A stretch of DNA of 64,000 nt from assembly GCA_001244265.2 (NCBI GenBank), contig CDLV01000005.1:310001-374000 (forward strand). Direction: 5' to 3'. The translations under genes and the position numbers were made by a program. The DNA comes from Microbotryum violaceum (Eukaryota). Shown here in pieces: positions 1-64,000 of this stretch (position 1 is the first letter of the stretch; each line of letters opens with the position of its first letter). A model generated the notes under the pieces. It saw nothing but the letters and a program-made list of their open reading frames with translations, did no database searches and had not been told where the DNA came from.

Positions 1-2046
1 CCGGCGGCAAAAGGGGTCGCCATCGAGGTCCCACTCAGGACGCCGACCGTGCCTAGAACGATGGGAAACGTGCTGAGGATGTTGCCACCGGGTGCGGCGA
101 AGCTCGGCTGGCCGTACATGTCGTTGGTCGGCCCGAAGTTGCTAAAGGCGCTGATTTGGCCACCGGTCTGAGTGTCGGCAGCGCCCGAAACGAGTTTGCT
201 GTTGCTCGGAAAGGTGACACTGGGGCCCTTCTTCTTTTGAGCGAGGTAGTACTTGAGCAGCAAAAGACCATCCTCGCGTCGCAGACCGGCGACAGCGGTC
301 AGGCCCGTGTTGTCGGCACCAAAGTAAGGCAGCGTCGGGCCGGTCGCAGAGTTGTAGATCATAGCAAAGCGAGCGCCCTTGTCGGCGGCGTACCCCATCT
401 TGGTCGCAAAGTTGCACGTTCCTCGTTGCATGATGACGAGATAGTTGCGAAGATCCGGCGTCGACAAGGGCAGAGGGTTGCACGCATCGTCGAGGGCATT
501 CGTATCAGTTGAAGTGAAGTAGACTTTAAGCGTCGACGAGGTGCTAAACGCGTTGGCGGCGAGGTAAGGCATCTTGGGGTAACCTCCCGTCTTGAAAACC
601 ATGTCGTACGCAGGCAAGTTGGCGACATCGACCGAAGCGACGGCTACTCCGGTCCTCGAAGCGGCTGGGAACTCGGCAAAGAACATGCCCTCGGATTGTT
701 CGTTACCGGCCGCACTCATTGTCACGATACCCTTGGCGTTGAGCCTTTCGACTAGTGCTTGCGTTGGCGAACCATCGAGCCACCCGACGGGCCCGCCGAG
801 ACTCATGTTGATGACATTGGCCCTGTCCTCGGCGGCCTTGAGCAAGGCTTCGACGATCGTATCCTCGCCCGTGTTGCCAGAGCAACTAAAAACGCGGTAC
901 ATGCCAATCGTTGCCTGAGGTGCGACACCGGTGAAGCCGTACGAGTTGGCGTTGGCGCCGATGATGCCCGTCACTGATTGGCGAATAGCGTCGTACTTGG
1001 AAAAGTCAGCTTTTGCTCAATCTGGCCACTGTATTAGGCAGCTGCTGACTGACCATGGGTACCATGATCGGAGCAGTTGGTGTACGGGTCTGGTCCAGTT
1101 GTCGTCTCATCATAATCGCCGACGAAAGCATACCCAAACGCGACCTTGCAGCCTTTGCCGAAGCAGCCGCCCAAGATGGGGTTCTTGTAATCAACACCCG
1201 TGTCCAAGATGGCGACCCTGATACCGGAGCCGAGGAAGCCCTTGCCGTGCATGACGTCAACACCCGTCATTTGGTGGGGGGACCATGTGTCATCCGTGTA
1301 TGCGTCGCGACGACTGAGTACCTTGCCTCGAGCCGAAATGTCGGTCGCCGAAGTGCCGTGACTCGTCTTTCCCTTGGCTTCGCTGGTGGTGTAGGTGACG
1401 GGTCGAGGGATACTTCGGACAGGCCAAACTTTCTGTGAAGGGAGCGATAATCAAAATCCCTTGTTTAGAGACCATATGGTGTCCTTCCTTGATTCGAAAG
1501 TCATTCACAGAATTCGAACTCACGGTGACCCCGGGGACGGCCAAAAGATCAGCGGCGGTGGTGTTTTCCGGCACGACGATACTGGCTCCCGTGAGCAGAC
1601 CAGGCGACTGGTACGTTTTTCTGGTTTTGGCGTCGATTCCAACATCGTTGATCTTGTTGATGACTCCCGCAATGACCTGTTGGTCATTATGAGCAAGAGG
1701 TACACAATCAGCCTCCAAGTCAACCCAGCCGCACGCCGAGCAACTATAGCCAAGTCCACCCAATCCCCTCGCGCTCGGGGTCCGGATCCGGCGATGATAC
1801 GCGAGCTTGAGCGAGCCGTCTTGAACTTTGTGAGAGCAGCAACACAAGTACGAAGGCACTAACCTCATCCGCACGCTTCCCAAGCGAGCTGCTACTTGAA
1901 CTCGAGACGGCGACGATGAAGCGACCGGGAATGATCTGGGCTCCGGAGCCTTCGATCAACTTGAATGCCGAGGTGATGGAGGCGAGCGAGCACACGACCG
2001 CGGTGGCGAGCGCCATGAACACCATCTTGGAGTCGCGGGAGAACAT
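1..2046 (-). CDS. Secreted subtilisin-like serine protease (peptidase S8 with PA-type insert); 3' end runs off the window
   Basis: Signal-peptide-like N-terminus (MFSRDSKMVFMALATAVVCSLASITSA). Catalytic triad motifs in successive exons: ILDTGVDY (Asp), DHGTH (His, ~1050), LSGTSMATP (Ser, ~12-38). Also oxyanion AAGN and the GGCFGKGCKVAFGY motif typical of basidiomycete S8 proteases. Multiple introns. Confidence 0.93.
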
Positions 2047-3096
2047 GGCGCGTCAATATGAAAAAACAACCCGAGAAAGCTAGGAAATTTTAAAGGCGTG
2101 AAGGAGCGATGTTAACGATAATCGGGATCCGGAAGGGTGTGATCGACTTTGTCGGAGGCGCGCCGCGACGCGACTGAACAAGGTCGAGGGAGATCGAGAA
2201 GTTGCCGGGGTGTTGAAGGAACGACGAGCGACGGCGCAGACTTGATGAAGGAGTGACTCGGTGAGGAGGAGAAAATAGAAGCGAATTCTATGTACAAAAT
2301 TGGATACCTGACTGCAGGTTGAGCACGGAACAAGACAAGGGAGATGGGGCAAACACGAGGGGGAGTTAGCGGAGACCGCGCGCCGCGTGCGCCTGAGCCG
2401 CGCCTTGTCTCGCGATCAACTTGGCTCGCAAGCCGGCCCCAGCCCGCCCACCACAAGGTCGCACGACAGGTGCGAGAATGTTGGCCAACCACTCCGACAG
2501 TCTTCTCCGAGTCACCTCCGAGTCACCTCCGGCGCCGCCGCAGATCACACTTTCCTAGCTTTGTGTAGTCTTGCGAGGCTGAAGGAACCAAACCTGAGAG
2601 TTCCGAGGATGGGCAGCTCGGAGTCAAGACGTCGAAACCAGAGCCAGAGCAAACTGTTCACCTTCGTCGACAAGGTGCCGAATTTTGCCTGTCAGCTCCT
2701 CCGTTGAACCTGTCGGCCCCTTTCCAGGACTACACTCCTTATTTTGTACCCGATCTCTGAGTTGGTTCAGGAATTCACTTAGGATGTTTCGTGTACACTT
2801 TGTCGCTCCCAATGTGCCAGCAGGAGAAACAACGAAGGAGCTGGTTTCAAGTCCAGATTTAGTCCTCTCCGAGCCCGCCGTCGGCTCGTCGACTGTGCGA
2901 ACGCGACGACCCGCGCGACACGTGCGACACCCCAGGGGTGCGCAGTTTGATCACCTAGGCATCTATCTGGGACGCATCGAAGGTCCTGCATTGAGTGCAA
3001 TGTGGGAATCGTACAAAACCAACCTAGCTGTATCAGGCACTAATCTGCCTATCGCGCAGCTTGTGATGCGACAATGATAACGGCACCTCAAGGTTT

Positions 3097-4580
3097 TTAC
3101 GCCCTTCTCACCTCTTCTTCACCCTGCTCGTCCCCGCCCCCATCCCCATCCCCACTTCGATAGGCCTCAACAGCGGCCTTGGAGGCCATGCCCCCCAATA
3201 GAGCAACCGAAGTTTTGACGACAACATCCGAAGCCGTCCCGCCAATGTTGGCTGCGGTTTGGCTCGCCTTCTCGACGACTTCTCCCGCGTCGGACCCTTT
3301 CGAGTGAGTAACAGCATCTTGCGCGGCTTGGGAGGTGTGCGATGCAAGAGTGGTGGACCTGAACATGTCGTCTCCAATCAGTATCGTTGAATGTATGGCA
3401 AGAGATGAGTGTGCGAGCTCACCCGTCTGCCACCCCACTAGCAATTGACCCCACAGCCGTTTGGGTTTTCTCCCAGGTTGACATGTCCGGCCTTTCTTCG
3501 GTCCCCTCTTCCATCTCCATCTCTCCCTTTTTACCAACGGGTATTCTCTTGCCCACTTGTTTCCCTAGCCAAACACTTCCCTGCTGTATGTATCCCGTCA
3601 ACTTGTTGCTGACATCCCGGACACCCTGGCTAGCACCCTCGACGCCTCCCACAAAGTTCTTCGTCCGTTCGCCCAGCTGAACCTCCTCCGCCGGTTTGAC
3701 AGCTTCAGAGCCCTCGATCCGTACTCGAGTTCTTTCATCAATGGATTGAGCGATCCCACCCAAACTCGCACGCGTCGATTGGCCAATGTCATCGGCGGCC
3801 GAGAGCATCATCGAATCGGTCAAGAGACCCAACTCGACGAGTGCCTGCTCGAACGAATCCCGTAATTTGAGGAAGAGGGTTTGATTCTCCTCGTCGACAG
3901 GTTCTGATTCATCTGTAGGACTTGTATTATGCGAGCTGGATTGGGGGAAAGCTTCGTCGGTCGTTGATGGAAGGGTAAGTCGGATCCAGCCCGTCGCAGA
4001 GGAGGCAGCGTCTGCCTCTGTTCCGGCCAGTGAAGGTTTGAAGAGATACGAGTAGGGGTCGCTCGTCGTTCCAAAGGGGGTGCCTGTAGTATCAAAATGT
4101 ATCAGTTGTGCTCGTCTCAGACTTGTCGATGCACCCATGGACCGCGCCAGCAACGCTCCGATGTGGGGCTCCCCAGCTAAGACGAAGACGCCGGCCGACA
4201 GGCTCGAGACGATGGACCGTCGCTGGATCATGACGTCGTTGTCGAGGCTCCTCCGGACGCAGGTCCGACAACTCTCCGACGCGGTGCGGCTCATCAGCCC
4301 ATATGCATCTAGGGTTCAACGCACTCTTGGACAACGGGAAGGCCAATTCTGCTACTTTTAAGACGACTATGACCTCATCCCCCTTTGTCGTCCTCGTCGC
4401 ATCACTCGCTGAGCCGTTATCGCCTGAAGCCGATTCGTCGATCGAGGTCGAGGAGGCTGCGCCAGGGGCTGGTGGTGCGGCGATGAGAGCTAAGGGACCT
4501 GCTTCACCCAAAGCAAGAGTCCGTTCTCCTACGAGATGTTCCAGTTTGCATGGCAAGGGAATGCTGAGAAGGGTGGACAT
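3097..4580 (-). CDS. Hypothetical protein with probable senescence/spartin-associated C-terminal domain
   Basis: Spliced from ORFs 4092-4619, 3419-4294 and 3097-3537; ATG at 4580 (MSTLLSIP). The C-terminal amphipathic G/A/S/T-rich helices (AVGSIASGVADG...AVTHSKGSDAGEVVEKASQTAANIG) resemble the senescence domain. Family assignment is by resemblance only. Confidence 0.55.
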
Positions 4581-4773
4581 GGTCGTGTCGATCGGGGTGT
4601 GGGGTGAGGAACGTCCCAAAGAGGTCGAGGCGCGCGTGCCTTCGCTCTCTCAAGTCGCGTGAGCGAGCCACAATAATGTGTTAGTGATTCACGGTTGGTC
4701 GCCACCATGTCGGTTAAGCGTGCTAATCACTTGCTTCAAGATCAGGTCAATATTTCAACCCCTTAATCCTCAT

Positions 4774-5992
4774 CTAGACATCCGACAACATGGGCTCAAC
4801 CGCTTCCCAATACCCCTGGGAGACCTTTTCCCGAATCTCCTCCTTGGTCAACCAAGCGAAATCAACCAGTCCTTCCTTCTTGTTCGGTACAGCCTGCCCT
4901 CTCACGATCCTCATGGGGAGGAAGAAGACCTGAGGAGAAGAGACCGTCCGAAAGTCAGCCCATCGAGCGAATGGTAGCGTTCGGAATGCGATCTTCTCAC
5001 CCTAGCTTCTGTGTGCTCCGGCTTCTTTTCAAGATGTTCCTTGGGGAATGGGTACGAGTACGCCCCGGCAGGTACTTTGCCGATGGGCCATACGTCCATG
5101 TTGGGTCCGGTCTCTTCGATCAGTTCCCTCTGAGCAGCTTCGAGCAGAGATTCGTCGCCTTCGACACCACCTTGGGCTGTTTCAGCGAAGGCAGTGTCAG
5201 TACGCACAACGTGTCCGCCTTCCGATAATAATAAAATTTCGCCATCACTTACGGAACTGCCAAGCATGGGTATTTCGGTTCTTTTTGAGCAACATGTACA
5301 AAGTGCGGTCGCCTTTCCTCTCCAAACTTTTGAGATCCCCCTTCTCATCCGCTTCGGTTTGCCTCTGCACCAACTCGGCCGCTCCCTCGACCTGTTCTCC
5401 CGCGAGTTCGAAATCCCTCATCGGGTTCTCGAGACCGGTGTCGACCGCGATCGTGGCTTGGTCGTAGGCGGAGAAGGACTTTTCGGTCGTCGAGTTGGGC
5501 TTGAAGAACCACGACGTCGAAACGGAAACGGGTTTGGCCAATGCGCGCGCGATGCGACGTTGGTAGGCGTAGTAGGTTCGTTCAAAGGCAGTCAGGGAAG
5601 GCAGGAGCAGAGGTGGCCGGGAGATGAGCGCTGCGGCGACAATGCGCGGCGACGACGACGACGACGACGAGGTCGAGGAAGAAGACGAGGAGGGAGTCGA
5701 AGCGGAGGAGGAAGTCGAGGCAGTTCCGGTCGAGTCGGAGGTGGATGTTTCAGAGGCAGAAGAGGTTTTGGCAGAAGTTGAGGCTAGTCGAGTTTGGAGT
5801 TGGACTGTAGGGCCATGGGAGGCGTGTCAATGATGAGATCACAGCTGGCGGGCAACACGACACGGGAGAGGCGCCCGAGTGGGAAAAAGACCGAATGTGC
5901 AAGAGAGTTGCGAGTGGGTGGGTGTACTGACCTGGGCGTATGCATGAACATGTGATTTGATGCAGTGTCCTCGAGGCGGCTGGCCGTGACAT
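4774..5992 (-). CDS. MRPL17: Mitochondrial ribosomal protein mL46 (MRPL17-like, C-terminal NUDIX-like fold)
   Basis: Motifs RIVAAALISRPPLL, FERTYYAYQRRI, RQTEADEKGDLKSLERKGDRTLYMLLK, WQFPQGG, ELIEETGPNMDVW and DFAWLTKEEI. Presequence-like N-terminus; stop TAG at 4774-4776 on the minus strand. Confidence 0.88.
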
Positions 5993-6285
5993 GGTGGATG
6001 GGTGCGCGGGTTGTGTGCAAGGCCAAGTGACAGAAAGCGAAAGTGCCGACCCCCGCAGCAGCGGAGGCGTTTCCCGGCTGCGACGACAAGCTGCACGCGC
6101 GCGCGGACCCTCGGAATGAGAATGAGAATCGGAATTCCAGCTAATCTGTGAAGAGACGACCCTTGCCGGGCGCTAATCTGATATTGGTGTCGATCGAGCA
6201 AAACTGGCGCGAAGACCAGCGATCGCCGGCATTCCACAGTGACACTCACCCCTCCTAACCTCACCCGTGCCACCCCAAGCCGACC

Positions 6286-7556
6286 ATGTCCCTCCTGCGA
6301 TCCAACCACCAGCTCGGGCGCTCGTTCGCAAGATGCCTGTCGTCGTCCTCGCGCTGTGCAACGCACCCAACCAAGCCCCTTGATCCTGCCATCGACGCGG
6401 CTCATTCTCCCATCTCTTCCCATCCCCACCCAGCGCCCGTGGCACCCTCGCCCTCGCCCTCATCCCCAGCACCCGCCACACCGTACACGTCCCCTTTTGA
6501 CTCGCACGCACCGCCGACCGCTTCGACCAGTCAGGCTGGCCAGTACCCGCATTCTCAAGCACCCCCCTCCCCATCGACCCACTTTGGCTTCAAGGATGTG
6601 CCCGAACAACTCAAAGAATCACTCGGTAAAAGCAATGTATCGTCCACTTCTCGTCACGAAACCACGCTGATGGTCGTATCCCTCTGTACACAGTCAAGGG
6701 CGTGTTTTCCTCCGTCGCGTCCTCGTACGACGTCATGAACGACGCCATGTCGCTCGGGATCCATCGCCTATGGAAGGACCACTTCGTGTCCAAGATGGAC
6801 CCACGCGACGGCATGCGATGCCTCGATGTCGCCGGGGGCACGGGTGACATCGCGATGCGCTTGTTGGACCATGCGAGAACCAAGTACGCCGATCGGGACG
6901 TGCACGTCCAAATCCTTGATATCAACCCCGAGATGCTCGACGAGGGGAGGAAGCGGTTCGCCAAGAGCATGTACCATGGAGGTGAGCTTGCCCTAGTCGT
7001 ACGCGTGAGATTGCCCCCGAGGTCTGAAATACTCTTATGCGCTGCTTCTCAGGCCCGCAAGTCTCTTTCACACTCGGGAACGCCGAAGAACTTTCCACCA
7101 TCCCGGACAACTCGATTGATCTCTATACAATCGCTTTCGGGATCCGCAACTGCACCCATATCGATCGAGTACTCCAACAAGCCCATCGAGTACTCAAACC
7201 CGGTGGAGTATTCTCCTGCCTCGAGTTCAGCAAGGTCTCGAACCCTCTCTTGGCAAAGTGAGCTCCTGACTTTGCTCCGCACACTGGAGAAAACAAGTCC
7301 CCGCAAAGCTGAGCATTTCTCCCTCCTTTGCAGAGCTTACCAACTCTATTCCTTCCAAGTGATCCCGACCTTGGGTCACGTCATCGCCTCGGACCGAGAC
7401 TCGTACCAATACCTCGTCGAGTCGATCGAACGCTTCCCGCCTCAAGCGAAATTCTCCAAGATGATCGAGGAGGCCGGGTTCACTGTTCCGCGGAGGGAAC
7501 CGTGGGAGGACTTGACTTTTGGTATCGCGGCCATTCACACGGGGGTCAAGCTCTGA
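6286..7556 (+). CDS. COQ5: Ubiquinone biosynthesis C-methyltransferase
   Basis: Motifs [45 protein letters not shown] (SAM-binding), [24 protein letters not shown] and [14 protein letters not shown]. Mitochondrial presequence; three introns. Confidence 0.97.
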
Positions 7557-7770
7557 AGGGGTATGGAAGCGAGGCAGCACAAAGCGCCGGGAAGGTCTTG
7601 GTCTCCAGGTAGGAAGACAGTTGCCTGGTCACAGTCACTCCGAGTCGCGGATAGCATAGATAAACTTGTTGCAAAGCTTGGATCATTTGCAATCAGCACA
7701 GCAAGAGAGGGCCTTGTACAGTTATGTAGTTAATTTGAAACATATATACACATCAGGTATAGACCCTCAT

Positions 7771-8497
7771 TCAGAGCTCGACCTTGGAACCATCAGCCAC
7801 ATCGCGATGCTCCTGGGACAAGTTCGTCATCCCCTCATGAGTCATGTGCTCCTCGAACAACCCCTCCTTCCTCAACCTCGATCGTTCAGCGACGTTCTCC
7901 TGCTGTTGAATCGCCTTGGCGCGCAGACCATCCTCCATCCCGACGCCGTTGTTACCGTTCGCCTTGACTTGCAACGTCGTATCCGGTGACCACAATTTTT
8001 TTAGGATCGGGGTGTCGGTGTCAAGGTGTTGAGTTGCAGAGGCACCGTGGTGAGCGGGGTGTTCGAGAGGTTGAGTTTCGGTCGATTTACCGGGGTCTGT
8101 AATCGGTTGCAATGTACGGGGTTGAAGAGACGCGGGAAAAGGGGTGCGCCGAAGCGTTGACAACGACGATCGATTCGCGGCGGGTGTGCAGTGGCGGTGG
8201 TGATGTATGAACAAGCGAGCGTATGAGGAGTATCGATGCAAATAAGTATATGAACAAAATGTGAATTTAGTGTAGGAGAGTAGACGAGATCAATCTTGAT
8301 CAGTTTTACGGGCTCCCAAAATGGGTGGCTCGATCTCGAAATGACCCTCCGCCACGTCCCCCCACACGAGCAAAGGAGCGTCATCGACTCGACCGCCCGC
8401 CGATCCGATGTTTCGAGGGGGAGCAGTGGATTGTCGTTTGCAGTGACTTACGAGCCAAAGAGTTGACAGCGTCTTTGAGAGAGTCAACGAGTGTCAT
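7771..8497 (-). CDS. Small hydrophilic hypothetical protein (~123 aa, two exons)
   Basis: Exon 1 8497-8452 (MTLVDSLKDAVNSLA) ends at a GTAAGT donor. Exon 2 8096-7771 follows a CAG acceptor. The phases join in frame (46+326=372 nt) to give ...HPGKSTETQPLEHPAHH...DGSKVEL*. Confidence 0.6.
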
Positions 8498-9528
8498 GTT
8501 GGAGTTGAAGTTGGAAGCGCTTTGCGGGTGTAGTCGAAAGTACTAGTGTGGACTCAAAGGAGGTGGGGGCGGCAGGGAACATTTTGACGACGACGACGAT
8601 CGAGTCATCGCAGTGCGATAACATGGGTGATGAAGAGGAGGCTTGAGTCAGTGATCCAGATCAGGTGGCTGTTTGGAAAAAACGTATGCCCTCACATTAT
8701 TCACAAGCTGGTACCAAGATGGGTGTTGTCGCGGATGTGGGGAGGGGCGAAGGAGCAAGAAACCGACAAGCGCGTTCGACACGCTGCACGAGGCTTGCAA
8801 GTCTTGTGACTTTTTCTCTAGATTTCTCGATTTTTGGCGCCCCACATGTCATCATGCCCCCACCCACAGGCTTCTCACCTGCGTCAAGTAAGAGCCGCAG
8901 CGCAAGGCGCTAAAATGAGTCCTGCCGGCGCGCAGCGCCCGCGCCGGTCGGCGGTGGGCGGATGACGTCGATCGAGCGGAACTCGCTGTGATTGGCTTGA
9001 TGCGTGTCGAAGGTCGAGCACTTGATCGTGTGGTATTCACGTAGTTTGACCTAGCGAAGACAGTTCAGTCCCATTTCTCTGTACCTAACACTAATAACTG
9101 CCTTTAATGGTGAGCCTGCCGAAAGCTGAGGCGCCGATGATGATGGTGCCTGCCGCCCGCCGTGCCGTCCGCTCTACGCTTGGCGTCGAGGGATAAAATT
9201 GTCAAGGTCCGAGCTCAACATGCAGGCAAAGAATTTTGTCCTGGGCCTCGAACGCAGAAAATTCGATCTGAACGGTGCCTAACGCGTGTCTCGATCGGTG
9301 ATTTCAACGTAAAGACTGTTTGCCAGGGCTCTCACTGGCTCGTGCTTGTGGTCGTGCAACGTGAATTTTACTGCAATAGATATGGAGTACTAATGATGTC
9401 TATAGAGAGGCCAGAAACCGGGGCAAGGCACAACATATGACAATATTGGAACGGTTACAAGAGGAAAACCAGCCGCCCCCCTATGCGACGTGGTCGTGAT
9501 CGTGAGTGAACGTGAGGCCGAGGGACTT

Positions 9529-11718
9529 CTAGTGCTTCGGAGGCGGAATCGCAATCACCACGAGGTTGACGACCATCGCAAAGATGCCCGAGATCCACCA
9601 CGCAGCGGCATAGCCTTGTTGAGGGTGGAAGCGGAACATTAACGCGTAGATGATGCCGCCCAAGTTGCCGGCCGCCCCGACGATACCAGTGATGATGCCG
9701 TTCGAATAGGGGACGCAGTGAGGTACCAAACTAAAGTTGAGGCCGTTGGCCATCTCGTTGAAGATAGCCATCACGACGATCAGACCGATCTGGAAGCCCA
9801 AAGAAGGGCCCTTCTTGTTGCCGTGGGTGAAGGCGTGCAGAGTGTGAAGACCGTAGGCGAGCGAGACGACACCTTGGAGGAAACCGCACGTCAAGGTCGC
9901 GTACTTCTTGCCCTGGGGGCCCCATCGTTTGCCGATCATGTCACCGAGGATACCACCCAGAGGTCGAGTCCAGACGTTGAGGAAGCCGAAGATCGAAGCG
10001 TAGTAACCGGCCTTGAGTTGACCAAAGCTAGGAGACTTGTGAACGGCAAACAGGACGTTGGCCAGGTTGGCATCGACAGCGAGTTCGAACCCGAATGTCG
10101 TCATGTACATGATGGAAGGCAGCCAAGTGTAAGGGGTCGTCGCGATCTTGAGCGTACCGGCGATGGAAGGCTTTTCCGCGACGGCAACGTCAATATCATG
10201 CAGTTGCTCGGCGACATCGTCATCGACGGCTTCTTGCACGGTCACCTTTGCCGCCTCCTTATCAGACATCTTTTGCTCGGCGATGCGTCGTTGACTCGCA
10301 TCGAGTGTGGTGAGGTGGCCGCGGGACATGGCGATGGAGCTTGCGGGCATGGTATGGCGCTCGGACCACTTGCCGGCCGGGCAATCGGTACCAAACACGA
10401 GGCAGAGGATGGCAACGAAGATGAGGATCGGGCAGGGAACGATCGCGAAGGCTGCGCGCCACGCCGAGTGCGACGAGAGACCGTCGTTGAGGAGGGCCTG
10501 GAAGAGAGCCACTTGGACCACAAAGGTGACACCACCTCCGAGATTACCTGTTGTAGCGAGGAAAAGCATCAGTAAACCGTATGCTCAACTGTTTTCGCGT
10601 TCGAGGGCGTTCTGAACCGACCCCAACCACCGGTGAAGGCGTTCGCAGTGCCAACGACGTTCTTGTCAAACATTGCCGTAGTCCAGGCTTGGCACGGCAC
10701 GAAAGTGGCACCAAGAATACCGATGAAGAAGCGGATGATGTAAAGACCTTTGTAATCGGTGATGGTACCGGCAAGACCCGAGGGGATCGCACCCAGAAGG
10801 AGGAGAGCGGCCATGACTTTTCGGGGTCCAAATCGATCGACGAAAGGTCCCATAATCAATCGAACACCTGAGCGAGACGGAAAAAACCAACCATTAGTTT
10901 GGTAGTCCTCAGTGGTATCATGGCTTCGCCAACTCACCAAGCGTGGACGCGAGGGCGGTGATGTTGGAGTTGCCGATCTGGGCGGTCGTGAGCTTGAGAT
11001 CGGTTTTGATGGCCTGTGTGATCAAATAGGGGGGTGCAAGCAGTCAGCTACTGGAGGCGCACCAATTAGACTTCAGCCAACACCACCTTCTGAATGCTTA
11101 CTTCGGGGATCAGAGGCGGGAAAGCGAACCAGGACAAGAAGGCGACGAAGAAGCCCAGCCAAGAGAGATGGAAGTTGCGCGTGTAGGGGTTCGCGAGGTC
11201 TGCACGGCCGATTCCATTTTCCAATCAGCGCTCGGTCCATGCGGCTAACGGGTCAGTAAAAGACGACCTACTGAACATAGGAAGGGTTTGAGATTTTCCA
11301 TTCAGAGGATTGACCTGAAGAGGAGATGATTGAAAAAATCAGCGTGCGTTGATCGGAGGCTGAGCACTGAAAACCGTAGGACCGAAGGAAGCTATTTCCG
11401 CCTCCTTTCCGCCCCCAAGTCCAAACTCGAGGCCCGTGCGTGGCCAGCTCGGAAATGGGAAATGACAGCCGACGGATCACTATATCGACTAAGGCGACGT
11501 GACGACGTGGCCGTGCCGCAGGGAATGGGATAGGTCAGGTAATTACTCACGACAGGCTTCTCCCACAAAGAAGCGATCCTGAACGAGGGAGGTTCGTTGT
11601 AGTTGAGCGTCGCATTGTTGGAGTTGACGCCTTTGGCCGCCTCGACGACGCCTTGGCTATCAAAGTGCGCGCTCGATGCGGACGATGAGACTTCCTTTTC
11701 ACGAACGATGGTCGACAT
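9529..11718 (-). CDS. NRT2: High-affinity nitrate transporter (MFS, NNP/NRT2 family)
   Basis: Motifs [56 protein letters not shown], nitrate signatures [16 protein letters not shown] and [22 protein letters not shown] and [10 protein letters not shown]. Multi-intron gene; ATG at 11718. Confidence 0.96.
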
Positions 11719-11889
11719 GATGACAAATCTTGAGTAGTAAGGGATACAGTTGACTGCCAAGACCGGTGTTGGAACAAGATGATGTGAAGAAAAGGAAGAG
11801 ACTAGGAGAGGGTGTGGAGCAGTGCAAGGTCTGCGATGGGTTGGTTTGGGATCAAAGGAGACGGGCGACGGTCGCTAACTGGTCGAACC

Positions 11890-12151
11890 GATAGAGCCCG
11901 CTATCGCAGATAGTCTAGGATAGTCGGGCGGGCCAGGCCAGACCTGGGTGATAAAGAGACCGCGAGCGTTTTACCTATCGACCGCGGTGATTGTCTCGGA
12001 TAGTGGGCTTTTCATTGATGCGCACCGATCCTGAGAGTGGTCCAGATTCAGATTCCGGCCTATCACATTTCTACCATTTGGATCGAGCCGACACGGACTC
12101 CGGACCCTTGTCAGTAGAGCGAGCTTGTGCCAGCGCAGCCCGACCTTTATC
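11890..12151. promoter_or_regulatory. Cluster of GATAR sites (AreA/Nit2-type nitrogen-regulation elements) upstream of NRT2
   Basis: GATAR/YTATC at about 11890, 11901, 11909, 11919, 11950, 11975, 11999, 12060 and 12147: nine sites in ~260 bp. Confidence 0.8.
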
Positions 12152-12232
12152 AGGCGCGCGCGCTCGCCAAGTCCGACACGGAACACGGAAGTGCGACGCA
12201 CAGCGGGGTCGTGTCGGGTCGCGCCGAAACGG
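12088..12232. promoter_or_regulatory. Three CCGA[A/C]ACGG everted-CGG motifs (putative Zn2Cys6 binding sites) in the NRT2 promoter
   Basis: CCGACACGG at 12088-12096 and 12173-12181; CCGAAACGG at 12224-12232; variant CCGAAGCGG at 12311-12319. The same motif occurs three times in the NiR/NR promoter. Confidence 0.7.
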
Positions 12233-12578
12233 AGGACCCTGCAGCAAGCTTTCTTGATCGTGATGATGTAAAGGCCCAGTAATTTCCTCCACTTACTCCA
12301 TGGGTTCAAACCGAAGCGGTCTTGACCACTCTCGGCCGGCGGTTCCGGCCAAGTTGGCTTTTTCACGGGCAAGTTTGGAACAGCGAGCGATGTTGAATTG
12401 AACAAGGAAGAGGAAGAAAGAATGCGACCAGGGTCTGAAATCCAAAGAAAAAACACGAGAGAGTAGAAACCCAATGTTTACACAGCCAATATTTCGACAG
12501 GTTCCCCACTAGACCAAGATCCGTAGAGCTTTCGCCAGCCACCACTTTGATGTACCCGCGGCGCGCATCCACCCCAAT

Positions 12579-15037
12579 TTACCTGGCCGCTTCAGAACCG
12601 AACATCAAATCGCGTTCCAAGTCATTCTTAGGCACTTCCTCATCGTGCGAGAAGGGTCGGTAGGATTGGACCGCCTCGGCGCCACCGGGGGATTGGAGAA
12701 TCTCCTCGCGGGAAGGAACGGGCAAGGCCGCGCTATCCTGTCGACGGGGAGCAGTGCCTTCGGTGCGAGTAGCGGGTTGAGCAGAGGGACGAACCTGGGT
12801 ACAAGGGTGGGTTGGGATAATAAGTCAGCCAACTATACGGTGAACTCAGGGCGTCACGGATGCAGCGAGGCCCCAGACACGAGCTAACCCAGGCTTTGAA
12901 ACTCACCATTCGCCTGAAGTTCTCTACCTCCTCGACAATCAAGGCCCGCATACCCTCAACCGAGTCTTCCTTCTCGAAGCCAAAGTCGAACTTCTGCGGG
13001 CACACGGGCTCGTCGCTCGGTTCGTGCCAAACGGCGAGGTAAGGGTGACGCAGGGCGTCCTCGCACGAGATGCGCTCGGTCGGGTCGAAGGCGAGCAACT
13101 TGGAGAGCATGTCGAGCGCCAAAGGGTTGGCATCGGGGAAGAGCTGCTCGAAAGGGACACCGTTCTTGTACGGCAAAGAGCGGATATAGTCTTGCGCCTG
13201 TCAGTTTGCGTGGGGTGTGATTCAGGGTCAGTCTCGGAGGACACGGGCTGGTCTCAGATAGGAAGACGGTTCGTACCCTGGGACTTCCGACTCGGCGGAG
13301 AGTGCGATCACTCGGCGTTCCGAGGAAATGGAGGACAATGTTGAGTTGATCGATGTAGTCCTTGCCCTTGAAGATGGGTCGACCACCGAGGAGCTCAGCG
13401 AGCACGCAACCAATACTCCAGACGTCGACTGCAAAGATAGTGGAAATCAATCACAGTCAGACACTGTCATCCACACGGCCAAAGAGACCGTACTGAAGAC
13501 TCAACTGGCTGTGGTGTAGTTGGCGAACGAGAGCATGATCTCGGGCGCACGGTACCAACGCGTAGCAACATACCTGTGCGGAGTGCATCACGACGTCAGT
13601 ATACAGCCGACGATAGCATCACGTCATCACTCACTCGGTCATGAACCCAGCGGCACCTTGCGCCGCCAACTCGGGGTCGGTCTCGAAACCACGGGCCAAA
13701 CCGAAATCGCAAATCTTGAGCTCGCAGTCGGCATTGACCTGTGGAGCGATGAGATGGTACTGTTCAGTGGTCCGGCTGAACGTAGTGTATTATGCTCGGT
13801 GTGTGAGCTTACGAGAAGGTTCCCTGGCTTGAGATCACGGTGCAAGACGTGCGCCGAGTGGATGTACTAGTAAAAGGGTAGACAGGCAAGAATGATCAAC
13901 TCGGTGTCAAGAGATCTCCTGCTGATAGCGTACACCGCGACGCACCTTGAGACCGCAGAGGGTTTGGTAGATGAAACTCTGGAAATGTGCATCCGAAAGG
14001 GGTTGTCCCGAACGAATCTAAAGACCATGACAGAAGCCAGTGAGTCCTCGGATTGCCGCGCAGTCGGACGTCTCGGAGTGTGAGACTCACGATGGCGTGC
14101 AAATCGGCTTCCATCAACTCCTCGTACAGGTAGCTGTGGTACCAGAGAGGGAAGAGTCAATATCAGATCGAGCTCTGCGATAGGTCTCGGCTTCATCAAC
14201 CTACACCGAGTCGAATCCGACGGGGTCGACGAGATCCATGTCATAAAGGCACGTGATCTAACAGCGGAACGACGGCCACAGTCAGTCTACGGTGCTCGGC
14301 TAAGGCGCAGACGACTGCACCTTTGACCCACGTTCTTGTGGCCCCGGAAATGATGCAGGAGCCTGTTGATTGGGGCACGTGATGGCAGAATATCAGCTCC
14401 TTTACGCAACTATCGACTCGGGCGGATCTCGGATTTTGAGGAAACTGACTTCAACTCTCGCAAGGCGCGCTTGGTAAGGATCTTCTTCTGGAAAACTTTG
14501 GTGACCTAGTGTATCGATGTGGAGACGGGCGCGGGTGAGTTCCGGAAACTGGTTGCCGCATGCACAGCTCCTATTCGTTTGATCTAGACGAGCGGGTTGA
14601 GGGCTGACCTTTTTGATGGCGACGGATTCGCCGGTCACGGTGCTCTTGGCCGAGCAGACGACACCATAAGCACCTGTGGATGGATCGGACATCATGATCA
14701 ATAGGTATTGCTTTTTGGGTCCGATTCGGCGACTGTGAGGCTGGGCAAGGCGGGGCTCGGCAAGGTAAGTGGGGTGCACAAGGCACGACCTCTTACCCCG
14801 CCTCTCATCCTTAACGTGACTCGAGAGGTGTCGTAGGTGGTTTGGCGGTCATTCCTGTTCGGTATGCTTGCAGCCCAAGAAGTGCGCGCATACGGTCCAA
14901 AGATGAAGCTTACCCTGGCCCAATTCCTTGACGAACTCGTAGGTGCTGTCGACGAGGAACGACTCGCTCAGGACGGGGAACGCGTGGCGCTGCACGCGGT
15001 GCACCGACGAGGCATGGCTGTTGGCTGCGGACGACAT
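12579..15037 (-). CDS. MPK1: Cell-wall-integrity MAP kinase (Slt2/Mpk1 type, TEY)
   Basis: Motifs [76 protein letters not shown] and [18 protein letters not shown]. The last exon ends ...[12 protein letters not shown] (TAA at 12579-12581). Confidence 0.93.
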
Positions 15038-15754
15038 CGTGTAGAAGAACACAGGAGTTGCTGGGGATAAGAAGTAAGAAGAGGATAGAGGGGACGACGG
15101 GTCGAGGACGAGGACGAGAGCCAAGAACAGCAGCGCGAGTCCACCGCCTGCCACTTTGTGCTTCCGGCCTGTCTCGCGCGCTCGATCGCTCGGGCCGGGG
15201 CTCGGATTGGGACGAGACCCTTTCCACTTTGGGAAGGAGAATGCACATACGATGAAATTCGCCGTATTGCTAAGAGCGTGCAAGCAGCACACACACACCG
15301 TAGAAACTATTCTCGTCATCACCGAACCAACCAGAGAGTTAATCTTGCAATACGAACCCTCACGGACGGCCGGGGCGATTGTTGCCGGTAGAACTTGTCG
15401 CTTGTCGGGCCGCCCCTGCCTCCTGAATTCCGATCCTGGACTCGGATCGCGAAGCATTTAAACTGATCGACAGCGTCGCTGATACTCGGCCATTAGGAGT
15501 CTCGGACACCGCGGGTATCTCACTTGAAGATTGGAGCTTTCACTTTCCAAGGCCATGAAAAAAGGTTCTGAGGCGTCATCAAGGTACAGGAGTCGCCGAG
15601 TAATTGAGGAAAAAGGTCGGCGCGGGAGGAGCAAGGAGCAAGGAAGAGGTCCGAGCTCAATTCCCCGCCCGAACTTGCGAAAGGCGCGCAAAGCGGCGTC
15701 GACCCGAGTGCGGCCCTGCCTTTCCACACACCCCACCACGCACCTGCTGCAACC

Positions 15755-17513
15755 ATGTCGTCCGTCATCTCGCTCCCCATCACCCTCGGTGCCCCACCCA
15801 AGGGCTACAAGGCCCCCGCATTCAAGCCTTTGTCGGGTACGTCCCCCCGCCCGCTGAATTTCCGCTTCACATGGGCCCCTTTTTTCCTCGCGCTTTGGCT
15901 CCGCACTCACGCACCTTCTTTCATCATGCAGCTGCCTCTACCTCGTCCAAGATCTTCCCCGCCGGACCTGCTTTCAACGCCCATGCTCGTCGGGCCTTGA
16001 ACCAGCACTCGTTCGACGACGACGACGCCGCGCTCTCTGCCGAAGCGGTTAAGAACGGCAAGCAGGTCGAGGAGGAAGACGACGTCGATGCCCACCTCGG
16101 CAACGAAAAGGAGGATAAGGAGATCCTTCAGTCCGACCCCAGGCAGTGGAAGTCGCAGGACCACTACGAGGTCCTCGGTCTTCAGAGCCTGCGCTACAAG
16201 GCCACCGATGAGCAGATCAAGAAGGCTCGTGAGTAGAACGGGCCCGTGGCATCGTTCCTGCCGATCCGCGTCCTAAGTCCTGTCATCTTGGTCTTCAGAC
16301 CGCCGCAAGGTGTTGCGTCATCACCCCGACAAGAAGGCTTCGGCCGGTGGTTTGGCCAACGACGACTCGTTCTTCAAGTGCATTGCCAAGGGTAAGGTCC
16401 CAAAGAAAGAGACCCCCGAACCTCCGACGGACACTGATCACTCTACGGACTCCCGTACATTAGCCATGGAACAACTTTCCAACCCTGAAAAGCGTCGTCA
16501 ATTTGACTCCGTCGACGAGGCTATTCCCGACGACATCCCCGAAGTCAAGGAGACCACCGCCGAGAACTTCTACGAGCTTTGGGGCCCCGTCTTTGAACGC
16601 GAAGGTCGCTTCTCCAAGGTCCAGCCGGTCCCTAGCTTGGGCAACAAGGACACGCCAAGGAAGGAGGTCGAGGCATTGTACGACTTTTTCTACAACATCG
16701 ACAGTTGGAGGTCGTTCGAGTACCTTGACAAGGATGCGCCCGAGGGTACTGACTCGTAAGTTTTCGCGTTTCACATGGGGATCAATGAGACCCGGTGTGG
16801 CATTAATATGCTTCTGGCGTATGTGTTACAGTCGTGACGAAAAGCGCCATCAAGAGAAGAAGAATAAGGCCGAGCGAGCACGCAAAAAGAAGGAGGACAT
16901 CGCCCGCGTTCGTGAGCTCACCGATCGAGCCCTCTCGCTCGACCCTAGGATTAAGCAATTCAAGGCTGAGGAGAAGGCGGCGCGCGCGGCCAAGAAGGGA
17001 GGTGTCTCCGGTGTCAGCCCCGCTGACTTGGAGAAGAAGAAGGAGGAAGAGCAGAAGGCCAAGGAGGAGGAGGCCAAGAAGGCCGCTGAGGAGGCACAAA
17101 AGGCCGCGGATGACAAGGTTTCGCGAGAGGCCGCCAAGAAGGCTAAGGCTGCGTAAGGCCTACCATGTTTCTACGTGTTGACGTGACTAAAGTACCCATT
17201 CTGATCTCCTGTTGTTCTTCTGCTTCACAGTGCCCAAAAGAACGTCAAGAAGGCGCAAAAGGCCATCTCGGCGCTCGTCACTTCCAACGACTACTTCGTC
17301 GCAACCGGCTCTTCCCCCTCCCCCGCCATCGTCGAAGGTCAACTCACCGAGCTCGACTTGCTCTACGGTGCCCTCGATGCCGAACAAGTCGCCGAGTTTC
17401 GCACCGAGGCCGAGGCCCAATCCTCGCCGGAGAAGATCAAGGGCGTCATCACGAGCTGGGCTAAGAAGGTCGAGGCCAAGGTTGGAGAGGGCAAGTTCAA
17501 GCAGTTTGCTTGA
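15755..17513 (+). CDS. ZUO1: Zuotin, ribosome-associated J-protein (RAC subunit)
   Basis: Motifs QSDPRQWKSQDHYEVLGL, J-domain HPDK, DDSFFKCIAK, PVFEREGRFSK, FFYNIDSWRSFEYLD and RDEKRHQEKKNKAER, followed by a charged middle domain. Stop TGA at 17511-17513. Confidence 0.96.
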
Positions 17514-17789
17514 ACGAGGCTCGTGCCCAAATAAATGGGTAGACAGGGCTTCGAGTTGATCTTATGATTTAATCAAGAAAGTCAACCCAAGGGCACTGCC
17601 TAGACATCCTCCGAGATCAGTTTATGAGATCATGAAAGCTGAGAAAGCAGATATCTTGGTTACAACAAACGCATGGCATCGTATCTCGTCCACGCCATGC
17701 GCTACACAACAGTACTATCTACTGATCATCTACGGAACCCATGAAAGCACCCGAAACTGATTGGCTCGACACCAACGAAGAAAGCCCCA

Positions 17790-20700
17790 TCACCCCCTCC
17801 AGTCCCAAATCGGGCCTCCAGCACCACCGCCGCCACCACCGCCGCCACCACCACCGCCACCACCACCGCCACCACCACCGCCACTGTTTATCCCACGCGA
17901 CACGCTGTACATACCCTCAGAATTTGGTCCGGTTTTGAGCTGCTGACTAGACACATGAAGATTGGGATCGAACGGCATCGTCGACGCCCATGCAGCAGGG
18001 TGGAAGCCACCGGTCGCAAAGTTCGTGAACGTCGCGAGCGACGGTACACCGTCATTAGCCGCACCCGTCAGAAACATGGATGGATCAAAGGCCTGGTGCA
18101 TCGTGTTGGGGAGCGATGTGGAGCCGTTCAACTGAGGCTGTTGGAGGCGATGATCGGTGAATGCCAAAGGCGAGGACGCGAAAGCTGCGGAAACGGATGA
18201 TGGTGGAGCCGTTGATGACGAGAACGGTGCAGGCGACCTGAAAGAGGCGTCGAACATGGCTTCGTACGACGTCTCGTCGAGATAGGTGGGTTGAGTTGCA
18301 GGTACGAGGACCGGCGAGTCGAACGGGGTGTAAAGTTCTCTCGCTGCGCTGGCCACATGATCACCTTGGGGCATCGCGCGTGGGGATAGAGGGGGTAGGA
18401 CCGTGGCGTTCACCCGTGGAAGTTGGTTGGCGTGTGTCGGGTGATTCGGTTGACTCGCCGTAGGGGACGGTGTTTCCACCGCCGAAGCCCCCGATCGACG
18501 CTTGGGCTTGCGATTTAGTCGAGTCGTCGTACCCAGAATCGACAACTCCGCATCCGTCCCCTTTCCTTTTGCGAGGTAGTCGCTAACTTGAGTCCGAGGT
18601 ATACCGGCCGGAACCGAGTGGGCGGCCTGCAGACTCTCAAAGGCGGCGTCCCGCAGAGCGTGAAGACGAGGGACAAACATCGCCACGGGGGCACCTCCGC
18701 CCGCCGCCGTCTCAAAGACGTCGATCGCAATCATGAGCTGCGTCCACGAATGCCGAGCCAATTTGGAATTGGGCGATTGAATCACGATAGAGGACTGGGC
18801 ACAGGCCGCCGCGAATGCCTGCGAGAATTCAGCAGATGCGGTCAGCGCCAGATCGCCGTCCAACCTTTCCCATGTGATTTCACTCACATGAAAGGTCGGA
18901 TGCCACCAACGAGGAGCAAGGGTCGGATGGAGATTGACCCACGCTCGGGCGATGGCCAGCATGTAAACTCCAGTCTCAAGGGCGACGACAGCGACTGATT
19001 CGGCCCACGGGGACAACAAGGGCTCGTCCGGGAACAGCTTCAAGGCTTGACGTAGCGCCGGCAGGTGGAGATAGAAGAAGATCTGCGAATAGATCATATC
19101 AAGCGTGTGTTGCCGCATGCGAGTCTTGAGCGGCGCAGACGAGGCTACAGGTTCAGGCAATTCGGGAGGGTCGCTCGGCCGAACGACGAAAGCGTCCATT
19201 GGCAAAGCACCAGAGCGCAGATCTTTGGGCGACTCTTCAAACATTTTGCGCAATTCCTGGTCCAATGCCAGCACGGTGGAGTATGCCGGGCTGACGACAG
19301 AGAAGCATTCGTCGATGACCCTCGCAATAAAGTTTCCCGTGCGCCACTTGTCGACATGATACGGTTCAGCCGATGAGGGGAACTTGGTGTCGAAATGATT
19401 CGGTGACATCATATATGGCCGACCGCTGATGAAAGCTTGCATCCGCTCAAGGGTTATGAGCTCGTAGAACGTCATTCTGCGACGTGACAGTCAACACTCC
19501 AGTCAGTCTAGTCCACACAGTGACCAAGTGGCAGACACCAATACAGCTCACCTTCTCTTGTCAAGCTCTGCCCCGTCCATTCCCCATTGACTCCCATCGC
19601 GATGAAGGCCCATGGCGACGAGCATCCGAAGAGCCATCCCGAGCAACGGGAAAAACGTCTCCCCGCCCTCCTGCAAATCGTGTGTATTTAATAGGAACGA
19701 GGCCGTGAGTTGCAGTGTTTGAACGCCGGCAAGAGTATTGTTGCTCAGAAACTTGGAAGCCGAAAGCGCCGATTGCGACAGCTGGAAGTAGTGGTGGGCT
19801 AGCGCGTTCGGTGTCGACGGGACACGTGGATCCATCAGGGAGCCGAGGGAGAGGACGATGAAGACGAAGGCGAGCTTTGTGCCAGCCGAGTTTCCCGTGG
19901 TCAATGCGGCGGGGAGATAATCATTGAAGAATGCCTCTTCTTCAACGGGCTCGAACTGAAAAGAGAGAAATTCGTAATAGTTCTTCACAAGTTGCTTGAG
20001 TTCGGCCGCGGCTGGAAGGAACGCTCTCAATCGCTCGAGCTCGTGGGTCCGCGAGTAGTAGGCGTGGAGCTGGATGAAGGGTGCTCGCACCTCTTGCGAA
20101 GCACGTTCGGGTGACGATGCGCTATCCGACTCATCTGAGCTGCCACCATCGTCCTGTTTCAGAAGGATCCGAAGGAGAGAGTGAGTTTTAAAGGTGCAGG
20201 CGTCGCCCGCAGTCGAAGAATGGTGGGGCTCCCGGCCTGATGGGCATTCACCTCAAAGTAGTACGCAGGACCGGCAGACGTTCCCAAGTACCTCACTCGG
20301 CCATCGTCTTCCCGAATCGACAACGAGCCAACGCCTGGCAACACAGCCTCGACCCCTGCCGCCTCGATATGTGTTTCGGATGCCCTCGAGCCGCCAAAAT
20401 CGTCCATCGTGTCGTCCCCTTCGCCATCGGCTTCGGTCGCATTCGAATTTTTGTTCAGGCTCCTTCCAGTGAACTCGAGTGTGAGCGGAGAAGGGATCCG
20501 GTCTGTGGCCCCGACGTCTTGGAGAGCGGCCTCGAGGTCCTCGCACCGCTTGAGCAAGGCGTTCATCTCGGCGTTGAGTCGGATTGCCCGCCCCGGGGGC
20601 TTGGAGACGCCGTGACTGCACCGAAAAGTAAAACATGAGCCGTACTGATGCTTGAAAGTGCGAACAAAAGTGTCCGAGCTCGACCGAGCGCTGGTGGCCC

Positions 20701-21178
20701 AATTCCAAGCTCGATGAAGATGTGGAATTGGATCTACATGGAGGTGTGGAGGGCTGCCAGCCGACTTACGGGCATAGATCTGCGCGCCCCCGCTTGCGGC
20801 ATTGGTTGCATGGCCACACCCGGTCGCACTTGAGCTTGAGCCTGGATCATTCAAAGTGGAAGGGGGCTCAACTCCAACTCGAGACGAAAGGAGCCATGCA
20901 TAGCCCCTGTAAACTGGTCCACACGCGCTGCCAGAGCCAGAGCCAGAGCTGGAGCAAATGATAAGCTCGCGAGAGGAGCCACCGCCGCGAGGAACGTACC
21001 TGCGGCATTCCTGACAGGACATGTGCGTCTTGGAGCGCTTGGATGACTTGCTGATGGCGGCTGCTGAGCCTGATCCTGAGCCGAGTGGGCTGTGGAGCGG
21101 CTCATCCGCCGGCGACGGGAGCACCGACGCTGCCGACGTCGAAGTCGAGCCCGAGGCCGGTGGTAGGCCAAACTCCAT
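17790..21178 (-). CDS. Zn(II)2Cys6 fungal transcription factor with middle homology region
   Basis: Spliced cluster SKRSKTHMSCQECRR|LKLKCDRVWPCNQCRKRGCADLCP|HG is followed by a coiled coil (EMNALLKRCEDLEAAL). The fungal-specific TF motif ALRMLVAMGLHRDGSQW...ELDKRR is present, then a Pro/Ser-rich tail and a poly-Gly run. Confidence 0.93.
17824..17883 (-). repeat. Imperfect (GGT/GGC)20 trinucleotide repeat encoding poly-glycine
   Basis: On the + strand, ccaccgccgccaccaccgccgcc... In frame in the last TF exon: NS-G20-AGGPIWDWRG*. Confidence 0.9.
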
Positions 21179-22028
21179 ACAGACGATCAGACGTCAATGC
21201 GTCAATCACGGGGCCACGACAACGGGTTCGATTCGGGATCAACGACCGCAGCAGCTAGGGGGTCGAGCCTGGTGCAGGTGCTGCCGCGGCTCGAGCAATC
21301 TAGTCAAGGGGGCAATTCTGACCGCGGAAATGGTCACGGGGTCGAGAAGCAACTCCGCCGGGAGTTCAAGAACGTTCAGGGCTGGCAGCTGTCTCGGAAG
21401 GTGGGCAAGACGGTTTCGATCGGGGCCACTGGAAGCGTCAAGAGCGCCGGGTGAATGGGCTTAGCGCAAACTCTTCTTGATTTTCTAATAACGTGGCAGC
21501 TCGCCCCACAAAGGTGAGCAGTTGCGCAATTTATGGCGCACAGACCAAAAGTGCCAAAGCTGCCGACCCCTCGGACCCGCTCAGACCATTTTCCAGACCG
21601 ATCTCAGACCGAATCAGAGCATTCCAGAGGGAATTTTGACCATTCTGGTGGATCTCAGCGGCACTCAGGAGCTCAGGAGGGAACGAACATTCAACAGAAA
21701 TATGTATGGAAAAATTTGACGGGAGCGTTTGGTATATGCTGTAGTACCTTCAAGATGCTGGTTCAGGCGGTGTCAGACCGCATCCGTCTGAGCGCCGCTC
21801 TTCAACAGACTGATCATGAGGGCGTCCGACTTAAGAGGTCTGATGATTCACTCGTTTCTAGACAGTTTCACTAGGTAGGAGGGTAGGACTGCAATTACAC
21901 GATACAAATATGGAAAAAATGATCTAAGAACAAAGTAAATTGTAACCCAAGGAAGAAGTACATGCTCAAACACACAGATGGAACAAAATTCAATGTCTAT
22001 ATTGAAAGAGTCTGCGCCGCTGGCTCGT

Positions 22029-25000
22029 TCACCACTCCAGTTTGTTCGAGCCACATCCACTACCGTTCTCGTGCTTGATCGCACAGTCATTACTAGCCGC
22101 TAATCTTTCCTCATCCAACTCTCCTGAAGGTCCCACAATCTCGATCGCCGTAGCCGAGTTCCGTCCCAGCGCCTCGGCCGTCGCCTTGCGGACCATCCAT
22201 TTGGTCGAGCCGATCAGCGCGTCGAGCTCCTCGGCGGGGGGCAATTTGACGAACAAATCCTCGCCTTCGTTCTTGACCTCGAACGCGAGCACCTTGTATT
22301 CTTCGTCGTTTGTGCATTCTCCCGTGTCGAGGCGGAAGTTGCGTTTGTGCAGCGGGCACGAGACGTAGAGGTTGCCATTGGCGTCTAGCGTCGGATGAAG
22401 ACTTCCCGTCAGCGAATATTCGGCATATGCACAGCAAGTATTAAACCCACTCACCATCTCCGATGATACCGTGTTCGAGTACAAAAGCACGCTTGTGAGG
22501 GCACATTTGCTGTGTAGCGAAATAGCCTCGTTTGGGAACGTGGAAAATTGCGAGCTGGGTGTCTTGCCCATATCGAACCGCCGCACTCCTGTTCGGGGTC
22601 ACAAAGCCGAGGTCGAGAATCACGTTCGTTTTAGACATCACATTCACCTAGTGATTCGTTCCCGAAGTGGAAACTTAGGTACAATCACTCACGTTGTGTT
22701 GGCCTCTGTGGGCATGAGGTCCTGCGTCGTAGCAAGATTGACCCACTCCCATTCCGAGCGAGGGGTCGGCACCTCGTTGTCCTCGAATCGCTTGGCGGGA
22801 AAGTTCTTGGGCCAGTCGGCGGGTCGATTCTGACCACGCTCGGTAATCGGCTCAATCCCGACGCGCCTCTCGTCGGTGTTGGCGAATTGCTTGAAGGACT
22901 TGCGCAGTTCGGGATGGGTGATAGCCGCAGCCCATTCGTCCTTGTAAGTGCCGATAAGCGCGTCCATCTCTCGGTCCAAGTCACCGCAGATGCCAAGCTC
23001 ATCGTCGAGGAGAATCTTCTTGAGCTTTTCGATACCTCCATCAAATTTTTCGACCCAGGGTGCCGTGCGCACCAAACGATCGGCGGTACGGATGTAGAAC
23101 ATGAGGAAGCGATCGATGATGCGAACGACCTTGGTCGGCGGGACATCCTTGGCGAACAGATGGGCATGGCGAGGATTAGCTCCACCATTTCCACCAATAA
23201 AGACTGCATATTTTGGTGAGACAGGTCTCATTAATTCGAATAGATCATTAGGACAAGTCTTCGGATCGGGGAACTCACCATTCCATCCTTTGTCGGTTGC
23301 GATGAGGCCAAAGTCCTTTGACTGGGCCTCGGCGCACTCGCGCACACATCCACTGACTCCTCCCTTGAACTTGTGGGGCGATCGCACACCTCGGTAGCGG
23401 TTCTCAAGGTCGATCGCAAGTCCGACCGAATCCCCGACACCATAGCGGCACCAGGTGGTTCCCACACACGACTTGACTGTTCGCAGTGATTTACCGTATG
23501 CGTGACCCGACTCGAAACCAGCGGCGATCAGCTTCTCCCAGATGTCGGGCAAGTCGCGCTTCTGTGCACCGAAGAGGTCGATACGCTGGCCACCGGTGAT
23601 CTTAGTATATAGTCCATACTCCTTGGCGACCTGACCCAAAGCGATCAACTTCTCGGGCGTCACTTCACCACCGGCCATGCGCGGCACGACGGAGAAGGTG
23701 CCGTTGCGTTGGATATTGGCCAAGAAACGATCGTTGGTATCCTGAAGACCATGATGTTGCGGTAGCATGACGTGTTCGTTGTAGAGCGAGGAGAGAATCG
23801 ATGCGACAGCGGGCTTGCAAATCTCGCACCCCTGACGATCCTTGCCCGCACCGACCGTTGCGATAATGGTTGCAAAGTCGCGCAGCTGCTTGATCTTGAC
23901 CACTTGGAAAAGATCGGTACGGCCCATCTTGAAGTGGGTGCAGAGGTCGTTGTTGGCCGCGTGACCGGCTTTCTTCATTTCGGCCTTGAAGATGCTCGTC
24001 GCGAGTGGGACGCAGCCACCGCAGCCCGCGCCCACCTTGGTCTTGGACTTCAGCGTCGCAAAGTCAGTGCACCCGTCTTTGATACAAGCTCCGATGGCAC
24101 CCTTGAGCACATTCTGTATTGTAACATTGAAATACAAAATGTATCAGTTGGGATGCTGTCTGGCTAGCTGATATAGCTAGGTACTGACATGGCAGGAGCA
24201 GATTTGCGCATCATCGTCCAGATCGGCACCATCATCCTCGCCTTCCTTCTTGGCGCCCATGATGAACTCGGACGGGGGGCAATCGAGCTTCTTCTTCTTC
24301 TTGACGATTGAGACCATCTTGGTGAAGGAAGCGACGTCGCCGATCATGATCCCGCCGAGTAGATGGGTGCCATCGGCCGTGAAAATGTACTTCTTGTACG
24401 TCGACGAAAAGGGATCGTGGTAGGTCAAGCATTTGATGGGATCGTTCTTGGTGTCTCGAGGCCCTTTCTTTCGTCGACTAGGCTTGCTCGAAGCAATTTC
24501 GACACCCACCTCGACCTTTTTCTTCTCGGCAGCCTCGATGTCCTTGACCATGCGCTCGTCCGCAAAGTAGTCACCGAAAGAAGCGACGTCGACACCCATC
24601 AGCTTGAGCTTGGTGGAGAGATCGGGATCGTTCATCTTTCGAGGCGCATGGCCCGCTGTTTGAGTCTGTTGAACCGAACCGAATTGTGACAGTGAGCAAC
24701 TGGCACTGGTATCAAGTGACTCCGAAAGGAGCTTACGAGGTTGAATGCCAGAATATCGGCCATCTCCACCCCGGGGGCGATCAGGCCATAAGTCTTCCAA
24801 CAGGAAGCGATGTCAGTACCAAGTCACAAGGTTCGCATCGAAAACTACCCAGGATATCACTCACATTGCCTCTCCAGCTGGCGCATTCACCGATAGCGTA
24901 GATGTCTTGCTCGCTGGTCATCAAGTCGTCGCCAACGTCTATACCCCCTCTTCGTGCGCACCGAATCCCGCTCGCTGCGGCAAGGTCGTCCCGCGACTTG

Positions 25001-25974
25001 ATTCCGATAGCAAAGATCGTCAAGTCACTCTCAATGTGCTCGCCGTCACTTGTGGTGAAACCAGTGAAGACCTCTTGACCATTCTCGTCGGTCCGGGTTG
25101 TGATCGCTTGGGGTTCGCACTGTGTCAGGACTTTGACCCCCATGTTTTCAATCTTGCGCAGCACCAACTCGCCCGCAGAAGGATCGAGCTGACGATTCAA
25201 GGGGTAGTTCTGGCGGATCAAGATGGAGACGTCGGGAACACCGGGCATATCGTACACTGCCTTGGCGGCCTCGAGACCAAGTAGACCACCTCCGACGACC
25301 GAAGCCCGACTGATGTGGGGCAACTCGGCGTAGTCCATGATCGACTCGAGGTCGGCGATGTTGCGGTAGACAAACACACCGGTCGTCTTCTCGGCTTGCT
25401 CGATCGAGACGTAGGGTGGGAGACCTGCTCCAGAGCCGGTGGCGAGGACGAGGATGTTGTACGAAAAGGTGTTACCCCGGGACGTGCTGACCGTCTTGGA
25501 CTTTGAGTCGATCAAAGTGACTTGTTCCCCAACGTGGAAGGCGAATCGATCGGGTTCTTGTTCCGCGTACCAATTCGGGTCATTCAGGTACAGATCTTCA
25601 ACGTTGCGGTGTTGAAAATACTCGGTCAGCCCGACTCGGTTGTAGGCCAGGTGCTTCTCCTCGCCACAGGTTCGGATGAAGTAGCGCTTGTCTTGATCAA
25701 GATTGAGCACTTTTTCAATGAAGGCTGTGAAGGAGGTTGCGCAACAGAGTCAATACAAGGCCCTCTTCACTCCAGCACTTCGGATCTCGTGGTCCGATGC
25801 CGTTATGCGACCGAGATTTCACTGTCACTCGGCGACTTTCGAGGCTTTGGACCGGGTGGGGCACAGGAGGAGCTAGTACGACTTACCAATGCCAACCATG
25901 CCGAGTCCGACCACAAAAATCTGGATCCTGTTCGTCTTGGGGACATGGGTCGTGGAATTTGCGATTGGGACCAT
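22029..25974 (-). CDS. niiA: Assimilatory NAD(P)H nitrite reductase (FAD, [2Fe-2S], siroheme-[4Fe-4S], C-terminal Rieske-like domain)
   Basis: Motifs FVVGLGMVG, LAYNRVGLTEYF, VVGGGLLGLEAA, ICSCHNV, GAGCGGCVP, GCEICKP, TVKSCVGTTWCRYG, GGVSGCVRECAEAQ and Rieske QQMCPHKRAF...SCPLHKRNF. ATG at 25974 (MVPIANST). Confidence 0.97.
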
Positions 25975-26718
25975 CTTTTCGAGCGAGCTGGTAAGAGGTC
26001 GGGTACTGGCGGTCGGTGGTTGCTCGGCCCTGACCGTGCGCGCTTATCACCAAAGAGGTCTGTGCGGGAGAACGGAGTTGGGTGATCCGAGATTCAAGTA
26101 ATCGATGCGGTAAGAAGGCAAGCAAGCGCGGCCTGAAGTATGGTGCGATTTAGTGATTTGATGAGTTGCAACTTGTTGCGGTGAGTGGAAGACGAGAGGA
26201 GTGGTCGGGATAGCGGAGTAGCGATAGCCTCGGCGAGCTCGGCCAAGCCACGACCAGGGAAGCGATAGAGCCGACACGGGCTAGCGAGAAGTGCCGATGG
26301 GGTTTAAGCGATGATTTGAGCGAGAGCTGATTCGCTAGTGGGCCTAAGGCCGTGTCGGAGCTCTGCGACGGCGAGGCGAACGCGGGTCGAGGCCCGGACC
26401 CCGCCTTATCAGACGCGAAGATAGTGCTGATTGCGCCGACCTCCGAAACGGAGATCATCAGGCGTTTCGAGTGGGCTCCTGCACGGGTGTCCTTTTTATC
26501 AGAAACGGCTCGCTAGCGTTTGCGAGGTGTTGATGTGGAAGAATAGATTTGGCGATAGACTCGCGCAACGCCTCTATCGCATCCAATCGCCTTCCACCCT
26601 TATGTCTCTGACGATCGTGACAAGGTGATCCTCCACCTGGCACCCCTTCTTCAACACTCGGATCCCCTGCCTACACAGAATATCTCGAGGAATTGACCTT
26701 GTTCGAATTCGCTGCAAG
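25975..26718. promoter_or_regulatory. Divergent NiR/NR promoter with GATAR cluster and three CCGA[A/C]ACGG motifs
   Basis: GATAR/YTATC at about 26045, 26209, 26223, 26264, 26407, 26420, 26497, 26554 and 26575. CCGACACGG at 26271-26279, CCGTGTCGG (reverse) at 26350-26358, and CTCCGAAACGGAG at 26441-26453. Confidence 0.82.
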
Positions 26719-29700
26719 ATGAGCTCGGCGAGTTTGTCTTCCCTTACCTCGAGCGACTCGGAGGACCTTCAATCGCAAGGCTCGGCGGCTTCGACCGCGC
26801 CGACGAGTCTAGCCGCCACACCCGCGCCATCGTCGCCCAAGCAGAGTTCCAACGCTCTCAGCTTTACCGAATGCCGCACATCGGCACCAAAGGAGCCCGA
26901 CCATTTCAACTCGCTCCCATCCCCCTTTTATCCGGCATCACTCCTTTCGGCCGATGAGAAGCAGGAGCATCTCTTGCCCGCGTTGCCTTTGGAGTACCCT
27001 GCGTTGCCGGCAACGACGAGACCGGAGCAACCCTGCGACGCCGACAGGGGGACACCGGACGAGTGGATCGTGCGTGACGAGAAGCTGGTGCGATTGACGG
27101 GCAAGTGGCCCTTCAACTGCGAACCTCCTTTGCCTGATCTATGGAAGTCGGTGAGTTTTCAGAGATCACGTCTGACCTAACCTTCACAACGACTAGGGCG
27201 GGGACTGCCCGATGGGCGGGCCATTCAAGTCGCTGACCATTCTGAAACCGTTGATGCACACTCGCAGGGATTCTTGACATCGACGAGGTTGTTCTACGTC
27301 CGCAACCACGGAGTGGTGCCCAAAGTCTCGAGGCAAGATGCTGAAGCGTGGACGTTTGATATCGGAGGGTAAGTCGGAAGTCTTGGGCCTTTGCGTCGGA
27401 CTGATGCGGTAGGGACTAAAGGCTGACATGGGGTTGGGTCACATTTTCTTCTTGTCGCGCACGCGCACGATACAGCCTCGTCAAGCGCCCCTGCACATTA
27501 TCCCTCGCCGACTTGCTCGATCCCTCTCGTTTCAATGCGGTAACCCTTCCTGTGACGCTGGTCTGCGCCGGCAACCGACGCAAGGAGCAGAACGTCGTTC
27601 GCAAGTCGCTCGGCTTCTCCTGGGGGGCGGCTGGCCTCTCGACAGCGCTGTTCACCGGTGTCTACTTGGCGGATGTACTTGACTACGTCTGCCCCCAAAA
27701 CGAAGGCAAGATCGGCCAACCTGGCTTCAAGCGCGCCGAGCATGTCATCTTTGAGGGGGCCGAGAACCTGCCGAACGGCAAATACGGAACGTCCCAGCGT
27801 CTGAGGTGGGCAAGGCTTCGGGAGAAGGGGATGATGCTGGCATGGGCCATGAACGGAGAGGTGCATCTTTCACAATAGAGAATTCCACCCTCTTCGACTT
27901 AATACTGACCGGTCTTGTCATGTTTTCACGTTAGGCACTCGAGCCTGATCATGGCTACCCGCTTCGACTTCTTGTGCCGGGCCAAATCGGGGGTCGAAGT
28001 GTCAAGTGGCTCAAAAAAATCATCGTCAGCGACAAGGAGAGCGATCATCACCTGCATTACTGGGACAACAAGGTCCTGCCCACCACCTTGATGCCTGAGC
28101 AAGCGAGAAGTGAGCGACAGTGGTGGTATGATCCTCGGTGAGTGACTCGCGCCGCATGCTCTACAGCCAGAATATCGCAAAGAGTTGCTGACCCAGCCCC
28201 GATGCCCCCAGATACATCATCAATGACCTCAACACCAACTCGGCGGTCGCTTGCCCCGCCCACGACGAGCAGCTCGTCGTTCCAGTTCCAACCGAGGCGA
28301 ACCCCTCTCCGACTTACACCGTCCAGGGCTACGCATACGCAGGCGGTGGACGTCGCGTCACTCGCATGGAGATTACCCTCGACGACGGCGACACCTGGTC
28401 TCTTTGCGACATTCGATACCCGGAGGACGACTACCGTCAGATGCCCTTCTCGGCACCCGTCTGGGGCACGTTGGACATCACTGATCGAGATGAATGCTTC
28501 TGCTGGGCTTTCTGGAAGATCGAGATCCCCATCGAGAAGCTCAAGGACGCCACCTCGATCGCTATCCGAGGTATGGATGAGGGTCTGAACTTGCAAGGGA
28601 AAACAATGTACTGGAAGTGAGTCGGATGGTTTCGGAACTGTTCAAACACTTCCCGAATGGTGAATGCTGACACCCCCTCCTTCTCTATCATCTTGCTCAC
28701 CAGCCCCACTGGTATGATGGTAAGTCCAGAGGTTTGTCTCCCATTGTTCTCTCGGAATTTATCATTGACATATCTATCGTACTCTTGGATCACAGAACAA
28801 CTGCTGGTTCAGGGTCGTGATTCACTCCTCAATGTCCGAAACCGGCGAAACAGTTCTTCGATTTGAGCACCCGACCATGCCGGGTTCGCAACCCGGAGGA
28901 TGGATGGAGCGAATGAAAGATAACGGCGAGGATATTCTTCGACCCCAGTTTGGTGTCGTACCCACAGGAGAAGAGAGTGAAATCCTCTTGCAGTCAAAAG
29001 AGTCGGCCAAGCTGAAGAAATCGACCGTCGTCATGACCAAGGAGGGCGTCACTCGCAAGATCACGATGACCGAGGTGCAGGCTCACAACAAGGAGAGCGA
29101 ACCTTGGTTCGTCGTCAAGGGCGAGGTGTACGATGGCACGGGCTTCCTTGCCAAGCACCCGGGTGGCGCGGAATCGATCACGCTCGTCGCCGGCGAGGAT
29201 GCCACTGAAGACTTTACGGCCATCCATTCCATTGTAAGGCGACGCGAGATAGGGCATCTGGTAGACGTGAGCTAATGCAGATAGTGTTCCACCCGTAGGA
29301 CGCAAAAGCACAACTTGCCGACTATCACATTGGCACGCTCGTCGTTGAGGAAGCCCCCTCCGCGGTTGTGCCCTCCACACCTACCCTCCCCGATCCTATC
29401 TTTCTCAACAAGTCCAAGTGGAAAGCTGCAACGCTGATCTCGATTGAGAAGCTCAACCATGACTCGCGCAACTACCGCTTTGCGCTGGAGTACCCTGAAC
29501 AGCAGCTCGGCTTGCCAACGGGGCAACACGTTTACGCTCGCTTGCGCCGGAAGGTCTCGCCGAGCGACGCCGAGGACAAAGGTGGTGTACCGATCGTCGA
29601 GGGCGAGCTCGTGCAACGTGCCTACACGCCGGTGTCATCGAACACTGCTCAAGGCTTCTTGGACCTTTTGATCAAGGTCTACTTCCGCACGCCCGACTTC

Positions 29701-30308
29701 CCGGAGGGCGGCAGGATGACCCTCGGGTTCGACGAACTTCAGATCGGCGACAAGGTTGAGTTTAAGGGTCCTCTGGGAAGCTTCCGATGGCTTGGGAAGG
29801 GTATGTGCAACTGGAAGGGCGTTAAGAGAAGCGCGCGGAATATCGGGATGATCTGCGGCGGTTCAGGTAAGCTATTTTACCCGTCTCAGCTTTAACTCGC
29901 GCGGGTGACTGAGCAAACCCAATATGTCTCGTCTTTTCAGGCATCACCCCCATCATCCAGGTCATGCGAGGCATCATCCACGACTCTGAAGACATCGATA
30001 CGAACGTTTGGGTCTTGAACGCGAACAAGACCGAGGCGGACATCCTCTTGCGAGCCGAACTCGAAGAGCTCGGCAAGCTCGTCGGCCCTTCGCGGTGTCG
30101 CCAGCACCTCGTGCTCTCCAAAGGTCCCGCAGATTGGGCGCACTCCAAAGGTCGCATCAACAAGCAGATGTTGATCGACCACCTTCCCCCACCGGGACCC
30201 GATTCCTTGGTGTTGATCTGTGGCCCCGACCCCATGATCAACGAGATTATCAAACCGGGGTTGGCGGAGCTAGGATGGGATGTACCGAATACGTTGGTAA
30301 TCTTTTGA
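26719..30308 (+). CDS. niaD: Assimilatory nitrate reductase (Moco, cytochrome b5 and FAD/NAD(P)H domains)
   Basis: Moco domain: LVRLTGKWPFNCEP, FYVRNHGVVP, TLVCAGNRRKEQN, DHGYPLRLLVPGQIGGRSVKWL, YAYAGGGRRV, CFCWAFW. Cytochrome b5 domain: HPGGAESI. FAD/NAD(P)H domain: LGLPTGQH, RAYTPVS, ICGGSGITP, ICGPDPM. Confidence 0.98.
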
Positions 30309-30946
30309 GCAACGAGGATGCAATTGCTCTTCTCTGCTGTAATCACTACACTTTCTATGCACTGGCTGTCATTCCCGCGAGGCCCAGGCCCTTGCGTGCA
30401 AGAACTTCACATCGCTGGCGGGATGCGCCAGGTCGTGCGTGCCGGCGGGCGACGCGCGCTCGGTTGTTCAAGTGAATCAAGCTCAAATGCTCAAGCTCAA
30501 AGCTCAAGTGGGCCGCTCGCGCAGGCCGGTGCATTTTACGAGGCTCCTCAAAAATGTGTTGGTTTTTTAGCTGAAGCTGTGGAGGCAATTGCTGCACCCT
30601 AATGTTTTTTTTAAGTCGATTTAAGTACCTTTTACTCGTGGGCAGAGCGACTTTAGCGCGGCGGATATCATCGCGCAAGCCAATTTTATAGCTAGAGGTG
30701 TGCGTTCCTGATTTCCGGCCGCTTCTCGCGCGGGTCACATCTGGCTCTCCAGACAGCCGGACTGATCAGAGCCGGGGGGCGCCCGTCTTAGCCCGTCTTG
30801 GCCCTAGGCCCATCTTCGGACCGAAGAGGGAGGCCGGAGACAGCAGCGCCTCCTCCTGGCGTTTCCTCCTCATCTCAGTCTCATCGTGCTTCCGCATTCG
30901 ATCCCTACGCCCGGATTCTCTTGCCCAAACACTGGTCCCAGACGTC

Positions 30947-33900
30947 ATGTCTGGTCAGGACTCTGCGGCTTCGTCCGTCGACGAACCTAGAACACCACCG
31001 TCGCAGGAAAAGAAGTCGAGCGCGCAATCGATCGCACACTCGCATAGTCATGGCCATCCCATCTCCTCAGCCTTCGTCCCCGCCCCGTTCGCTCCGCCAC
31101 CGTTCCCGCCCCTCGACCTTTTCACTAACAAGAACCTCACCATATCTCAAGCTCTACACGACAACCCTTCGTGGCCGCCCAAGAGAGCAGCGCGCAAGCT
31201 GTTTCCGAAGCCCTTTTTTGGAAAGCGCTTCTACCGACGATTCTTCATCAAGCACGACTTGGAACATGTACGTAGGGATCGTGATAGTGGGTACTTTGTA
31301 ACATGATGAGGAAACTAAACCCAAGCGTTCTCCGGAACAGGGTCGTGACTGGACTCAGGAGGAGCTCGATGAAGCGGCCAAACGAGGTGACTTTCCGCGG
31401 CGACCCAGTGACTTGTTCCTCAAGGTCAGTCTATGCAGCGTGACCGTAAAGTCGCCCTAGGATCTGGTTTACCCAATGCCTTACTGCAAATAGATGTACG
31501 CCGACGTGCTGCTCTGCTTGACCCGAGACAGTCTCGCAGGGAATGTCTCACCCGCGCTCATTGGCTCTTCGGGGACGATCCCTCTCTCAATCGTCTCGAC
31601 TATTCCGGACATCATGCAACACCATTACGACTGCAGTCAGTAGCCATCTTCACTGTTCCTTCCGGTTCGCGAGCGGCCAAGAAATCCCCCAAAAACTGCG
31701 CAGGGGGAGGCGCCAACTTTCGCGCAGTCGAACCGCCGCCCCACTTGGGGAGCCTCGCTGACGTTGTCCGTCTTTGGCCCACCCTCGGCCTGATTCACAC
31801 AGTTGTTCTAGCCGAAAAGGAGGTCTTTCTCGTGACGAGTGAGTCACTTGTCATCGGTAATCTGGTTTCTACTCATTCTGCGGATGTAGACTAATGCAAA
31901 AATGTTCATGTTTCGGTAGACTACTGGCAGTAAGCAGCTAGCCTCGCCCTCAGTCGCAACAACGCGACTGCCGACGCTGACCTTTCCTCCGCGCCCCACT
32001 CGCCACGGCAGACCATCGGATTCGGTCAAAACCATTGCAAGTGCATTGATAGAACTTGACGCAAGAGTGAGCAAGAGAAACGGCGCAAAGATTGTCGTCA
32101 AGATCATGTGGGACCGTGGTGCTATTCAGCAGCTATGGAAGTGAGTCGGATCTGGACCTTTCAAGAGAAGTAATACTTTTCTTTTCACCCCAGCTCACGC
32201 GTTTCGGCGTGTGTCAGCAACCATGTTTTCGTTGGTCCATCAACCTATGTTCCCCTCGGCGTACCGCCTCCCTCCGAAGTACCCAATTTGTCGATCCAGA
32301 TCATCAACTTTCATCGCCCCCCACTCGGAACGTTCCACCAAAAAGCGCTTGTCGTCGACCGAAAAATTGCCCTCATCAACAGCAACAACATCCAGGATCG
32401 GCCCAACGTCGAGGTAAGAGTCGGCCCGCAACCTCATTCCTCATATGCTCAGATATTGACGGGTCGGCCTTGCTTGGGTGCAGATGATGGTCCACCTCGA
32501 GGGCCCGATCGTCGATTCGATGTACGACTGTCTCCTGCTCTCCTGGCACGCAAAGCTCGATCCCCCCTTGCCGTGCCTTGAATCCCCATCTCCCAACTCC
32601 GACCCCTCCAAACCCTGGCACTACACTTTCGCCGATGAAAACCCGTACCTTGAACACATCGACATCGCCAAAGCGGCCAAAGCGGCGCGCAAGCTCCTGG
32701 CCCAGCAGGTCAAACACTCGGACGTACTGTCAAGCACTGCCCCTCCACAATGGTGGCAGACTGACAGACCGCATGAGTTCGAATCGCGAACGGCCGCACA
32801 TCAACCTTTGGGCGGGTTCGCACATTTGGTCAACACGCTGATCGAGCGTGCGCGAGAGGAAGCCGCGAAGGCCAGGGGCGAGATCTATGTACCCGCGGCG
32901 AATCGACCCCCCATGCCAAGCGTGTCCGAGGAGGGAAGCGGGGACGAAGCGGCAAAGGAGTCCAAGCTCGGTGATTCTACGGTCGGCACATCGACTAGTG
33001 GCACAAGCAATGCCACAAACACGATCGCGACTCCGGACGGTCACACGCTGGTCACCCCGGCTGCGCCGGTCGACACCGCCAAGCAGGGAGGCGCCGCACG
33101 AGTGGCGGAGCTGCAGAGCATGGAGGCAGTCCCACCGCGGTCACCCGGTCTAAACCACCCGGGCTCTCCAGGTCTTGCACCTCTTTCGTCTCCAGGACTC
33201 TCTGTTCAAGGCGATGGAACCGAATCGCCCCAAGGATCGTTTTACAACAATGGCAATGACTCGTCGACCCCGGGCACGCCGATCCAGGGATCCGTCAAAT
33301 CTCGCCTGCGAGCGCTGTCCAAATCGCTCAACGCTGGAGCGATTAAAAAGATCGAGGCCGCCTTTGACGACGAGTCGCTCATCGACGACTTTAAACCCCA
33401 CATGCTGCACAAGGCACATGCGCCATTCCCGATCGCAATGGTCAATCGCCGACCGCACGGCGCGCCGGGCCACCAGGACATTCGCGTCCCCCAAGATGCG
33501 GCTTGGCTGGCGGCACTTCGATATGCGGAGAAGAACGTGTTCATGTGAGTCTGAGATTCCGAGAGCGTGTGAAGATGCACGGTAGCTGATCTACGTATTT
33601 GCCACAGCCAAACCCCCACGCTCAACGCCTTCCCTCTGGTCCGGGCTGTCATCGAGGCGTGCTCAAAGGGTGGCAAGGACAAGCAAGGCATTCCAGTCAC
33701 GGTCTACCTCGGACTCGGGTTTAACGATAAGGGAGAGAGCGTTCCATTCCAAGGTGGAACAAATGAGGTGCGTGAGCCCTTAGAGTGTGTGATTGAGCGA
33801 GATGGGCAAAGCTGACACCCTCGCGCCCCTATCGTGACGATCTGCAGGAGGTGACGGTGCGGCTGTACAAGGCGCTGCGCAGGGTCAAGAAGGAATACAA

Positions 33901-34318
33901 CCTACACATCTACTGGTACTGCGGCAAGGACCAGATCAAACCGTTGAATGCCATCCACAAGTCGCGAAACTGCCACGTAAGCCCCGAATCGGCCCGCCTA
34001 CTCTGCTTCTCGGCCGACACTCACGCGATCTTCTTCCTACTCTTCCAGGTCAAGTTCATGTCTGTTGATGGATCTGTCGGTATTTGCGGTAACGGTAATC
34101 AAGATAGCCAGAGCTTTATGCACTCCCAAGAAGCCAACATCATGATCGATGACGCCACAATCGTCGGGGATTGGATAGATCAACTCGAAGCGAACCAAGC
34201 GACGCGCAAGTATGGCAAAGTCGACACCGACGGCATTTGGAGGGATGCGACCACGGGCGAGCAGCTGGAAGCACCTAAGAGCGTCAGTTGCTTCTCTGCA
34301 ATTTGGGCTATGATCTAG
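30947..34318 (+). CDS. Phospholipase D-superfamily protein with two HKD motifs
   Basis: HKD1 is FHQKALVVDRKIALINSNNIQDRPNVE and HKD2 is NCH|VKFMSVDGSVGICGNGNQDSQS. Other conserved segments include GDFPRRPSDLFLK and PQDAAWLAALRYAEKNVF. ATG at 30947; many introns. No PX/PH domains seen, so this is not Spo14. Confidence 0.85.
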
Positions 34319-35597
34319 GAAGCGTCCGGAGGCGTGGATGCGAAGCGCTGCGGAAGGAGGAAGGGTTCGGCTTGGACCCTTTCCTTTTGTAAACCTCGCC
34401 AAATTTCTCACATTCGTTTGCGGAGCCGTAGAGTCGGTGTATCTGCGTCTACGTCTTTTTGGTGTTTTGTTAATCGATCTGTGAATTGTGTTGGTAAGCA
34501 TCTGCAAGTCAAAGGACACTTTCGTTCATAGCGCTCAGCCCAAAGGCTTGCTGGCTTCCTTCCGGAACCGTCCTGAGCACTACTTGATCGAGACGTTTGT
34601 GGCCGTGTAGGCTCGGCATGGTTGAAGGTTCAAGTGCGGAATTGAGACAAGCCCTGGAGGGACTGAGACGGTAGTACCCGAGGTGTTCGTCGTGTTGCAT
34701 TTGAACAAGATAGGCAGAGCCCCTCGGAATGACTCCGAGCCACAGACGCGCGAGACAACAATCGGTCGTCCGCACTCAGGCTGGTTCGGGCAAAATGGTG
34801 AAAACAAAAGCTCTGTGGTCAAGGCGCCAATCTGAGCGCTCATCATGCCCAGGTAGAATGTGTTGAGAGCGTCAAGGATGTCGTAAGACGTCTGACGTGT
34901 GACAAGCCCTGACAAGGCGAAGGTTGGCCTCGTGGAGAAACTGAATGATCGAGTCGGCTTGACTGCGAACCTCCTTCTTCAGCTCGGTGGCGCTCTTCGT
35001 ATTCATAGATCCGAAATCGAGCCGCTTGAGTGGGGAGGGGAAGCCGCGCGATCGATCGTGCACGCTGCTTTGCTCATTGCTGCGGCTGCAAATCAGGTCG
35101 GAGCGGGTCGGAGTGACCTCGGTGACCTCGGTGACCCAGGGGTTGCAATGGGATTGGACTTATCTTGCTCTTACCTTCACCTTTGCATCCCAATTCATCT
35201 TCTTCGAATCATCTTATCTTTCCGGCACATCCAATTCTCGTCTTCACCTTAATTCATCACCCCATCATCATCACCTTGGCTTCCACCCCGAATCACCTCC
35301 GAGTCCACCTTCATCCGTTGCCTTCACCCCTACACCCTTACACCTCCACCTTCGACATACTCTCATTTCATGCTGCTCTTTTTTCACGTTCGACCTTGCT
35401 ACCGTCAACCTGCCCTTCACTCCATCGTCTTTCTCTTGTTTACGTTGTTCACCTCCACGTCGGCCGGGCGTGCTCCTTCAAATCCGAGGCCCTTCGTCAC
35501 TCAGTCTCTTAATCTTACAAACAGTCTATTTCCATTGATGCGCCTTACTATGCTTAAACAACTCGACACTGCTTATAGTAGTACACAAGGAGGTTTA

Positions 35598-38500
35598 TCA
35601 CCAAGCCATCTTGGCCAAGCGGCCGTTCGGGTACCTCCTGTTGATCGCTTTTCGTACCTCGTCGAACATGAGCAACCCGGCTCCATAAGCGAGAGGCAAG
35701 CCGTAGAACTCGATACCGACGGTTGTCGTACCAAAAACCTTTTGGAACCAAGGGATATAGGAGAAAGCGATCGCGAATAGGAGCGCAGCGACCATGGCGG
35801 GGAAGAGGCGGTAGTTGCGGGTTCGGGGCGAACCCAGTGGGTTTTGAGAGACGAGGGACAAGCGACGCGTGCGCGTCGAGAGCAGGTTGAACCACTGCAT
35901 CAGGACCAAGTTGAAAAAATAGATCGACTGCGCCTTGCTGAGGAGGCCCGCGTTAACGACGGATGAGTAATTGAGCCACAACGACGAGAAGTGGACGCCG
36001 TGGCGGTGGAAGCCAAAGTAAAAGGCACCCGTCATAGCCGTCAACGTCTCGGGGACGCCGAGGAAAAAGTAGGCGTGACCGAGGAGCCTGGCATCGGCGA
36101 GTCGTTCCTTCTTACGGTCGCGAGGCTTGCGAAGCAGCAAGTCGGCTTCGGGCTTCTCGAAACACAGAGAAAGGGCGGGAAGGACACTGCGGAGATGGGG
36201 CGAGCGATCAACATACCATTCATGCGGTTTTGGAGGATGCATGTTCAACTCACTCGATGACGGCGCAAATCAAGATCATTTGAATGTTGGAGAGCACTTG
36301 GGGAAGGCCGAAGAAGACGTTGACCAGGACCGGCATCAACTCGGAGAACGATCCGGCAGGCAAGAGGTAGAGGATCGATTTTCGCAAGTTCTCGAAGCAG
36401 AGTCGACCCGATTCGATACCGACGACGATGGCGCTAAAGTTGTCAAGCAAGATCAAGTCCGCAGCTTCCATGGCGACCTCGGAACCACCAGCGACGGCCA
36501 CACCCACGTCGGCTTGCTTCAAGGCAGGGGCATCGTTGCAGCCGTCACCCGTGACGGCGACGGTGCAACCCGTGGCCTGGTACGACTTGACGATCTGAAG
36601 CTTTTGTTGGGGTGACGTGCGAGCAAAGACGACCTCGTCGAAGGACATAACCTGAGACCGTTGAGAGGCGGTCATGGTGATGAGCTCGGGACCACTGAGA
36701 GCAATCGAGCGAAGAGGTGCGTCGAGGGCTTTGTTGGCGTCGTAGGGGGCGATCGAACCCTCAGGCAGATCGCGAGGCAAGTCGGCGAGCCCATGAACCT
36801 TGGACGTCGTGATGATGCCAGCGGATCGTGCGATCGAGACGGCCGTTACGGACATGTCACCCGTGACCTGGAAGAACAGTTACATTGAGTCAGCCAGCAA
36901 GTAACGAATAAACCCTGGCGACCGAAATACTTACCATCATGAAGCGAATTCCAGCGCCGCGGCAAACTCGAACCGTCTCGGCAGTGTCGTCTCGCAGAGG
37001 GTCGACGAGCGCAGCCATTCCCACAATCGTCAGATCTTTGTTGAGCTCGAGCAGCGTATCCTCATCGTCGAGGTTCGTCGCATTGGCCTGATCCCTGCGG
37101 AAAACCTTGCGCGCGAGGAGCAAGACCCGTTTGCCCTGTTCCGCCAATTCGATCTGACGATTCGAGATGGACGTGATGGCCGCGTCGTCGAGAGCGAGGA
37201 TCTGACCTTCTATGTCCATGTAGGTCGAGCAACGTTTGATGAGGACGTCCGGAGCGCCTTTAACGAGCATCAAGCAGTCCTCGGGGTGGTAGTCGTCCGA
37301 CGCGAGCAGAGGGGGCAGCGTAGCATCGAGTTTCTCGGCGTCGAAGGGTGTGAAGACCTTGATCGCAAACTTATTTTTGCTGTTGAAAGAGAGCTTGCCG
37401 ACTACCTTCCAGAGGGCTCGGAGCTCAGCTACGCGGGACATGTCTTCGGCGAATCGGAAGAGTCCCGTGTCGGTGGCGTCACCATTGACTTTGCGTTCGT
37501 GGGCTGGCAGTTTGGTATCGGCGGAGCCAAATACGGCGTCGTTGCACAGACCAGCGATGGAGGACAGGGTCATGACCGCTCGACGACTGATGCTTAGTTC
37601 ACCTCCGCCGGCGGCCAGTGCTTGCGCCTCCTTGGTCGAGACGATCTTGTCCCCAACGACGATGTCGACGACGGTCATGCGGTTCTGGGTGAGCGTACCC
37701 GTCTTGTCCGAGCAGATGACGGAGACGCAACCGAGAGACTCGACGGTAGCCAATGTCTTGCACATGATGTTCTTCTTCTTCATCGAGCCAGCGATAACGG
37801 TCAAACTGAGCGTGACGCACACGGGCAAACCCTCGGGGATGAAGGCGATCGCGACGGACACGCAGTCGATGAGGAGCGTAGGAACGTTGATGAAGTCGGG
37901 GTGTTTGCGGCGCAAGAAGACGGCCCAGAAGATGACGATGAGCAACGCGACACTGAATGCGAGCGAACCGATGATGATGACGAAGTGGCTGATTTCGACT
38001 TCGAGCGAGGTCTTGACGGGTCGTTCGCCCGTCGCGTCCTTTGCGATCCGACCAAAGACGGTGTTGTCTCCGAGACCAACGCAAACACCGATACCACTTC
38101 CGGAAAGGCACAAAGTTCCTTGCAGAGCAATATTGCGCGACTCCATGCTGCTCGCACACAAAGATAAGCGAACATCGGGTCAGCAAACTCGGATCGAAGA
38201 AAAGGGACTGGATGCAGACGCATTCGGAAGACTGGTACTCACAAGTTGGCATCAGTGGGCACAGTCGTACCCGAGATGGGGTTCGATTCGCCGGTAAGGA
38301 TCGAACGATCGAAGCGCAAGTCGGCCGAACACTCGATCAAACGAAGGTCAGCCGGCACCTTGGAGCCGAGGGTTACTTTGACGACGTCGCCGGTCACGAG
38401 ATCGGAGGCCGGGATCGTAAACGTGATGCCATCTCGGCACACAAGCACGTCAGATGGAAGCATGCCGGAAATAGAAGCCATCGTACGGCCGGTCGAGTAG

Positions 38501-39402
38501 TCCTGCCACGCGTTGAAGATTGCTTGCAACGCAATCACAATGACGAGGACGACGGCCAGGACCAGGTTCGAGGTCTGCGGATTGGGGTTGCCGAGCGGTT
38601 TCCTAAAGTGTGCATGGGCGCCACATCAGTCTCGAGGTAACAACCGAGGAGCAGCCCATTCGAGACGCACCATGAAAGGAAACAGATGACTGTGCCACCC
38701 GCGAGGAGAGACCCGAATCCACCAAAGATGTAGAAGAAGATCTGGAGTCATTGCACAGGTGGCGCGAGCGAGGTATGAGGGATTTTCCAGAAGGGGGAGC
38801 ACGCGGCCAGAAGAACAGTTTGGGAGGTCAGCGATCATCCACTACGTACTTCGTACTGATTTCCGTACTTATGCGCCACGTACCTTCTTGGGCAAGTTAC
38901 GAGGAGGGGGCGAGATGACGTTCTTGCCGTTCTTGGCGAGCCTGCGTTGGGCGACCTGGGTATCGAGGCCGACGACTGGGGAAACGCCCAAGCGTGTGCA
39001 GACTTCTTCGGTGGGCAGGGTGTGCCATTCGAGCTCCGCAAGATCTTGAATTGCCTTTTTCTTGTACGTCTCGCGCCCTTGCCGTGTTTCGGTGACTTGA
39101 ATGCTAAGCGTGCCGTAGACGACGGGCAACTTGTGATGAGGATTCGTGCGTACGGGGCCGCTGGTGAGTGAGATCGAGTTGGTGCGGGAGAGGGTGCGAT
39201 GGTTTTGTCGCGACAAGGGGTGGGCGCCGAAATGGGTCGAACGAGCCACGGGGAGCGTGGGCATAGAGCTCAAGGTCGCGAACGTGCGATGCGGTCGAGC
39301 ACCTTTCTCTACGTCGGCGGCTTTGGAGGCGGCGTCGAGGTCACCCTTCTCCGTGAACGAGTCAGCGTCGCCGCCGGAGCTGAAGGTCTGTGAGGGACTC
39401 AT
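35598..39402 (-). CDS. P-type cation ATPase resembling Na/K- and H/K-ATPase alpha subunits (possible fungal ACU-type K+/Na+ uptake pump)
   Basis: Motifs FDRSILTGES, IAFIPEGLPVCVTLSL, CSDKTGTLTQNRM (phosphorylation site), GDATDTGL, FNSKNKF, VKGAPDVL, MM|VTGD, FARTSPQQKL, VTGDGCNDAPALKQAD and YLLPAGSFSE. Confidence 0.9.
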
Positions 39403-39618
39403 GGTGAACTGGCTAGTACGAAATTCGAAGTGAAGGGGGAAGCGTATAGAGACCTGAAGATAGTGGAAGGAGGTCGAAAGGTGAGGAAGCCATTCGAACC
39501 CCCACTTGCCGTGGCGACCTCGTGTCCGGAAATTGTTGCACTGGGGCTAGGAAAAGGGGCACAGCGGGGGGCGGTGTCCACTCGCCTGGAAGGAGGGACG
39601 CGCGCCGAACGCGAGCAG

Positions 39619-39636
39619 CCCCCCCCCCCCCCCCCC
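39619..39636 (+). repeat. C18 homopolymer upstream of the P-type ATPase
   Basis: Direct observation, about 220 bp upstream of the ATG at 39402. Confidence 0.9.
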
Positions 39637-40626
39637 GCTCAAGATCACGTTTATTTTCCCGGGAGCCTGACAACTTGTGGGATCGTGCTGAGGGTGTTTC
39701 ACTTCCTGGGCCCTAATCTAAGCTGGAGTGTCATTCGTCCATCAAGTTGCACATGCAAGCACACTCACTTGGCGCCCGGTAGCCCGCTGTCTCGCTGAGG
39801 GTGTTTCGCCTTGCGCTTTTTGGATCTGACATGCCTGCTATAGACCGCGCCTCGCCTCGCCCAAATCAGGCCTGAGGTATTTTCTCGATCTCATCAGGAA
39901 ACCCGACTACCAAGCAATTCCCATTGATTCAAAACCTTCTTTTTTCCAAGAAGAACGCTAACGGTCAGCTACACATTATCACAATGAAGTCCCTTCTTTA
40001 GAGCAAGGGAAGTGGGCATGCAGCGGCCGCCCGTGGTTGAGGGGATTTGGCTGAGAGCACGTGAAACGAAAGGCCGACAGACCCCTTATTACACACCCAG
40101 AGGCGCGTACGAGGGCAGGGACGGCGCCGGACACTCGGTGACTCGGAGACTCGCCGCTGGATCGGAGGTACTTTCCCCACTTCGTGAGCATATGGCCATT
40201 TGAGGTATTTTGCGTACCCAGTGTTGTTGATCACGAATGGTGGTCAGACAGCGCAGCTGGGACGGCTACTAGTACTAGTATGCTTCGGATCGCGGCGAGC
40301 TCGAGGCTGCTGCGCGCTCGGACGAGTTGATGCACAAGAGTCACAATTCAGTCGAACTCTGTTGATTGGTCTGCATCCAGGAAGTGATACAAAATTGCAT
40401 GAGTTTCAACACTCACGAATCCGCCTGCTGGAGAGAAGGCTGCACGGGCTGAATAACTCTATCAGCGATTTCGCCCCGCTGTAGCAATGAGATGTTACCG
40501 AGCTGCTAATCCCGATTTGCCAGGTGATCAAGGAAGTAATTGTCCAGTCGCTGCGCTCCCCCCACTCGAGCTCCCGCACTACACCGACCCGGACACCACC
40601 ACCACTCAACACCTCCCAGCTTGAAC

Positions 40627-41684
40627 ATGGAAGGTGAGCTCCCCAAACTGACACCCAGGAGTGGCCCATCGCAGAGCCCACCGGCTGACGAGGCACGGCG
40701 TTGACACTGGCCACGTTGTAGTCGCTTTCGGCATCACGGGCAAGGACTATGTGCTCTTCGCGTCGGATACGTCAGCGAACCGCTCGATCGTGCGCATGAA
40801 GGCCGACGAGGACAAGCAAAAAGTCATTGGCAAGCATCTCGTTATGGCGTGTAAGTGGCTACCATCACACCCCTGCCCGAGCATGTGTGGGACGGGAGAG
40901 CTGACGACGACGACGATTCACCTGATGGGGATGACGACGCGTGCCGACATGCGAATGACCGTACACCTCCTGCAGACATGGGCGAGCCGGGAGACACAGT
41001 ACAATTCGCAGAATACGTCGAACGTAACCTGAGGCTGTACCAGATTCGGTACGTGGCGCCAGTCTGCTGACCTGCCAGCTAGCAACGGGAGCGCTGACGA
41101 CACCAACCCCTTCCACACCGACCCGCTGGCTTCTCTTCCTGTCATCTTGGGTCACCGATGATTTACTTTGCGTATACAGAAATCACATCCCATTACGACC
41201 CGCATCCGCCGCATCATGGACGCGGAACCAACTCGCCGCCTCGATTCGCTCGCGCAAGCCGTACGCGGTCCAACTGCTACTCGGTGGCTTTGACCCCACG
41301 ACCAGCTCGCCCGAACTGTTCTGGATCGACCTGTACGGCACGCTCGGAACGGTCCCCTACGCCGCACACGGGTACGGCGCCTACTTTTCGCTGTCGACGA
41401 TGGATCGGTGGCATTCGCCCGATATGGACTTGGCACAAGGCTTGGACCTGTTGAGGAAATGCGTCGACGAATTGGAGAAGAGGTTCATCGTCAACCTCGG
41501 CACGTTTACCGTTCGAGGTCAGTATCTTGTTCTTCCATGTCGTTGCTGCGAGGTGGGGTGACCTGCACGAGAGACTCAGCTGGCTGAACCCAGTTGATAT
41601 TCTTCTTTTGGTCCAACAGTGGCCGACAAGGACGGGGTACGTCAGGTTGATCTCAAGACAGGAGAAACGATCGAAAAGATCTAG
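40627..41684 (+). CDS. PRE1: 20S proteasome subunit beta type-4 (beta-2 family)
   Basis: A 7-nt first coding exon (ATGGAAG, 40627-40633) spliced to 40722 gives MEVAFGITGKDYV. Then GEPGDTVQFAEYVERNLRLYQIR, PYAVQLLLGGFD, WIDLYGT, PYAAHGYGAYFSLSTMDR and ELEKRFIVN. Stop TAG at 41682-41684. Confidence 0.95.
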
Positions 41685-42001
41685 ACTCCTCCTCTTACCA
41701 CTCCGAGCATGATCATGAAATTCGATGTACCTGTACGAACCACATTGGGGAATCGGCGAGCGACAGCCCATCTGCTGGGGTCTATTGCTGCGATTTGGAG
41801 ATTCACGGGTGTTAGGATGCACTTGCTACTTCCGGTCGGTTCCTCTACATGACGTCGAGATTGACATTTCAGTACGCGGCTTCATCTAGGCGCTTGAAGG
41901 CGCCACTAAAAGAAAGAATAGAATTCACAATGCATAAGGTAACAAAAACGAGCCCAGTCGGTACAGTGAGAAAGCCTATAATGAAGCCATAGAATCACAT
42001 A

Positions 42002-44574
42002 TCACGAAGACCAACGAGATGGAGTAGCAGGCCTAAGACTTCTCGTCAAATCGAGCAGGACGGCTCCACCGTGTTCCCACAACCCTTCCCCTACCTCGGC
42101 GTAGCAACGATCGAACTCGGGGTCGGCCGAGACGAGCTCAAAATGCTCGAGCGTGAAGGATTTGACGACTTCGTAGACTTCGGGCCAGAGGTAGTTTGAG
42201 AGCAGCATGGGGAAAGCTGTGCGCGGGGTAAGAGTGTAGACGATCTGCTCCAACGCAAGCTTTTGCAACACCGGGTGGCAGTAACGATGCGCGATGCGGT
42301 ACATGGACAGAGCAGAAGCTGAGAGAACACAAGCGCATTCGATAAGCTTTCGAGGGGTCTCGTAAGCGTGAGTTATCTATCTGGGGACTGACCGGGTTCT
42401 TGCACACCAGCAGAGTGAGGATGAGGGTCCGTCGGCTCGAGCACGTCGCAATGACCCGAGGCAGACTCGGTCGCAATTGAATGCGATCCGACCCCAATAG
42501 ACCTGCGACTTGTCGAAGGCCTCGAGTTTGAAGGTGGGGAGCGACCAGGGGGGCCGAAGAGAGGTGAGATGCGTCCCGCCGCCGACATAGCTCGAGAAGG
42601 GGACGGCGGCGCGCCGATCGTCTCGTCCGACCCAGCGCTAATAGGAGGCTTGGGACACACGGGCGAGATTCCCAAGGCAAGGCGGCCCTTGGCTTGGGTC
42701 CTAGAGGGCGGAGGAGATCCGGTCTTGCCCGATCTGCGGTTATCGGTGGTCTCTGGAATATCACTCAAAGGTCGGTCGTCTCTGCCAGAAGTCTCGGCTA
42801 CCAAGCTGTGGTCCGACTCGGCCCAACCTTCCGCTTCTTCCACCGTGAACGACGCCCAGTGCAGGCGCTCGGGATGGGGACCAAGCCAGCCCAAGGGCAG
42901 CTCGTCGAACAGACGCGAGCGCACGTCTTCAGCGTCTTGGAACATAATCTCATCCGTGTACAGGTAGTGCAGGAGCGTGTAGACGGTGTTGAAGTCGAAG
43001 TCTTCTATCTTGAGGACGCTGCGCCTGCGCATACCCAGCGTCTGGTTCACGCTCGTTTCGGACCACCCTTCGGTGAGGAGGCTGTCAAAGTACGAACACT
43101 GTGCTTTGAGAATCGCACTGTGCGCATAGATGACCCTTTTCCGAAAATTTGTCGACGGAGCAGCGACCGCCGAGCTGTCAACGGTAGTAGAGGCAACGGT
43201 GATGGAACGCGTTTCGTCGGCATCGCTGGGAGTCCGCATCACGACGGGGAGACACTCTGCGACATAGATCATGACATCCCCCGTCACTTCATCGTCCACC
43301 AAGTTCTTGACGCCCGCTAGAAGCGACGTCGGCACGGGGTGCGCGTCACGGATCTGTGGCGCGAAGGATGCGATTGGCGAGCCGATTTGCACCGTGAGCA
43401 CGAACGCGTCAAGCTCGCGAATCCGGTCACTTCTGTCCAGCAGCGACTGCAGGGATGGAAGCTCGGTCGTCTCGTAGAACTCATTGTCGTGAGAAAACTG
43501 AAACTCGTCGACCCAGTGGCGCCAGAGGTAGGTTTCCGAGCCACCACGCTTCGACGCTTGTTGCCTCGGCTCGCGTATTCCCAGCATCAACTGAGTGGGG
43601 ATCACATCAGGCGAGTACGATGTTTCGAGGAGATGGCACGAAAGGAACAGAGTGAGCTTGGACGAGATGTTGGGACTCTGTCGGCGCAAGAACTCGACCC
43701 TCCAACGCTCGCCACCAAAGTTAGCACTCAGCAGTTCGATTCCCGTCGAGCCCGCGCCGCTACCGTGATCGGCTTGACGGTCCCGATTGGCCGAGCCGGC
43801 ACTGGTGGACTCTGTCTCCGTGGCAATCCGGGTGGCCTCTGCATGGGCCGCGACATCGGCGATTGTGAATTCCACGCCCTGCGGATTCAAAAGCGTGGTC
43901 GTACGTCCTCAGCTGATACTCTCCAGACCTTGTGCGCAATTGTGTACACGTACAAAGAAGGTCCATTCGTTCACAGCGTCCTCCGCCTCACCTAAAGGAT
44001 TCGCGAAGCCGTTCCCTCTGGACAGCCGAGACTGGACGTCCGTTCTTGGTATCGAACCAGCAGTACTTCCGGGTTGGGTGGTATACACAGAGCTCTGTCG
44101 TCGAGAATTTGCTCCAGATCCCGAAGCCTGAACGATGTTGCGATTGGTGAACCCGCCCAGGAGTGCCGACTGTGTACGGCGATCGGCGGGTCGAGGGGAA
44201 GATCTTGCCGAGACGATCGACGCCGGTGGTGGTGAGACACCGAGTGGTACTGGTGGGGAGCCGACGAGGTTGGTCGACTGTGGGCGAGTCTGGTTCGGGA
44301 TCGACATGGAGGGCGTGCCCGTAGAGACGGGGAGGGGAGTTCCCAAAGCTGGGAATCCATGTCCAAACCTTGGAGCGTGTGCTTGGCCTGCTGATGCCGA
44401 CGTGCTCGATGTGGCGCCTCGAGCACGACTCGCTGGGTCCGGGATTGAGTAGGCATAGGACGGTACGATGCGACCTCCAACGCCATTCGGCACTGACCAC
44501 GGGTAACGAAGGGGCCTATCGACTATGGGATTACCGGTGGCATCTAGCCCGGTAGAGCTGGAGAATACCGACAT
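42002..44574 (-). CDS. BTB/POZ-domain protein with N-terminal MATH-like beta domain (probable Cul3 adaptor)
   Basis: BTB core TGDVMIYV...RKRVIYAHSAILKAQCSYFDSLLTEGWSE...IEDFDFNTVYTLLHYLYTDEI. C-terminal DPHPH|ASALSMYRIAHRY...LQKLALEQI. N-terminal FGGERWRVEF...KLTLFLSC. ATG at 44574. Confidence 0.82.
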
Positions 44575-46225
44575 CGTTGACTTAAGCCGGAGCTGGCGCA
44601 ATGGTCGGTGGGGGGCGATGTGGGGGTTGATCGAGCTGGACTGAGCTGGAACCTGGAGCAAAGGTTACACGCCTTGCTCAGGGGAGTGCACCACGACAAA
44701 CAGATCTAACGCGAGTTGAGATACGCTTGACCAGACACAAGATGGCCGTGCAGATGGGGTGGCCAAATGACGATGGCGTGATACGAAGGCAGGAGACACC
44801 GACTGGGGGTCCCGCCACGCGAGGCTGTGAGGCCGCACTGCCTAAATGAGGTCCGTAGTCACGAGACGCGCTGTAGTCAGCAACATCATCGAGTGTGCCA
44901 TAATTCAAGGACTTTATCCTACGTGCAAAGCCTCTGTCCTTCCGGTGTAATGTGCTTTGTTGCTTACGAGCGGCCAACACACAGAGTCGACACAGACGCC
45001 GTGTCAAGATCGAGAGTTGAACGTTTGGCCGGAAGCGAAGGGGACTTGAGACCAGTCCGCGCCTGAGTTAAGCTGACCTCCGTGGGGATGCGCTAGGGAA
45101 CAAGCTCAAGGCCAGGGAGATCGAATGGGACCAAGTCAGCTTCAAAAACCTTCACTAGGAGCAAGGCCAAAGAGCTGCTTCGCACTTGCCGAGGCTCGAT
45201 GGATGCTTTCTGCTCGCAGGGATGATTCAGTTGGGTTCAACGAATTCCGACCGACCGCCGATGGGCGATGGCTACGATGCACACTTGACGATCAACAATC
45301 TCTCGCGCCACATCATACTCTCTCACTTGCTACTCGTCATAATCAAGACCTCTCGTATGCCCGGCGCCGGCGTGCGCATCTTCACCCTGTCGTCACTCGT
45401 CAGACTCGGAGAACCACTGGCACCGCCTCACCTTGGAGGTCCGAGCTTGAGTGTGGGGCCTTGCGTTTAACCGACGATGAAGAGGTCAAGACGGACACTG
45501 GACCGAGCAGCTTGTACGTCAGGACCAAGCTCAGCAAAGTTTTGTTCATCAAGGTCAGGTCTTTCGTGCCTTGAGAGGGGGGGGGGGGGAGATTGCATGG
45601 TCATTACTTCGAGTCAAAGGGCGCGACGTGACTCAGATGAAAGAATCTTTGCCCTGGATGCCACGGGCCCTCGTGCAACGCTACCCCCAAGAGACTTGCC
45701 TTTGAGACTCACACCCGCGCGGTCATGACATGTAATTAGAACCACTTTAAGGACGCGTACAGGCAGATCCTCGGCACCGCGCTCAAGGTCGCCGCCCGCC
45801 TGGGGCCAAGTTGACCTGACCAAGGAGCCATCCCAATGCTGTGGGCGGGGATTAGCGCTTCACTGCGTGGGGATGGCAAGTACGAAACTGAGAGTCACAT
45901 TAACGGGGCCAAGAACGACGGTGGCGAGACGAACGAAGGCTAGGATCGAGACGTGATTTTGAGGCATTAGGGGTTGCCTCCGTTGTCGATGGGGACAGAT
46001 GACTGCTGGCCTCGTTCCCTCGGCATTCGATCGACAAGTTGAACAGTTTGAGCACGCAAGTCATCAAGAAGGCCGTCCGTAAAGAAGGGCTCGGTCTCTG
46101 GACGGCTTGATCTCATCCCCGTCTTTTGCAGCTCTCCTTTTCGCATGTTCCGCTTCCCGCATGATTGTCGCGTTCGTTTGACATTACATGATATCTGTTT
46201 GGTACACCGCCGCAACTTTCCCCCT

Positions 46226-48739
46226 TCACGTCCACAAGTAGATCACACTCAACCTCAACCAGGCCCAAATGATTCCCACACTGCAATAGAGACTCGTCAG
46301 CATCAGAGGCAGAAACTCCATCGTTGATTCGGCCGCGACTTTGGCGAGTGGTTCGGCGGCGCACGCTGGTCCGCCCGGGGATCCGCAGAGCATCGCCGTA
46401 CCGTTCACGATGTGGGTCGGGAGAGAGGTGACGATTTGGGCGGCAGCGGAAGAGGCTGAAGGAGCGCTGAAGAGGATGCCGTGAAGGACCTCGGTATCTG
46501 CGGAGTGGACCCGAATGTGTGGCGATCAGCCAGGGATCTTTCATGCAAGAGAGAGTGTGAATAGGCAACTTGCAAAGGTGCAGCACGGCAAAGCCAGCGA
46601 GGTACAACAACTCGCCATAGTGGATCAAGACAGACATGAGGTTGGGCAAAGGTCGGTACACGACCTTGCGGACGGCGGGGAAGACGATCGCGGCCCAGAG
46701 CAATGAGTAGAGGACCTTGACGGGCGTTTCGTTGGGTTTGATCAGGAGCGGGAATAGGGAGTAGACGCCGGCTGTGGTTGCGACGATAAACGCTCGCAGG
46801 TGGTGTTCGTCCTCGGCCGCTGTCAAGCTGGGGATTGCGATATCACGCTTCAAATTTGGTACAACGAAGGCTTTATGCAACGAGTTGCGCCACCCACCTC
46901 AAGGGGACCAAGAATAACAGCACGGCCTTCTCGTGCACGTGCCATCCCCACAAGAAGCTCGTAAACGCCGACAGCACGAGCGAGTCCAAGAAGCGCTTGT
47001 ACGTCGGATCGACCCACAGCTTGGCCAAATAGATCATCGAAAAACTCAAGGTGATCGTGAAGCATAGGCCTGGCGTCACGGTTGGCAGAACACCGAAGGT
47101 CGTCTCGCCGACGATCCCTCGAGACGCTGAGGCAATGGCGTCGGGAGAGATGGGCCAGCCCCTCTTCAGCAAGTACTTGACGAGCACTCGATCGACGGTC
47201 GATACGATCGCCCATACGTTCCCCGCCCAGTAGGCGTGGTTCAAGCCGCGCTGGAAGGGGAATAGTCGAGAAAAGATTTGTCGGATCGCAGAAGGACCTC
47301 CTGCGAGGAGGAAGGGGCCAAATGAGACGGCAAAGACGGCGGTGACGAGAGCGCCAAGTTCGACCAGCCGATCAGAGAGGAACCCTATGAGAGCGCAGTA
47401 TCTGAGTCAGCTCCTTGATGTTCTTGCGTGTTGGCAACGGGGGGGAGGGCGCGGGGGGGGGGGGGGGGGGGGCAACTGACGACCGCTCGAGAAGCAATGT
47501 CTCCGCAGCAGGAACACAAAGTAAGGTGGGGCGAGGTAGATGAAGATGTGCTTGAAATTGAGCAATACGGCGAAAAGAGCTGCAGAAAGGTAAAGGTTGT
47601 TCTGTTGTAAAGCCGAGACCAAGACCGAGATAAGGTGTGTCACACATGGTTGAGCGGATCGTCGGACGCATCGAAAGATGGGGCAAGTGGGGCCCCAGAA
47701 CTGACCTCGCGAGCTGCCACGACACTCCACAGAAGGATCCCGAGCAAGAAACCGTTGTACTAAACAAGTGAAAGAGACCCCTGTTCAGCTAGTGTACATA
47801 CGTACTTTTCCTCGGCTGGTCCTACTGACCTGGAAATGGATGTGATCGACCATGATCAATCCCGGATGGAGAAGGACCGAGGCGGCGATGAGGAACGCGG
47901 TCGTGTGATCGGGCTTTTTAGACCGTCTCGACCACCTGTGTACAGACACAAGCGGTCAGCAGTCAGTAGCACTTTGTGTACGTGGATTCGGCAAAAAAGG
48001 GCACAGACATGAGCAAAGCGGTGGCGAGAACGAGCTCCGAAAGGACGACGGTTGTTCGCTGGAACGCGACGACGGACCATGCGGCGTACTCGAGGTTGTC
48101 GAGCCGTACGATTTGCGGATCGACGATGTACGCGAAGAAGGCGAGGAAGCGCTCAAAGTAGGCGAAAAGGGGGGGATAGTCGAGCGTCCAGATTGAGGTG
48201 GTCTGAAGTGGGCGAGGCGCAGTGGTCGTCAGCGAGCGCACGTCGACCGCGTCGAACGACGGGTCAGGCGACGACGTACATCGTAATACCATTTTGAGAG
48301 TGGGAGAGAGTGCGTGATCGCTAGCCTGACAGAATGAACCCTGTCATGAGCCTCGGATGGCAGACGACACGTCGGGCTGGCGACGAGCTGTCCTCACCAA
48401 TTGCGATGCACTTCAAAGTCTGTCGAACGGCTGGAGACGAGATCTCGTATGAGTGAAAACCAATCCCGACCCCCGTACGAAAATGTGAACTCACTAGGCG
48501 GGAAAGAGCAGCAGCTTGACGAGCAAACTGACGAGCAGCACGTCCCGTTCCGACGACGACAGTCTCCACCACCGCTGTCCCTGGACATTCCCCGGCGGCG
48601 GCGACGACACCGGCGACTTGGACCCATTCATATTCATACCGGTCCCAGTATTCGACTCGGCCTTGAAATGCGACGGTGTGGGGGGTAGCGGCGGTGGCAG
48701 GTCACGTGGCGCTCGACTCTTTCGCGATCGCGTCGACAT
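46226..48739 (-). CDS. ALG8: Dolichyl-P-Glc alpha-1,3-glucosyltransferase (GT57)
   Basis: Motifs [93 protein letters not shown] and [13 protein letters not shown]. Confidence 0.95.
47453..47473 (+). repeat. G21 homopolymer (C21 on the ALG8 sense strand) inside an ALG8 intron
   Basis: Run of 21 G, preceded by G7 at 47439-47445. Confidence 0.9.
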
Positions 48740-49804
48740 GATCGTCCTGGATCAGGCTGAATCGCCCTCCAAACTCCACGGCCGGACGGAGACAAACATC
48801 AGCCTGAGAGCGGGGCCGGGCACTACATGGATCCGGCCCGAACTAGTAGTCGCTCGAACCGGAAAAGTCGATGACATCAGACAGTTTCGTATTCGTACCT
48901 CCTTTTCTCCCACTGCTCGGAGGTTTTTGGGAGAATACAGATAACATCTACTTCATCCGTCTTCCCCCGCTAATCAACTCTTCCGATCCCTTCGCCGAGA
49001 TGACCTGCTTTGCTTGCAAGTGCTTGCGCGGCCGCCGTGGGGCTTTTTCGGAATCGTGATTTTCCTCGCATCTTTATCGAGGCCCACTTCATTACGTAAA
49101 CCGAATCTCTCGAGCCGGTTGGTTCTGTCCCAATCACTGCGCGTTCTGGTTGCCGATCGACTGTATCGAGTAAGTGGCTTTCTGGACGAGTTTCGTCTCT
49201 CCAAAATTATACCGCTGAATTTGGTTCAGGACATGGCGTGGTACTCGAGTCATCATCGACCCAGGGAATCATCGGTTAAAGCCCAACTAGTCTACTGTAC
49301 CTTCGATGCTCTGAACCCATTTGATGGGATACCCACCCTCCCCTGGCTTCATTCAGCAAGCGCGCCCACTCGGAGGCCTCACTGCACTCTCGACTCAGCT
49401 TGCAGATGCAGCCCCCCACCCCCACTCGCGAGACCTGCTTCGTTGCGAGCCGAGTGCACGTTGAGCTGAGGGTGAGTAGGAGCAGGGCGAAGACCATGAT
49501 CCACGAAAAGTGATCAACGGGACTATACAAGGTATGGATATTTAGCAACCGAGTGAGCAAATATGTGGGAGACATGGCAGGAACGTGCGAGCCGGCGTGG
49601 AACCGATTGAAGGGCACGTGAAGCTCAGGCTGAGGTCGGCCAAACACCCTTCAAGTTCGGAGCAGGCTGAAATGGAATCGGATTGAGTCCATACCGGTCA
49701 AGCTGACAAAGACTCTTGAAAGCGAATGCGTGTGCACATTGATGTTCAACGATGCACCGGTACGCACCGGCGTGCAGTAGCGTGCAATCTCGGACTCTCG
49801 GCTG

Positions 49805-49838
49805 GTCTCGGCAGGTCTCGGCAGGTCTCGGCGTCTCG
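49805..49838 (+). repeat. Short tandem repeat (GTCTCGGCAG)2-GTCTCGGC-GTCTCG upstream of the DUF1772-like gene
   Basis: gtctcggcaggtctcggcaggtctcggcgtctcg. Confidence 0.75.
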
Positions 49839-49951
49839 AAAAGGCCTCGAAAAGCCCCGAACGGATGGCGCGCTGGCTCAGGCACCGCCTCTCCCCCACC
49901 CCCCACCTTCCCCTTTCGCTCCACCGTAACTCGCCCCTACACCGTGACACC

Positions 49952-51071
49952 ATGGCAAGTGCACCTGAATCGTAGCAAAGACTATCCGTTAGCTGACACG
50001 CTCATATGGAATCACAAACAGTCTGCTCATGATGCACCCTTCGTTGCGTGGACCCGAGCCATCGCCGCCGTCGGCTTGGGTCTCACCGCCGGATACACGA
50101 CCTCCATCGTCAGTTCTAGCTGCTTTTGGTCTGTAATGATCAGCCATCTAACTCGCTTTACTCTTCCTACACAGTCTATCTCGTCGATGAAGAATATCTA
50201 CCGCGTGCCGACGCTCAGCCCGCGTGATCGACTCGTACGTTGCCCGCTTAGAATCCACCCCCCCACCAACCTCCCACCTCTCTGCTGCACAGGGGCAACA
50301 ACTGAGACTAACCACTCTGAAGCCATCCTCTCGACCCCGCATTGATTCCCTCTCCTTGTAGCATCTCTGGAGCTTGACCTTTGACAGTGGAGCGGCCTTG
50401 ATGAGACCTTTGATCCCCTTGCTCACCACTCTGCTCGCGACGTCGGCCTACTACGCTACCAAACCGGCTCTCTACGTGCCCCACAACTGGATCGCCTCCC
50501 AACGCCGGGTACATCCCCAGACTTAACGCTTGGGTCAAACCGTCATAAGCTGCCAACTGATCTGATGCTCCTCCTTCTTCTCCCGTCGTCATGCCAAACC
50601 CTTGAATCGTTCACTGTGGGGGTCGCAAATATACTATCTCACTCACAGGCCGTCCTCGCCGTCAGCGCCGCATTGACGCTCTTCAACTTCCCCTGGACGT
50701 TCCTCACCATCCTCCCCATTGTCAAGAAGCTCAAGGTGATTGAGGCCAAGATCGTCAAAGGTCAGTCGCCGGACGAGGAGGACAAGAGCTTACAGCGATC
50801 CGCAAGAACTGATTTATCGTTTGGTGCTTCTCCTGCAGAGAGCAAGGACGGCGATGCTATCAGCACCGGCGACAGTAAGTCTTCCTCCACTTGAATATCT
50901 CGCCTCTGCCATGATCGAGCGGCAGCTAACAACAGGTCTCTCTCGCCCTTCCGCCACCCTCTCCTCTAAGCCGATTACGACATCCAATCCTGGACCAAGT
51001 TGCACCACGTGCGCTCGCTCGCGTGCACGTTGGCCTTCACCTTGTCCGTGCTCGAACTTGTCTCGGCATAA
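49952..51071 (+). CDS. Small multi-pass membrane protein, DUF1772/anthrone-oxygenase-like
   Basis: Spliced product: M|SAHDAPFVAWTRAIAAVGLGLTAG...HLWSLTFDSGAALM...FPWTFLTILPIVKKLK...IQSWTKLHHVRSLACTLAFTLSVLELVSA*. It has about four hydrophobic segments and a W-x2-L-H-x-V-R end motif resembling DUF1772. Confidence 0.65.
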
Positions 51072-52427
51072 ACATCTTGTTTTTTTGTTCATAATCGCAA
51101 AGCATGGCCTTAAGTTCAACTATGGTACCTCGTCCGAAGTGTCGACCTTCTTTCCCAATCCCCAACCTTGCGATCATAAGGTAGTCAGTCCCATCGCACT
51201 ACGATAATTCGTCAATTTCGTGAAAAGAGGAAGTGGAAAACACACGCCCTTCCTTCTGTACCCAACCAAATCCGTCCACTTGCGTTGCGAGTACTCCATT
51301 CGAGGCCTCGCCCACAGCAGAAGAGAGGTGGGGTGTAGATCACGTCCCCCGCCGATGCGCAGTCAACAGGCGGCTTGCTTGCTCTCGCCTCGGCGACAGC
51401 GCCCACAACTCCAGGTCGCTTCTGGTGTGTACGCCTTTGTATCCTTTTCTGACGAAAAAAAGACGGTCCTCCAGCAACGTTGGTTGGCAAAAGCGCAAAG
51501 GCGCAAGAAAAACCTCCATAGAAAGCTCGACATGGCAGGCTGACGATGAGAACTTCATCCTGCGGCGCTTGATCAAATACCTTCGCCGAAACAACCTCGT
51601 GATAAGGTTACAAGCAGTACCCTAGAACGCTTTTATTGCCAAAACTCCTCGAGAGCTTCAAGTATCCATTCTCTCGACCCCTCGTTGATTCCCTCTCGTT
51701 GCCGCACCTCCGGAGTTTGACTTTCGACCATAGAGCGGTCCCGATGAATCATTTGATCCCCCTCCTCACGAGTGTGCTCGCAAAGTCGGCCTGTTTAAGC
51801 TCTCTCTCTCGACTCCGTACCCCAAAATAAGATTGCCTCCCGTCGCCAAGTACGATCACGGCATCCACTCTACAATATCGGACGCCGCACTCTCGTCCTT
51901 CTCCCGTCGCTGCACGAAACGTTCCATCGGTCCAAGTCCAACCGCGGGACTGGTAAAACTCTCATTCGAGTCTCCGAACACAGGCCGTTGAGTCGCCCTT
52001 GCTTCCGCGTCGACATTTCTCGTCTTGACCCTACACGTTTATCTTCCTCATGACCTCGATCCACAAAGCTCAAGATAATCGAAGCCAAAATCTTGCAAGG
52101 TACTAAAGTCCCTGAACCACCTTCCCCCTTACCTCTGTGATTCCTCTCGCAGCGAATCGCTGAAGAATCACCTTCCTGGACAGACTTACGCCTATTTCGA
52201 AAAGTGATGGGCACTCTTTGCTTTTATCTGGTCCGCAAACGAAACTCGTCTCGACGTAGAACAAGACCTTTCCTTTTCCTGCTTGCAATTGTTCTCCGTC
52301 ATCGGCGTACGGGTGTCATCCCAAAAGCAAACCTCGGTCCCAGGTGGTCAGTGACAAGGTGTTGCGAACATATTACAACAAAGCTACATCCGGAAACAAT
52401 CTAAAACAAAATGCTCATCCCCTCTGT

Positions 52428-55149
52428 CTATCCAGCGAATGCTTCCTCGTCCAACTCGACCCCAAACTCATCCTTGGCCATCTTACTAATCTGCCTCTGC
52501 AACAGATCCTCGAACCCTTCATGATCCTTCTTCATCACCACTTTGAAGAACCACTGTCTCGCTTGCGTCAAGGCGAAGCCCACATCGACGAAAAGGAGAA
52601 CGACGCGGAAGAGGAGCGAACGGAAGGTCTCGACGGCGTAGGTTTTGAGACCGACATTTTTTAGGGTGAGCGAGCGTCGGAGGGATTGGGAGGCGGTGTA
52701 TTCGAGGCCTGCTGAGGCCCAGTGGGCGAGAGAGTTGATCCGGTTCGAGGGGGAGCCGAGTTGTTCTGCGGTTGGGAAGGTATAGATGAAATTCGTTAGT
52801 AGGTTTGAGAGTGGAAGCTCATCGGTGTGACGACTCACGATTGTTGGCTTGCATCATTCGTGCCGTTCGGCCCAAGAAGATCAACTGCGAAGCGTACACT
52901 CCGTCAGCTACATCCTACCTTCCCCCTCTGCAAACGCCCCAACGAACCTCTTTAGGAATTTTTTCCTGATTCTGCAACATATCCCTCAACCTCTCCTTCA
53001 ACCCATTCGGCTGCTCGTACTTGCTCACTTCCTTAGGCCTGTCCTTCTCCCCCCATTCTTCCTTCCTCTTCTCCCCCAACTTCCTCTCCTTCAAACCGCC
53101 ATCCACTTTCTCCGCGCCTGCGCCTTTCTCCTTATTCAATCGATGAGGTCTCAAGAGGGTCATGGAAGCGAACATCTCGGAATGTTCTTTCGCGATCCCC
53201 CAAGATTGGACGATCCCTTCGATCGTTTTGGTATCCCCGACGAAGAGCGATCGCCAGAGGAGACAATATTGGAGCCGGAACTCCTCGGTCAAGGGGATGT
53301 AGAGTCCGTGATCGATGAGGATGAGTTGGGGTTTGCGTGGATTCGAGGGGTGAGGTCGAACGAGCAAGTTGCCGGGGTGCTGAAGCAAGTCAAAGCGTGA
53401 TATAAAGGGCAAACGTCAGCGATCGTCGGGCCATGATTTACGACTATAGCTCACTCACCGGATCGCAGTGCACCCAGCCGAACTTGAACATCTGCGCTCC
53501 AAGAAGTCCATTGGCGATGTCCATCACAGCTCTGGAGATGAAGAGAAGTTTGAGTAAGGCCGATTGTCCTACGCGCGTGCGCAGTCAACGGAGCATTCGC
53601 TCGCGCTCACCTCGGGGACAGGTGCCACTGTTCCAATTGCTTCTTGTCAGTCAGTTTGCATCCATCGAAGAAACTGCGTAATTGAGATGGAATAGACGTC
53701 ATATCAGTTCAGGGCAACCCAAAGCGATTGATGAGGAATTTGAAAGTACTCACTCGGCCGTCATCACCGCCTCGCTCGTCCAATCCCAGTAAACCTTGGG
53801 TACCAGAACCTTATCCTTCAAGCTGGTCTCCTTTTCGAGGTACGCCGCTGTCTTTTCCGCATTCCGGGCCTCGTTTGCCAGGTCGACTTCGAGGCGCATC
53901 CGGGCGGTTACTTCGCGGGAGACGAAGGATACGGGCATGTCGAAGAGCTTTTCGTAAGTCCAGAGGAGAGCGCGGTATGACATAAGGTCCCTGTGGAACC
54001 ACGACCGCAAAGAAATGAGCCCTTTGCCCACTTATTTCCTGGGCTCTCTTGAACGCACCACTCGACTTGGATCACCACGCTCGGTTTCCTAATCTTGACC
54101 GCAACCCAACCCTCTCCTTCCTTCCAAGGCTGTTCTCCTGACTTGCGCTTGATGCGAGCACGATGGACTTGGGCGATCGAAGCTGAAGCGATGGGATCAC
54201 GGGAGAATTCGTCAAAGGCGTCGTCTGGGTGGGTCCCGATGAATTCTTTCTCAAAGATCTTTTAATGAAAAAAGGACATCAGTCAACGCGCATAGAGCTC
54301 GGAAGGAAAACTCGACCTCAAACTGACCTTGACGACCTCATCGAAGCGTACATGCGGAGCTTGATCAAACACATTTGCAAACGCCTCTCGATAAGGCTTG
54401 GGCAAGATCGCAGCCTGAATCGCCAAGGACTGTGCGAGCTTGATGTAGAGTCCGCCGTTGGTGACGCAAAGGTCGTTGATGCGATGGGCGACTCGTTCGT
54501 GCAGGGCGTCGATCGCGGTCGCGTTGTCGGGGTTAAAGTTGAGTTTAAAATCCAGGGCCATGACAGCTCTGAAAAAAGGGTGGAAGTGAGCGAAGTGAGC
54601 GAAGTGTACTCGTGCTCGTATTTTCCTGCGCTGATCGCTATACCCGATGGCGGAAAGCCGGTGACGTCTCGAGATTTTCTTGCCGAATGCATCCAGTTTT
54701 CAAGCCCCGATCGAGGATATGATAATGAGGTGCACGACTGACCCTACATAAGCGGTCCTGGCGGTCCTGGTCAGAGCCGAAGCGTAGTAGGTGTTGTCCC
54801 ACGCGTAGAGGGCGACTCCGAGTCCGACGACGATCGCCGAGTTGCGAGCTCGTCGAGGCCATTTCAAAGACCGCGGGGGGTGCTTGGGTGCCGAGGAAGA
54901 GGAGGAGGAGTATAATCGGTAGCTAGAGTGGTAAGCGCGGGTCGATAATGAGCGTGAGCGCGCTGTAGTGGGTCTGTTCCGCGAAGGAGAGGACGAGGTC
55001 GTTACAGCGAGCGATGACGACGACGACCGGGACAGGGACCGGGACAGGGCTCGACTGAAGAGCACTCCCGCGGAGGATCGTACTCGGCTCGATGGGAAAG
55101 GGAGGCTATGCACCAGGGAACGGTATGTCGCCCGAGCTCGTTGAAGCAT
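52428..55149 (-). CDS. ABC1/UbiB-family atypical kinase (ADCK1/Mcp2-like), mitochondrial
   Basis: Motifs [10 protein letters not shown] (KxGQ-like), [54 protein letters not shown] and LILIDHGLY. Arg/Ser-rich presequence. Confidence 0.92.
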
Positions 55150-55485
55150 GCGAGGGGTATGGCGTGTATTGCGGAAGGGCGGAAAAAGATCTGAAGGTGG
55201 AGCTCGGTCGAGCTGGGAAGGGATGCGTTCGCAATCGATCGACTAATAGTGATAAGACTAATTAGGAATCTCTAGTGATCGACTGGCCACTGGCAGCCGC
55301 CACGCGGGCCGCTTCCGCTGGTTCCCGATGGCTCGGCGCGCCAAACTCCGAAACCGAGCGAGCGCTGCCGACCCCGGAACGACGAATTAGCATGCGACGC
55401 TCTTCTCTGTCCTCACTGCCATCTGTCGCCCGCCCGCCACTTCACTCGACACCTCTCTCGAAAAACAAAACCCCGACCTTGAGCC

Positions 55486-57406
55486 ATGGCCTCCACCTCG
55501 AGACCATTGCTCGCCGCGTCGAGCCGGTGTCGTACCTCGTTGCGGACGAAGCCGAGCTCGATCCTCAGAGGAGCTGCTGTTGCCCACAGGGGCACGTCGC
55601 TGCTGTCCCGAGCGATCGCATGCTCGTGTGCGTCCACCTTCAACACCTGGACCTCGCAGTCAACCTCACTGCTGCTTCGACGAAATGCATCCTCCACCGC
55701 AGCCACCCCCTCAGCGCTGCCCCGCGTTGCATCGCTGCTCTCCACGGTCAGTCACAGTACCAGTCCCCTGCGAGAACTCGTCCTCGTCCTCGTCCTCGTC
55801 GTCGGCGAGAATCGGAGCTCGCATCGTGCTGAGTAGTCCTTGAGGTAATGATCCCAACAGCAACAACAAGCCAAATCGAGGATAGCCCCGTCTCCGTGGA
55901 CCGCGCTTAAAGACCGCATCATGTCCTCACGTCGGCCACTCACCACCGCCACATACGATCCGTCCACTTCCACTTCCTCCGCCTCGACCTTGGCCAATCC
56001 GTCTACGACACGGACCGCACCCGATCCACCCGAGGTCGCGCTCACGTCACCCATCGTTGCAAAGTACCTCTTCCTCATCGCTGGCATGGTCTTTTGCATC
56101 GTCGTCGTCGGTGGCATGACCCGTTTGACCGAGTCGGGCCTTTCCATCACCGAGTGGAACGTCGTCAATGGCATCCTGCCGCCCTTGGGTGCCGCCGATT
56201 GGGAATCCGAGTTTGCAAAGTACCGTGCTACACCCGAATTCAGGATGTGAGTCGACCTCATCAGAGATGCGGACTTCGGAGATGCGGGACCGCTCGGAGA
56301 AGAAAAGAAAATTTCTGATCAGGTGATTATTTCCTCACTCAGGCAAAACGCACACATCACCATCGACGAGTTCAAGAGCATCTACTACTGGGAATGGGCG
56401 CATCGTATCCTTGGTCGCGTTATCGGCCTGACCTTCGTCCTCCCCATCCCCTACTTTTACCTGCGACGCAAGGTCTCGCCCCGCATCGCTCTGTCCCTGC
56501 TCGGCATCGGCACCCTCATCGGCGCTCAGGGCGCTCTGGGCTGGTACATGGTTAAATCCGGACTCGACGAAAAAAGCGTACAGGACCTCGGCGGTGTCGC
56601 CCGCGTTAGTCAATACCGACTTGCCGCTCATCTCGGCATGGCCTTTGCCGTCTACGCGAGCTGCGTTAGGCTCGCCTGGGGCATTGGCAGGGATTGGAAG
56701 CTCGCCAGTTTGGGCAAAGGTCTCGGCGGATGGCCGACGCCCGAGCAGACGATCTCAGGCCTGCAGAGCAAGACCGTTGGTCGAGTACGAGCGATGGTCA
56801 CCGTCGTTTCGGCGCTCGTTTTCGTCACCGCGCTTTCAGGTGCTTTCGTCGCCGGTTTGGACGCCGGTCTTGTTTACAACGAGTTCCCTCTAATGGGTGG
56901 TCGATTGGTCCCTGCTAAGAGTGAATTGATCGATGATCACTATGCGCGCAAGTCGGACAAGTCGGACATGTGGCGCAACATATTTGAGAACCCGACGACG
57001 GTCCAGTTCGATCATCGTCTTTTGGTACGTCTTCATCTCGTAGTGAGCTGAGACAATTTGGCACGTGATTCTGATGAACTCGTTTGATTTCTGACAGGCC
57101 ACAACGACGTTCACCGCGATTGTTTCGCTCTTCCTCTATGCCCGCCGCCCCTCGATCCGACCGCACCTCCCACCCACGACCCTCCGTCTAATCAAGGGGA
57201 CGATGCACCTGTCCATACTCCAAGTCGCTTTGGGCATTTCAACTCTCATCTACCTCGTCCCTATCCATCTCGCCGCGACGCACCAAGCGGGTAGCCTGAT
57301 CTTGCTTACTCTGGCGTTGGGAAGTGGGGCCAGTTTGAGGAGACCTTCGAAGGTCGCGAGGGAGTTGATGAAGGTCAAGAAGATGGGCCAGTTTACGAGG
57401 ATCTGA
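55486..57406 (+). CDS. COX15: Heme A synthase
   Basis: Motifs [97 protein letters not shown] and LAATHQAG. Confidence 0.97.
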
Positions 57407-57952
57407 GAGGAGGTATAAAAAGAGGTATAAAAATTTAGAATGGTTATCTCTTGATGAGAGTCTTCTTCGCCGCTCAAAAACCATGGTACCAAGCGTGGCC
57501 TGAGAGGCCGAGAGCGTTCTACACGTCAGCTGACGAGATATCTTAGACACCCCTGTCGACACCTTAGGGAATTGAGACTTGGTATTAGAACATCACGCTG
57601 TTTGAAGGCATCGGCTTAGATGGGGTATCATACTTGGCGGAAAACCGTGTTATTCGGACATTACCCATTGCAAAGCTCGGGCTTGGCTCGGTCTCGTTCA
57701 GGAGAGGCGGAGAGGGGGTGCGGGAAGATGTGGGGGTGGTGTGACGCCAAGTGCGGCGCGTATGATACCGACACCGGCGCTTGCCACGATGATGTTCCTC
57801 CTACTCGATCCACTCGCACTCTAGGGGACATTACTCCTCCACGGCTCGTTACGTTCCTCTCCCTTTTCCAGCTGGATCGCAGAATCTGCTCTTGCTCTCA
57901 CTTGTACGACCCAGTCTGCTCCCCCTCGTCCAGCATCGACTGATCCTCAGCC

Positions 57953-60585
57953 ATGAGTGGGTGGGACCAACCTGAAACTTCCACCCATGCTTTCGGCGAT
58001 TGGGGATCCAATGAATCCCATGCTTCTGGTGAATGGGGATCGACGGAACGTGACTCGTCTTCGTCCGAACAGACACGAACATCCGCTTCCTCCACGTACC
58101 CTCCTCACGGCACGACTGCGCCCTCGATCGCCTCGAGGCGCCAGCAGGCCCCCCACAACCAAGCCGTTCGATCGGCCCGCGGTAATCCCCCTCGCGGCTC
58201 GTCTTTCTCCTCCACTTCCACGATGGTTTATGTCCCTCTTTCGCTCAAGAGCGATCGCTCTCGTTACGAAGTAGGCCATTCCGGTGGCACTGCCAGTCAC
58301 GGTGGTGGGTGGATACCCACTCCGAGCCCGTCCGAGGCTCCCCAGGGGCCGCCTGAGTTTGATCAGCAACAGGCTCAGTGGGGGGTCTCGGAACGCCGAG
58401 GTGATACCGCCGACAAGACTGCGTACGACAACTCTGCAGAAGGAGCATGGTCCATAAATCAACCCGATCTCAATCACAGTCCCACTCAGGACTCAGGTGG
58501 TAGTGGTGGGTGGTTCGCCTCCGGATTTGAGCAAATCCCCCCCGCCAATCTCAAGCCCACCACTGGCGCTCGCGATACCACCGCGGGCTCAAGCTCGTTC
58601 CGTCCCGATGCCACGCCTTACGAACCCGTCGACTCGGGAACCTCGACTACGAAGAATTCAATTGCCGAGTCGAGTCGTCGTCGCAAGGCTCAGCAAGGTA
58701 AGAGCTCATCCGCTTCTCTGTGCCCTCCTCATTGGCGTCACCACTGACCTCGATGACGCCTCACACCCGACAGCTTCCAAGGTTTCGCCGGAGGAGGGAG
58801 ACTTCTGCTCCTCAGCGGCGTCGATCGAGACCGAATCCTGGAATCCTGACGTAACTCCCAACACCTACTCTCGCTGGGCTCCAGAAGGGTACGTGCCTCC
58901 TCTCGTAAAGTACCCGATGAAGGTCCTCCGCCAAATCTCGAGCGACAGCAGTGCCAGTCCTCCCCCGTCGACCGCAAGTGACCACAGCACGGCCAAAGCT
59001 GCTTCCTCGCCTGTGGAGGGCAACGACCCCTCAGCTCAGATCGGGGTCACTTCACCTCCTCCGTCCCCAAGTCTTTCCAAGCTGCGCAACGAGATGTTCA
59101 AGCCGAGCGATGCCGATACGACTCGCCCTCGTTCCGACCAAGCGACGAGGGACTTGTTCACTGTCGCGACGTTGGAGCACAATTCGCGCGTCGTGGCCTC
59201 GATTCAAAGGGATTTTTCCGAGTCGGACCTTGCTAAACGAGAATACACGATGAAGTCGGACGAACCCGAGAAGATGATTCGGTCAGCGTCATTGCTCGAC
59301 ACCCCGCCGCACTTGAAGCTTAAGGCCCCAGCCCAGTCTGTCCCTGCTGCGCGCGGCGGTGCCGGCATGAGTCGTGGTGATCGTGTCGACGTGCGCCAGA
59401 GGTCCTCTCCTATTCAAGAGTCTCCTCCAGCCTCTGTTCAAGCTGAGAGCCCGAGGACGCAAAGGAGTACCAGTCTCGGTTTCGTCGAGTCGCCCAAACC
59501 TCTCGAAACCAGTCCTTGGAGTCGTAATGCTACTGGCGGCGGTCACGGATCACCTGCATGCACCGATACGACCTGGACTAAAGTGGGTTCGCTCGGAGCC
59601 GACACCTCTTCGTCGACTTCGGCATTGCACGGCATGAAAGGCCTGATGGACCACCTTCGCGAGATGTACGCCGAGAAACTCGAGTTGCAAGGTACGGTGC
59701 GCTCGCTCGAACGCGACCTCGCGGCGCAACACCAACGCACCTCCATCGCCGAAGCCCAGGCTCGCGTACACCAACACAAGGCCCATGATTTCGAGATCAG
59801 GTTACTCGAGGCGTTTGATAAGCGTGCTCTACTCGATTCAGAGCTCGAGGATCTCCAAACGCAGAACCAAGAACTTCGTCAACGCAACGCCGAACTCATC
59901 ACCGCTGCTGAGGAACGAGTCACGGCGGAAACTTCGACCAAGTCCGCGACTGCTTTGAGGGATCCCGACTTTGACAAGCACTACAAGGAGCTCGAGGCGG
60001 CCAAGACCGCGCTGGAGAAGGACAAGACGGCCTTGTTGGCCGATCGCTCGAATCTCGTCACTCGATTGAACGCGTCCGAGTTGGATCGCGCTTCGTTGAC
60101 GTGCCGTCTGTTGGTAGCGCAGCAGGATGCGATGGAGATGGGTAACCAGCTCGGGCTTGAACAACGTGAGACCGCGCGCAGTCAGAAAGTTGAAGCCGCC
60201 ATGGTTCGCGAGAACAAATCTCACTCGACCGAGAAGGAAGAGGAATCACTCGTCGAAGCTGCTCATTCGTCCCCGCACCAAAAAGTTGGAGCGACGAGGA
60301 GGTACTCACAAGACGAACTGCTCGCACTGCGCACGAGCCCGTTGATCGAGCAGCATACGTTAGAGCTTTCAGCCGCAGCTCAGGAGTCGAGGGATCTGCT
60401 TGCGTCGGCACCGCCAGAGCGTTCTACATTTTCAAACTCGGACAAGTCTCCGGAGGCTCAAAGCATGTCCTCACTCTCACCAGGACCATACCATGCGTGT
60501 CATCGAACTGACTCGCATGACCTCTTCTCTCTCAGTACCATCCTTTGCGGATACCACCTCACGCAACGGAACTGACTCTCAATAA
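57953..60585 (+). CDS. Large disordered protein with C-terminal coiled coil and a candidate eIF4E-binding motif
   Basis: Exon 1 57953-58697 (GTAAGA donor) joins in frame at 58774 to the long ORF. The N-terminal part is S/P/G-rich, a heptad coiled coil spans ~59630-60200, and RRYSQDELLALRTSPL follows. The end is uncertain: 60575 if unspliced, or 60585 via a possible GC-AG intron. Confidence 0.7.
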
Positions 60586-61036
60586 TCCAGCACCAAATCC
60601 CACACGATACAAAACTCCATTCTCGAAGAGGTCCTACTCGTCGAGAAAGACGAGTAACCGCAACCTCCCGTATCATACAGTCGGGGTACGAGTGGCGGCT
60701 CGACGGGAAGGTGCATATTTTGCCATCGTTCTCGTCGGACAGTTCTCCCAGCGGATCGATCAGAACAACACCGACTCGAGGGAGAAATTGTATGAACATG
60801 TGCATGAAAAAAAAAAAGCAAGGTTTAGGATCGTCAGGCGGGTCCGACGGGCGATCTCGACAATTTTATGTCTTCCGTAGATTCTGGGAAACGTAGGCTT
60901 TTCGAATCGCTTGTCAGGATGTGCAAAGACTTTCTTCCGGATCAGGGGGGGTATCAATTGCATGTAAAGAGTAGTCAATCACACGTTTCACAGAGGGGAT
61001 ATCGGTGACAATATCAAAGTTAATGAAGCGCTCGTT

Positions 61037-64000
61037 TCAAGTTCCCGGTCCAAAATAGTCCATCGATGCCCGGTCCGATGCTAAACGACCGGAAAAGGGC
61101 ACAGTTTAGCTTCATGAGGTCAAAAAAGATTATAACGCCTTCTCACTCACCGCTGCATCTCGCCCACTCCAGCGCCAACCTGAACACGTAAGCCTCCATA
61201 TCAGCGAATCGCCAATGCGTTTGCGCAAACTCTTGCCCCTGACGAGCGATGATTTGAGCCAAGTCGTCGTGGGCGTTCTCGCCGCGGAGATCGCCAGCGA
61301 AGAAGGCCATGACGTCGAAGAGGTCCGTGTAATCGACTTTGATGGGAATGTAGCTGTGGAGAGTAGGAAACGGTCTGCGGATCAAGACACAATAGCTGAG
61401 TGGATTAGGAGCATACTGCACCCAGGGTTGGATCCAAGACGAGTACCTGTGTGGGGGAAGAGAGTCAGTCACCACAGTGTAGTAGCTCGGTCAAAAAAGT
61501 CGCGAACTCACCATTCGGGGAAGATGGTACTTTTCAAGATCGCCTGATTCGCAGTGAGCAAGCGATGGAATCGACCCGACCAAGCATTGCCATCCAAATC
61601 CAACTGGTACTTGTACTCGTTCGCTTCGTTCCGCCCGAAACCTCGCTGAAAATCGAACAGTTGCCGAACGGCTTCGCAGGACCCGTCTTCCTCGGTACAT
61701 TGCCCTGCCTTGCCGGTGAAAGCAAAGTCCAAGTAGCGATCCACGAGAGCCTTGGTCGATACATCTCGTTCAATGATCGAAGGGACCCCACCGGGGGTAG
61801 CCGATCCTTGACCATCGAACCGCACGCGATGCGTCCCTGTCGTATCCTTCGATTTGAACCATAACCGCACGCGTTGGCTGTTCCGCCACCACGTGCTGCG
61901 GTCGAACCACACGCCCGTTGTTGTGCCGCGCCACACGACTTTATTATGTAGCTTCTTCCTCCACGCCGGGTCCCAGGGCTCGTGATCCCAATATTGCTCG
62001 AGCGGGGGCAAGAGGATGTCGGAATGCATCGAAGTTTTGGAGAAGGAGAAGATGGGTGCGAGGATCCCCGGACGGAGGCCGGGCCATGCAGTAAAACCTG
62101 TGAACGAGTGGATCGATGAGCATTAGAGCTACTAAGAGCGAAGGTGTCATACCGCCGACTGACCATGCATGTAACGCCATTCCGGGTTTTCGCACAAGTT
62201 CATGGCTCGAAGATGATTTGAAATGTAGCTCGGCCCCAGAGGAAGTGTCGTCGTTTCGAGGCCCTCACCCATCCTGCGCAAGCGAGAGTTGTTGGCACAA
62301 GCGAGCTCAAAGCCCCGGAGTCTGCGGCAAGAGAATCCAAAGATTTATTAAATGAAGTTCGGAACCTTGTTATCGAAGACAGAGCATACCCAGCGTCATC
62401 ATCGACGTGATCCAGCTCCCATTCGCCCAAATCTGCAAGAACCGAGAACAAAAACCTCTTTAGCTGACGAGAGGCGTAGGGAGAAACTGACGTTTGACGT
62501 TGAGCTCACAGACACCTTTCTTCGCAGCTTCCAGATGCTTCATCTTGGTTGTATAGTCCATGATCATGCTCGGCCCATCGTGCGCACTCATCATGATGTT
62601 AACCTCGTCGACATAACTCGCCCATCGCTTCATCAAGCCAGCTTGATCTTTTGCACGACCATTTTTGGCGTGCGCTCCCATGATGTCGAGTTCGCCGCCC
62701 TTGATCTGCATCGTAAAGGTCCACGATTCGTTTTGCAGGAGCATCGCTCGTTGGTTCAGCACCCGTGGCGGTAAAGCGTAGAACGGAAGAATGTCGGTGG
62801 TAATTTGGTCAAATTCGTCAATCAGCTTGACGTTGTTCTCTCGCGCGAATTGATACCTGTCAAATTATGCGAGTCGGGTGATTGATTTCCGACTGTATGG
62901 GGCCAGTTCGCACTAGAAATAGCGACATACCATCGATCGAACCCTTTCGGTGGATTCCTCCCGTGCCTCCACTTGTACTCCTTTACTGCCCCATAGAGGC
63001 TGGTACTTTGACGTGCCAGCTTGGCCTCCCACTCCCGCGTTGCGTTCTGGATGAGATCATGGACCGGATGGCGCTGTCCTTTCAGTCTTTTGGGTATCTG
63101 TTCCGGTGACAGGCTCGAGCTGACAGATGAAGGATCGAGAGCAGAAGGATGGAGGAAGACGAGTCCCGAGGAATGCTCCCTGAAACGAGGTGGGGGCATC
63201 TTGAGAGCATGCATTCCAAGTCTTTGGTTAACCCACGGGTATCTTCTCGCAGCTTTATCAGGAAAAATATACACTCACCTTTCCCCAGCTCCCCATTCCC
63301 AGACTAATCATGTTGGGTCCGAATGTTCCCATCATCGACAAAAAGATGCCGCACAAAAACGCCGGCAGCAGGAGTGTTGGCGGTATTCGTGGTCCAAAGT
63401 CTGCTCCTAACCATTTCGTCCATTTTGACCGGGTGGTTTTGCTATGATGTCCGAGATGAGGTGTCCCGAACGCGCTCGTCGCTCGTTCCCCATCCGAGAG
63501 TAGCGGTATACTCAGAGCGCTTCCACCGTTTCGCTCGGGGGTTGTAGAATGCTGTGCGCGGCGGCCAGAACCGAATAGATTCGCCTGCGTCTTCCACTGG
63601 TTTAGGTCGCCTTCCGGCGCTGTAAAAAAGTTTTGGTCGTGGGTCGACCCATCGTCGAGGCCCTGCATCATTGACTCGGTCGAAGAGGCCCGCCGAAGCG
63701 CGGATGGCCCTGGTGCCCGCGAGGGGCTCGGAGACGGGGATACGTTGAACGGCTGCGTGTACGTCAAAGACTGCCCCAGAAAAGGCGAAACTTTGTCGAC
63801 GACCTTTCCTTCTCGATTAATGTGGAACGTCGGGGTTTCTGGGCCATGCGCTGTCGGCGCCCGGCGATGTTGCAGCGGATTTGCAGGGACGGAGATGAGA
63901 CCCGGTGGTTCCGTTGGAAGTGAGGAGGTTCGGTCATTCTCGGGGGTGTCTGGGGGCCATTTAATGGGGGTGATCTTGGAACAGAAGAAGCGGAATGGTC
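61037..64000 (-). CDS. Glycosyltransferase family 90 (CAP10/CXT1-like xylosyltransferase); 5' end beyond the window
   Basis: Motifs HPVHDLIQNATREWEAKLARQSTSL...GRNPPKGFDRW, KVVWRGTTTG, YKYQLDLDGNAWSGRFHRLL, KSTIFPEW, HYIPIKVDYTDL and DMEAYVFRLALEWAR. A single TM helix lies near 63330-63400. The frame stays open to the window edge. Confidence 0.9.

Follow-up and report, generated by a model that had tools for sequence, protein, structure and literature searches.

The nitrate genes of this Microbotryum locus share a nine-letter promoter word, CCGA(A/C)ACGG (CCGAMACGG), present in three copies upstream of the NRT2-type nitrate transporter gene and in three further copies within the divergent promoter of the nitrite reductase (NiR) and nitrate reductase (NR) genes. 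We regard this word as a shared functional cis-element with high confidence. As the best explanation, with a probability of roughly 45%, we propose that the six copies are upstream activating sites (UAS) joining NRT2, NiR, and NR in one nitrate regulon, which would be read by a zinc-cluster (Zn2Cys6) factor encoded in the same cluster together with a GATA factor. The window, i.e., the whole analyzed stretch of 64,000 bases, contains the following genes, with identities checked by Pfam and tblastn, and intergenic regions.

9529..11718, minus strand: NRT2-type MFS nitrate transporter gene with several introns (Pfam; ATG at 11718)
11719..12464, no strand: NRT2 upstream intergenic region with 7 HGATAR sites and motif copies 1-3
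17790..21178, minus strand: Zn2Cys6 and Fungal_trans transcription-factor gene, candidate binder (Pfam, tblastn, cysteine pattern)
22029..25974, minus strand: NAD(P)H nitrite reductase gene, NiR (Pfam, tblastn; ATG at 25974)
25975..26718, no strand: divergent NiR/NR promoter of 744 bp with 8 HGATAR sites and motif copies 4-6
26719..30308, plus strand: nitrate reductase gene, NR (Oxidored_molyb, Cyt-b5, and FAD_binding_6 exons; ATG at 26719, stop at 30306-30308)

The NRT2 upstream region was taken to begin at the NRT2 ATG and to stop where the transcript contig of the neighboring kinase has its 3' end (X17 record 10, starting at 12465). Exon 1 of NiR covers 25974-25887 and is followed by an intron (25886-25725). 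A DNA run over this locus (X15) was identical to the window.

Exact matching on both strands revealed seven copies of CCGAMACGG in the window (12088, 12173, 12224, 26271, and 26443 on the plus strand; 26350 and 37465 on the minus strand). This reproduced exactly the three copies per nitrate promoter listed in the initial annotation, as well as its single additional copy at ~37465, which is the sole seventh match and lies inside a P-type ATPase ORF. The other six fall in a combined 1.5 kb of promoter DNA, three ahead of NRT2 and three between NiR and NR, with none in the other intergenic regions of the window. The initial estimate of about one copy per 65 kb turned out to be a little too small: with this single window of one Microbotryum locus serving as background, dinucleotide-preserving shuffles contained on average 1.83 copies (maximum 5), and seven were reached in 0 of 100. 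Shuffling each promoter alone led to expected numbers of 0.021 (NRT2 upstream) and 0.016 (NiR/NR) compared with three observed copies in each, and at least three copies appeared in 1/20,000 and 0/20,000 shuffles, respectively.

It is highly improbable that the copies are functionless products of chance or shared local composition. Such a reading could refer to the first selection of the motif by eye, to the coding position of the copy at 37465, to one further copy at chance level in the metagenomic locus L001 (see below), and to words with one mismatch, which amount to 52 in the window vs 43.3 expected. The selection by eye was addressed by a look-elsewhere correction, in which all 9-mers carrying a single two-fold degenerate position were counted in both nitrate promoters and scored by the lower of the two counts. 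The observed score of 3 occurred in none of 1,000 shuffled promoter pairs (2 in 64, 1 in 936). Together with the single-promoter shuffles and the compact arrangement in three-site clusters, one of them central in the divergent promoter, this argues strongly against chance, and CCGAMACGG can be considered a real, non-random feature common to both nitrate promoters. The lack of enrichment among one-mismatch variants in turn indicates that the exact word matters. Homology between the two promoters does not exceed 19 nt; thus, the copies do not represent a duplicated segment. A de novo k-mer ranking recovered only GATA-type words and CCGAMACGG as shared and enriched in both promoters. The initial interpretation is supported in respect to a shared, non-random word; the designation as "basidiomycete nitrate-response element" is too wide in scope for one Microbotryum locus. 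The individual copies and nearby words are as follows.

12088..12096, plus strand: motif copy 1, CCGACACGG, 370 bp ahead of the NRT2 start codon (exact match)
12147..12158, plus strand: GATA-containing word TTATCAGGCGCG (blastn between promoters)
12173..12181, plus strand: motif copy 2, CCGACACGG, with a further ACACGG half behind it (CCGACACGGAACACGG) (exact match)
12209..12217, minus strand: near-copy with one mismatch, CCGACACGA, of uncertain membership (one-mismatch search)
12224..12232, plus strand: motif copy 3, CCGAAACGG, within CCGAAACGGAG (exact match)
26271..26279, plus strand: motif copy 4, CCGACACGG, immediately preceded by a GATA word (GATAGAG-CCGACACGG) (exact match)
26350..26358, minus strand: motif copy 5, CCGACACGG in reverse orientation (CTCCGACACGG) (exact match)
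26443..26451, plus strand: motif copy 6, CCGAAACGG, center of the 13-nt palindrome CTCCGAAACGGAG (26441-26453) (exact match)

Membership of the near-copy is uncertain, since words with one mismatch show no enrichment across the window. The similarities described previously beyond the core were all recovered, namely the 15/16 identity of GATCGAGCCGACACGG (12081) and GATAGAGCCGACACGG (26264), the longer word CCGAAACGGAG occurring once per promoter (12224 and 26443), and the inverted repeat CTCCG-AAA-CGGAG at 26441-26453. Copies 1-3 are located within 145 bp, and copies 4-6 span 181 bp at a distance of 268-448 bp from the NR ATG, with their midpoint (26361) being only 15 bp off the midpoint of the NiR/NR promoter. 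This central cluster would act in both directions; the second three-site cluster lies upstream of NRT2.

Both nitrate promoters represent the densest GATA clusters of the 64-kb window, hosting 7 (NRT2 upstream) and 8 (NiR/NR) HGATAR sites vs 1.5 per kb in the window. The twin of TTATCAGGCGCG, TTATCAGACGCG at 26406-26417, is 11/12 identical (blastn), and either word precedes a motif copy by 26-37 bp. The initial annotation had the element acting with the GATA clusters; its position among these sites is evident. We propose that the zinc-cluster factor cooperates with an AreA/NIT2/Nit2-type GATA factor on the 7-8 surrounding sites. In a ~5% divergent relative (run X19), spliced contigs extend to 11908 or beyond for NRT2 and to 26107 or beyond for NiR, so that the motif clusters fall outside the stretches for which transcription was shown. 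Judging from transcript-contig sizes, these contigs probably end at ~11950-12000 (NRT2) and ~26250 (NiR), the latter being an estimated ~20 bp from copy 4, a very short distance for a site that would activate NiR. In Rhodotorula toruloides, the 200 bp ahead of the NAR1 start codon conferred full nitrate regulation, and a MEME search over Pucciniomycotina is presented in the available text of the same study without a NAR1 motif (PMC5073140). Both results count against the UAS reading; the Microbotryum copies lie 268-448 bp from the NR ATG.

In terms of form, all six promoter copies consist of two everted CGG triplets with a fixed 3-bp spacer (CCG-N3-CGG). Seven of the 32 CCG-N3-CGG words of the window are located in the nitrate promoters, compared with 0/19, 0/22, 0/13, and 0/25 for the N2, N4, N5, and N6 spacings. 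The view of the element as a Zn2Cys6-type site is in line with this pattern, an everted CCG-N3-CGG pair being a form that a dimer of zinc-cluster proteins would read, and the motif is probably read by a protein of this class. Because of the asymmetric AMA spacer and the weak conservation of the flanks among the six copies, the sequence does not demand a symmetric homodimer. Comparison with known nitrate consensuses confirmed the noted absence of the NirA site CTCCGHGG, for which none of eight window matches falls in either nitrate promoter; identity of the motif with the NirA site is thereby ruled out. The NIT4 site of N. crassa, TCCGCGGA, has one match in the window and none in the nitrate promoters. 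For the Yna1/Yna2 UAS, CGGAGAATA, no occurrence was found in the 64-kb window, and the CGGAGA box occurs once in the nitrate promoters, corresponding to background density.

Nitrate is the signal that we favor by a small degree for this motif. Unlikely by comparison is a shared cis-element serving another signal or protein class, e.g., nitrogen starvation, an in planta cue, nitrite/NO, or a repressor site, instead of a nitrate-specific activator. The asymmetric spacer and the tandem ACACGG half after copy 2 are also compatible with a reader that is monomeric or outside the zinc-cluster class. Moreover, the only published expression observation that we found, in the available text of a study on M. 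lychnidis-dioicae, is the joint up-regulation of the three nitrate genes in planta during infection, not on nitrate (PMC4469406), and a single-step, inducer-independent control has been proposed for nitrogen genes of U. maydis (PMC2219887). These points are countered by the confinement of the word to the two nitrate promoters of the window (apart from the ORF copy at 37465), by its strict CCG-N3-CGG form, and by a Zn2Cys6 gene within the cluster.

This gene, placed between NiR and NRT2 and overlooked so far, is the strongest contextual clue to the reader of the motif. Its exons are located at ~21178-20999, 20843-20769, 20620-20252, and 20156-17793, the last one with one more short intron. The cysteine pattern C-x2-C-x6-C-x5-C-x2-C-x8-C is split by an intron across exons 1 and 2, and the six-cysteine stretch is identical in the orthologue P0001, which scores just below the Pfam Zn_clus cut-off (20.6 vs 21 bits) with all six cysteines present. 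Fungal_trans (PF04082) was detected with E-values of 3.9e-12 on the window exon and 2.6e-17 on P0001. An alignment of the family profile to residues 1-77 of Hap1 (E-value 4.8e-8) spans the zinc cluster, the linker, and the coiled coil; hence, a linker and a coiled-coil dimerization element follow the zinc cluster, and dimer formation is predicted. Within its own 849-bp upstream region neither motif copies nor HGATAR sites were found. The missing motif copy gives no hint of autoregulation, and in view of both absences we propose that the factor is made constitutively, then would be activated by nitrate, and would subsequently bind the three-site clusters. A zuotin-like and a protein kinase gene, both unrelated, stand between factor and NRT2, making the cluster a loose one.

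Orthologues of the factor with 45-59% identity occur throughout the Microbotryomycetes among the matches listed. By locus tags, the factor is located 1-3 genes from NiR in five of twelve comparable species (M. silenes-dioicae, Sporobolomyces johnsonii, Rhodosporidiobolus azoricus, Rhodotorula babjevae, and R. pacifica), and 22-37 tags away in three further species, on contigs of equal listed size. The remaining four carry both genes on separate contigs. The one metagenomic locus (L001) encoding a relative of the factor contains no nitrate genes within 10 kb upstream and 5 kb downstream, and its one CCGAMACGG copy corresponds to chance level (at least one in 87/200 shuffles).

We consider it rather unlikely that the reader of the nitrate UAS is a Zn2Cys6 factor encoded elsewhere in the genome, e.g., a true NirA/NIT4 orthologue with a half-site spacing changed from N0 to N3, the cluster factor being a mere neighbor with other targets. 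Support for an unlinked reader comes from A. nidulans and N. crassa, where NirA and NIT4 are encoded away from their target genes (PMC5611559), from a NIT4-like gene predicted outside the cluster in U. maydis (PMC2219887), from a "NIT4" orthologue class scored in Rhodotorula genomes (PMC10662464), and from the four species with separate contigs. Furthermore, the CTCCG/CGGAG arm of NirA and Yna sites is present in three of the six promoter copies, and relatives of the cluster factor were never named NirA or NIT4 (0/39 among the matches listed; 0/10 sampled of 150 listed profile hits). The NirA/NIT4 orthologue group is marked by a nuclear export signal (NES) with a conserved methionine (PMC4488483). 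However, factor and NiR have stayed within three genes of each other in three Sporidiobolales genera and Microbotryum at ~50% protein identity, which makes an unrelated neighbor hard to credit. The most likely reader would be the factor at 17790-21178, an assignment that we still hold only tentatively, at slightly less than even odds.

Zinc-cluster regulators other than NirA have been recruited into nitrate clusters with UAS of their own, as described for Yna1/Yna2 of Ogataea (PMC4559421) and for Kuraishia (PMC5611559). That Microbotryomycetes possess their own recruited Zn2Cys6 regulator, unrelated by descent to NirA/NIT4 and Yna1/Yna2 and reading an undescribed CCG-N3-CGG site, is conceivable though doubtful. 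If true, this would give Basidiomycota their first defined nitrate regulator of the pathway-specific kind, along with its response element, and would add a further independent capture of a transcription factor by a nitrate cluster.

Everted CGG triplets are also read by the Zn2Cys6 dimers NIT4, Leu3 (CCG-N4-CGG), and Pdr1/Pdr3 (CCGCGG), whereas their spacers comprise 0 or 4 bp instead of the 3 bp of the Microbotryum word. The best solved-structure match of the factor N-terminus is the DNA-binding domain of Hap1/Cyp1 (PDB 1hwt, 2hap, 1qp9), a similarity that speaks for domain architecture and not for site preference. Direct CGG repeats spaced by 6 bp are the target of Hap1, in contrast to the everted N3 word of the Microbotryum promoters. 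The overall arrangement resembles niiA-niaD of A. nidulans, a divergent NiR/NR promoter with several short CGG-containing sites among many GATA sites, in which central sites are bidirectional and the Zn2Cys6 activator has a GATA factor as its partner (PMC3020322; PMC2040219 citing Punt et al. 1995; PMC4559421). It differs in that the NirA consensus 5'-CTCCGHGG (PMC3020322) is replaced by a 9-bp word of everted triplets with a 3-bp spacer, and in that nirA is unlinked to its cluster whereas the Microbotryum cluster contains a Zn2Cys6 gene. In this latter respect the locus resembles Ogataea (Hansenula) polymorpha, where the genes for the Zn2Cys6 regulators Yna1/Yna2, which are not orthologous to NirA, form part of the nitrate cluster (PMC4559421, PMC5611559); these regulators bind the 9-nt nitrate-UAS 5'-CGGAGAATA, or CGGAGA box, in the promoters of cluster genes (PMC4559421). 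Two of the six Microbotryum copies likewise end in CGGAG. The two systems belong to different phyla, with two factor genes in Ogataea and one in the Microbotryum cluster, and the single CGG of the Ogataea UAS contrasts with the everted pair of the Microbotryum word.

Gene calls combining Pfam scans of open frames, tblastn with orthologues and direct reading gave the following arrangement of the locus, including one regulatory gene that is absent from the initial annotation:

~9529-11718, minus strand, NRT2-type MFS transporter (NRT2)
17790-21178, minus strand, Zn2Cys6 factor gene, between NiR and the zuotin-like gene
22029-25974, minus strand, NAD(P)H nitrite reductase (NiR)
26719-30308, plus strand, nitrate reductase (NR)

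NiR and NR are both served by one divergent promoter of 744 bp. Among the matches listed, Microbotryum silenes-dioicae is the source of the closest proteins (97-99% identity), and the order NR, NiR, three genes, NRT equals the one given by Perlin et al. for M. lychnidis-dioicae (PMC4469406). Between NRT2 and the zuotin-like gene lies a further gene (12465-15937, minus strand) with a weak protein-kinase Pfam match below the cut-off (4.9e-05) and no fewer than 12 short introns (61-240 nt; CT..AC joints in the contig sets of the sequencing runs X17 and X19), an unusually dense set in comparison to its neighbours.

The initial annotation had pointed to a word shared by the two nitrate promoters, CCGAMACGG (M = A or C), and an exact search of both strands of the 64-kb window reproduced all of its coordinates, yielding seven matches at 12088+, 12173+, 12224+, 26271+, 26350-, 26443+ and 37465-. 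The first three are located upstream of NRT2 and the following three in the NiR/NR promoter (copies 1-6), while the last is the single further copy already noticed in an ATPase gene:

37465-37473, minus strand, seventh CCGAMACGG copy, within the reading frame coding for a P-type cation ATPase

The extended similarity described for the promoter copies is likewise present: GATCGAGCCGACACGG (12081) and GATAGAGCCGACACGG (26264) are 15/16 identical, and CCGAAACGGAG occurs in both promoters, at 12224 and at 26443, where it coincides with the palindrome CTCCG-AAA-CGGAG. Across all six promoter copies, the flanks beyond the core agree weakly. Words with one mismatch were found at background level within the window (52 versus 43.3 expected; 52 or more in 11 of 100 shuffles), indicating that the exact form of CCGAMACGG matters. 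Spacing points in the same direction, with 7 of 32 window occurrences of CCG-N3-CGG falling in the two promoters, versus none of 19, 22, 13 and 25 for N2, N4, N5 and N6, respectively. Partial words containing either half (ACACGG/AMACGG and CCGAMAC) follow the distribution of the full word. A simpler half-site or the CGGAG arm as the actual element was considered and set aside; the promoters contain CGGAG at just ~2 times its density in the window (4.7 versus 2.3 per kb).

The total of seven copies exceeded every one of 100 dinucleotide-preserving shuffles of the window (mean 1.83, maximum 5). With 1.83 copies expected by chance, the seventh copy is most simply a chance occurrence. When each promoter was shuffled alone, 0.021 copies were expected in the 792 bp of the NRT2 promoter and 0.016 in the 744 bp of the NiR/NR promoter, and counts of at least three were seen in 1 of 20,000 and 0 of 20,000 shuffles, respectively. 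As CCGAMACGG had been picked by eye, we corrected for this choice by considering, on both strands, all 9-mers in which one position is two-fold degenerate, scored by the smaller of the two promoter counts. The real promoter pair scores 3, a value that none of 1,000 shuffled pairs reached (2 in 64 pairs, 1 in 936). De novo ranking of the k-mers common to both promoters returned two classes only, GATA-type words and CCGAMACGG. A segmental duplication linking the two promoters is ruled out, the longest similarity being 19 nt (17 identical) and centred on CCGAMACGG itself. The shared word is confirmed and statistically strong.

Within the promoters, copies 1-3 span 145 bp, the NRT2 start codon being 370, 455 and 506 bp away. 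Copies 4-6 occupy 181 bp whose midpoint is only 15 bp off that of the divergent promoter; their distances to the start codons are 297-469 bp for NiR and 268-440 bp for NR. Sites for GATA factors (HGATAR) accompany them, seven in the NRT2 and eight in the NiR/NR promoter versus 1.5 per kb window-wide, placing both promoters among the most GATA-rich parts of the window, the count of eight per 750 bp being tied with one stretch inside NR. The latter (28650-29400) covers exons and an intron (28617-28794 by an X19 joint) and may be either an intragenic GATA cluster or a coincidence. One GATA word together with its flanking bases, TTATCAG(G/A)CGCG, is common to 12147 and 26406, each 26-37 bp upstream of a CCGAMACGG copy. 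Contigs of four of the 24 listed runs (X15, X17, X18 and X19) were compared with the window; those of the DNA-like run X15 showed zero differences from it across both promoters. Spliced contigs of X17 and X19 were used for coverage only, their depths not serving to rank genes. Those of X19, with GT..AG joints and ~5% coding-sequence divergence from the window, cover NRT2 to at least 11908 and NiR to at least 26107. From contig sizes and exon structure, we estimate their ends, which do not show true RNA ends, near 11950-12000 (NRT2) and near 26250 (NiR). The motif copies would consequently sit a short way upstream of the transcribed portions, with only ~20 bp between copy 4 and the estimated NiR contig end.

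The Zn2Cys6 gene inside the cluster encodes a candidate reader of the word. It carries a Fungal_trans domain (PF04082, E 3.9e-12) and a canonical six-cysteine zinc cluster, which a simple pattern scan missed because the cysteine pattern is interrupted by the intron separating exon 1 from exon 2. The factor's orthologue in M. silenes-dioicae, P0001 (955 aa), aligns to the window in four exon blocks at 95-100% identity. Comparing a profile built from 13 members of the family with the Hap1/Cyp1 DNA-binding dimer gave an alignment that extends over zinc cluster, linker and coiled coil (E 4.8e-8). Neither CCGAMACGG nor HGATAR occurs in the 849 bp upstream of the factor gene. At its 3' end, the gene enters a simple repeat (17726-17946) that reads as successive glycines in the factor's frame; in X15, X17 and X19, three of the four runs compared, contigs break or show loose ends at 17827-17884, and the repeat is therefore probably length-variable or hard to assemble.

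The factor family extends throughout the Microbotryomycetes (Microbotryum, Sporobolomyces, Rhodosporidiobolus, Rhodotorula including R. toruloides, and Phenoliferia), with 16 matches listed in one search and 39 in another. A family profile retrieved 424 proteins at E <= 1e-30 from 1.84 billion representatives; ten sampled ones were all unnamed basidiomycete zinc-cluster proteins, none of them named NirA or NIT4, and a protein-atlas search returned generic basidiomycete Zn2Cys6 clusters only. Rhodosporidiobolus poonsookiae and R. nylandii gave second matches at lower identity, which resemble paralogues. Scanning metagenomes with the family alignment reduced 578 pattern matches to one confirmed locus (37% identity) on contig L001 (10001-14250; 62% GC), encoding a factor relative 37-63% identical. 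NiR, NR and NRT2 were not found in the 10 kb preceding or the 5 kb following this relative, showing that the family has members outside nitrate clusters; the one CCGAMACGG copy of L001 is there by chance.

Linkage was assessed by comparing locus tags of factor matches with those of NiR matches (best 120 of 8,000) in 12 comparable species, assuming that tags run along the contig, which the window itself bears out for Microbotryum. R. toruloides was excluded, as its two tags belong to different strains. In 5 of the 12 species, factor and NiR are one to three tags apart:

Factor/NiR locus tags in the five linked species
M. silenes-dioicae, 08107/08108
S. johnsonii, 000888/000889
Rsp. azoricus, 003084/003086
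R. babjevae, 001470/001468
R. pacifica, 006063/006060

Three further species (Rsp. poonsookiae, odoratus and nylandii) showed distances of 22-37 tags on contigs of equal listed size, and in four (Rsp. ruineniae, Rsp. lusitaniae, Phenoliferia psychrophenolica and Phenoliferia sp.) the genes reside on separate contigs. Kept across two orders at ~50% factor identity, the linkage argues for, though does not prove, a functional tie. Rhodotorula mucilaginosa, reported to have neither nitrite reductase nor nitrate transporter (PMC6476726), was absent from the factor matches listed (one representative per 90% cluster), and its close relative R. dairenensis does carry the factor. Co-loss of the factor with the nitrate pathway could be considered here as a lead only.

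By its form and context, CCGAMACGG is best read in the way initially proposed, as a nitrate element of the Zn2Cys6 type that would work together with the GATA sites. The conserved, cluster-linked zinc-cluster factor is the added finding, turning this reading into a specific, testable pairing of a 9-bp site, available in six natural copies, with a named candidate reader. The orthologue of this reader in R. toruloides, a genetically tractable yeast whose NAR1 promoter is in standard use for inducible expression, is P0023. If true, the pairing would provide a rational handle on the nitrate-inducible promoters of red yeasts and another case for Scazzocchio's question of why and how often the nitrate cluster captures regulators. 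As all three nitrate genes are reported to be up-regulated during infection in M. lychnidis-dioicae (PMC4469406), the element may in addition serve as a readout of the nitrogen status met by Microbotryum in its host.

Our literature searches found no paper defining, for a basidiomycete, a nitrate regulator specific to the pathway or the DNA site of such a regulator, nor exact CCGAMACGG words as a motif. Known sites differ: the NIT4 site, TCCGCGGA, is absent from both promoters, as is, in line with the initial annotation, the NirA consensus 5'-CTCCGHGG (PMC3020322), and the Ogataea nitrate-UAS CGGAGAATA (PMC4559421) has no match in the whole 64-kb window. Within Pucciniomycotina, Johns et al. 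showed for the R. toruloides NAR1 promoter that 200 bp suffice for full nitrate regulation, and reported no NAR1 motif from a MEME comparison (PMC5073140), a result that neither supports nor excludes CCGAMACGG there. Fungal nitrate control is understood in three ascomycetes (PMC5611559). The present locus resembles the A. nidulans niiA-niaD region in its bidirectional promoter with several candidate activator sites among many GATA sites, and it resembles Ogataea and Kuraishia, whose cluster regulators are not NirA orthologues (PMC5611559), in hosting a zinc-cluster regulator gene inside the nitrate cluster.

What the first reader, a model, noticed from the sequence alone, without database searches (positions are those of the whole stretch)
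17790..21178. Zn2Cys6 factor directly downstream of nitrite reductase: candidate pathway-specific nitrate regulator
Seen in the sequence: a complete Zn2Cys6 plus middle-homology TF starts 850 bp downstream of NiR on the same strand, between NiR/NR and NRT2. Established: ascomycetes induce nitrate genes through Zn2Cys6 proteins (NirA, NIT4, and the clustered Yna1/Yna2) together with GATA factors. To my knowledge no equivalent regulator has been clearly defined for the basidiomycete nitrate clusters. Inference: this TF binds CCGA[A/C]ACGG, giving a self-contained GATA + Zn2Cys6 nitrate regulon that may be unrelated to NirA.
Basis: partly seen in the sequence, partly recalled or inferred. Interest (0 to 1): 0.78.

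Follow-up and report, generated by a model that had tools for sequence, protein, structure and literature searches.

The report
Zinc-cluster regulator gene beside nitrate genes
A fungal zinc-cluster transcription-factor gene sits right next to the nitrate-assimilation genes of an anther-smut fungus and many related red yeasts, which makes it a good, testable candidate for the unidentified nitrate switch of basidiomycetes, but nothing yet shows that it controls those genes.

Summary
Window 17790-21178 (- strand) is a six-exon gene for a 944-aa Zn2Cys6 + Fungal_trans protein. It starts 850 nt downstream of nitrite reductase (NiR), between NiR/NR and an NRT2-type transporter. The window is from a Microbotryum species.

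- **Motif.** CCGA[A/C]ACGG is real. Six of its 7 exact hits in 64 kb lie in the NiR-NR intergenic region (3) and upstream of NRT2 (3); 1.8 hits are expected. Both regions also carry the two densest GATA clusters of the window.
- **Linkage.** By locus-tag numbers, orthologues lie within 1-3 gene models of NiR in 13 of 22 Microbotryomycete species. They lie 20-37 genes away in 4 species and on other contigs in 5.
- **Expression.** The gene is transcribed and spliced. Unlike NR/NiR/NRT2, it is not in the published list of differentially expressed genes.
- **NirA.** A published survey finds no NirA orthologue in Basidiomycota, and no NirA- or NIT4-type sites lie in these promoters.

Evidence against: no binding or genetic data exist. 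The gene belongs to a large uncharacterised family. One species (S. blumeae) keeps it although NR and NiR are scored absent. Co-loss could not be tested.

I put about 0.5 on it being the pathway-specific nitrate activator. It would be a new member of a known kind: a cluster-linked Zn2Cys6 regulator.

The parts
17790..21178 (-). Zn2Cys6 + Fungal_trans transcription-factor gene, six exons, 944 aa. Equivalent to MVLG_00639 in M. lychnidis-dioicae.
   Evidence: ORFs and translations. Splice sites read. Model built and compared with P0004. Orthologue list. MVLG_00639 is annotated Fungal_trans between NiR and NRT2 (Perlin 2015, supplementary file 2).
20772..21016 (-). Zinc-cluster DNA-binding motif, Cys55 to Cys83, split by intron 1 (20842-20999).
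   Evidence: Cys spacing C-X2-C-X6-C-X5-C-X2-C-X8-C read. Pfam Zn_clus 20.6 bits in P0004, 27.4 and 23.8 bits in orthologues. Hap1 DNA-binding domain E 4.8e-8, Cep3 1.3e-4.
20510..20590 (-). Predicted coiled-coil dimerisation element (residues 93-119), 13 residues after the last Cys.
   Evidence: Hydrophobic residues L97, M101, L104, C108, L111, L115 and V118 are spaced 4-3-4-3-4-3, read. R107, L111 and E112 are invariant, and E100 and L104 nearly invariant, in 13 orthologues. Dimerisation itself was not tested.
19365..19985 (-). Fungal_trans (middle homology) domain, spanning intron 4 (19477-19551).
   Evidence: PF04082 at 3.9e-12 on exon 4. 2.6e-17 on residues 262-443 of P0004.
18819..18887 (-). 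In-frame 69-nt intron 5 (GTGAGT..TCGCAG), retained as 23 aa in the public M. silenes-dioicae protein model.
   Evidence: Sequence. The 23 residues are absent from 12 of 13 aligned orthologues. Spliced RNA contigs of three runs of a close relative all end a piece at 18817 (table 8; 1-nt ambiguity because G flanks both sides). The joint itself was among rows not shown.
21179..22028 (.). NiR 3' flank and regulator 5' flank, 850 nt, without nitrate-type cis elements.
   Evidence: No match to CCGAMACGG at up to 1 mismatch and no HGATAR site.
22029..25974 (-). NAD(P)H nitrite reductase gene.
   Evidence: Pfam NIR_SIR, NIR_SIR_ferr, Fer2_BFD, Pyr_redox_2, Rubredoxin_C and Rieske_2. 99% identity to BQ5605_C016g08108. 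ATG located.
26719..30308 (+). Nitrate reductase gene, divergent from NiR.
   Evidence: Pfam Oxidored_molyb, Mo-co_dimer, Cyt-b5, FAD_binding_6 and NAD_binding_1. First in-frame ATG found. tblastn with the R. toruloides NR.
9529..11718 (-). NRT2-type (NNP/NarK) nitrate/nitrite transporter gene.
   Evidence: MFS_1. TIGR00886 at 1.1e-51 and 5.1e-31 on two exon pieces. ATG located. Spliced RNA contigs.
26271..26279 (+). Motif copy CCGACACGG in the NiR-NR intergenic region.
26350..26358 (-). Motif copy CCGACACGG (context CTCCGACACGG) in the NiR-NR intergenic region.
26443..26451 (+). Motif copy CCGAAACGG inside the 13-nt palindrome CTCCGAAACGGAG.
12088..12096 (+). Motif copy CCGACACGG, 370 nt upstream of the NRT2 ATG.
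12173..12181 (+). Motif copy CCGACACGG upstream of NRT2.
12224..12232 (+). Motif copy CCGAAACGG (context CCGAAACGGAGG) upstream of NRT2.
25975..26718 (.). Divergent NiR-NR promoter, 744 nt, with a GATA-site cluster.
   Evidence: 8 HGATAR in 25950-26700 (10.7 per kb) against 1.5 per kb for the window. One of the two richest 600-nt windows of the 64 kb. GCGATAG is the top shared 7-mer.
11719..12700 (.). NRT2 upstream region with a GATA-site cluster.
   Evidence: 7 HGATAR (7.1 per kb). The other richest 600-nt window.

Best explanation
The gene encodes a steadily expressed Zn2Cys6 activator that is the pathway-specific regulator of nitrate assimilation in Microbotryomycetes. It would play the role of NirA/NIT4 and Yna1/Yna2 without being related to them by orthology. 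Proposed mechanism: two subunits pair through the short coiled coil behind the zinc cluster. Each zinc cluster reads one CGG/CCG triplet of the near-palindromic element (T/C)CCG-A(A/C)A-CGG. That element occurs three times in the divergent NiR-NR promoter and three times upstream of NRT2. The regulator then acts together with a GATA factor bound to the dense GATA clusters in the same promoters. Because its mRNA hardly changes and its own promoter lacks both elements, nitrate would control it after transcription, through localisation, DNA binding or activity. Shown here: gene structure, domains, transcription and splicing, motif and GATA enrichment, and recurrent linkage to NiR. Inferred: dimerisation, binding to this motif, activation and nitrate sensing.
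For: (1) Position: 850 nt from NiR on the same strand, inside NRT2...NiR/NR. (2) Recurrent linkage, from NCBI locus-tag numbers and equal contig lengths plus MVLG numbers. Of 22 species with both genes identified, 13 have the regulator within 1-3 gene models of NiR: four Microbotryum species, S. johnsonii, six Rhodotorula species, and Rhodosporidiobolus azoricus and microsporus. Four have it 20-37 models away on the same contig. (3) The orthogroup of 26 rows (SH-aLRT 99) follows the species groups, with a separate paralogue clade, so these are orthologues. (4) Bulk synteny does not explain the linkage. The R. toruloides neighbours of NR (Josephin) and of the regulator (ATM1), and a neighbour of the regulator in Rsp. 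nylandii (P0230), have no homologue in this 64-kb window, whereas the regulator, NiR and NR do. (5) Cis elements: CCGAMACGG has 7 hits against 1.83 expected, and 0 of 100 shuffles reach 7. Six of the 7 lie in the two nitrate promoters. An unbiased k-mer scan ranks CCGACACG first among shared 8-mers, with 5 copies in the promoters and 1 elsewhere. Paired CCG/CGG triplets are the classic Zn2Cys6 target (established knowledge). (6) A specific inducer is needed. In M. lychnidis-dioicae, NRT2/NiR/NR read 7.8/16.3/30.0 in planta, 0.71/1.18/4.85 on water agar and 0.15/0.84/4.19 on rich medium, so starvation alone does not induce them (Perlin 2015, supplementary file 15, rows seen). The R. toruloides NAR1 promoter was used on nitrate medium without ammonium (induced) against ammonium medium (repressed) (Johns 2016, passages). 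(7) No NirA orthologue in any Basidiomycota column of Todd 2014, so the role is vacant. (8) Expression: spliced RNA contigs of a close relative cover the gene at depths 217, 309 and 257. NRT2, NiR and NR swing 6- to 13-fold between the same three runs. Contig depth is a poor measure.
Against: No binding, knockout or localisation data exist for this protein or any orthologue in what I could search. Adjacency is the only link between this particular Zn2Cys6 protein and the motif. The family is large: 5286 representatives at E<=1e-3 and 424 at E<=1e-30, and the genome surely encodes many other Zn2Cys6 proteins. Linkage is broken in 9 of 22 species. In 5 the genes are on different contigs: S. salmonicolor (three strains), Rsp. 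ruineniae, Rsp. lusitaniae and two Phenoliferia species. S. blumeae has an intact orthologue with an ordinary branch length (P0015), although NR and NiR are scored 0 in its genome (Table S4 of PMC12093110). That assembly is the least complete of the set (genome BUSCO 84.0%, 814 contigs). Two unnamed Microbotryomycetes (JL201, NB124-2) have orthologues, but their NiR was not among the 120 listed hits. The regulator's orthologue was not found for four NiR-positive species (R. kratochvilovae, R. sphaerocarpa, R. diobovata, R. taiwanensis). So my lists are incomplete and cannot carry a co-occurrence argument. Motif conservation in other species could not be checked because no fungal genomes are held. 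The generic pattern CCG-N3-CGG is not enriched (32 hits against 30.4 expected).
Confidence: 0.5

Rival explanations
1. Linkage without function. The regulator is an ancestral neighbour of the nitrate cluster and controls something else. The CCGA[A/C]ACGG boxes are read by a different, unlinked Zn2Cys6 (or other) protein.
For: The regulator is unlinked or 20-37 genes away in 9 of 22 species. S. blumeae keeps it although NR and NiR are scored absent. It is not co-regulated with NR/NiR/NRT2 (with caveats). It has no nitrate-type elements in its own promoter. The family is very large.
Against: Adjacency persists across Microbotryales and Sporidiobolales while other neighbours differ. Pathway regulators such as NirA are also steadily expressed (recalled knowledge), so flat mRNA is not evidence against a regulatory role. 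Several fungal nitrate clusters have independently taken in Zn2Cys6 regulators (Scazzocchio 2014, passages).
Confidence: 0.3
2. A broader or auxiliary nitrogen regulator. The protein acts on nitrate genes among many targets, or as a partner or repressor of another factor, as in the Yna1/Yna2 pair. It is not a dedicated, sufficient nitrate activator.
For: Retention in S. blumeae, where one NRT2-like gene remains. A sister paralogue clade exists in Sporidiobolales that could supply a heterodimer partner. Yna1 and Yna2 work only as a heterodimer (Silvestrini 2015, abstract).
Against: Nothing specific. The six motif copies are near-palindromic, which fits a homodimer as well. Only one window of the genome could be scanned, so other targets are unknown.
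Confidence: 0.15
3. It is the basidiomycete orthologue of NirA/NIT4.
For: Same domain architecture (Zn2Cys6 + Fungal_trans) and the same presumed role. Three of the six motif copies carry a CTCCG/CGGAG half-site, as do the NirA site CTCCGHGG and the Yna site CGGAGAATA quoted in Silvestrini 2015 (Discussion).
Against: Todd 2014 scores nirA (AN0098) orthologues 0 in every Basidiomycota column. The only ascomycete proteins reaching E<=1e-10 with the family profile score 1e-11 to 1e-15 and are unnamed C6 proteins, none called NirA. CTCCGHGG has 8 hits against 12 expected and none in the nitrate promoters. TCCGCGGA has 1 hit, elsewhere. No NirA or NIT4 sequence was available from any tool for a direct comparison.
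Confidence: 0.03

Closest known systems
NirA (Aspergillus nidulans) / NIT4 (Neurospora crassa), pathway-specific nitrate activators
   Same: Zn2Cys6 plus middle-homology architecture. Presumed co-operation with a GATA factor on a divergent NiR-NR promoter that carries several sites. Steady expression of the regulator gene (for NirA this is recalled, not checked here).
   Different: No orthology is detectable. Published survey: 0 in Basidiomycota. Ascomycete matches are remote and unnamed. The enriched element is CCG-A(A/C)A-CGG, not CTCCGHGG and not TCCGCGGA (that NIT4 site is recalled). nirA is not in the A. nidulans cluster (Scazzocchio 2014), whereas this gene is next to NiR.
Yna1 / Yna2 of Hansenula polymorpha (Ogataea), Zn2Cys6 regulators encoded inside the nitrate cluster
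   Same: A Zn2Cys6 regulator gene physically inside a nitrate cluster and not orthologous to NirA. This fits the pattern of repeated, independent recruitment noted for Pichia and Kuraishia (Scazzocchio 2014).
   Different: One gene here, not two. Yna1 activates YNA1 and YNA2 in a nitrate-dependent loop (abstract), whereas this gene is not in the differential-expression list and has no motif upstream. The Yna UAS is CGGAGAATA. No sequence comparison was possible.
Hap1 (S. cerevisiae) DNA-binding domain, the closest solved structure by sequence
   Same: The zinc cluster, linker and coiled coil align over about 73 profile positions at E 4.8e-8.
   Different: Hap1 is a heme-responsive regulator that binds direct CGG repeats (recalled). 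The resemblance covers only the DNA-binding module and says nothing about targets.
Uncharacterised basidiomycete Zn2Cys6 family, including a Sporidiobolales paralogue labelled 'C1F7.11c-like'
   Same: Full-length homology at E 1e-100 to 1e-60 in Mixia, rusts, Wallemia, Kwoniella, Phaffia, Dacryopinax and agarics.
   Different: None of these has a known function or, where it could be checked, linkage to NiR. In Mixia and K. heveanensis the genes are on different contigs. The NiR-linked orthogroup is confined to Microbotryomycetes in my sample.

Membership tests
Zn2Cys6 (Gal4-type) binuclear cluster transcription factors | Six cysteines spaced C-X2-C-X6-C-X5-12-C-X2-C-X6-8-C | tested here: met
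   C55-X2-C58-X6-C65-X5-C71-X2-C74-X8-C83, read and from the model. The canonical spacing range is recalled.
Zn2Cys6 (Gal4-type) binuclear cluster transcription factors | Match to Pfam PF00172 Zn_clus above the gathering score | tested here: inconclusive
   20.6 bits against a cut-off of 21 for P0004 (98% identical to the window protein). 27.4 and 23.8 bits for the R. toruloides and S. salmonicolor orthologues. The family profile matches the Hap1 DNA-binding domain at 4.8e-8.
Zn2Cys6 (Gal4-type) binuclear cluster transcription factors | Fungal_trans / middle homology region (PF04082) | tested here: met
   3.9e-12 on the exon-4 ORF. 2.6e-17 on P0004.
Zn2Cys6 (Gal4-type) binuclear cluster transcription factors | Coiled-coil dimerisation element after a short linker | tested here: met
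   Three heptads, residues 97-118, with 4-3 hydrophobic spacing, conserved in 13 orthologues. This is sequence pattern only. Dimer formation was not tested because the complex job was never accepted.
NirA/NIT4 orthogroup | Orthology by phylogeny or reciprocal best hits to AN0098 / NCU08294 | not testable with these tools
   No tool returned a NirA or NIT4 sequence. Indirect evidence: Todd 2014 lists 0 orthologues in all Basidiomycota columns, and the ascomycete hits are remote and unnamed.
NirA/NIT4 orthogroup | Target promoters carry CTCCGHGG (NirA) or TCCGCGGA (NIT4) sites | tested here: not met
   None in 25975-26718 or 11719-12700. Window-wide, 8 against 12 expected and 1 against 2.3 expected.
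Cluster-encoded pathway-specific regulator of nitrate assimilation (functional class: Yna1/Yna2-like) | Regulator gene lies inside or beside the NR/NiR/NRT2 cluster | tested here: met
   850 nt from NiR here. Within 1-3 gene models in 13 of 22 species.
Cluster-encoded pathway-specific regulator of nitrate assimilation (functional class: Yna1/Yna2-like) | Required for nitrate induction and binds the cluster promoters | not testable with these tools
   Needs a knockout and EMSA, ChIP or DAP-seq. Only a candidate cis element was found.
Cluster-encoded pathway-specific regulator of nitrate assimilation (functional class: Yna1/Yna2-like) | Nitrate-dependent auto-activation of the regulator gene (Yna1 feature) | tested here: not met
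   MVLG_00639 is absent from the differential-expression list that holds NR, NiR and NRT2. There is no motif or GATA site in its 850-nt upstream region. Contig depth is flat across three RNA runs (weak evidence).
Cluster-encoded pathway-specific regulator of nitrate assimilation (functional class: Yna1/Yna2-like) | Co-occurrence and co-loss with NR/NiR across species | tested here: inconclusive
   NR and NiR are absent in R. mucilaginosa, S. blumeae, S. carnicolor and S. pararoseus. The orthologue is seen in S. blumeae and not seen in the other three. It is also not seen in four NiR-positive species, so the hit lists are incomplete.

The most novel reading that the evidence does not exclude
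Microbotryomycetes recruited their own Zn2Cys6 lineage, unrelated by orthology to NirA/NIT4 and to Yna1/Yna2, as the nitrate-pathway activator, and kept its gene beside NiR for the whole history of the class. It reads a new nitrate element, (T/C)CCG-A(A/C)A-CGG, in triplicate in each nitrate promoter alongside GATA clusters. This would be a further independent case of a zinc-cluster factor being drawn into a nitrate cluster. It would also be the first pathway-specific nitrate regulator defined in any basidiomycete.
Probability: 0.4. Interest if true: 0.6.

Novelty: new member of a known kind. Interest (0 to 1): 0.45.

Why it matters
Nitrate-inducible promoters (nar1/NAR1) are standard tools in Ustilago and Rhodotorula. 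Yet in what I could search, the factor that senses nitrate in basidiomycetes has not been identified, and NirA has no orthologue there. This gene is a concrete candidate that can be deleted in a genetically tractable relative, R. toruloides. The six motif copies give defined probes for binding and promoter-mutation tests. If confirmed, it would show once more that nitrate clusters acquire regulators independently in different fungal lineages. In Microbotryum, NR, NiR and NRT2 are induced during infection (Perlin 2015), so the regulator would also bear on nitrogen sensing in planta. If refuted, it is an ordinary neighbouring transcription factor.

Tried and rejected
- **Whole genome of the window:** none is held, so genome-wide motif counts and a census of Zn2Cys6 genes were impossible.
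- **Synteny from DNA of other fungi:** no fungal genome collection is on hand. I used NCBI locus-tag numbers and contig lengths from protein searches instead. This assumes that tags run in order along contigs.
- **Metagenome scan with the family alignment:** it returned one locus, L001. This is a 37%-identical relative with no NiR, NR or NRT2 domains in 21 ORFs, so it was uninformative and dropped.
- **The look-up of sequencing runs:** no RNA holder is listed on record. Laying runs X1-X4 showed that X2-X4 consist of spliced contigs. X1 gave only short, low-depth pieces and was not used.
- **Complex prediction:** the job was two copies of the DNA-binding region, residues 44-135. It was never accepted because the queue was full. 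Dimerisation therefore remains an inference from the heptad pattern.
- **Protein Atlas:** it returned only generic Zn2Cys6 clusters.
- **Our earlier findings:** nothing was held.
- **Horst 2012 (U. maydis Nit2) by DOI:** the paper is not held. What I say about Ton1 or U. maydis would be recall, so I left it out of the argument.
- **Direct comparison with NirA, NIT4, Yna1 and Yna2:** no tool supplied these sequences, and I did not type any from memory.
- **Rejected idea, generic CCG-N3-CGG as the signal:** it is not enriched. Only the A(A/C)A-spacer version is enriched.
- **Rejected idea, co-loss from missing hits:** the orthologue was not seen in R. mucilaginosa, S. pararoseus or S. carnicolor. 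This does not show co-loss, because four NiR-positive species are also missing from the lists.


Full report
**What is there**

The window is eukaryotic, about 56% G+C throughout, with intron-split genes. On the - strand, three long ORFs at 17790-19490, 19548-20252 and 20159-21193 (translations) join through GT..AG introns that can be read directly in the sequence.

A script that joins the exons gives a 2835-nt CDS of six exons and 944 codons. The exons are 21000-21178, 20770-20841, 20252-20615, 19552-20153, 18888-19476 and 17790-18818. The introns are 158, 154, 98, 75 and 69 nt long.

The protein agrees with M. silenes-dioicae BQ5605_C016g08107 (P0004) at 930 positions. It has two substitutions, a Gly run 12 residues longer and one 23-residue gap. 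So the window comes from a Microbotryum species.

The 23-residue difference is the fifth intron (18819-18887, GTGAGT..TCGCAG). The public model reads through it in frame. Twelve of the 13 aligned orthologues lack those residues. Spliced RNA contigs of three runs from a close relative all end a piece at 18817. The joint row itself was among those not shown.

**Domains**

- Residues 55-83 carry six cysteines spaced C-X2-C-X6-C-X5-C-X2-C-X8-C, split between exons 1 and 2.
- Pfam Zn_clus scores 20.6 bits on P0004, just under the cut-off of 21. It scores 27.4 and 23.8 bits on the R. toruloides and S. salmonicolor orthologues.
- A profile of 13 orthologues matches the Hap1 DNA-binding domain at E 4.8e-8 and Cep3 at 1.3e-4 among solved structures.
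- Thirteen residues after the last cysteine, L97, M101, L104, C108, L111, L115 and V118 form three heptads with 4-3 spacing. Several of these positions are invariant in the family. This is the usual dimerisation coiled coil of this class.
- Fungal_trans (PF04082) scores 3.9e-12 on exon 4 alone and 2.6e-17 on P0004.
- The C-terminal third is low-complexity and ends in a conserved W-x-W patch.

**Surroundings**

NiR occupies 22029-25974 (-), NR 26719-30308 (+, divergent from NiR) and an NNP/NarK transporter 9529-11718 (-). The regulator's ATG (21178) lies 850 nt downstream of the NiR stop on the same strand.

Between the regulator and NRT2 lie a zuotin gene (+) and a kinase-like gene (-). In M. 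lychnidis-dioicae the same order is annotated as MVLG_00637 (NR), 00638 (NiR), 00639 (Fungal_trans protein) and 00642 (transporter) (Perlin 2015, main-text passage; supplementary file 2 rows).

**The cis elements**

- CCGA[A/C]ACGG occurs 7 times in the window against 1.83 expected, and none of 100 shuffles reaches 7.
- Three copies lie in the 744-nt NiR-NR intergenic region (26271 +, 26350 -, 26443 +).
- Three lie 370-514 nt upstream of the NRT2 ATG (12088, 12173, 12224).
- The seventh is inside a P-type ATPase gene (37465).
- The generic CCG-N3-CGG pattern is not enriched (32 hits against 30.4 expected), so the A(A/C)A spacer is part of the signal.
GATA-containing words (GCGATAG, CGATAGA) rank first among 7-mers.
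- HGATAR sites number 8 and 7 in the two regions (10.7 and 7.1 per kb) against 1.5 per kb overall. These are the two richest 600-nt windows of the whole 64 kb.
- The regulator's own 850-nt upstream region has no motif, even with one mismatch, and no HGATAR.
- NirA-type CTCCGHGG (consensus quoted in Silvestrini 2015) has 8 hits against 12 expected, none in the nitrate promoters.
- TCCGCGGA (the NIT4 site, recalled) has one hit, elsewhere.

**Relatives and linkage**

A search with exon 6 found 16 proteins at E<=1e-5. A search with the 13-sequence alignment found 45 at E<=1e-10.

A quick maximum-likelihood tree of 44 of these proteins gives the following picture:

- An orthogroup of 26 rows (SH-aLRT 99) is confined to Microbotryomycetes and arranged by genus.
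- A four-row Sporidiobolales paralogue clade is its sister.
- Mixia, two rusts, then Tremellomycetes and Wallemia lie further out.
- Four ascomycete proteins, on very long branches, were used as the outgroup.

A full HMMER scan finds 5286 representatives at E<=1e-3 and 424 at E<=1e-30. The nearest ones outside the class are all unnamed Zn2Cys6 proteins.

No fungal genomes are held, so I inferred linkage from NCBI locus-tag numbers and equal contig lengths. I matched the regulator hits to NiR hits. Twenty-two species have both genes identified.

| Separation from NiR | Species |
|---|---|
| 1 gene model | M. silenes-dioicae, M. saponariae, M. intermedium, M. lychnidis-dioicae, S. johnsonii (two strains) |
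| 2 gene models | R. babjevae, R. glutinis, R. graminis (two strains), R. dairenensis, R. araucariae, Rsp. azoricus, Rsp. microsporus |
| 3 gene models | R. pacifica |
| 19-20, same contig | R. toruloides |
| 22, same contig | Rsp. poonsookiae |
| 36-37, same contig | Rsp. odoratus, Rsp. nylandii |
| Different contigs | Rsp. ruineniae, Rsp. lusitaniae, S. salmonicolor (three strains), two Phenoliferia species (one with contigs too short to judge) |

The R. toruloides neighbours of NR (a Josephin protein) and of the regulator (ATM1), and a neighbour of the regulator in Rsp. nylandii (P0230), have no homologue in this window, while the regulator, NiR and NR do. So the association is not simply a large conserved block.

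**Co-occurrence**

Table S4 of the Sporidiobolales genome paper (PMC12093110; rows seen, main-text passages) covers 46 genomes. It scores NR and NiR absent in R. mucilaginosa, S. blumeae, S. carnicolor and both S. pararoseus strains, and present in the other 41.

My lists contain an intact orthologue from S. blumeae (P0015) and none from the other three species. They also lack the orthologue for four NiR-positive species: R. kratochvilovae, R. sphaerocarpa, R. diobovata and R. taiwanensis. Some 'v2' gene models fuse the regulator with ATM1 and exceed the search's length limit.

So a missing hit means little, and co-loss is untested. S. blumeae is a possible counter-example. Its assembly is the least complete of the set, with genome BUSCO 84.0% and 814 contigs, and NR and NiR are adjacent genes that a single gap could remove.

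**Expression**

Runs X2-X4 come from one study of a relative about 90-95% identical. Their contigs skip GT..AG introns in NRT2, zuotin and NR, so they are spliced RNA.

| Gene | Contig depth in X2 / X3 / X4 |
|---|---|
| Regulator (contigs of 2.4-2.8 kb) | 217 / 309 / 257 |
| Zuotin | 429 / 587 / 452 |
| NRT2 | 573 / 1574 / 120 |
| NiR | 403 / 760 / 87 |
| NR | 361 / 791 / 122 |

The tool warns that contig depth is a poor measure of expression, so I treat the flat profile of the regulator only as a hint.

Independent published data agree. In the differential-expression table of Perlin 2015 (supplementary file 15, rows seen):

| Gene | In planta | Water agar | Rich medium |
|---|---|---|---|
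| NRT2 | 7.8 | 0.71 | 0.15 |
| NiR | 16.3 | 1.18 | 0.84 |
| NR | 30.0 | 4.85 | 4.19 |

MVLG_00639 (the regulator) and MVLG_00640 (zuotin) do not appear in that table. Nutrient limitation alone does not induce the three structural genes, which argues for a specific inducer and hence a specific regulator. In R. toruloides the NAR1 promoter was used on nitrate medium without ammonium (induced) against ammonium medium (repressed), and 200 bp suffice for full regulation (Johns 2016, passages).

**How it most likely works**

The best reading (about 0.5) is that this is the pathway-specific nitrate activator of Microbotryomycetes. It would be a steadily expressed Zn2Cys6 homodimer that recognises the near-palindromic (T/C)CCG-A(A/C)A-CGG boxes, three per promoter. 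It would co-operate with a GATA factor and be switched by nitrate after transcription.

Shown here: the gene, its domains, its transcription and splicing, the enrichment of the two cis elements, and the recurrent linkage. Inferred: dimerisation, the match between this protein and this motif, activation and nitrate control.

The main rival (0.3) is that linkage is a historical accident and another factor reads the boxes. A broader or auxiliary role, possibly with the paralogue as partner as in Yna1/Yna2, gets 0.15. NirA orthology gets 0.03.

**Comparison with what is known**

By architecture and presumed role it works like NirA/NIT4. I do not file it with them, for three reasons. Todd 2014 scores nirA orthologues 0 in all Basidiomycota columns (supplementary files 6 and 7, rows seen). 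Ascomycete matches are remote and unnamed. NirA- and NIT4-type sites are absent from the promoters. A direct alignment with NirA, NIT4, Yna1 or Yna2 was not possible because no tool supplied those sequences.

In being encoded in the cluster it resembles Yna1/Yna2 of H. polymorpha and the two different cluster factors of Kuraishia (Scazzocchio 2014, passages; Silvestrini 2015, abstract and one Discussion passage). It lacks the Yna1 auto-activation loop.

A CTCCG/CGGAG half-site appears in three of the six boxes and also in the NirA and Yna sites. This may be convergence or chance.

**Novelty and verdict**

Ten full-text searches found no paper that defines a nitrate-specific regulator in a basidiomycete or mentions this gene family in that role. 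Subscription-only papers are not covered.

The finding is a well-founded candidate, not a demonstrated regulator. Its kind, a Zn2Cys6 gene beside the pathway it may control, is very familiar in fungi. I class it as a new member of a known kind, with interest 0.45. It would not greatly surprise a specialist. It does turn an open question into a simple knockout and gel-shift experiment.

Noticed in passing
window 18819-18887 (-): The public M. silenes-dioicae protein model (P0004) reads through a 69-nt in-frame intron, adding 23 residues that 12 of 13 aligned orthologues lack. The M. intermedium model removes a slightly different stretch and also keeps 8 extra residues at the intron-4 junction.
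   Followed up: yes
window about 17800-17880 (-): The regulator ends with a GGN-encoded glycine run 12 residues longer than in M. silenes-dioicae. Many RNA and DNA contigs of the laid runs break or run on unlike the window exactly here (loose ends at 17822-17876), so the repeat is length-variable or hard to assemble.
   Followed up: partly
window 25887-26492: In run X4 the contig that carries the NiR mRNA continues upstream to 26492, across all three motif copies and up to the start of the NR contigs (26482-26519). This could be a long NiR 5' leader, an upstream transcript, or an assembly merge of the two divergent mRNAs (table 8).
   Followed up: no
window 9529-11718, 22029-25974 and 26719-30308: Published data show NRT2, NiR and NR of M. 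lychnidis-dioicae induced in planta but not on water agar. The pathogen apparently meets an inducer, presumably nitrate, inside the host flower.
   Followed up: partly
window 37465-37473 (-): The only motif copy outside the nitrate promoters lies inside a P-type cation ATPase coding region (Pfam). It is probably a chance match.
   Followed up: no
window 11395-15457 (-) and 15604-17178 (+): A large kinase-like gene (only a short Pkinase match, 4.9e-5) and a zuotin (ZUO1-like) gene separate the regulator from NRT2. Their presence shows the cluster is interrupted by unrelated genes.
   Followed up: no
window 11314-11552 and 28616-28795: Two joints in the relative's RNA contigs have non-canonical ends (CT..CG; GT..CA with 15 other letters between). 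They probably reflect sequence divergence or replaced stretches in the relative, not unusual splicing (tables 5 and 5c).
   Followed up: no
R. toruloides and Rsp. nylandii orthologues (P0223, P0231): In the 'v2' annotations the regulator is fused with its neighbour (ATM1 in R. toruloides, 1818 aa; a 386-aa protein in Rsp. nylandii, 1546 aa). Such fused models fall outside length-limited searches and may explain missing orthologues in some species.
   Followed up: partly
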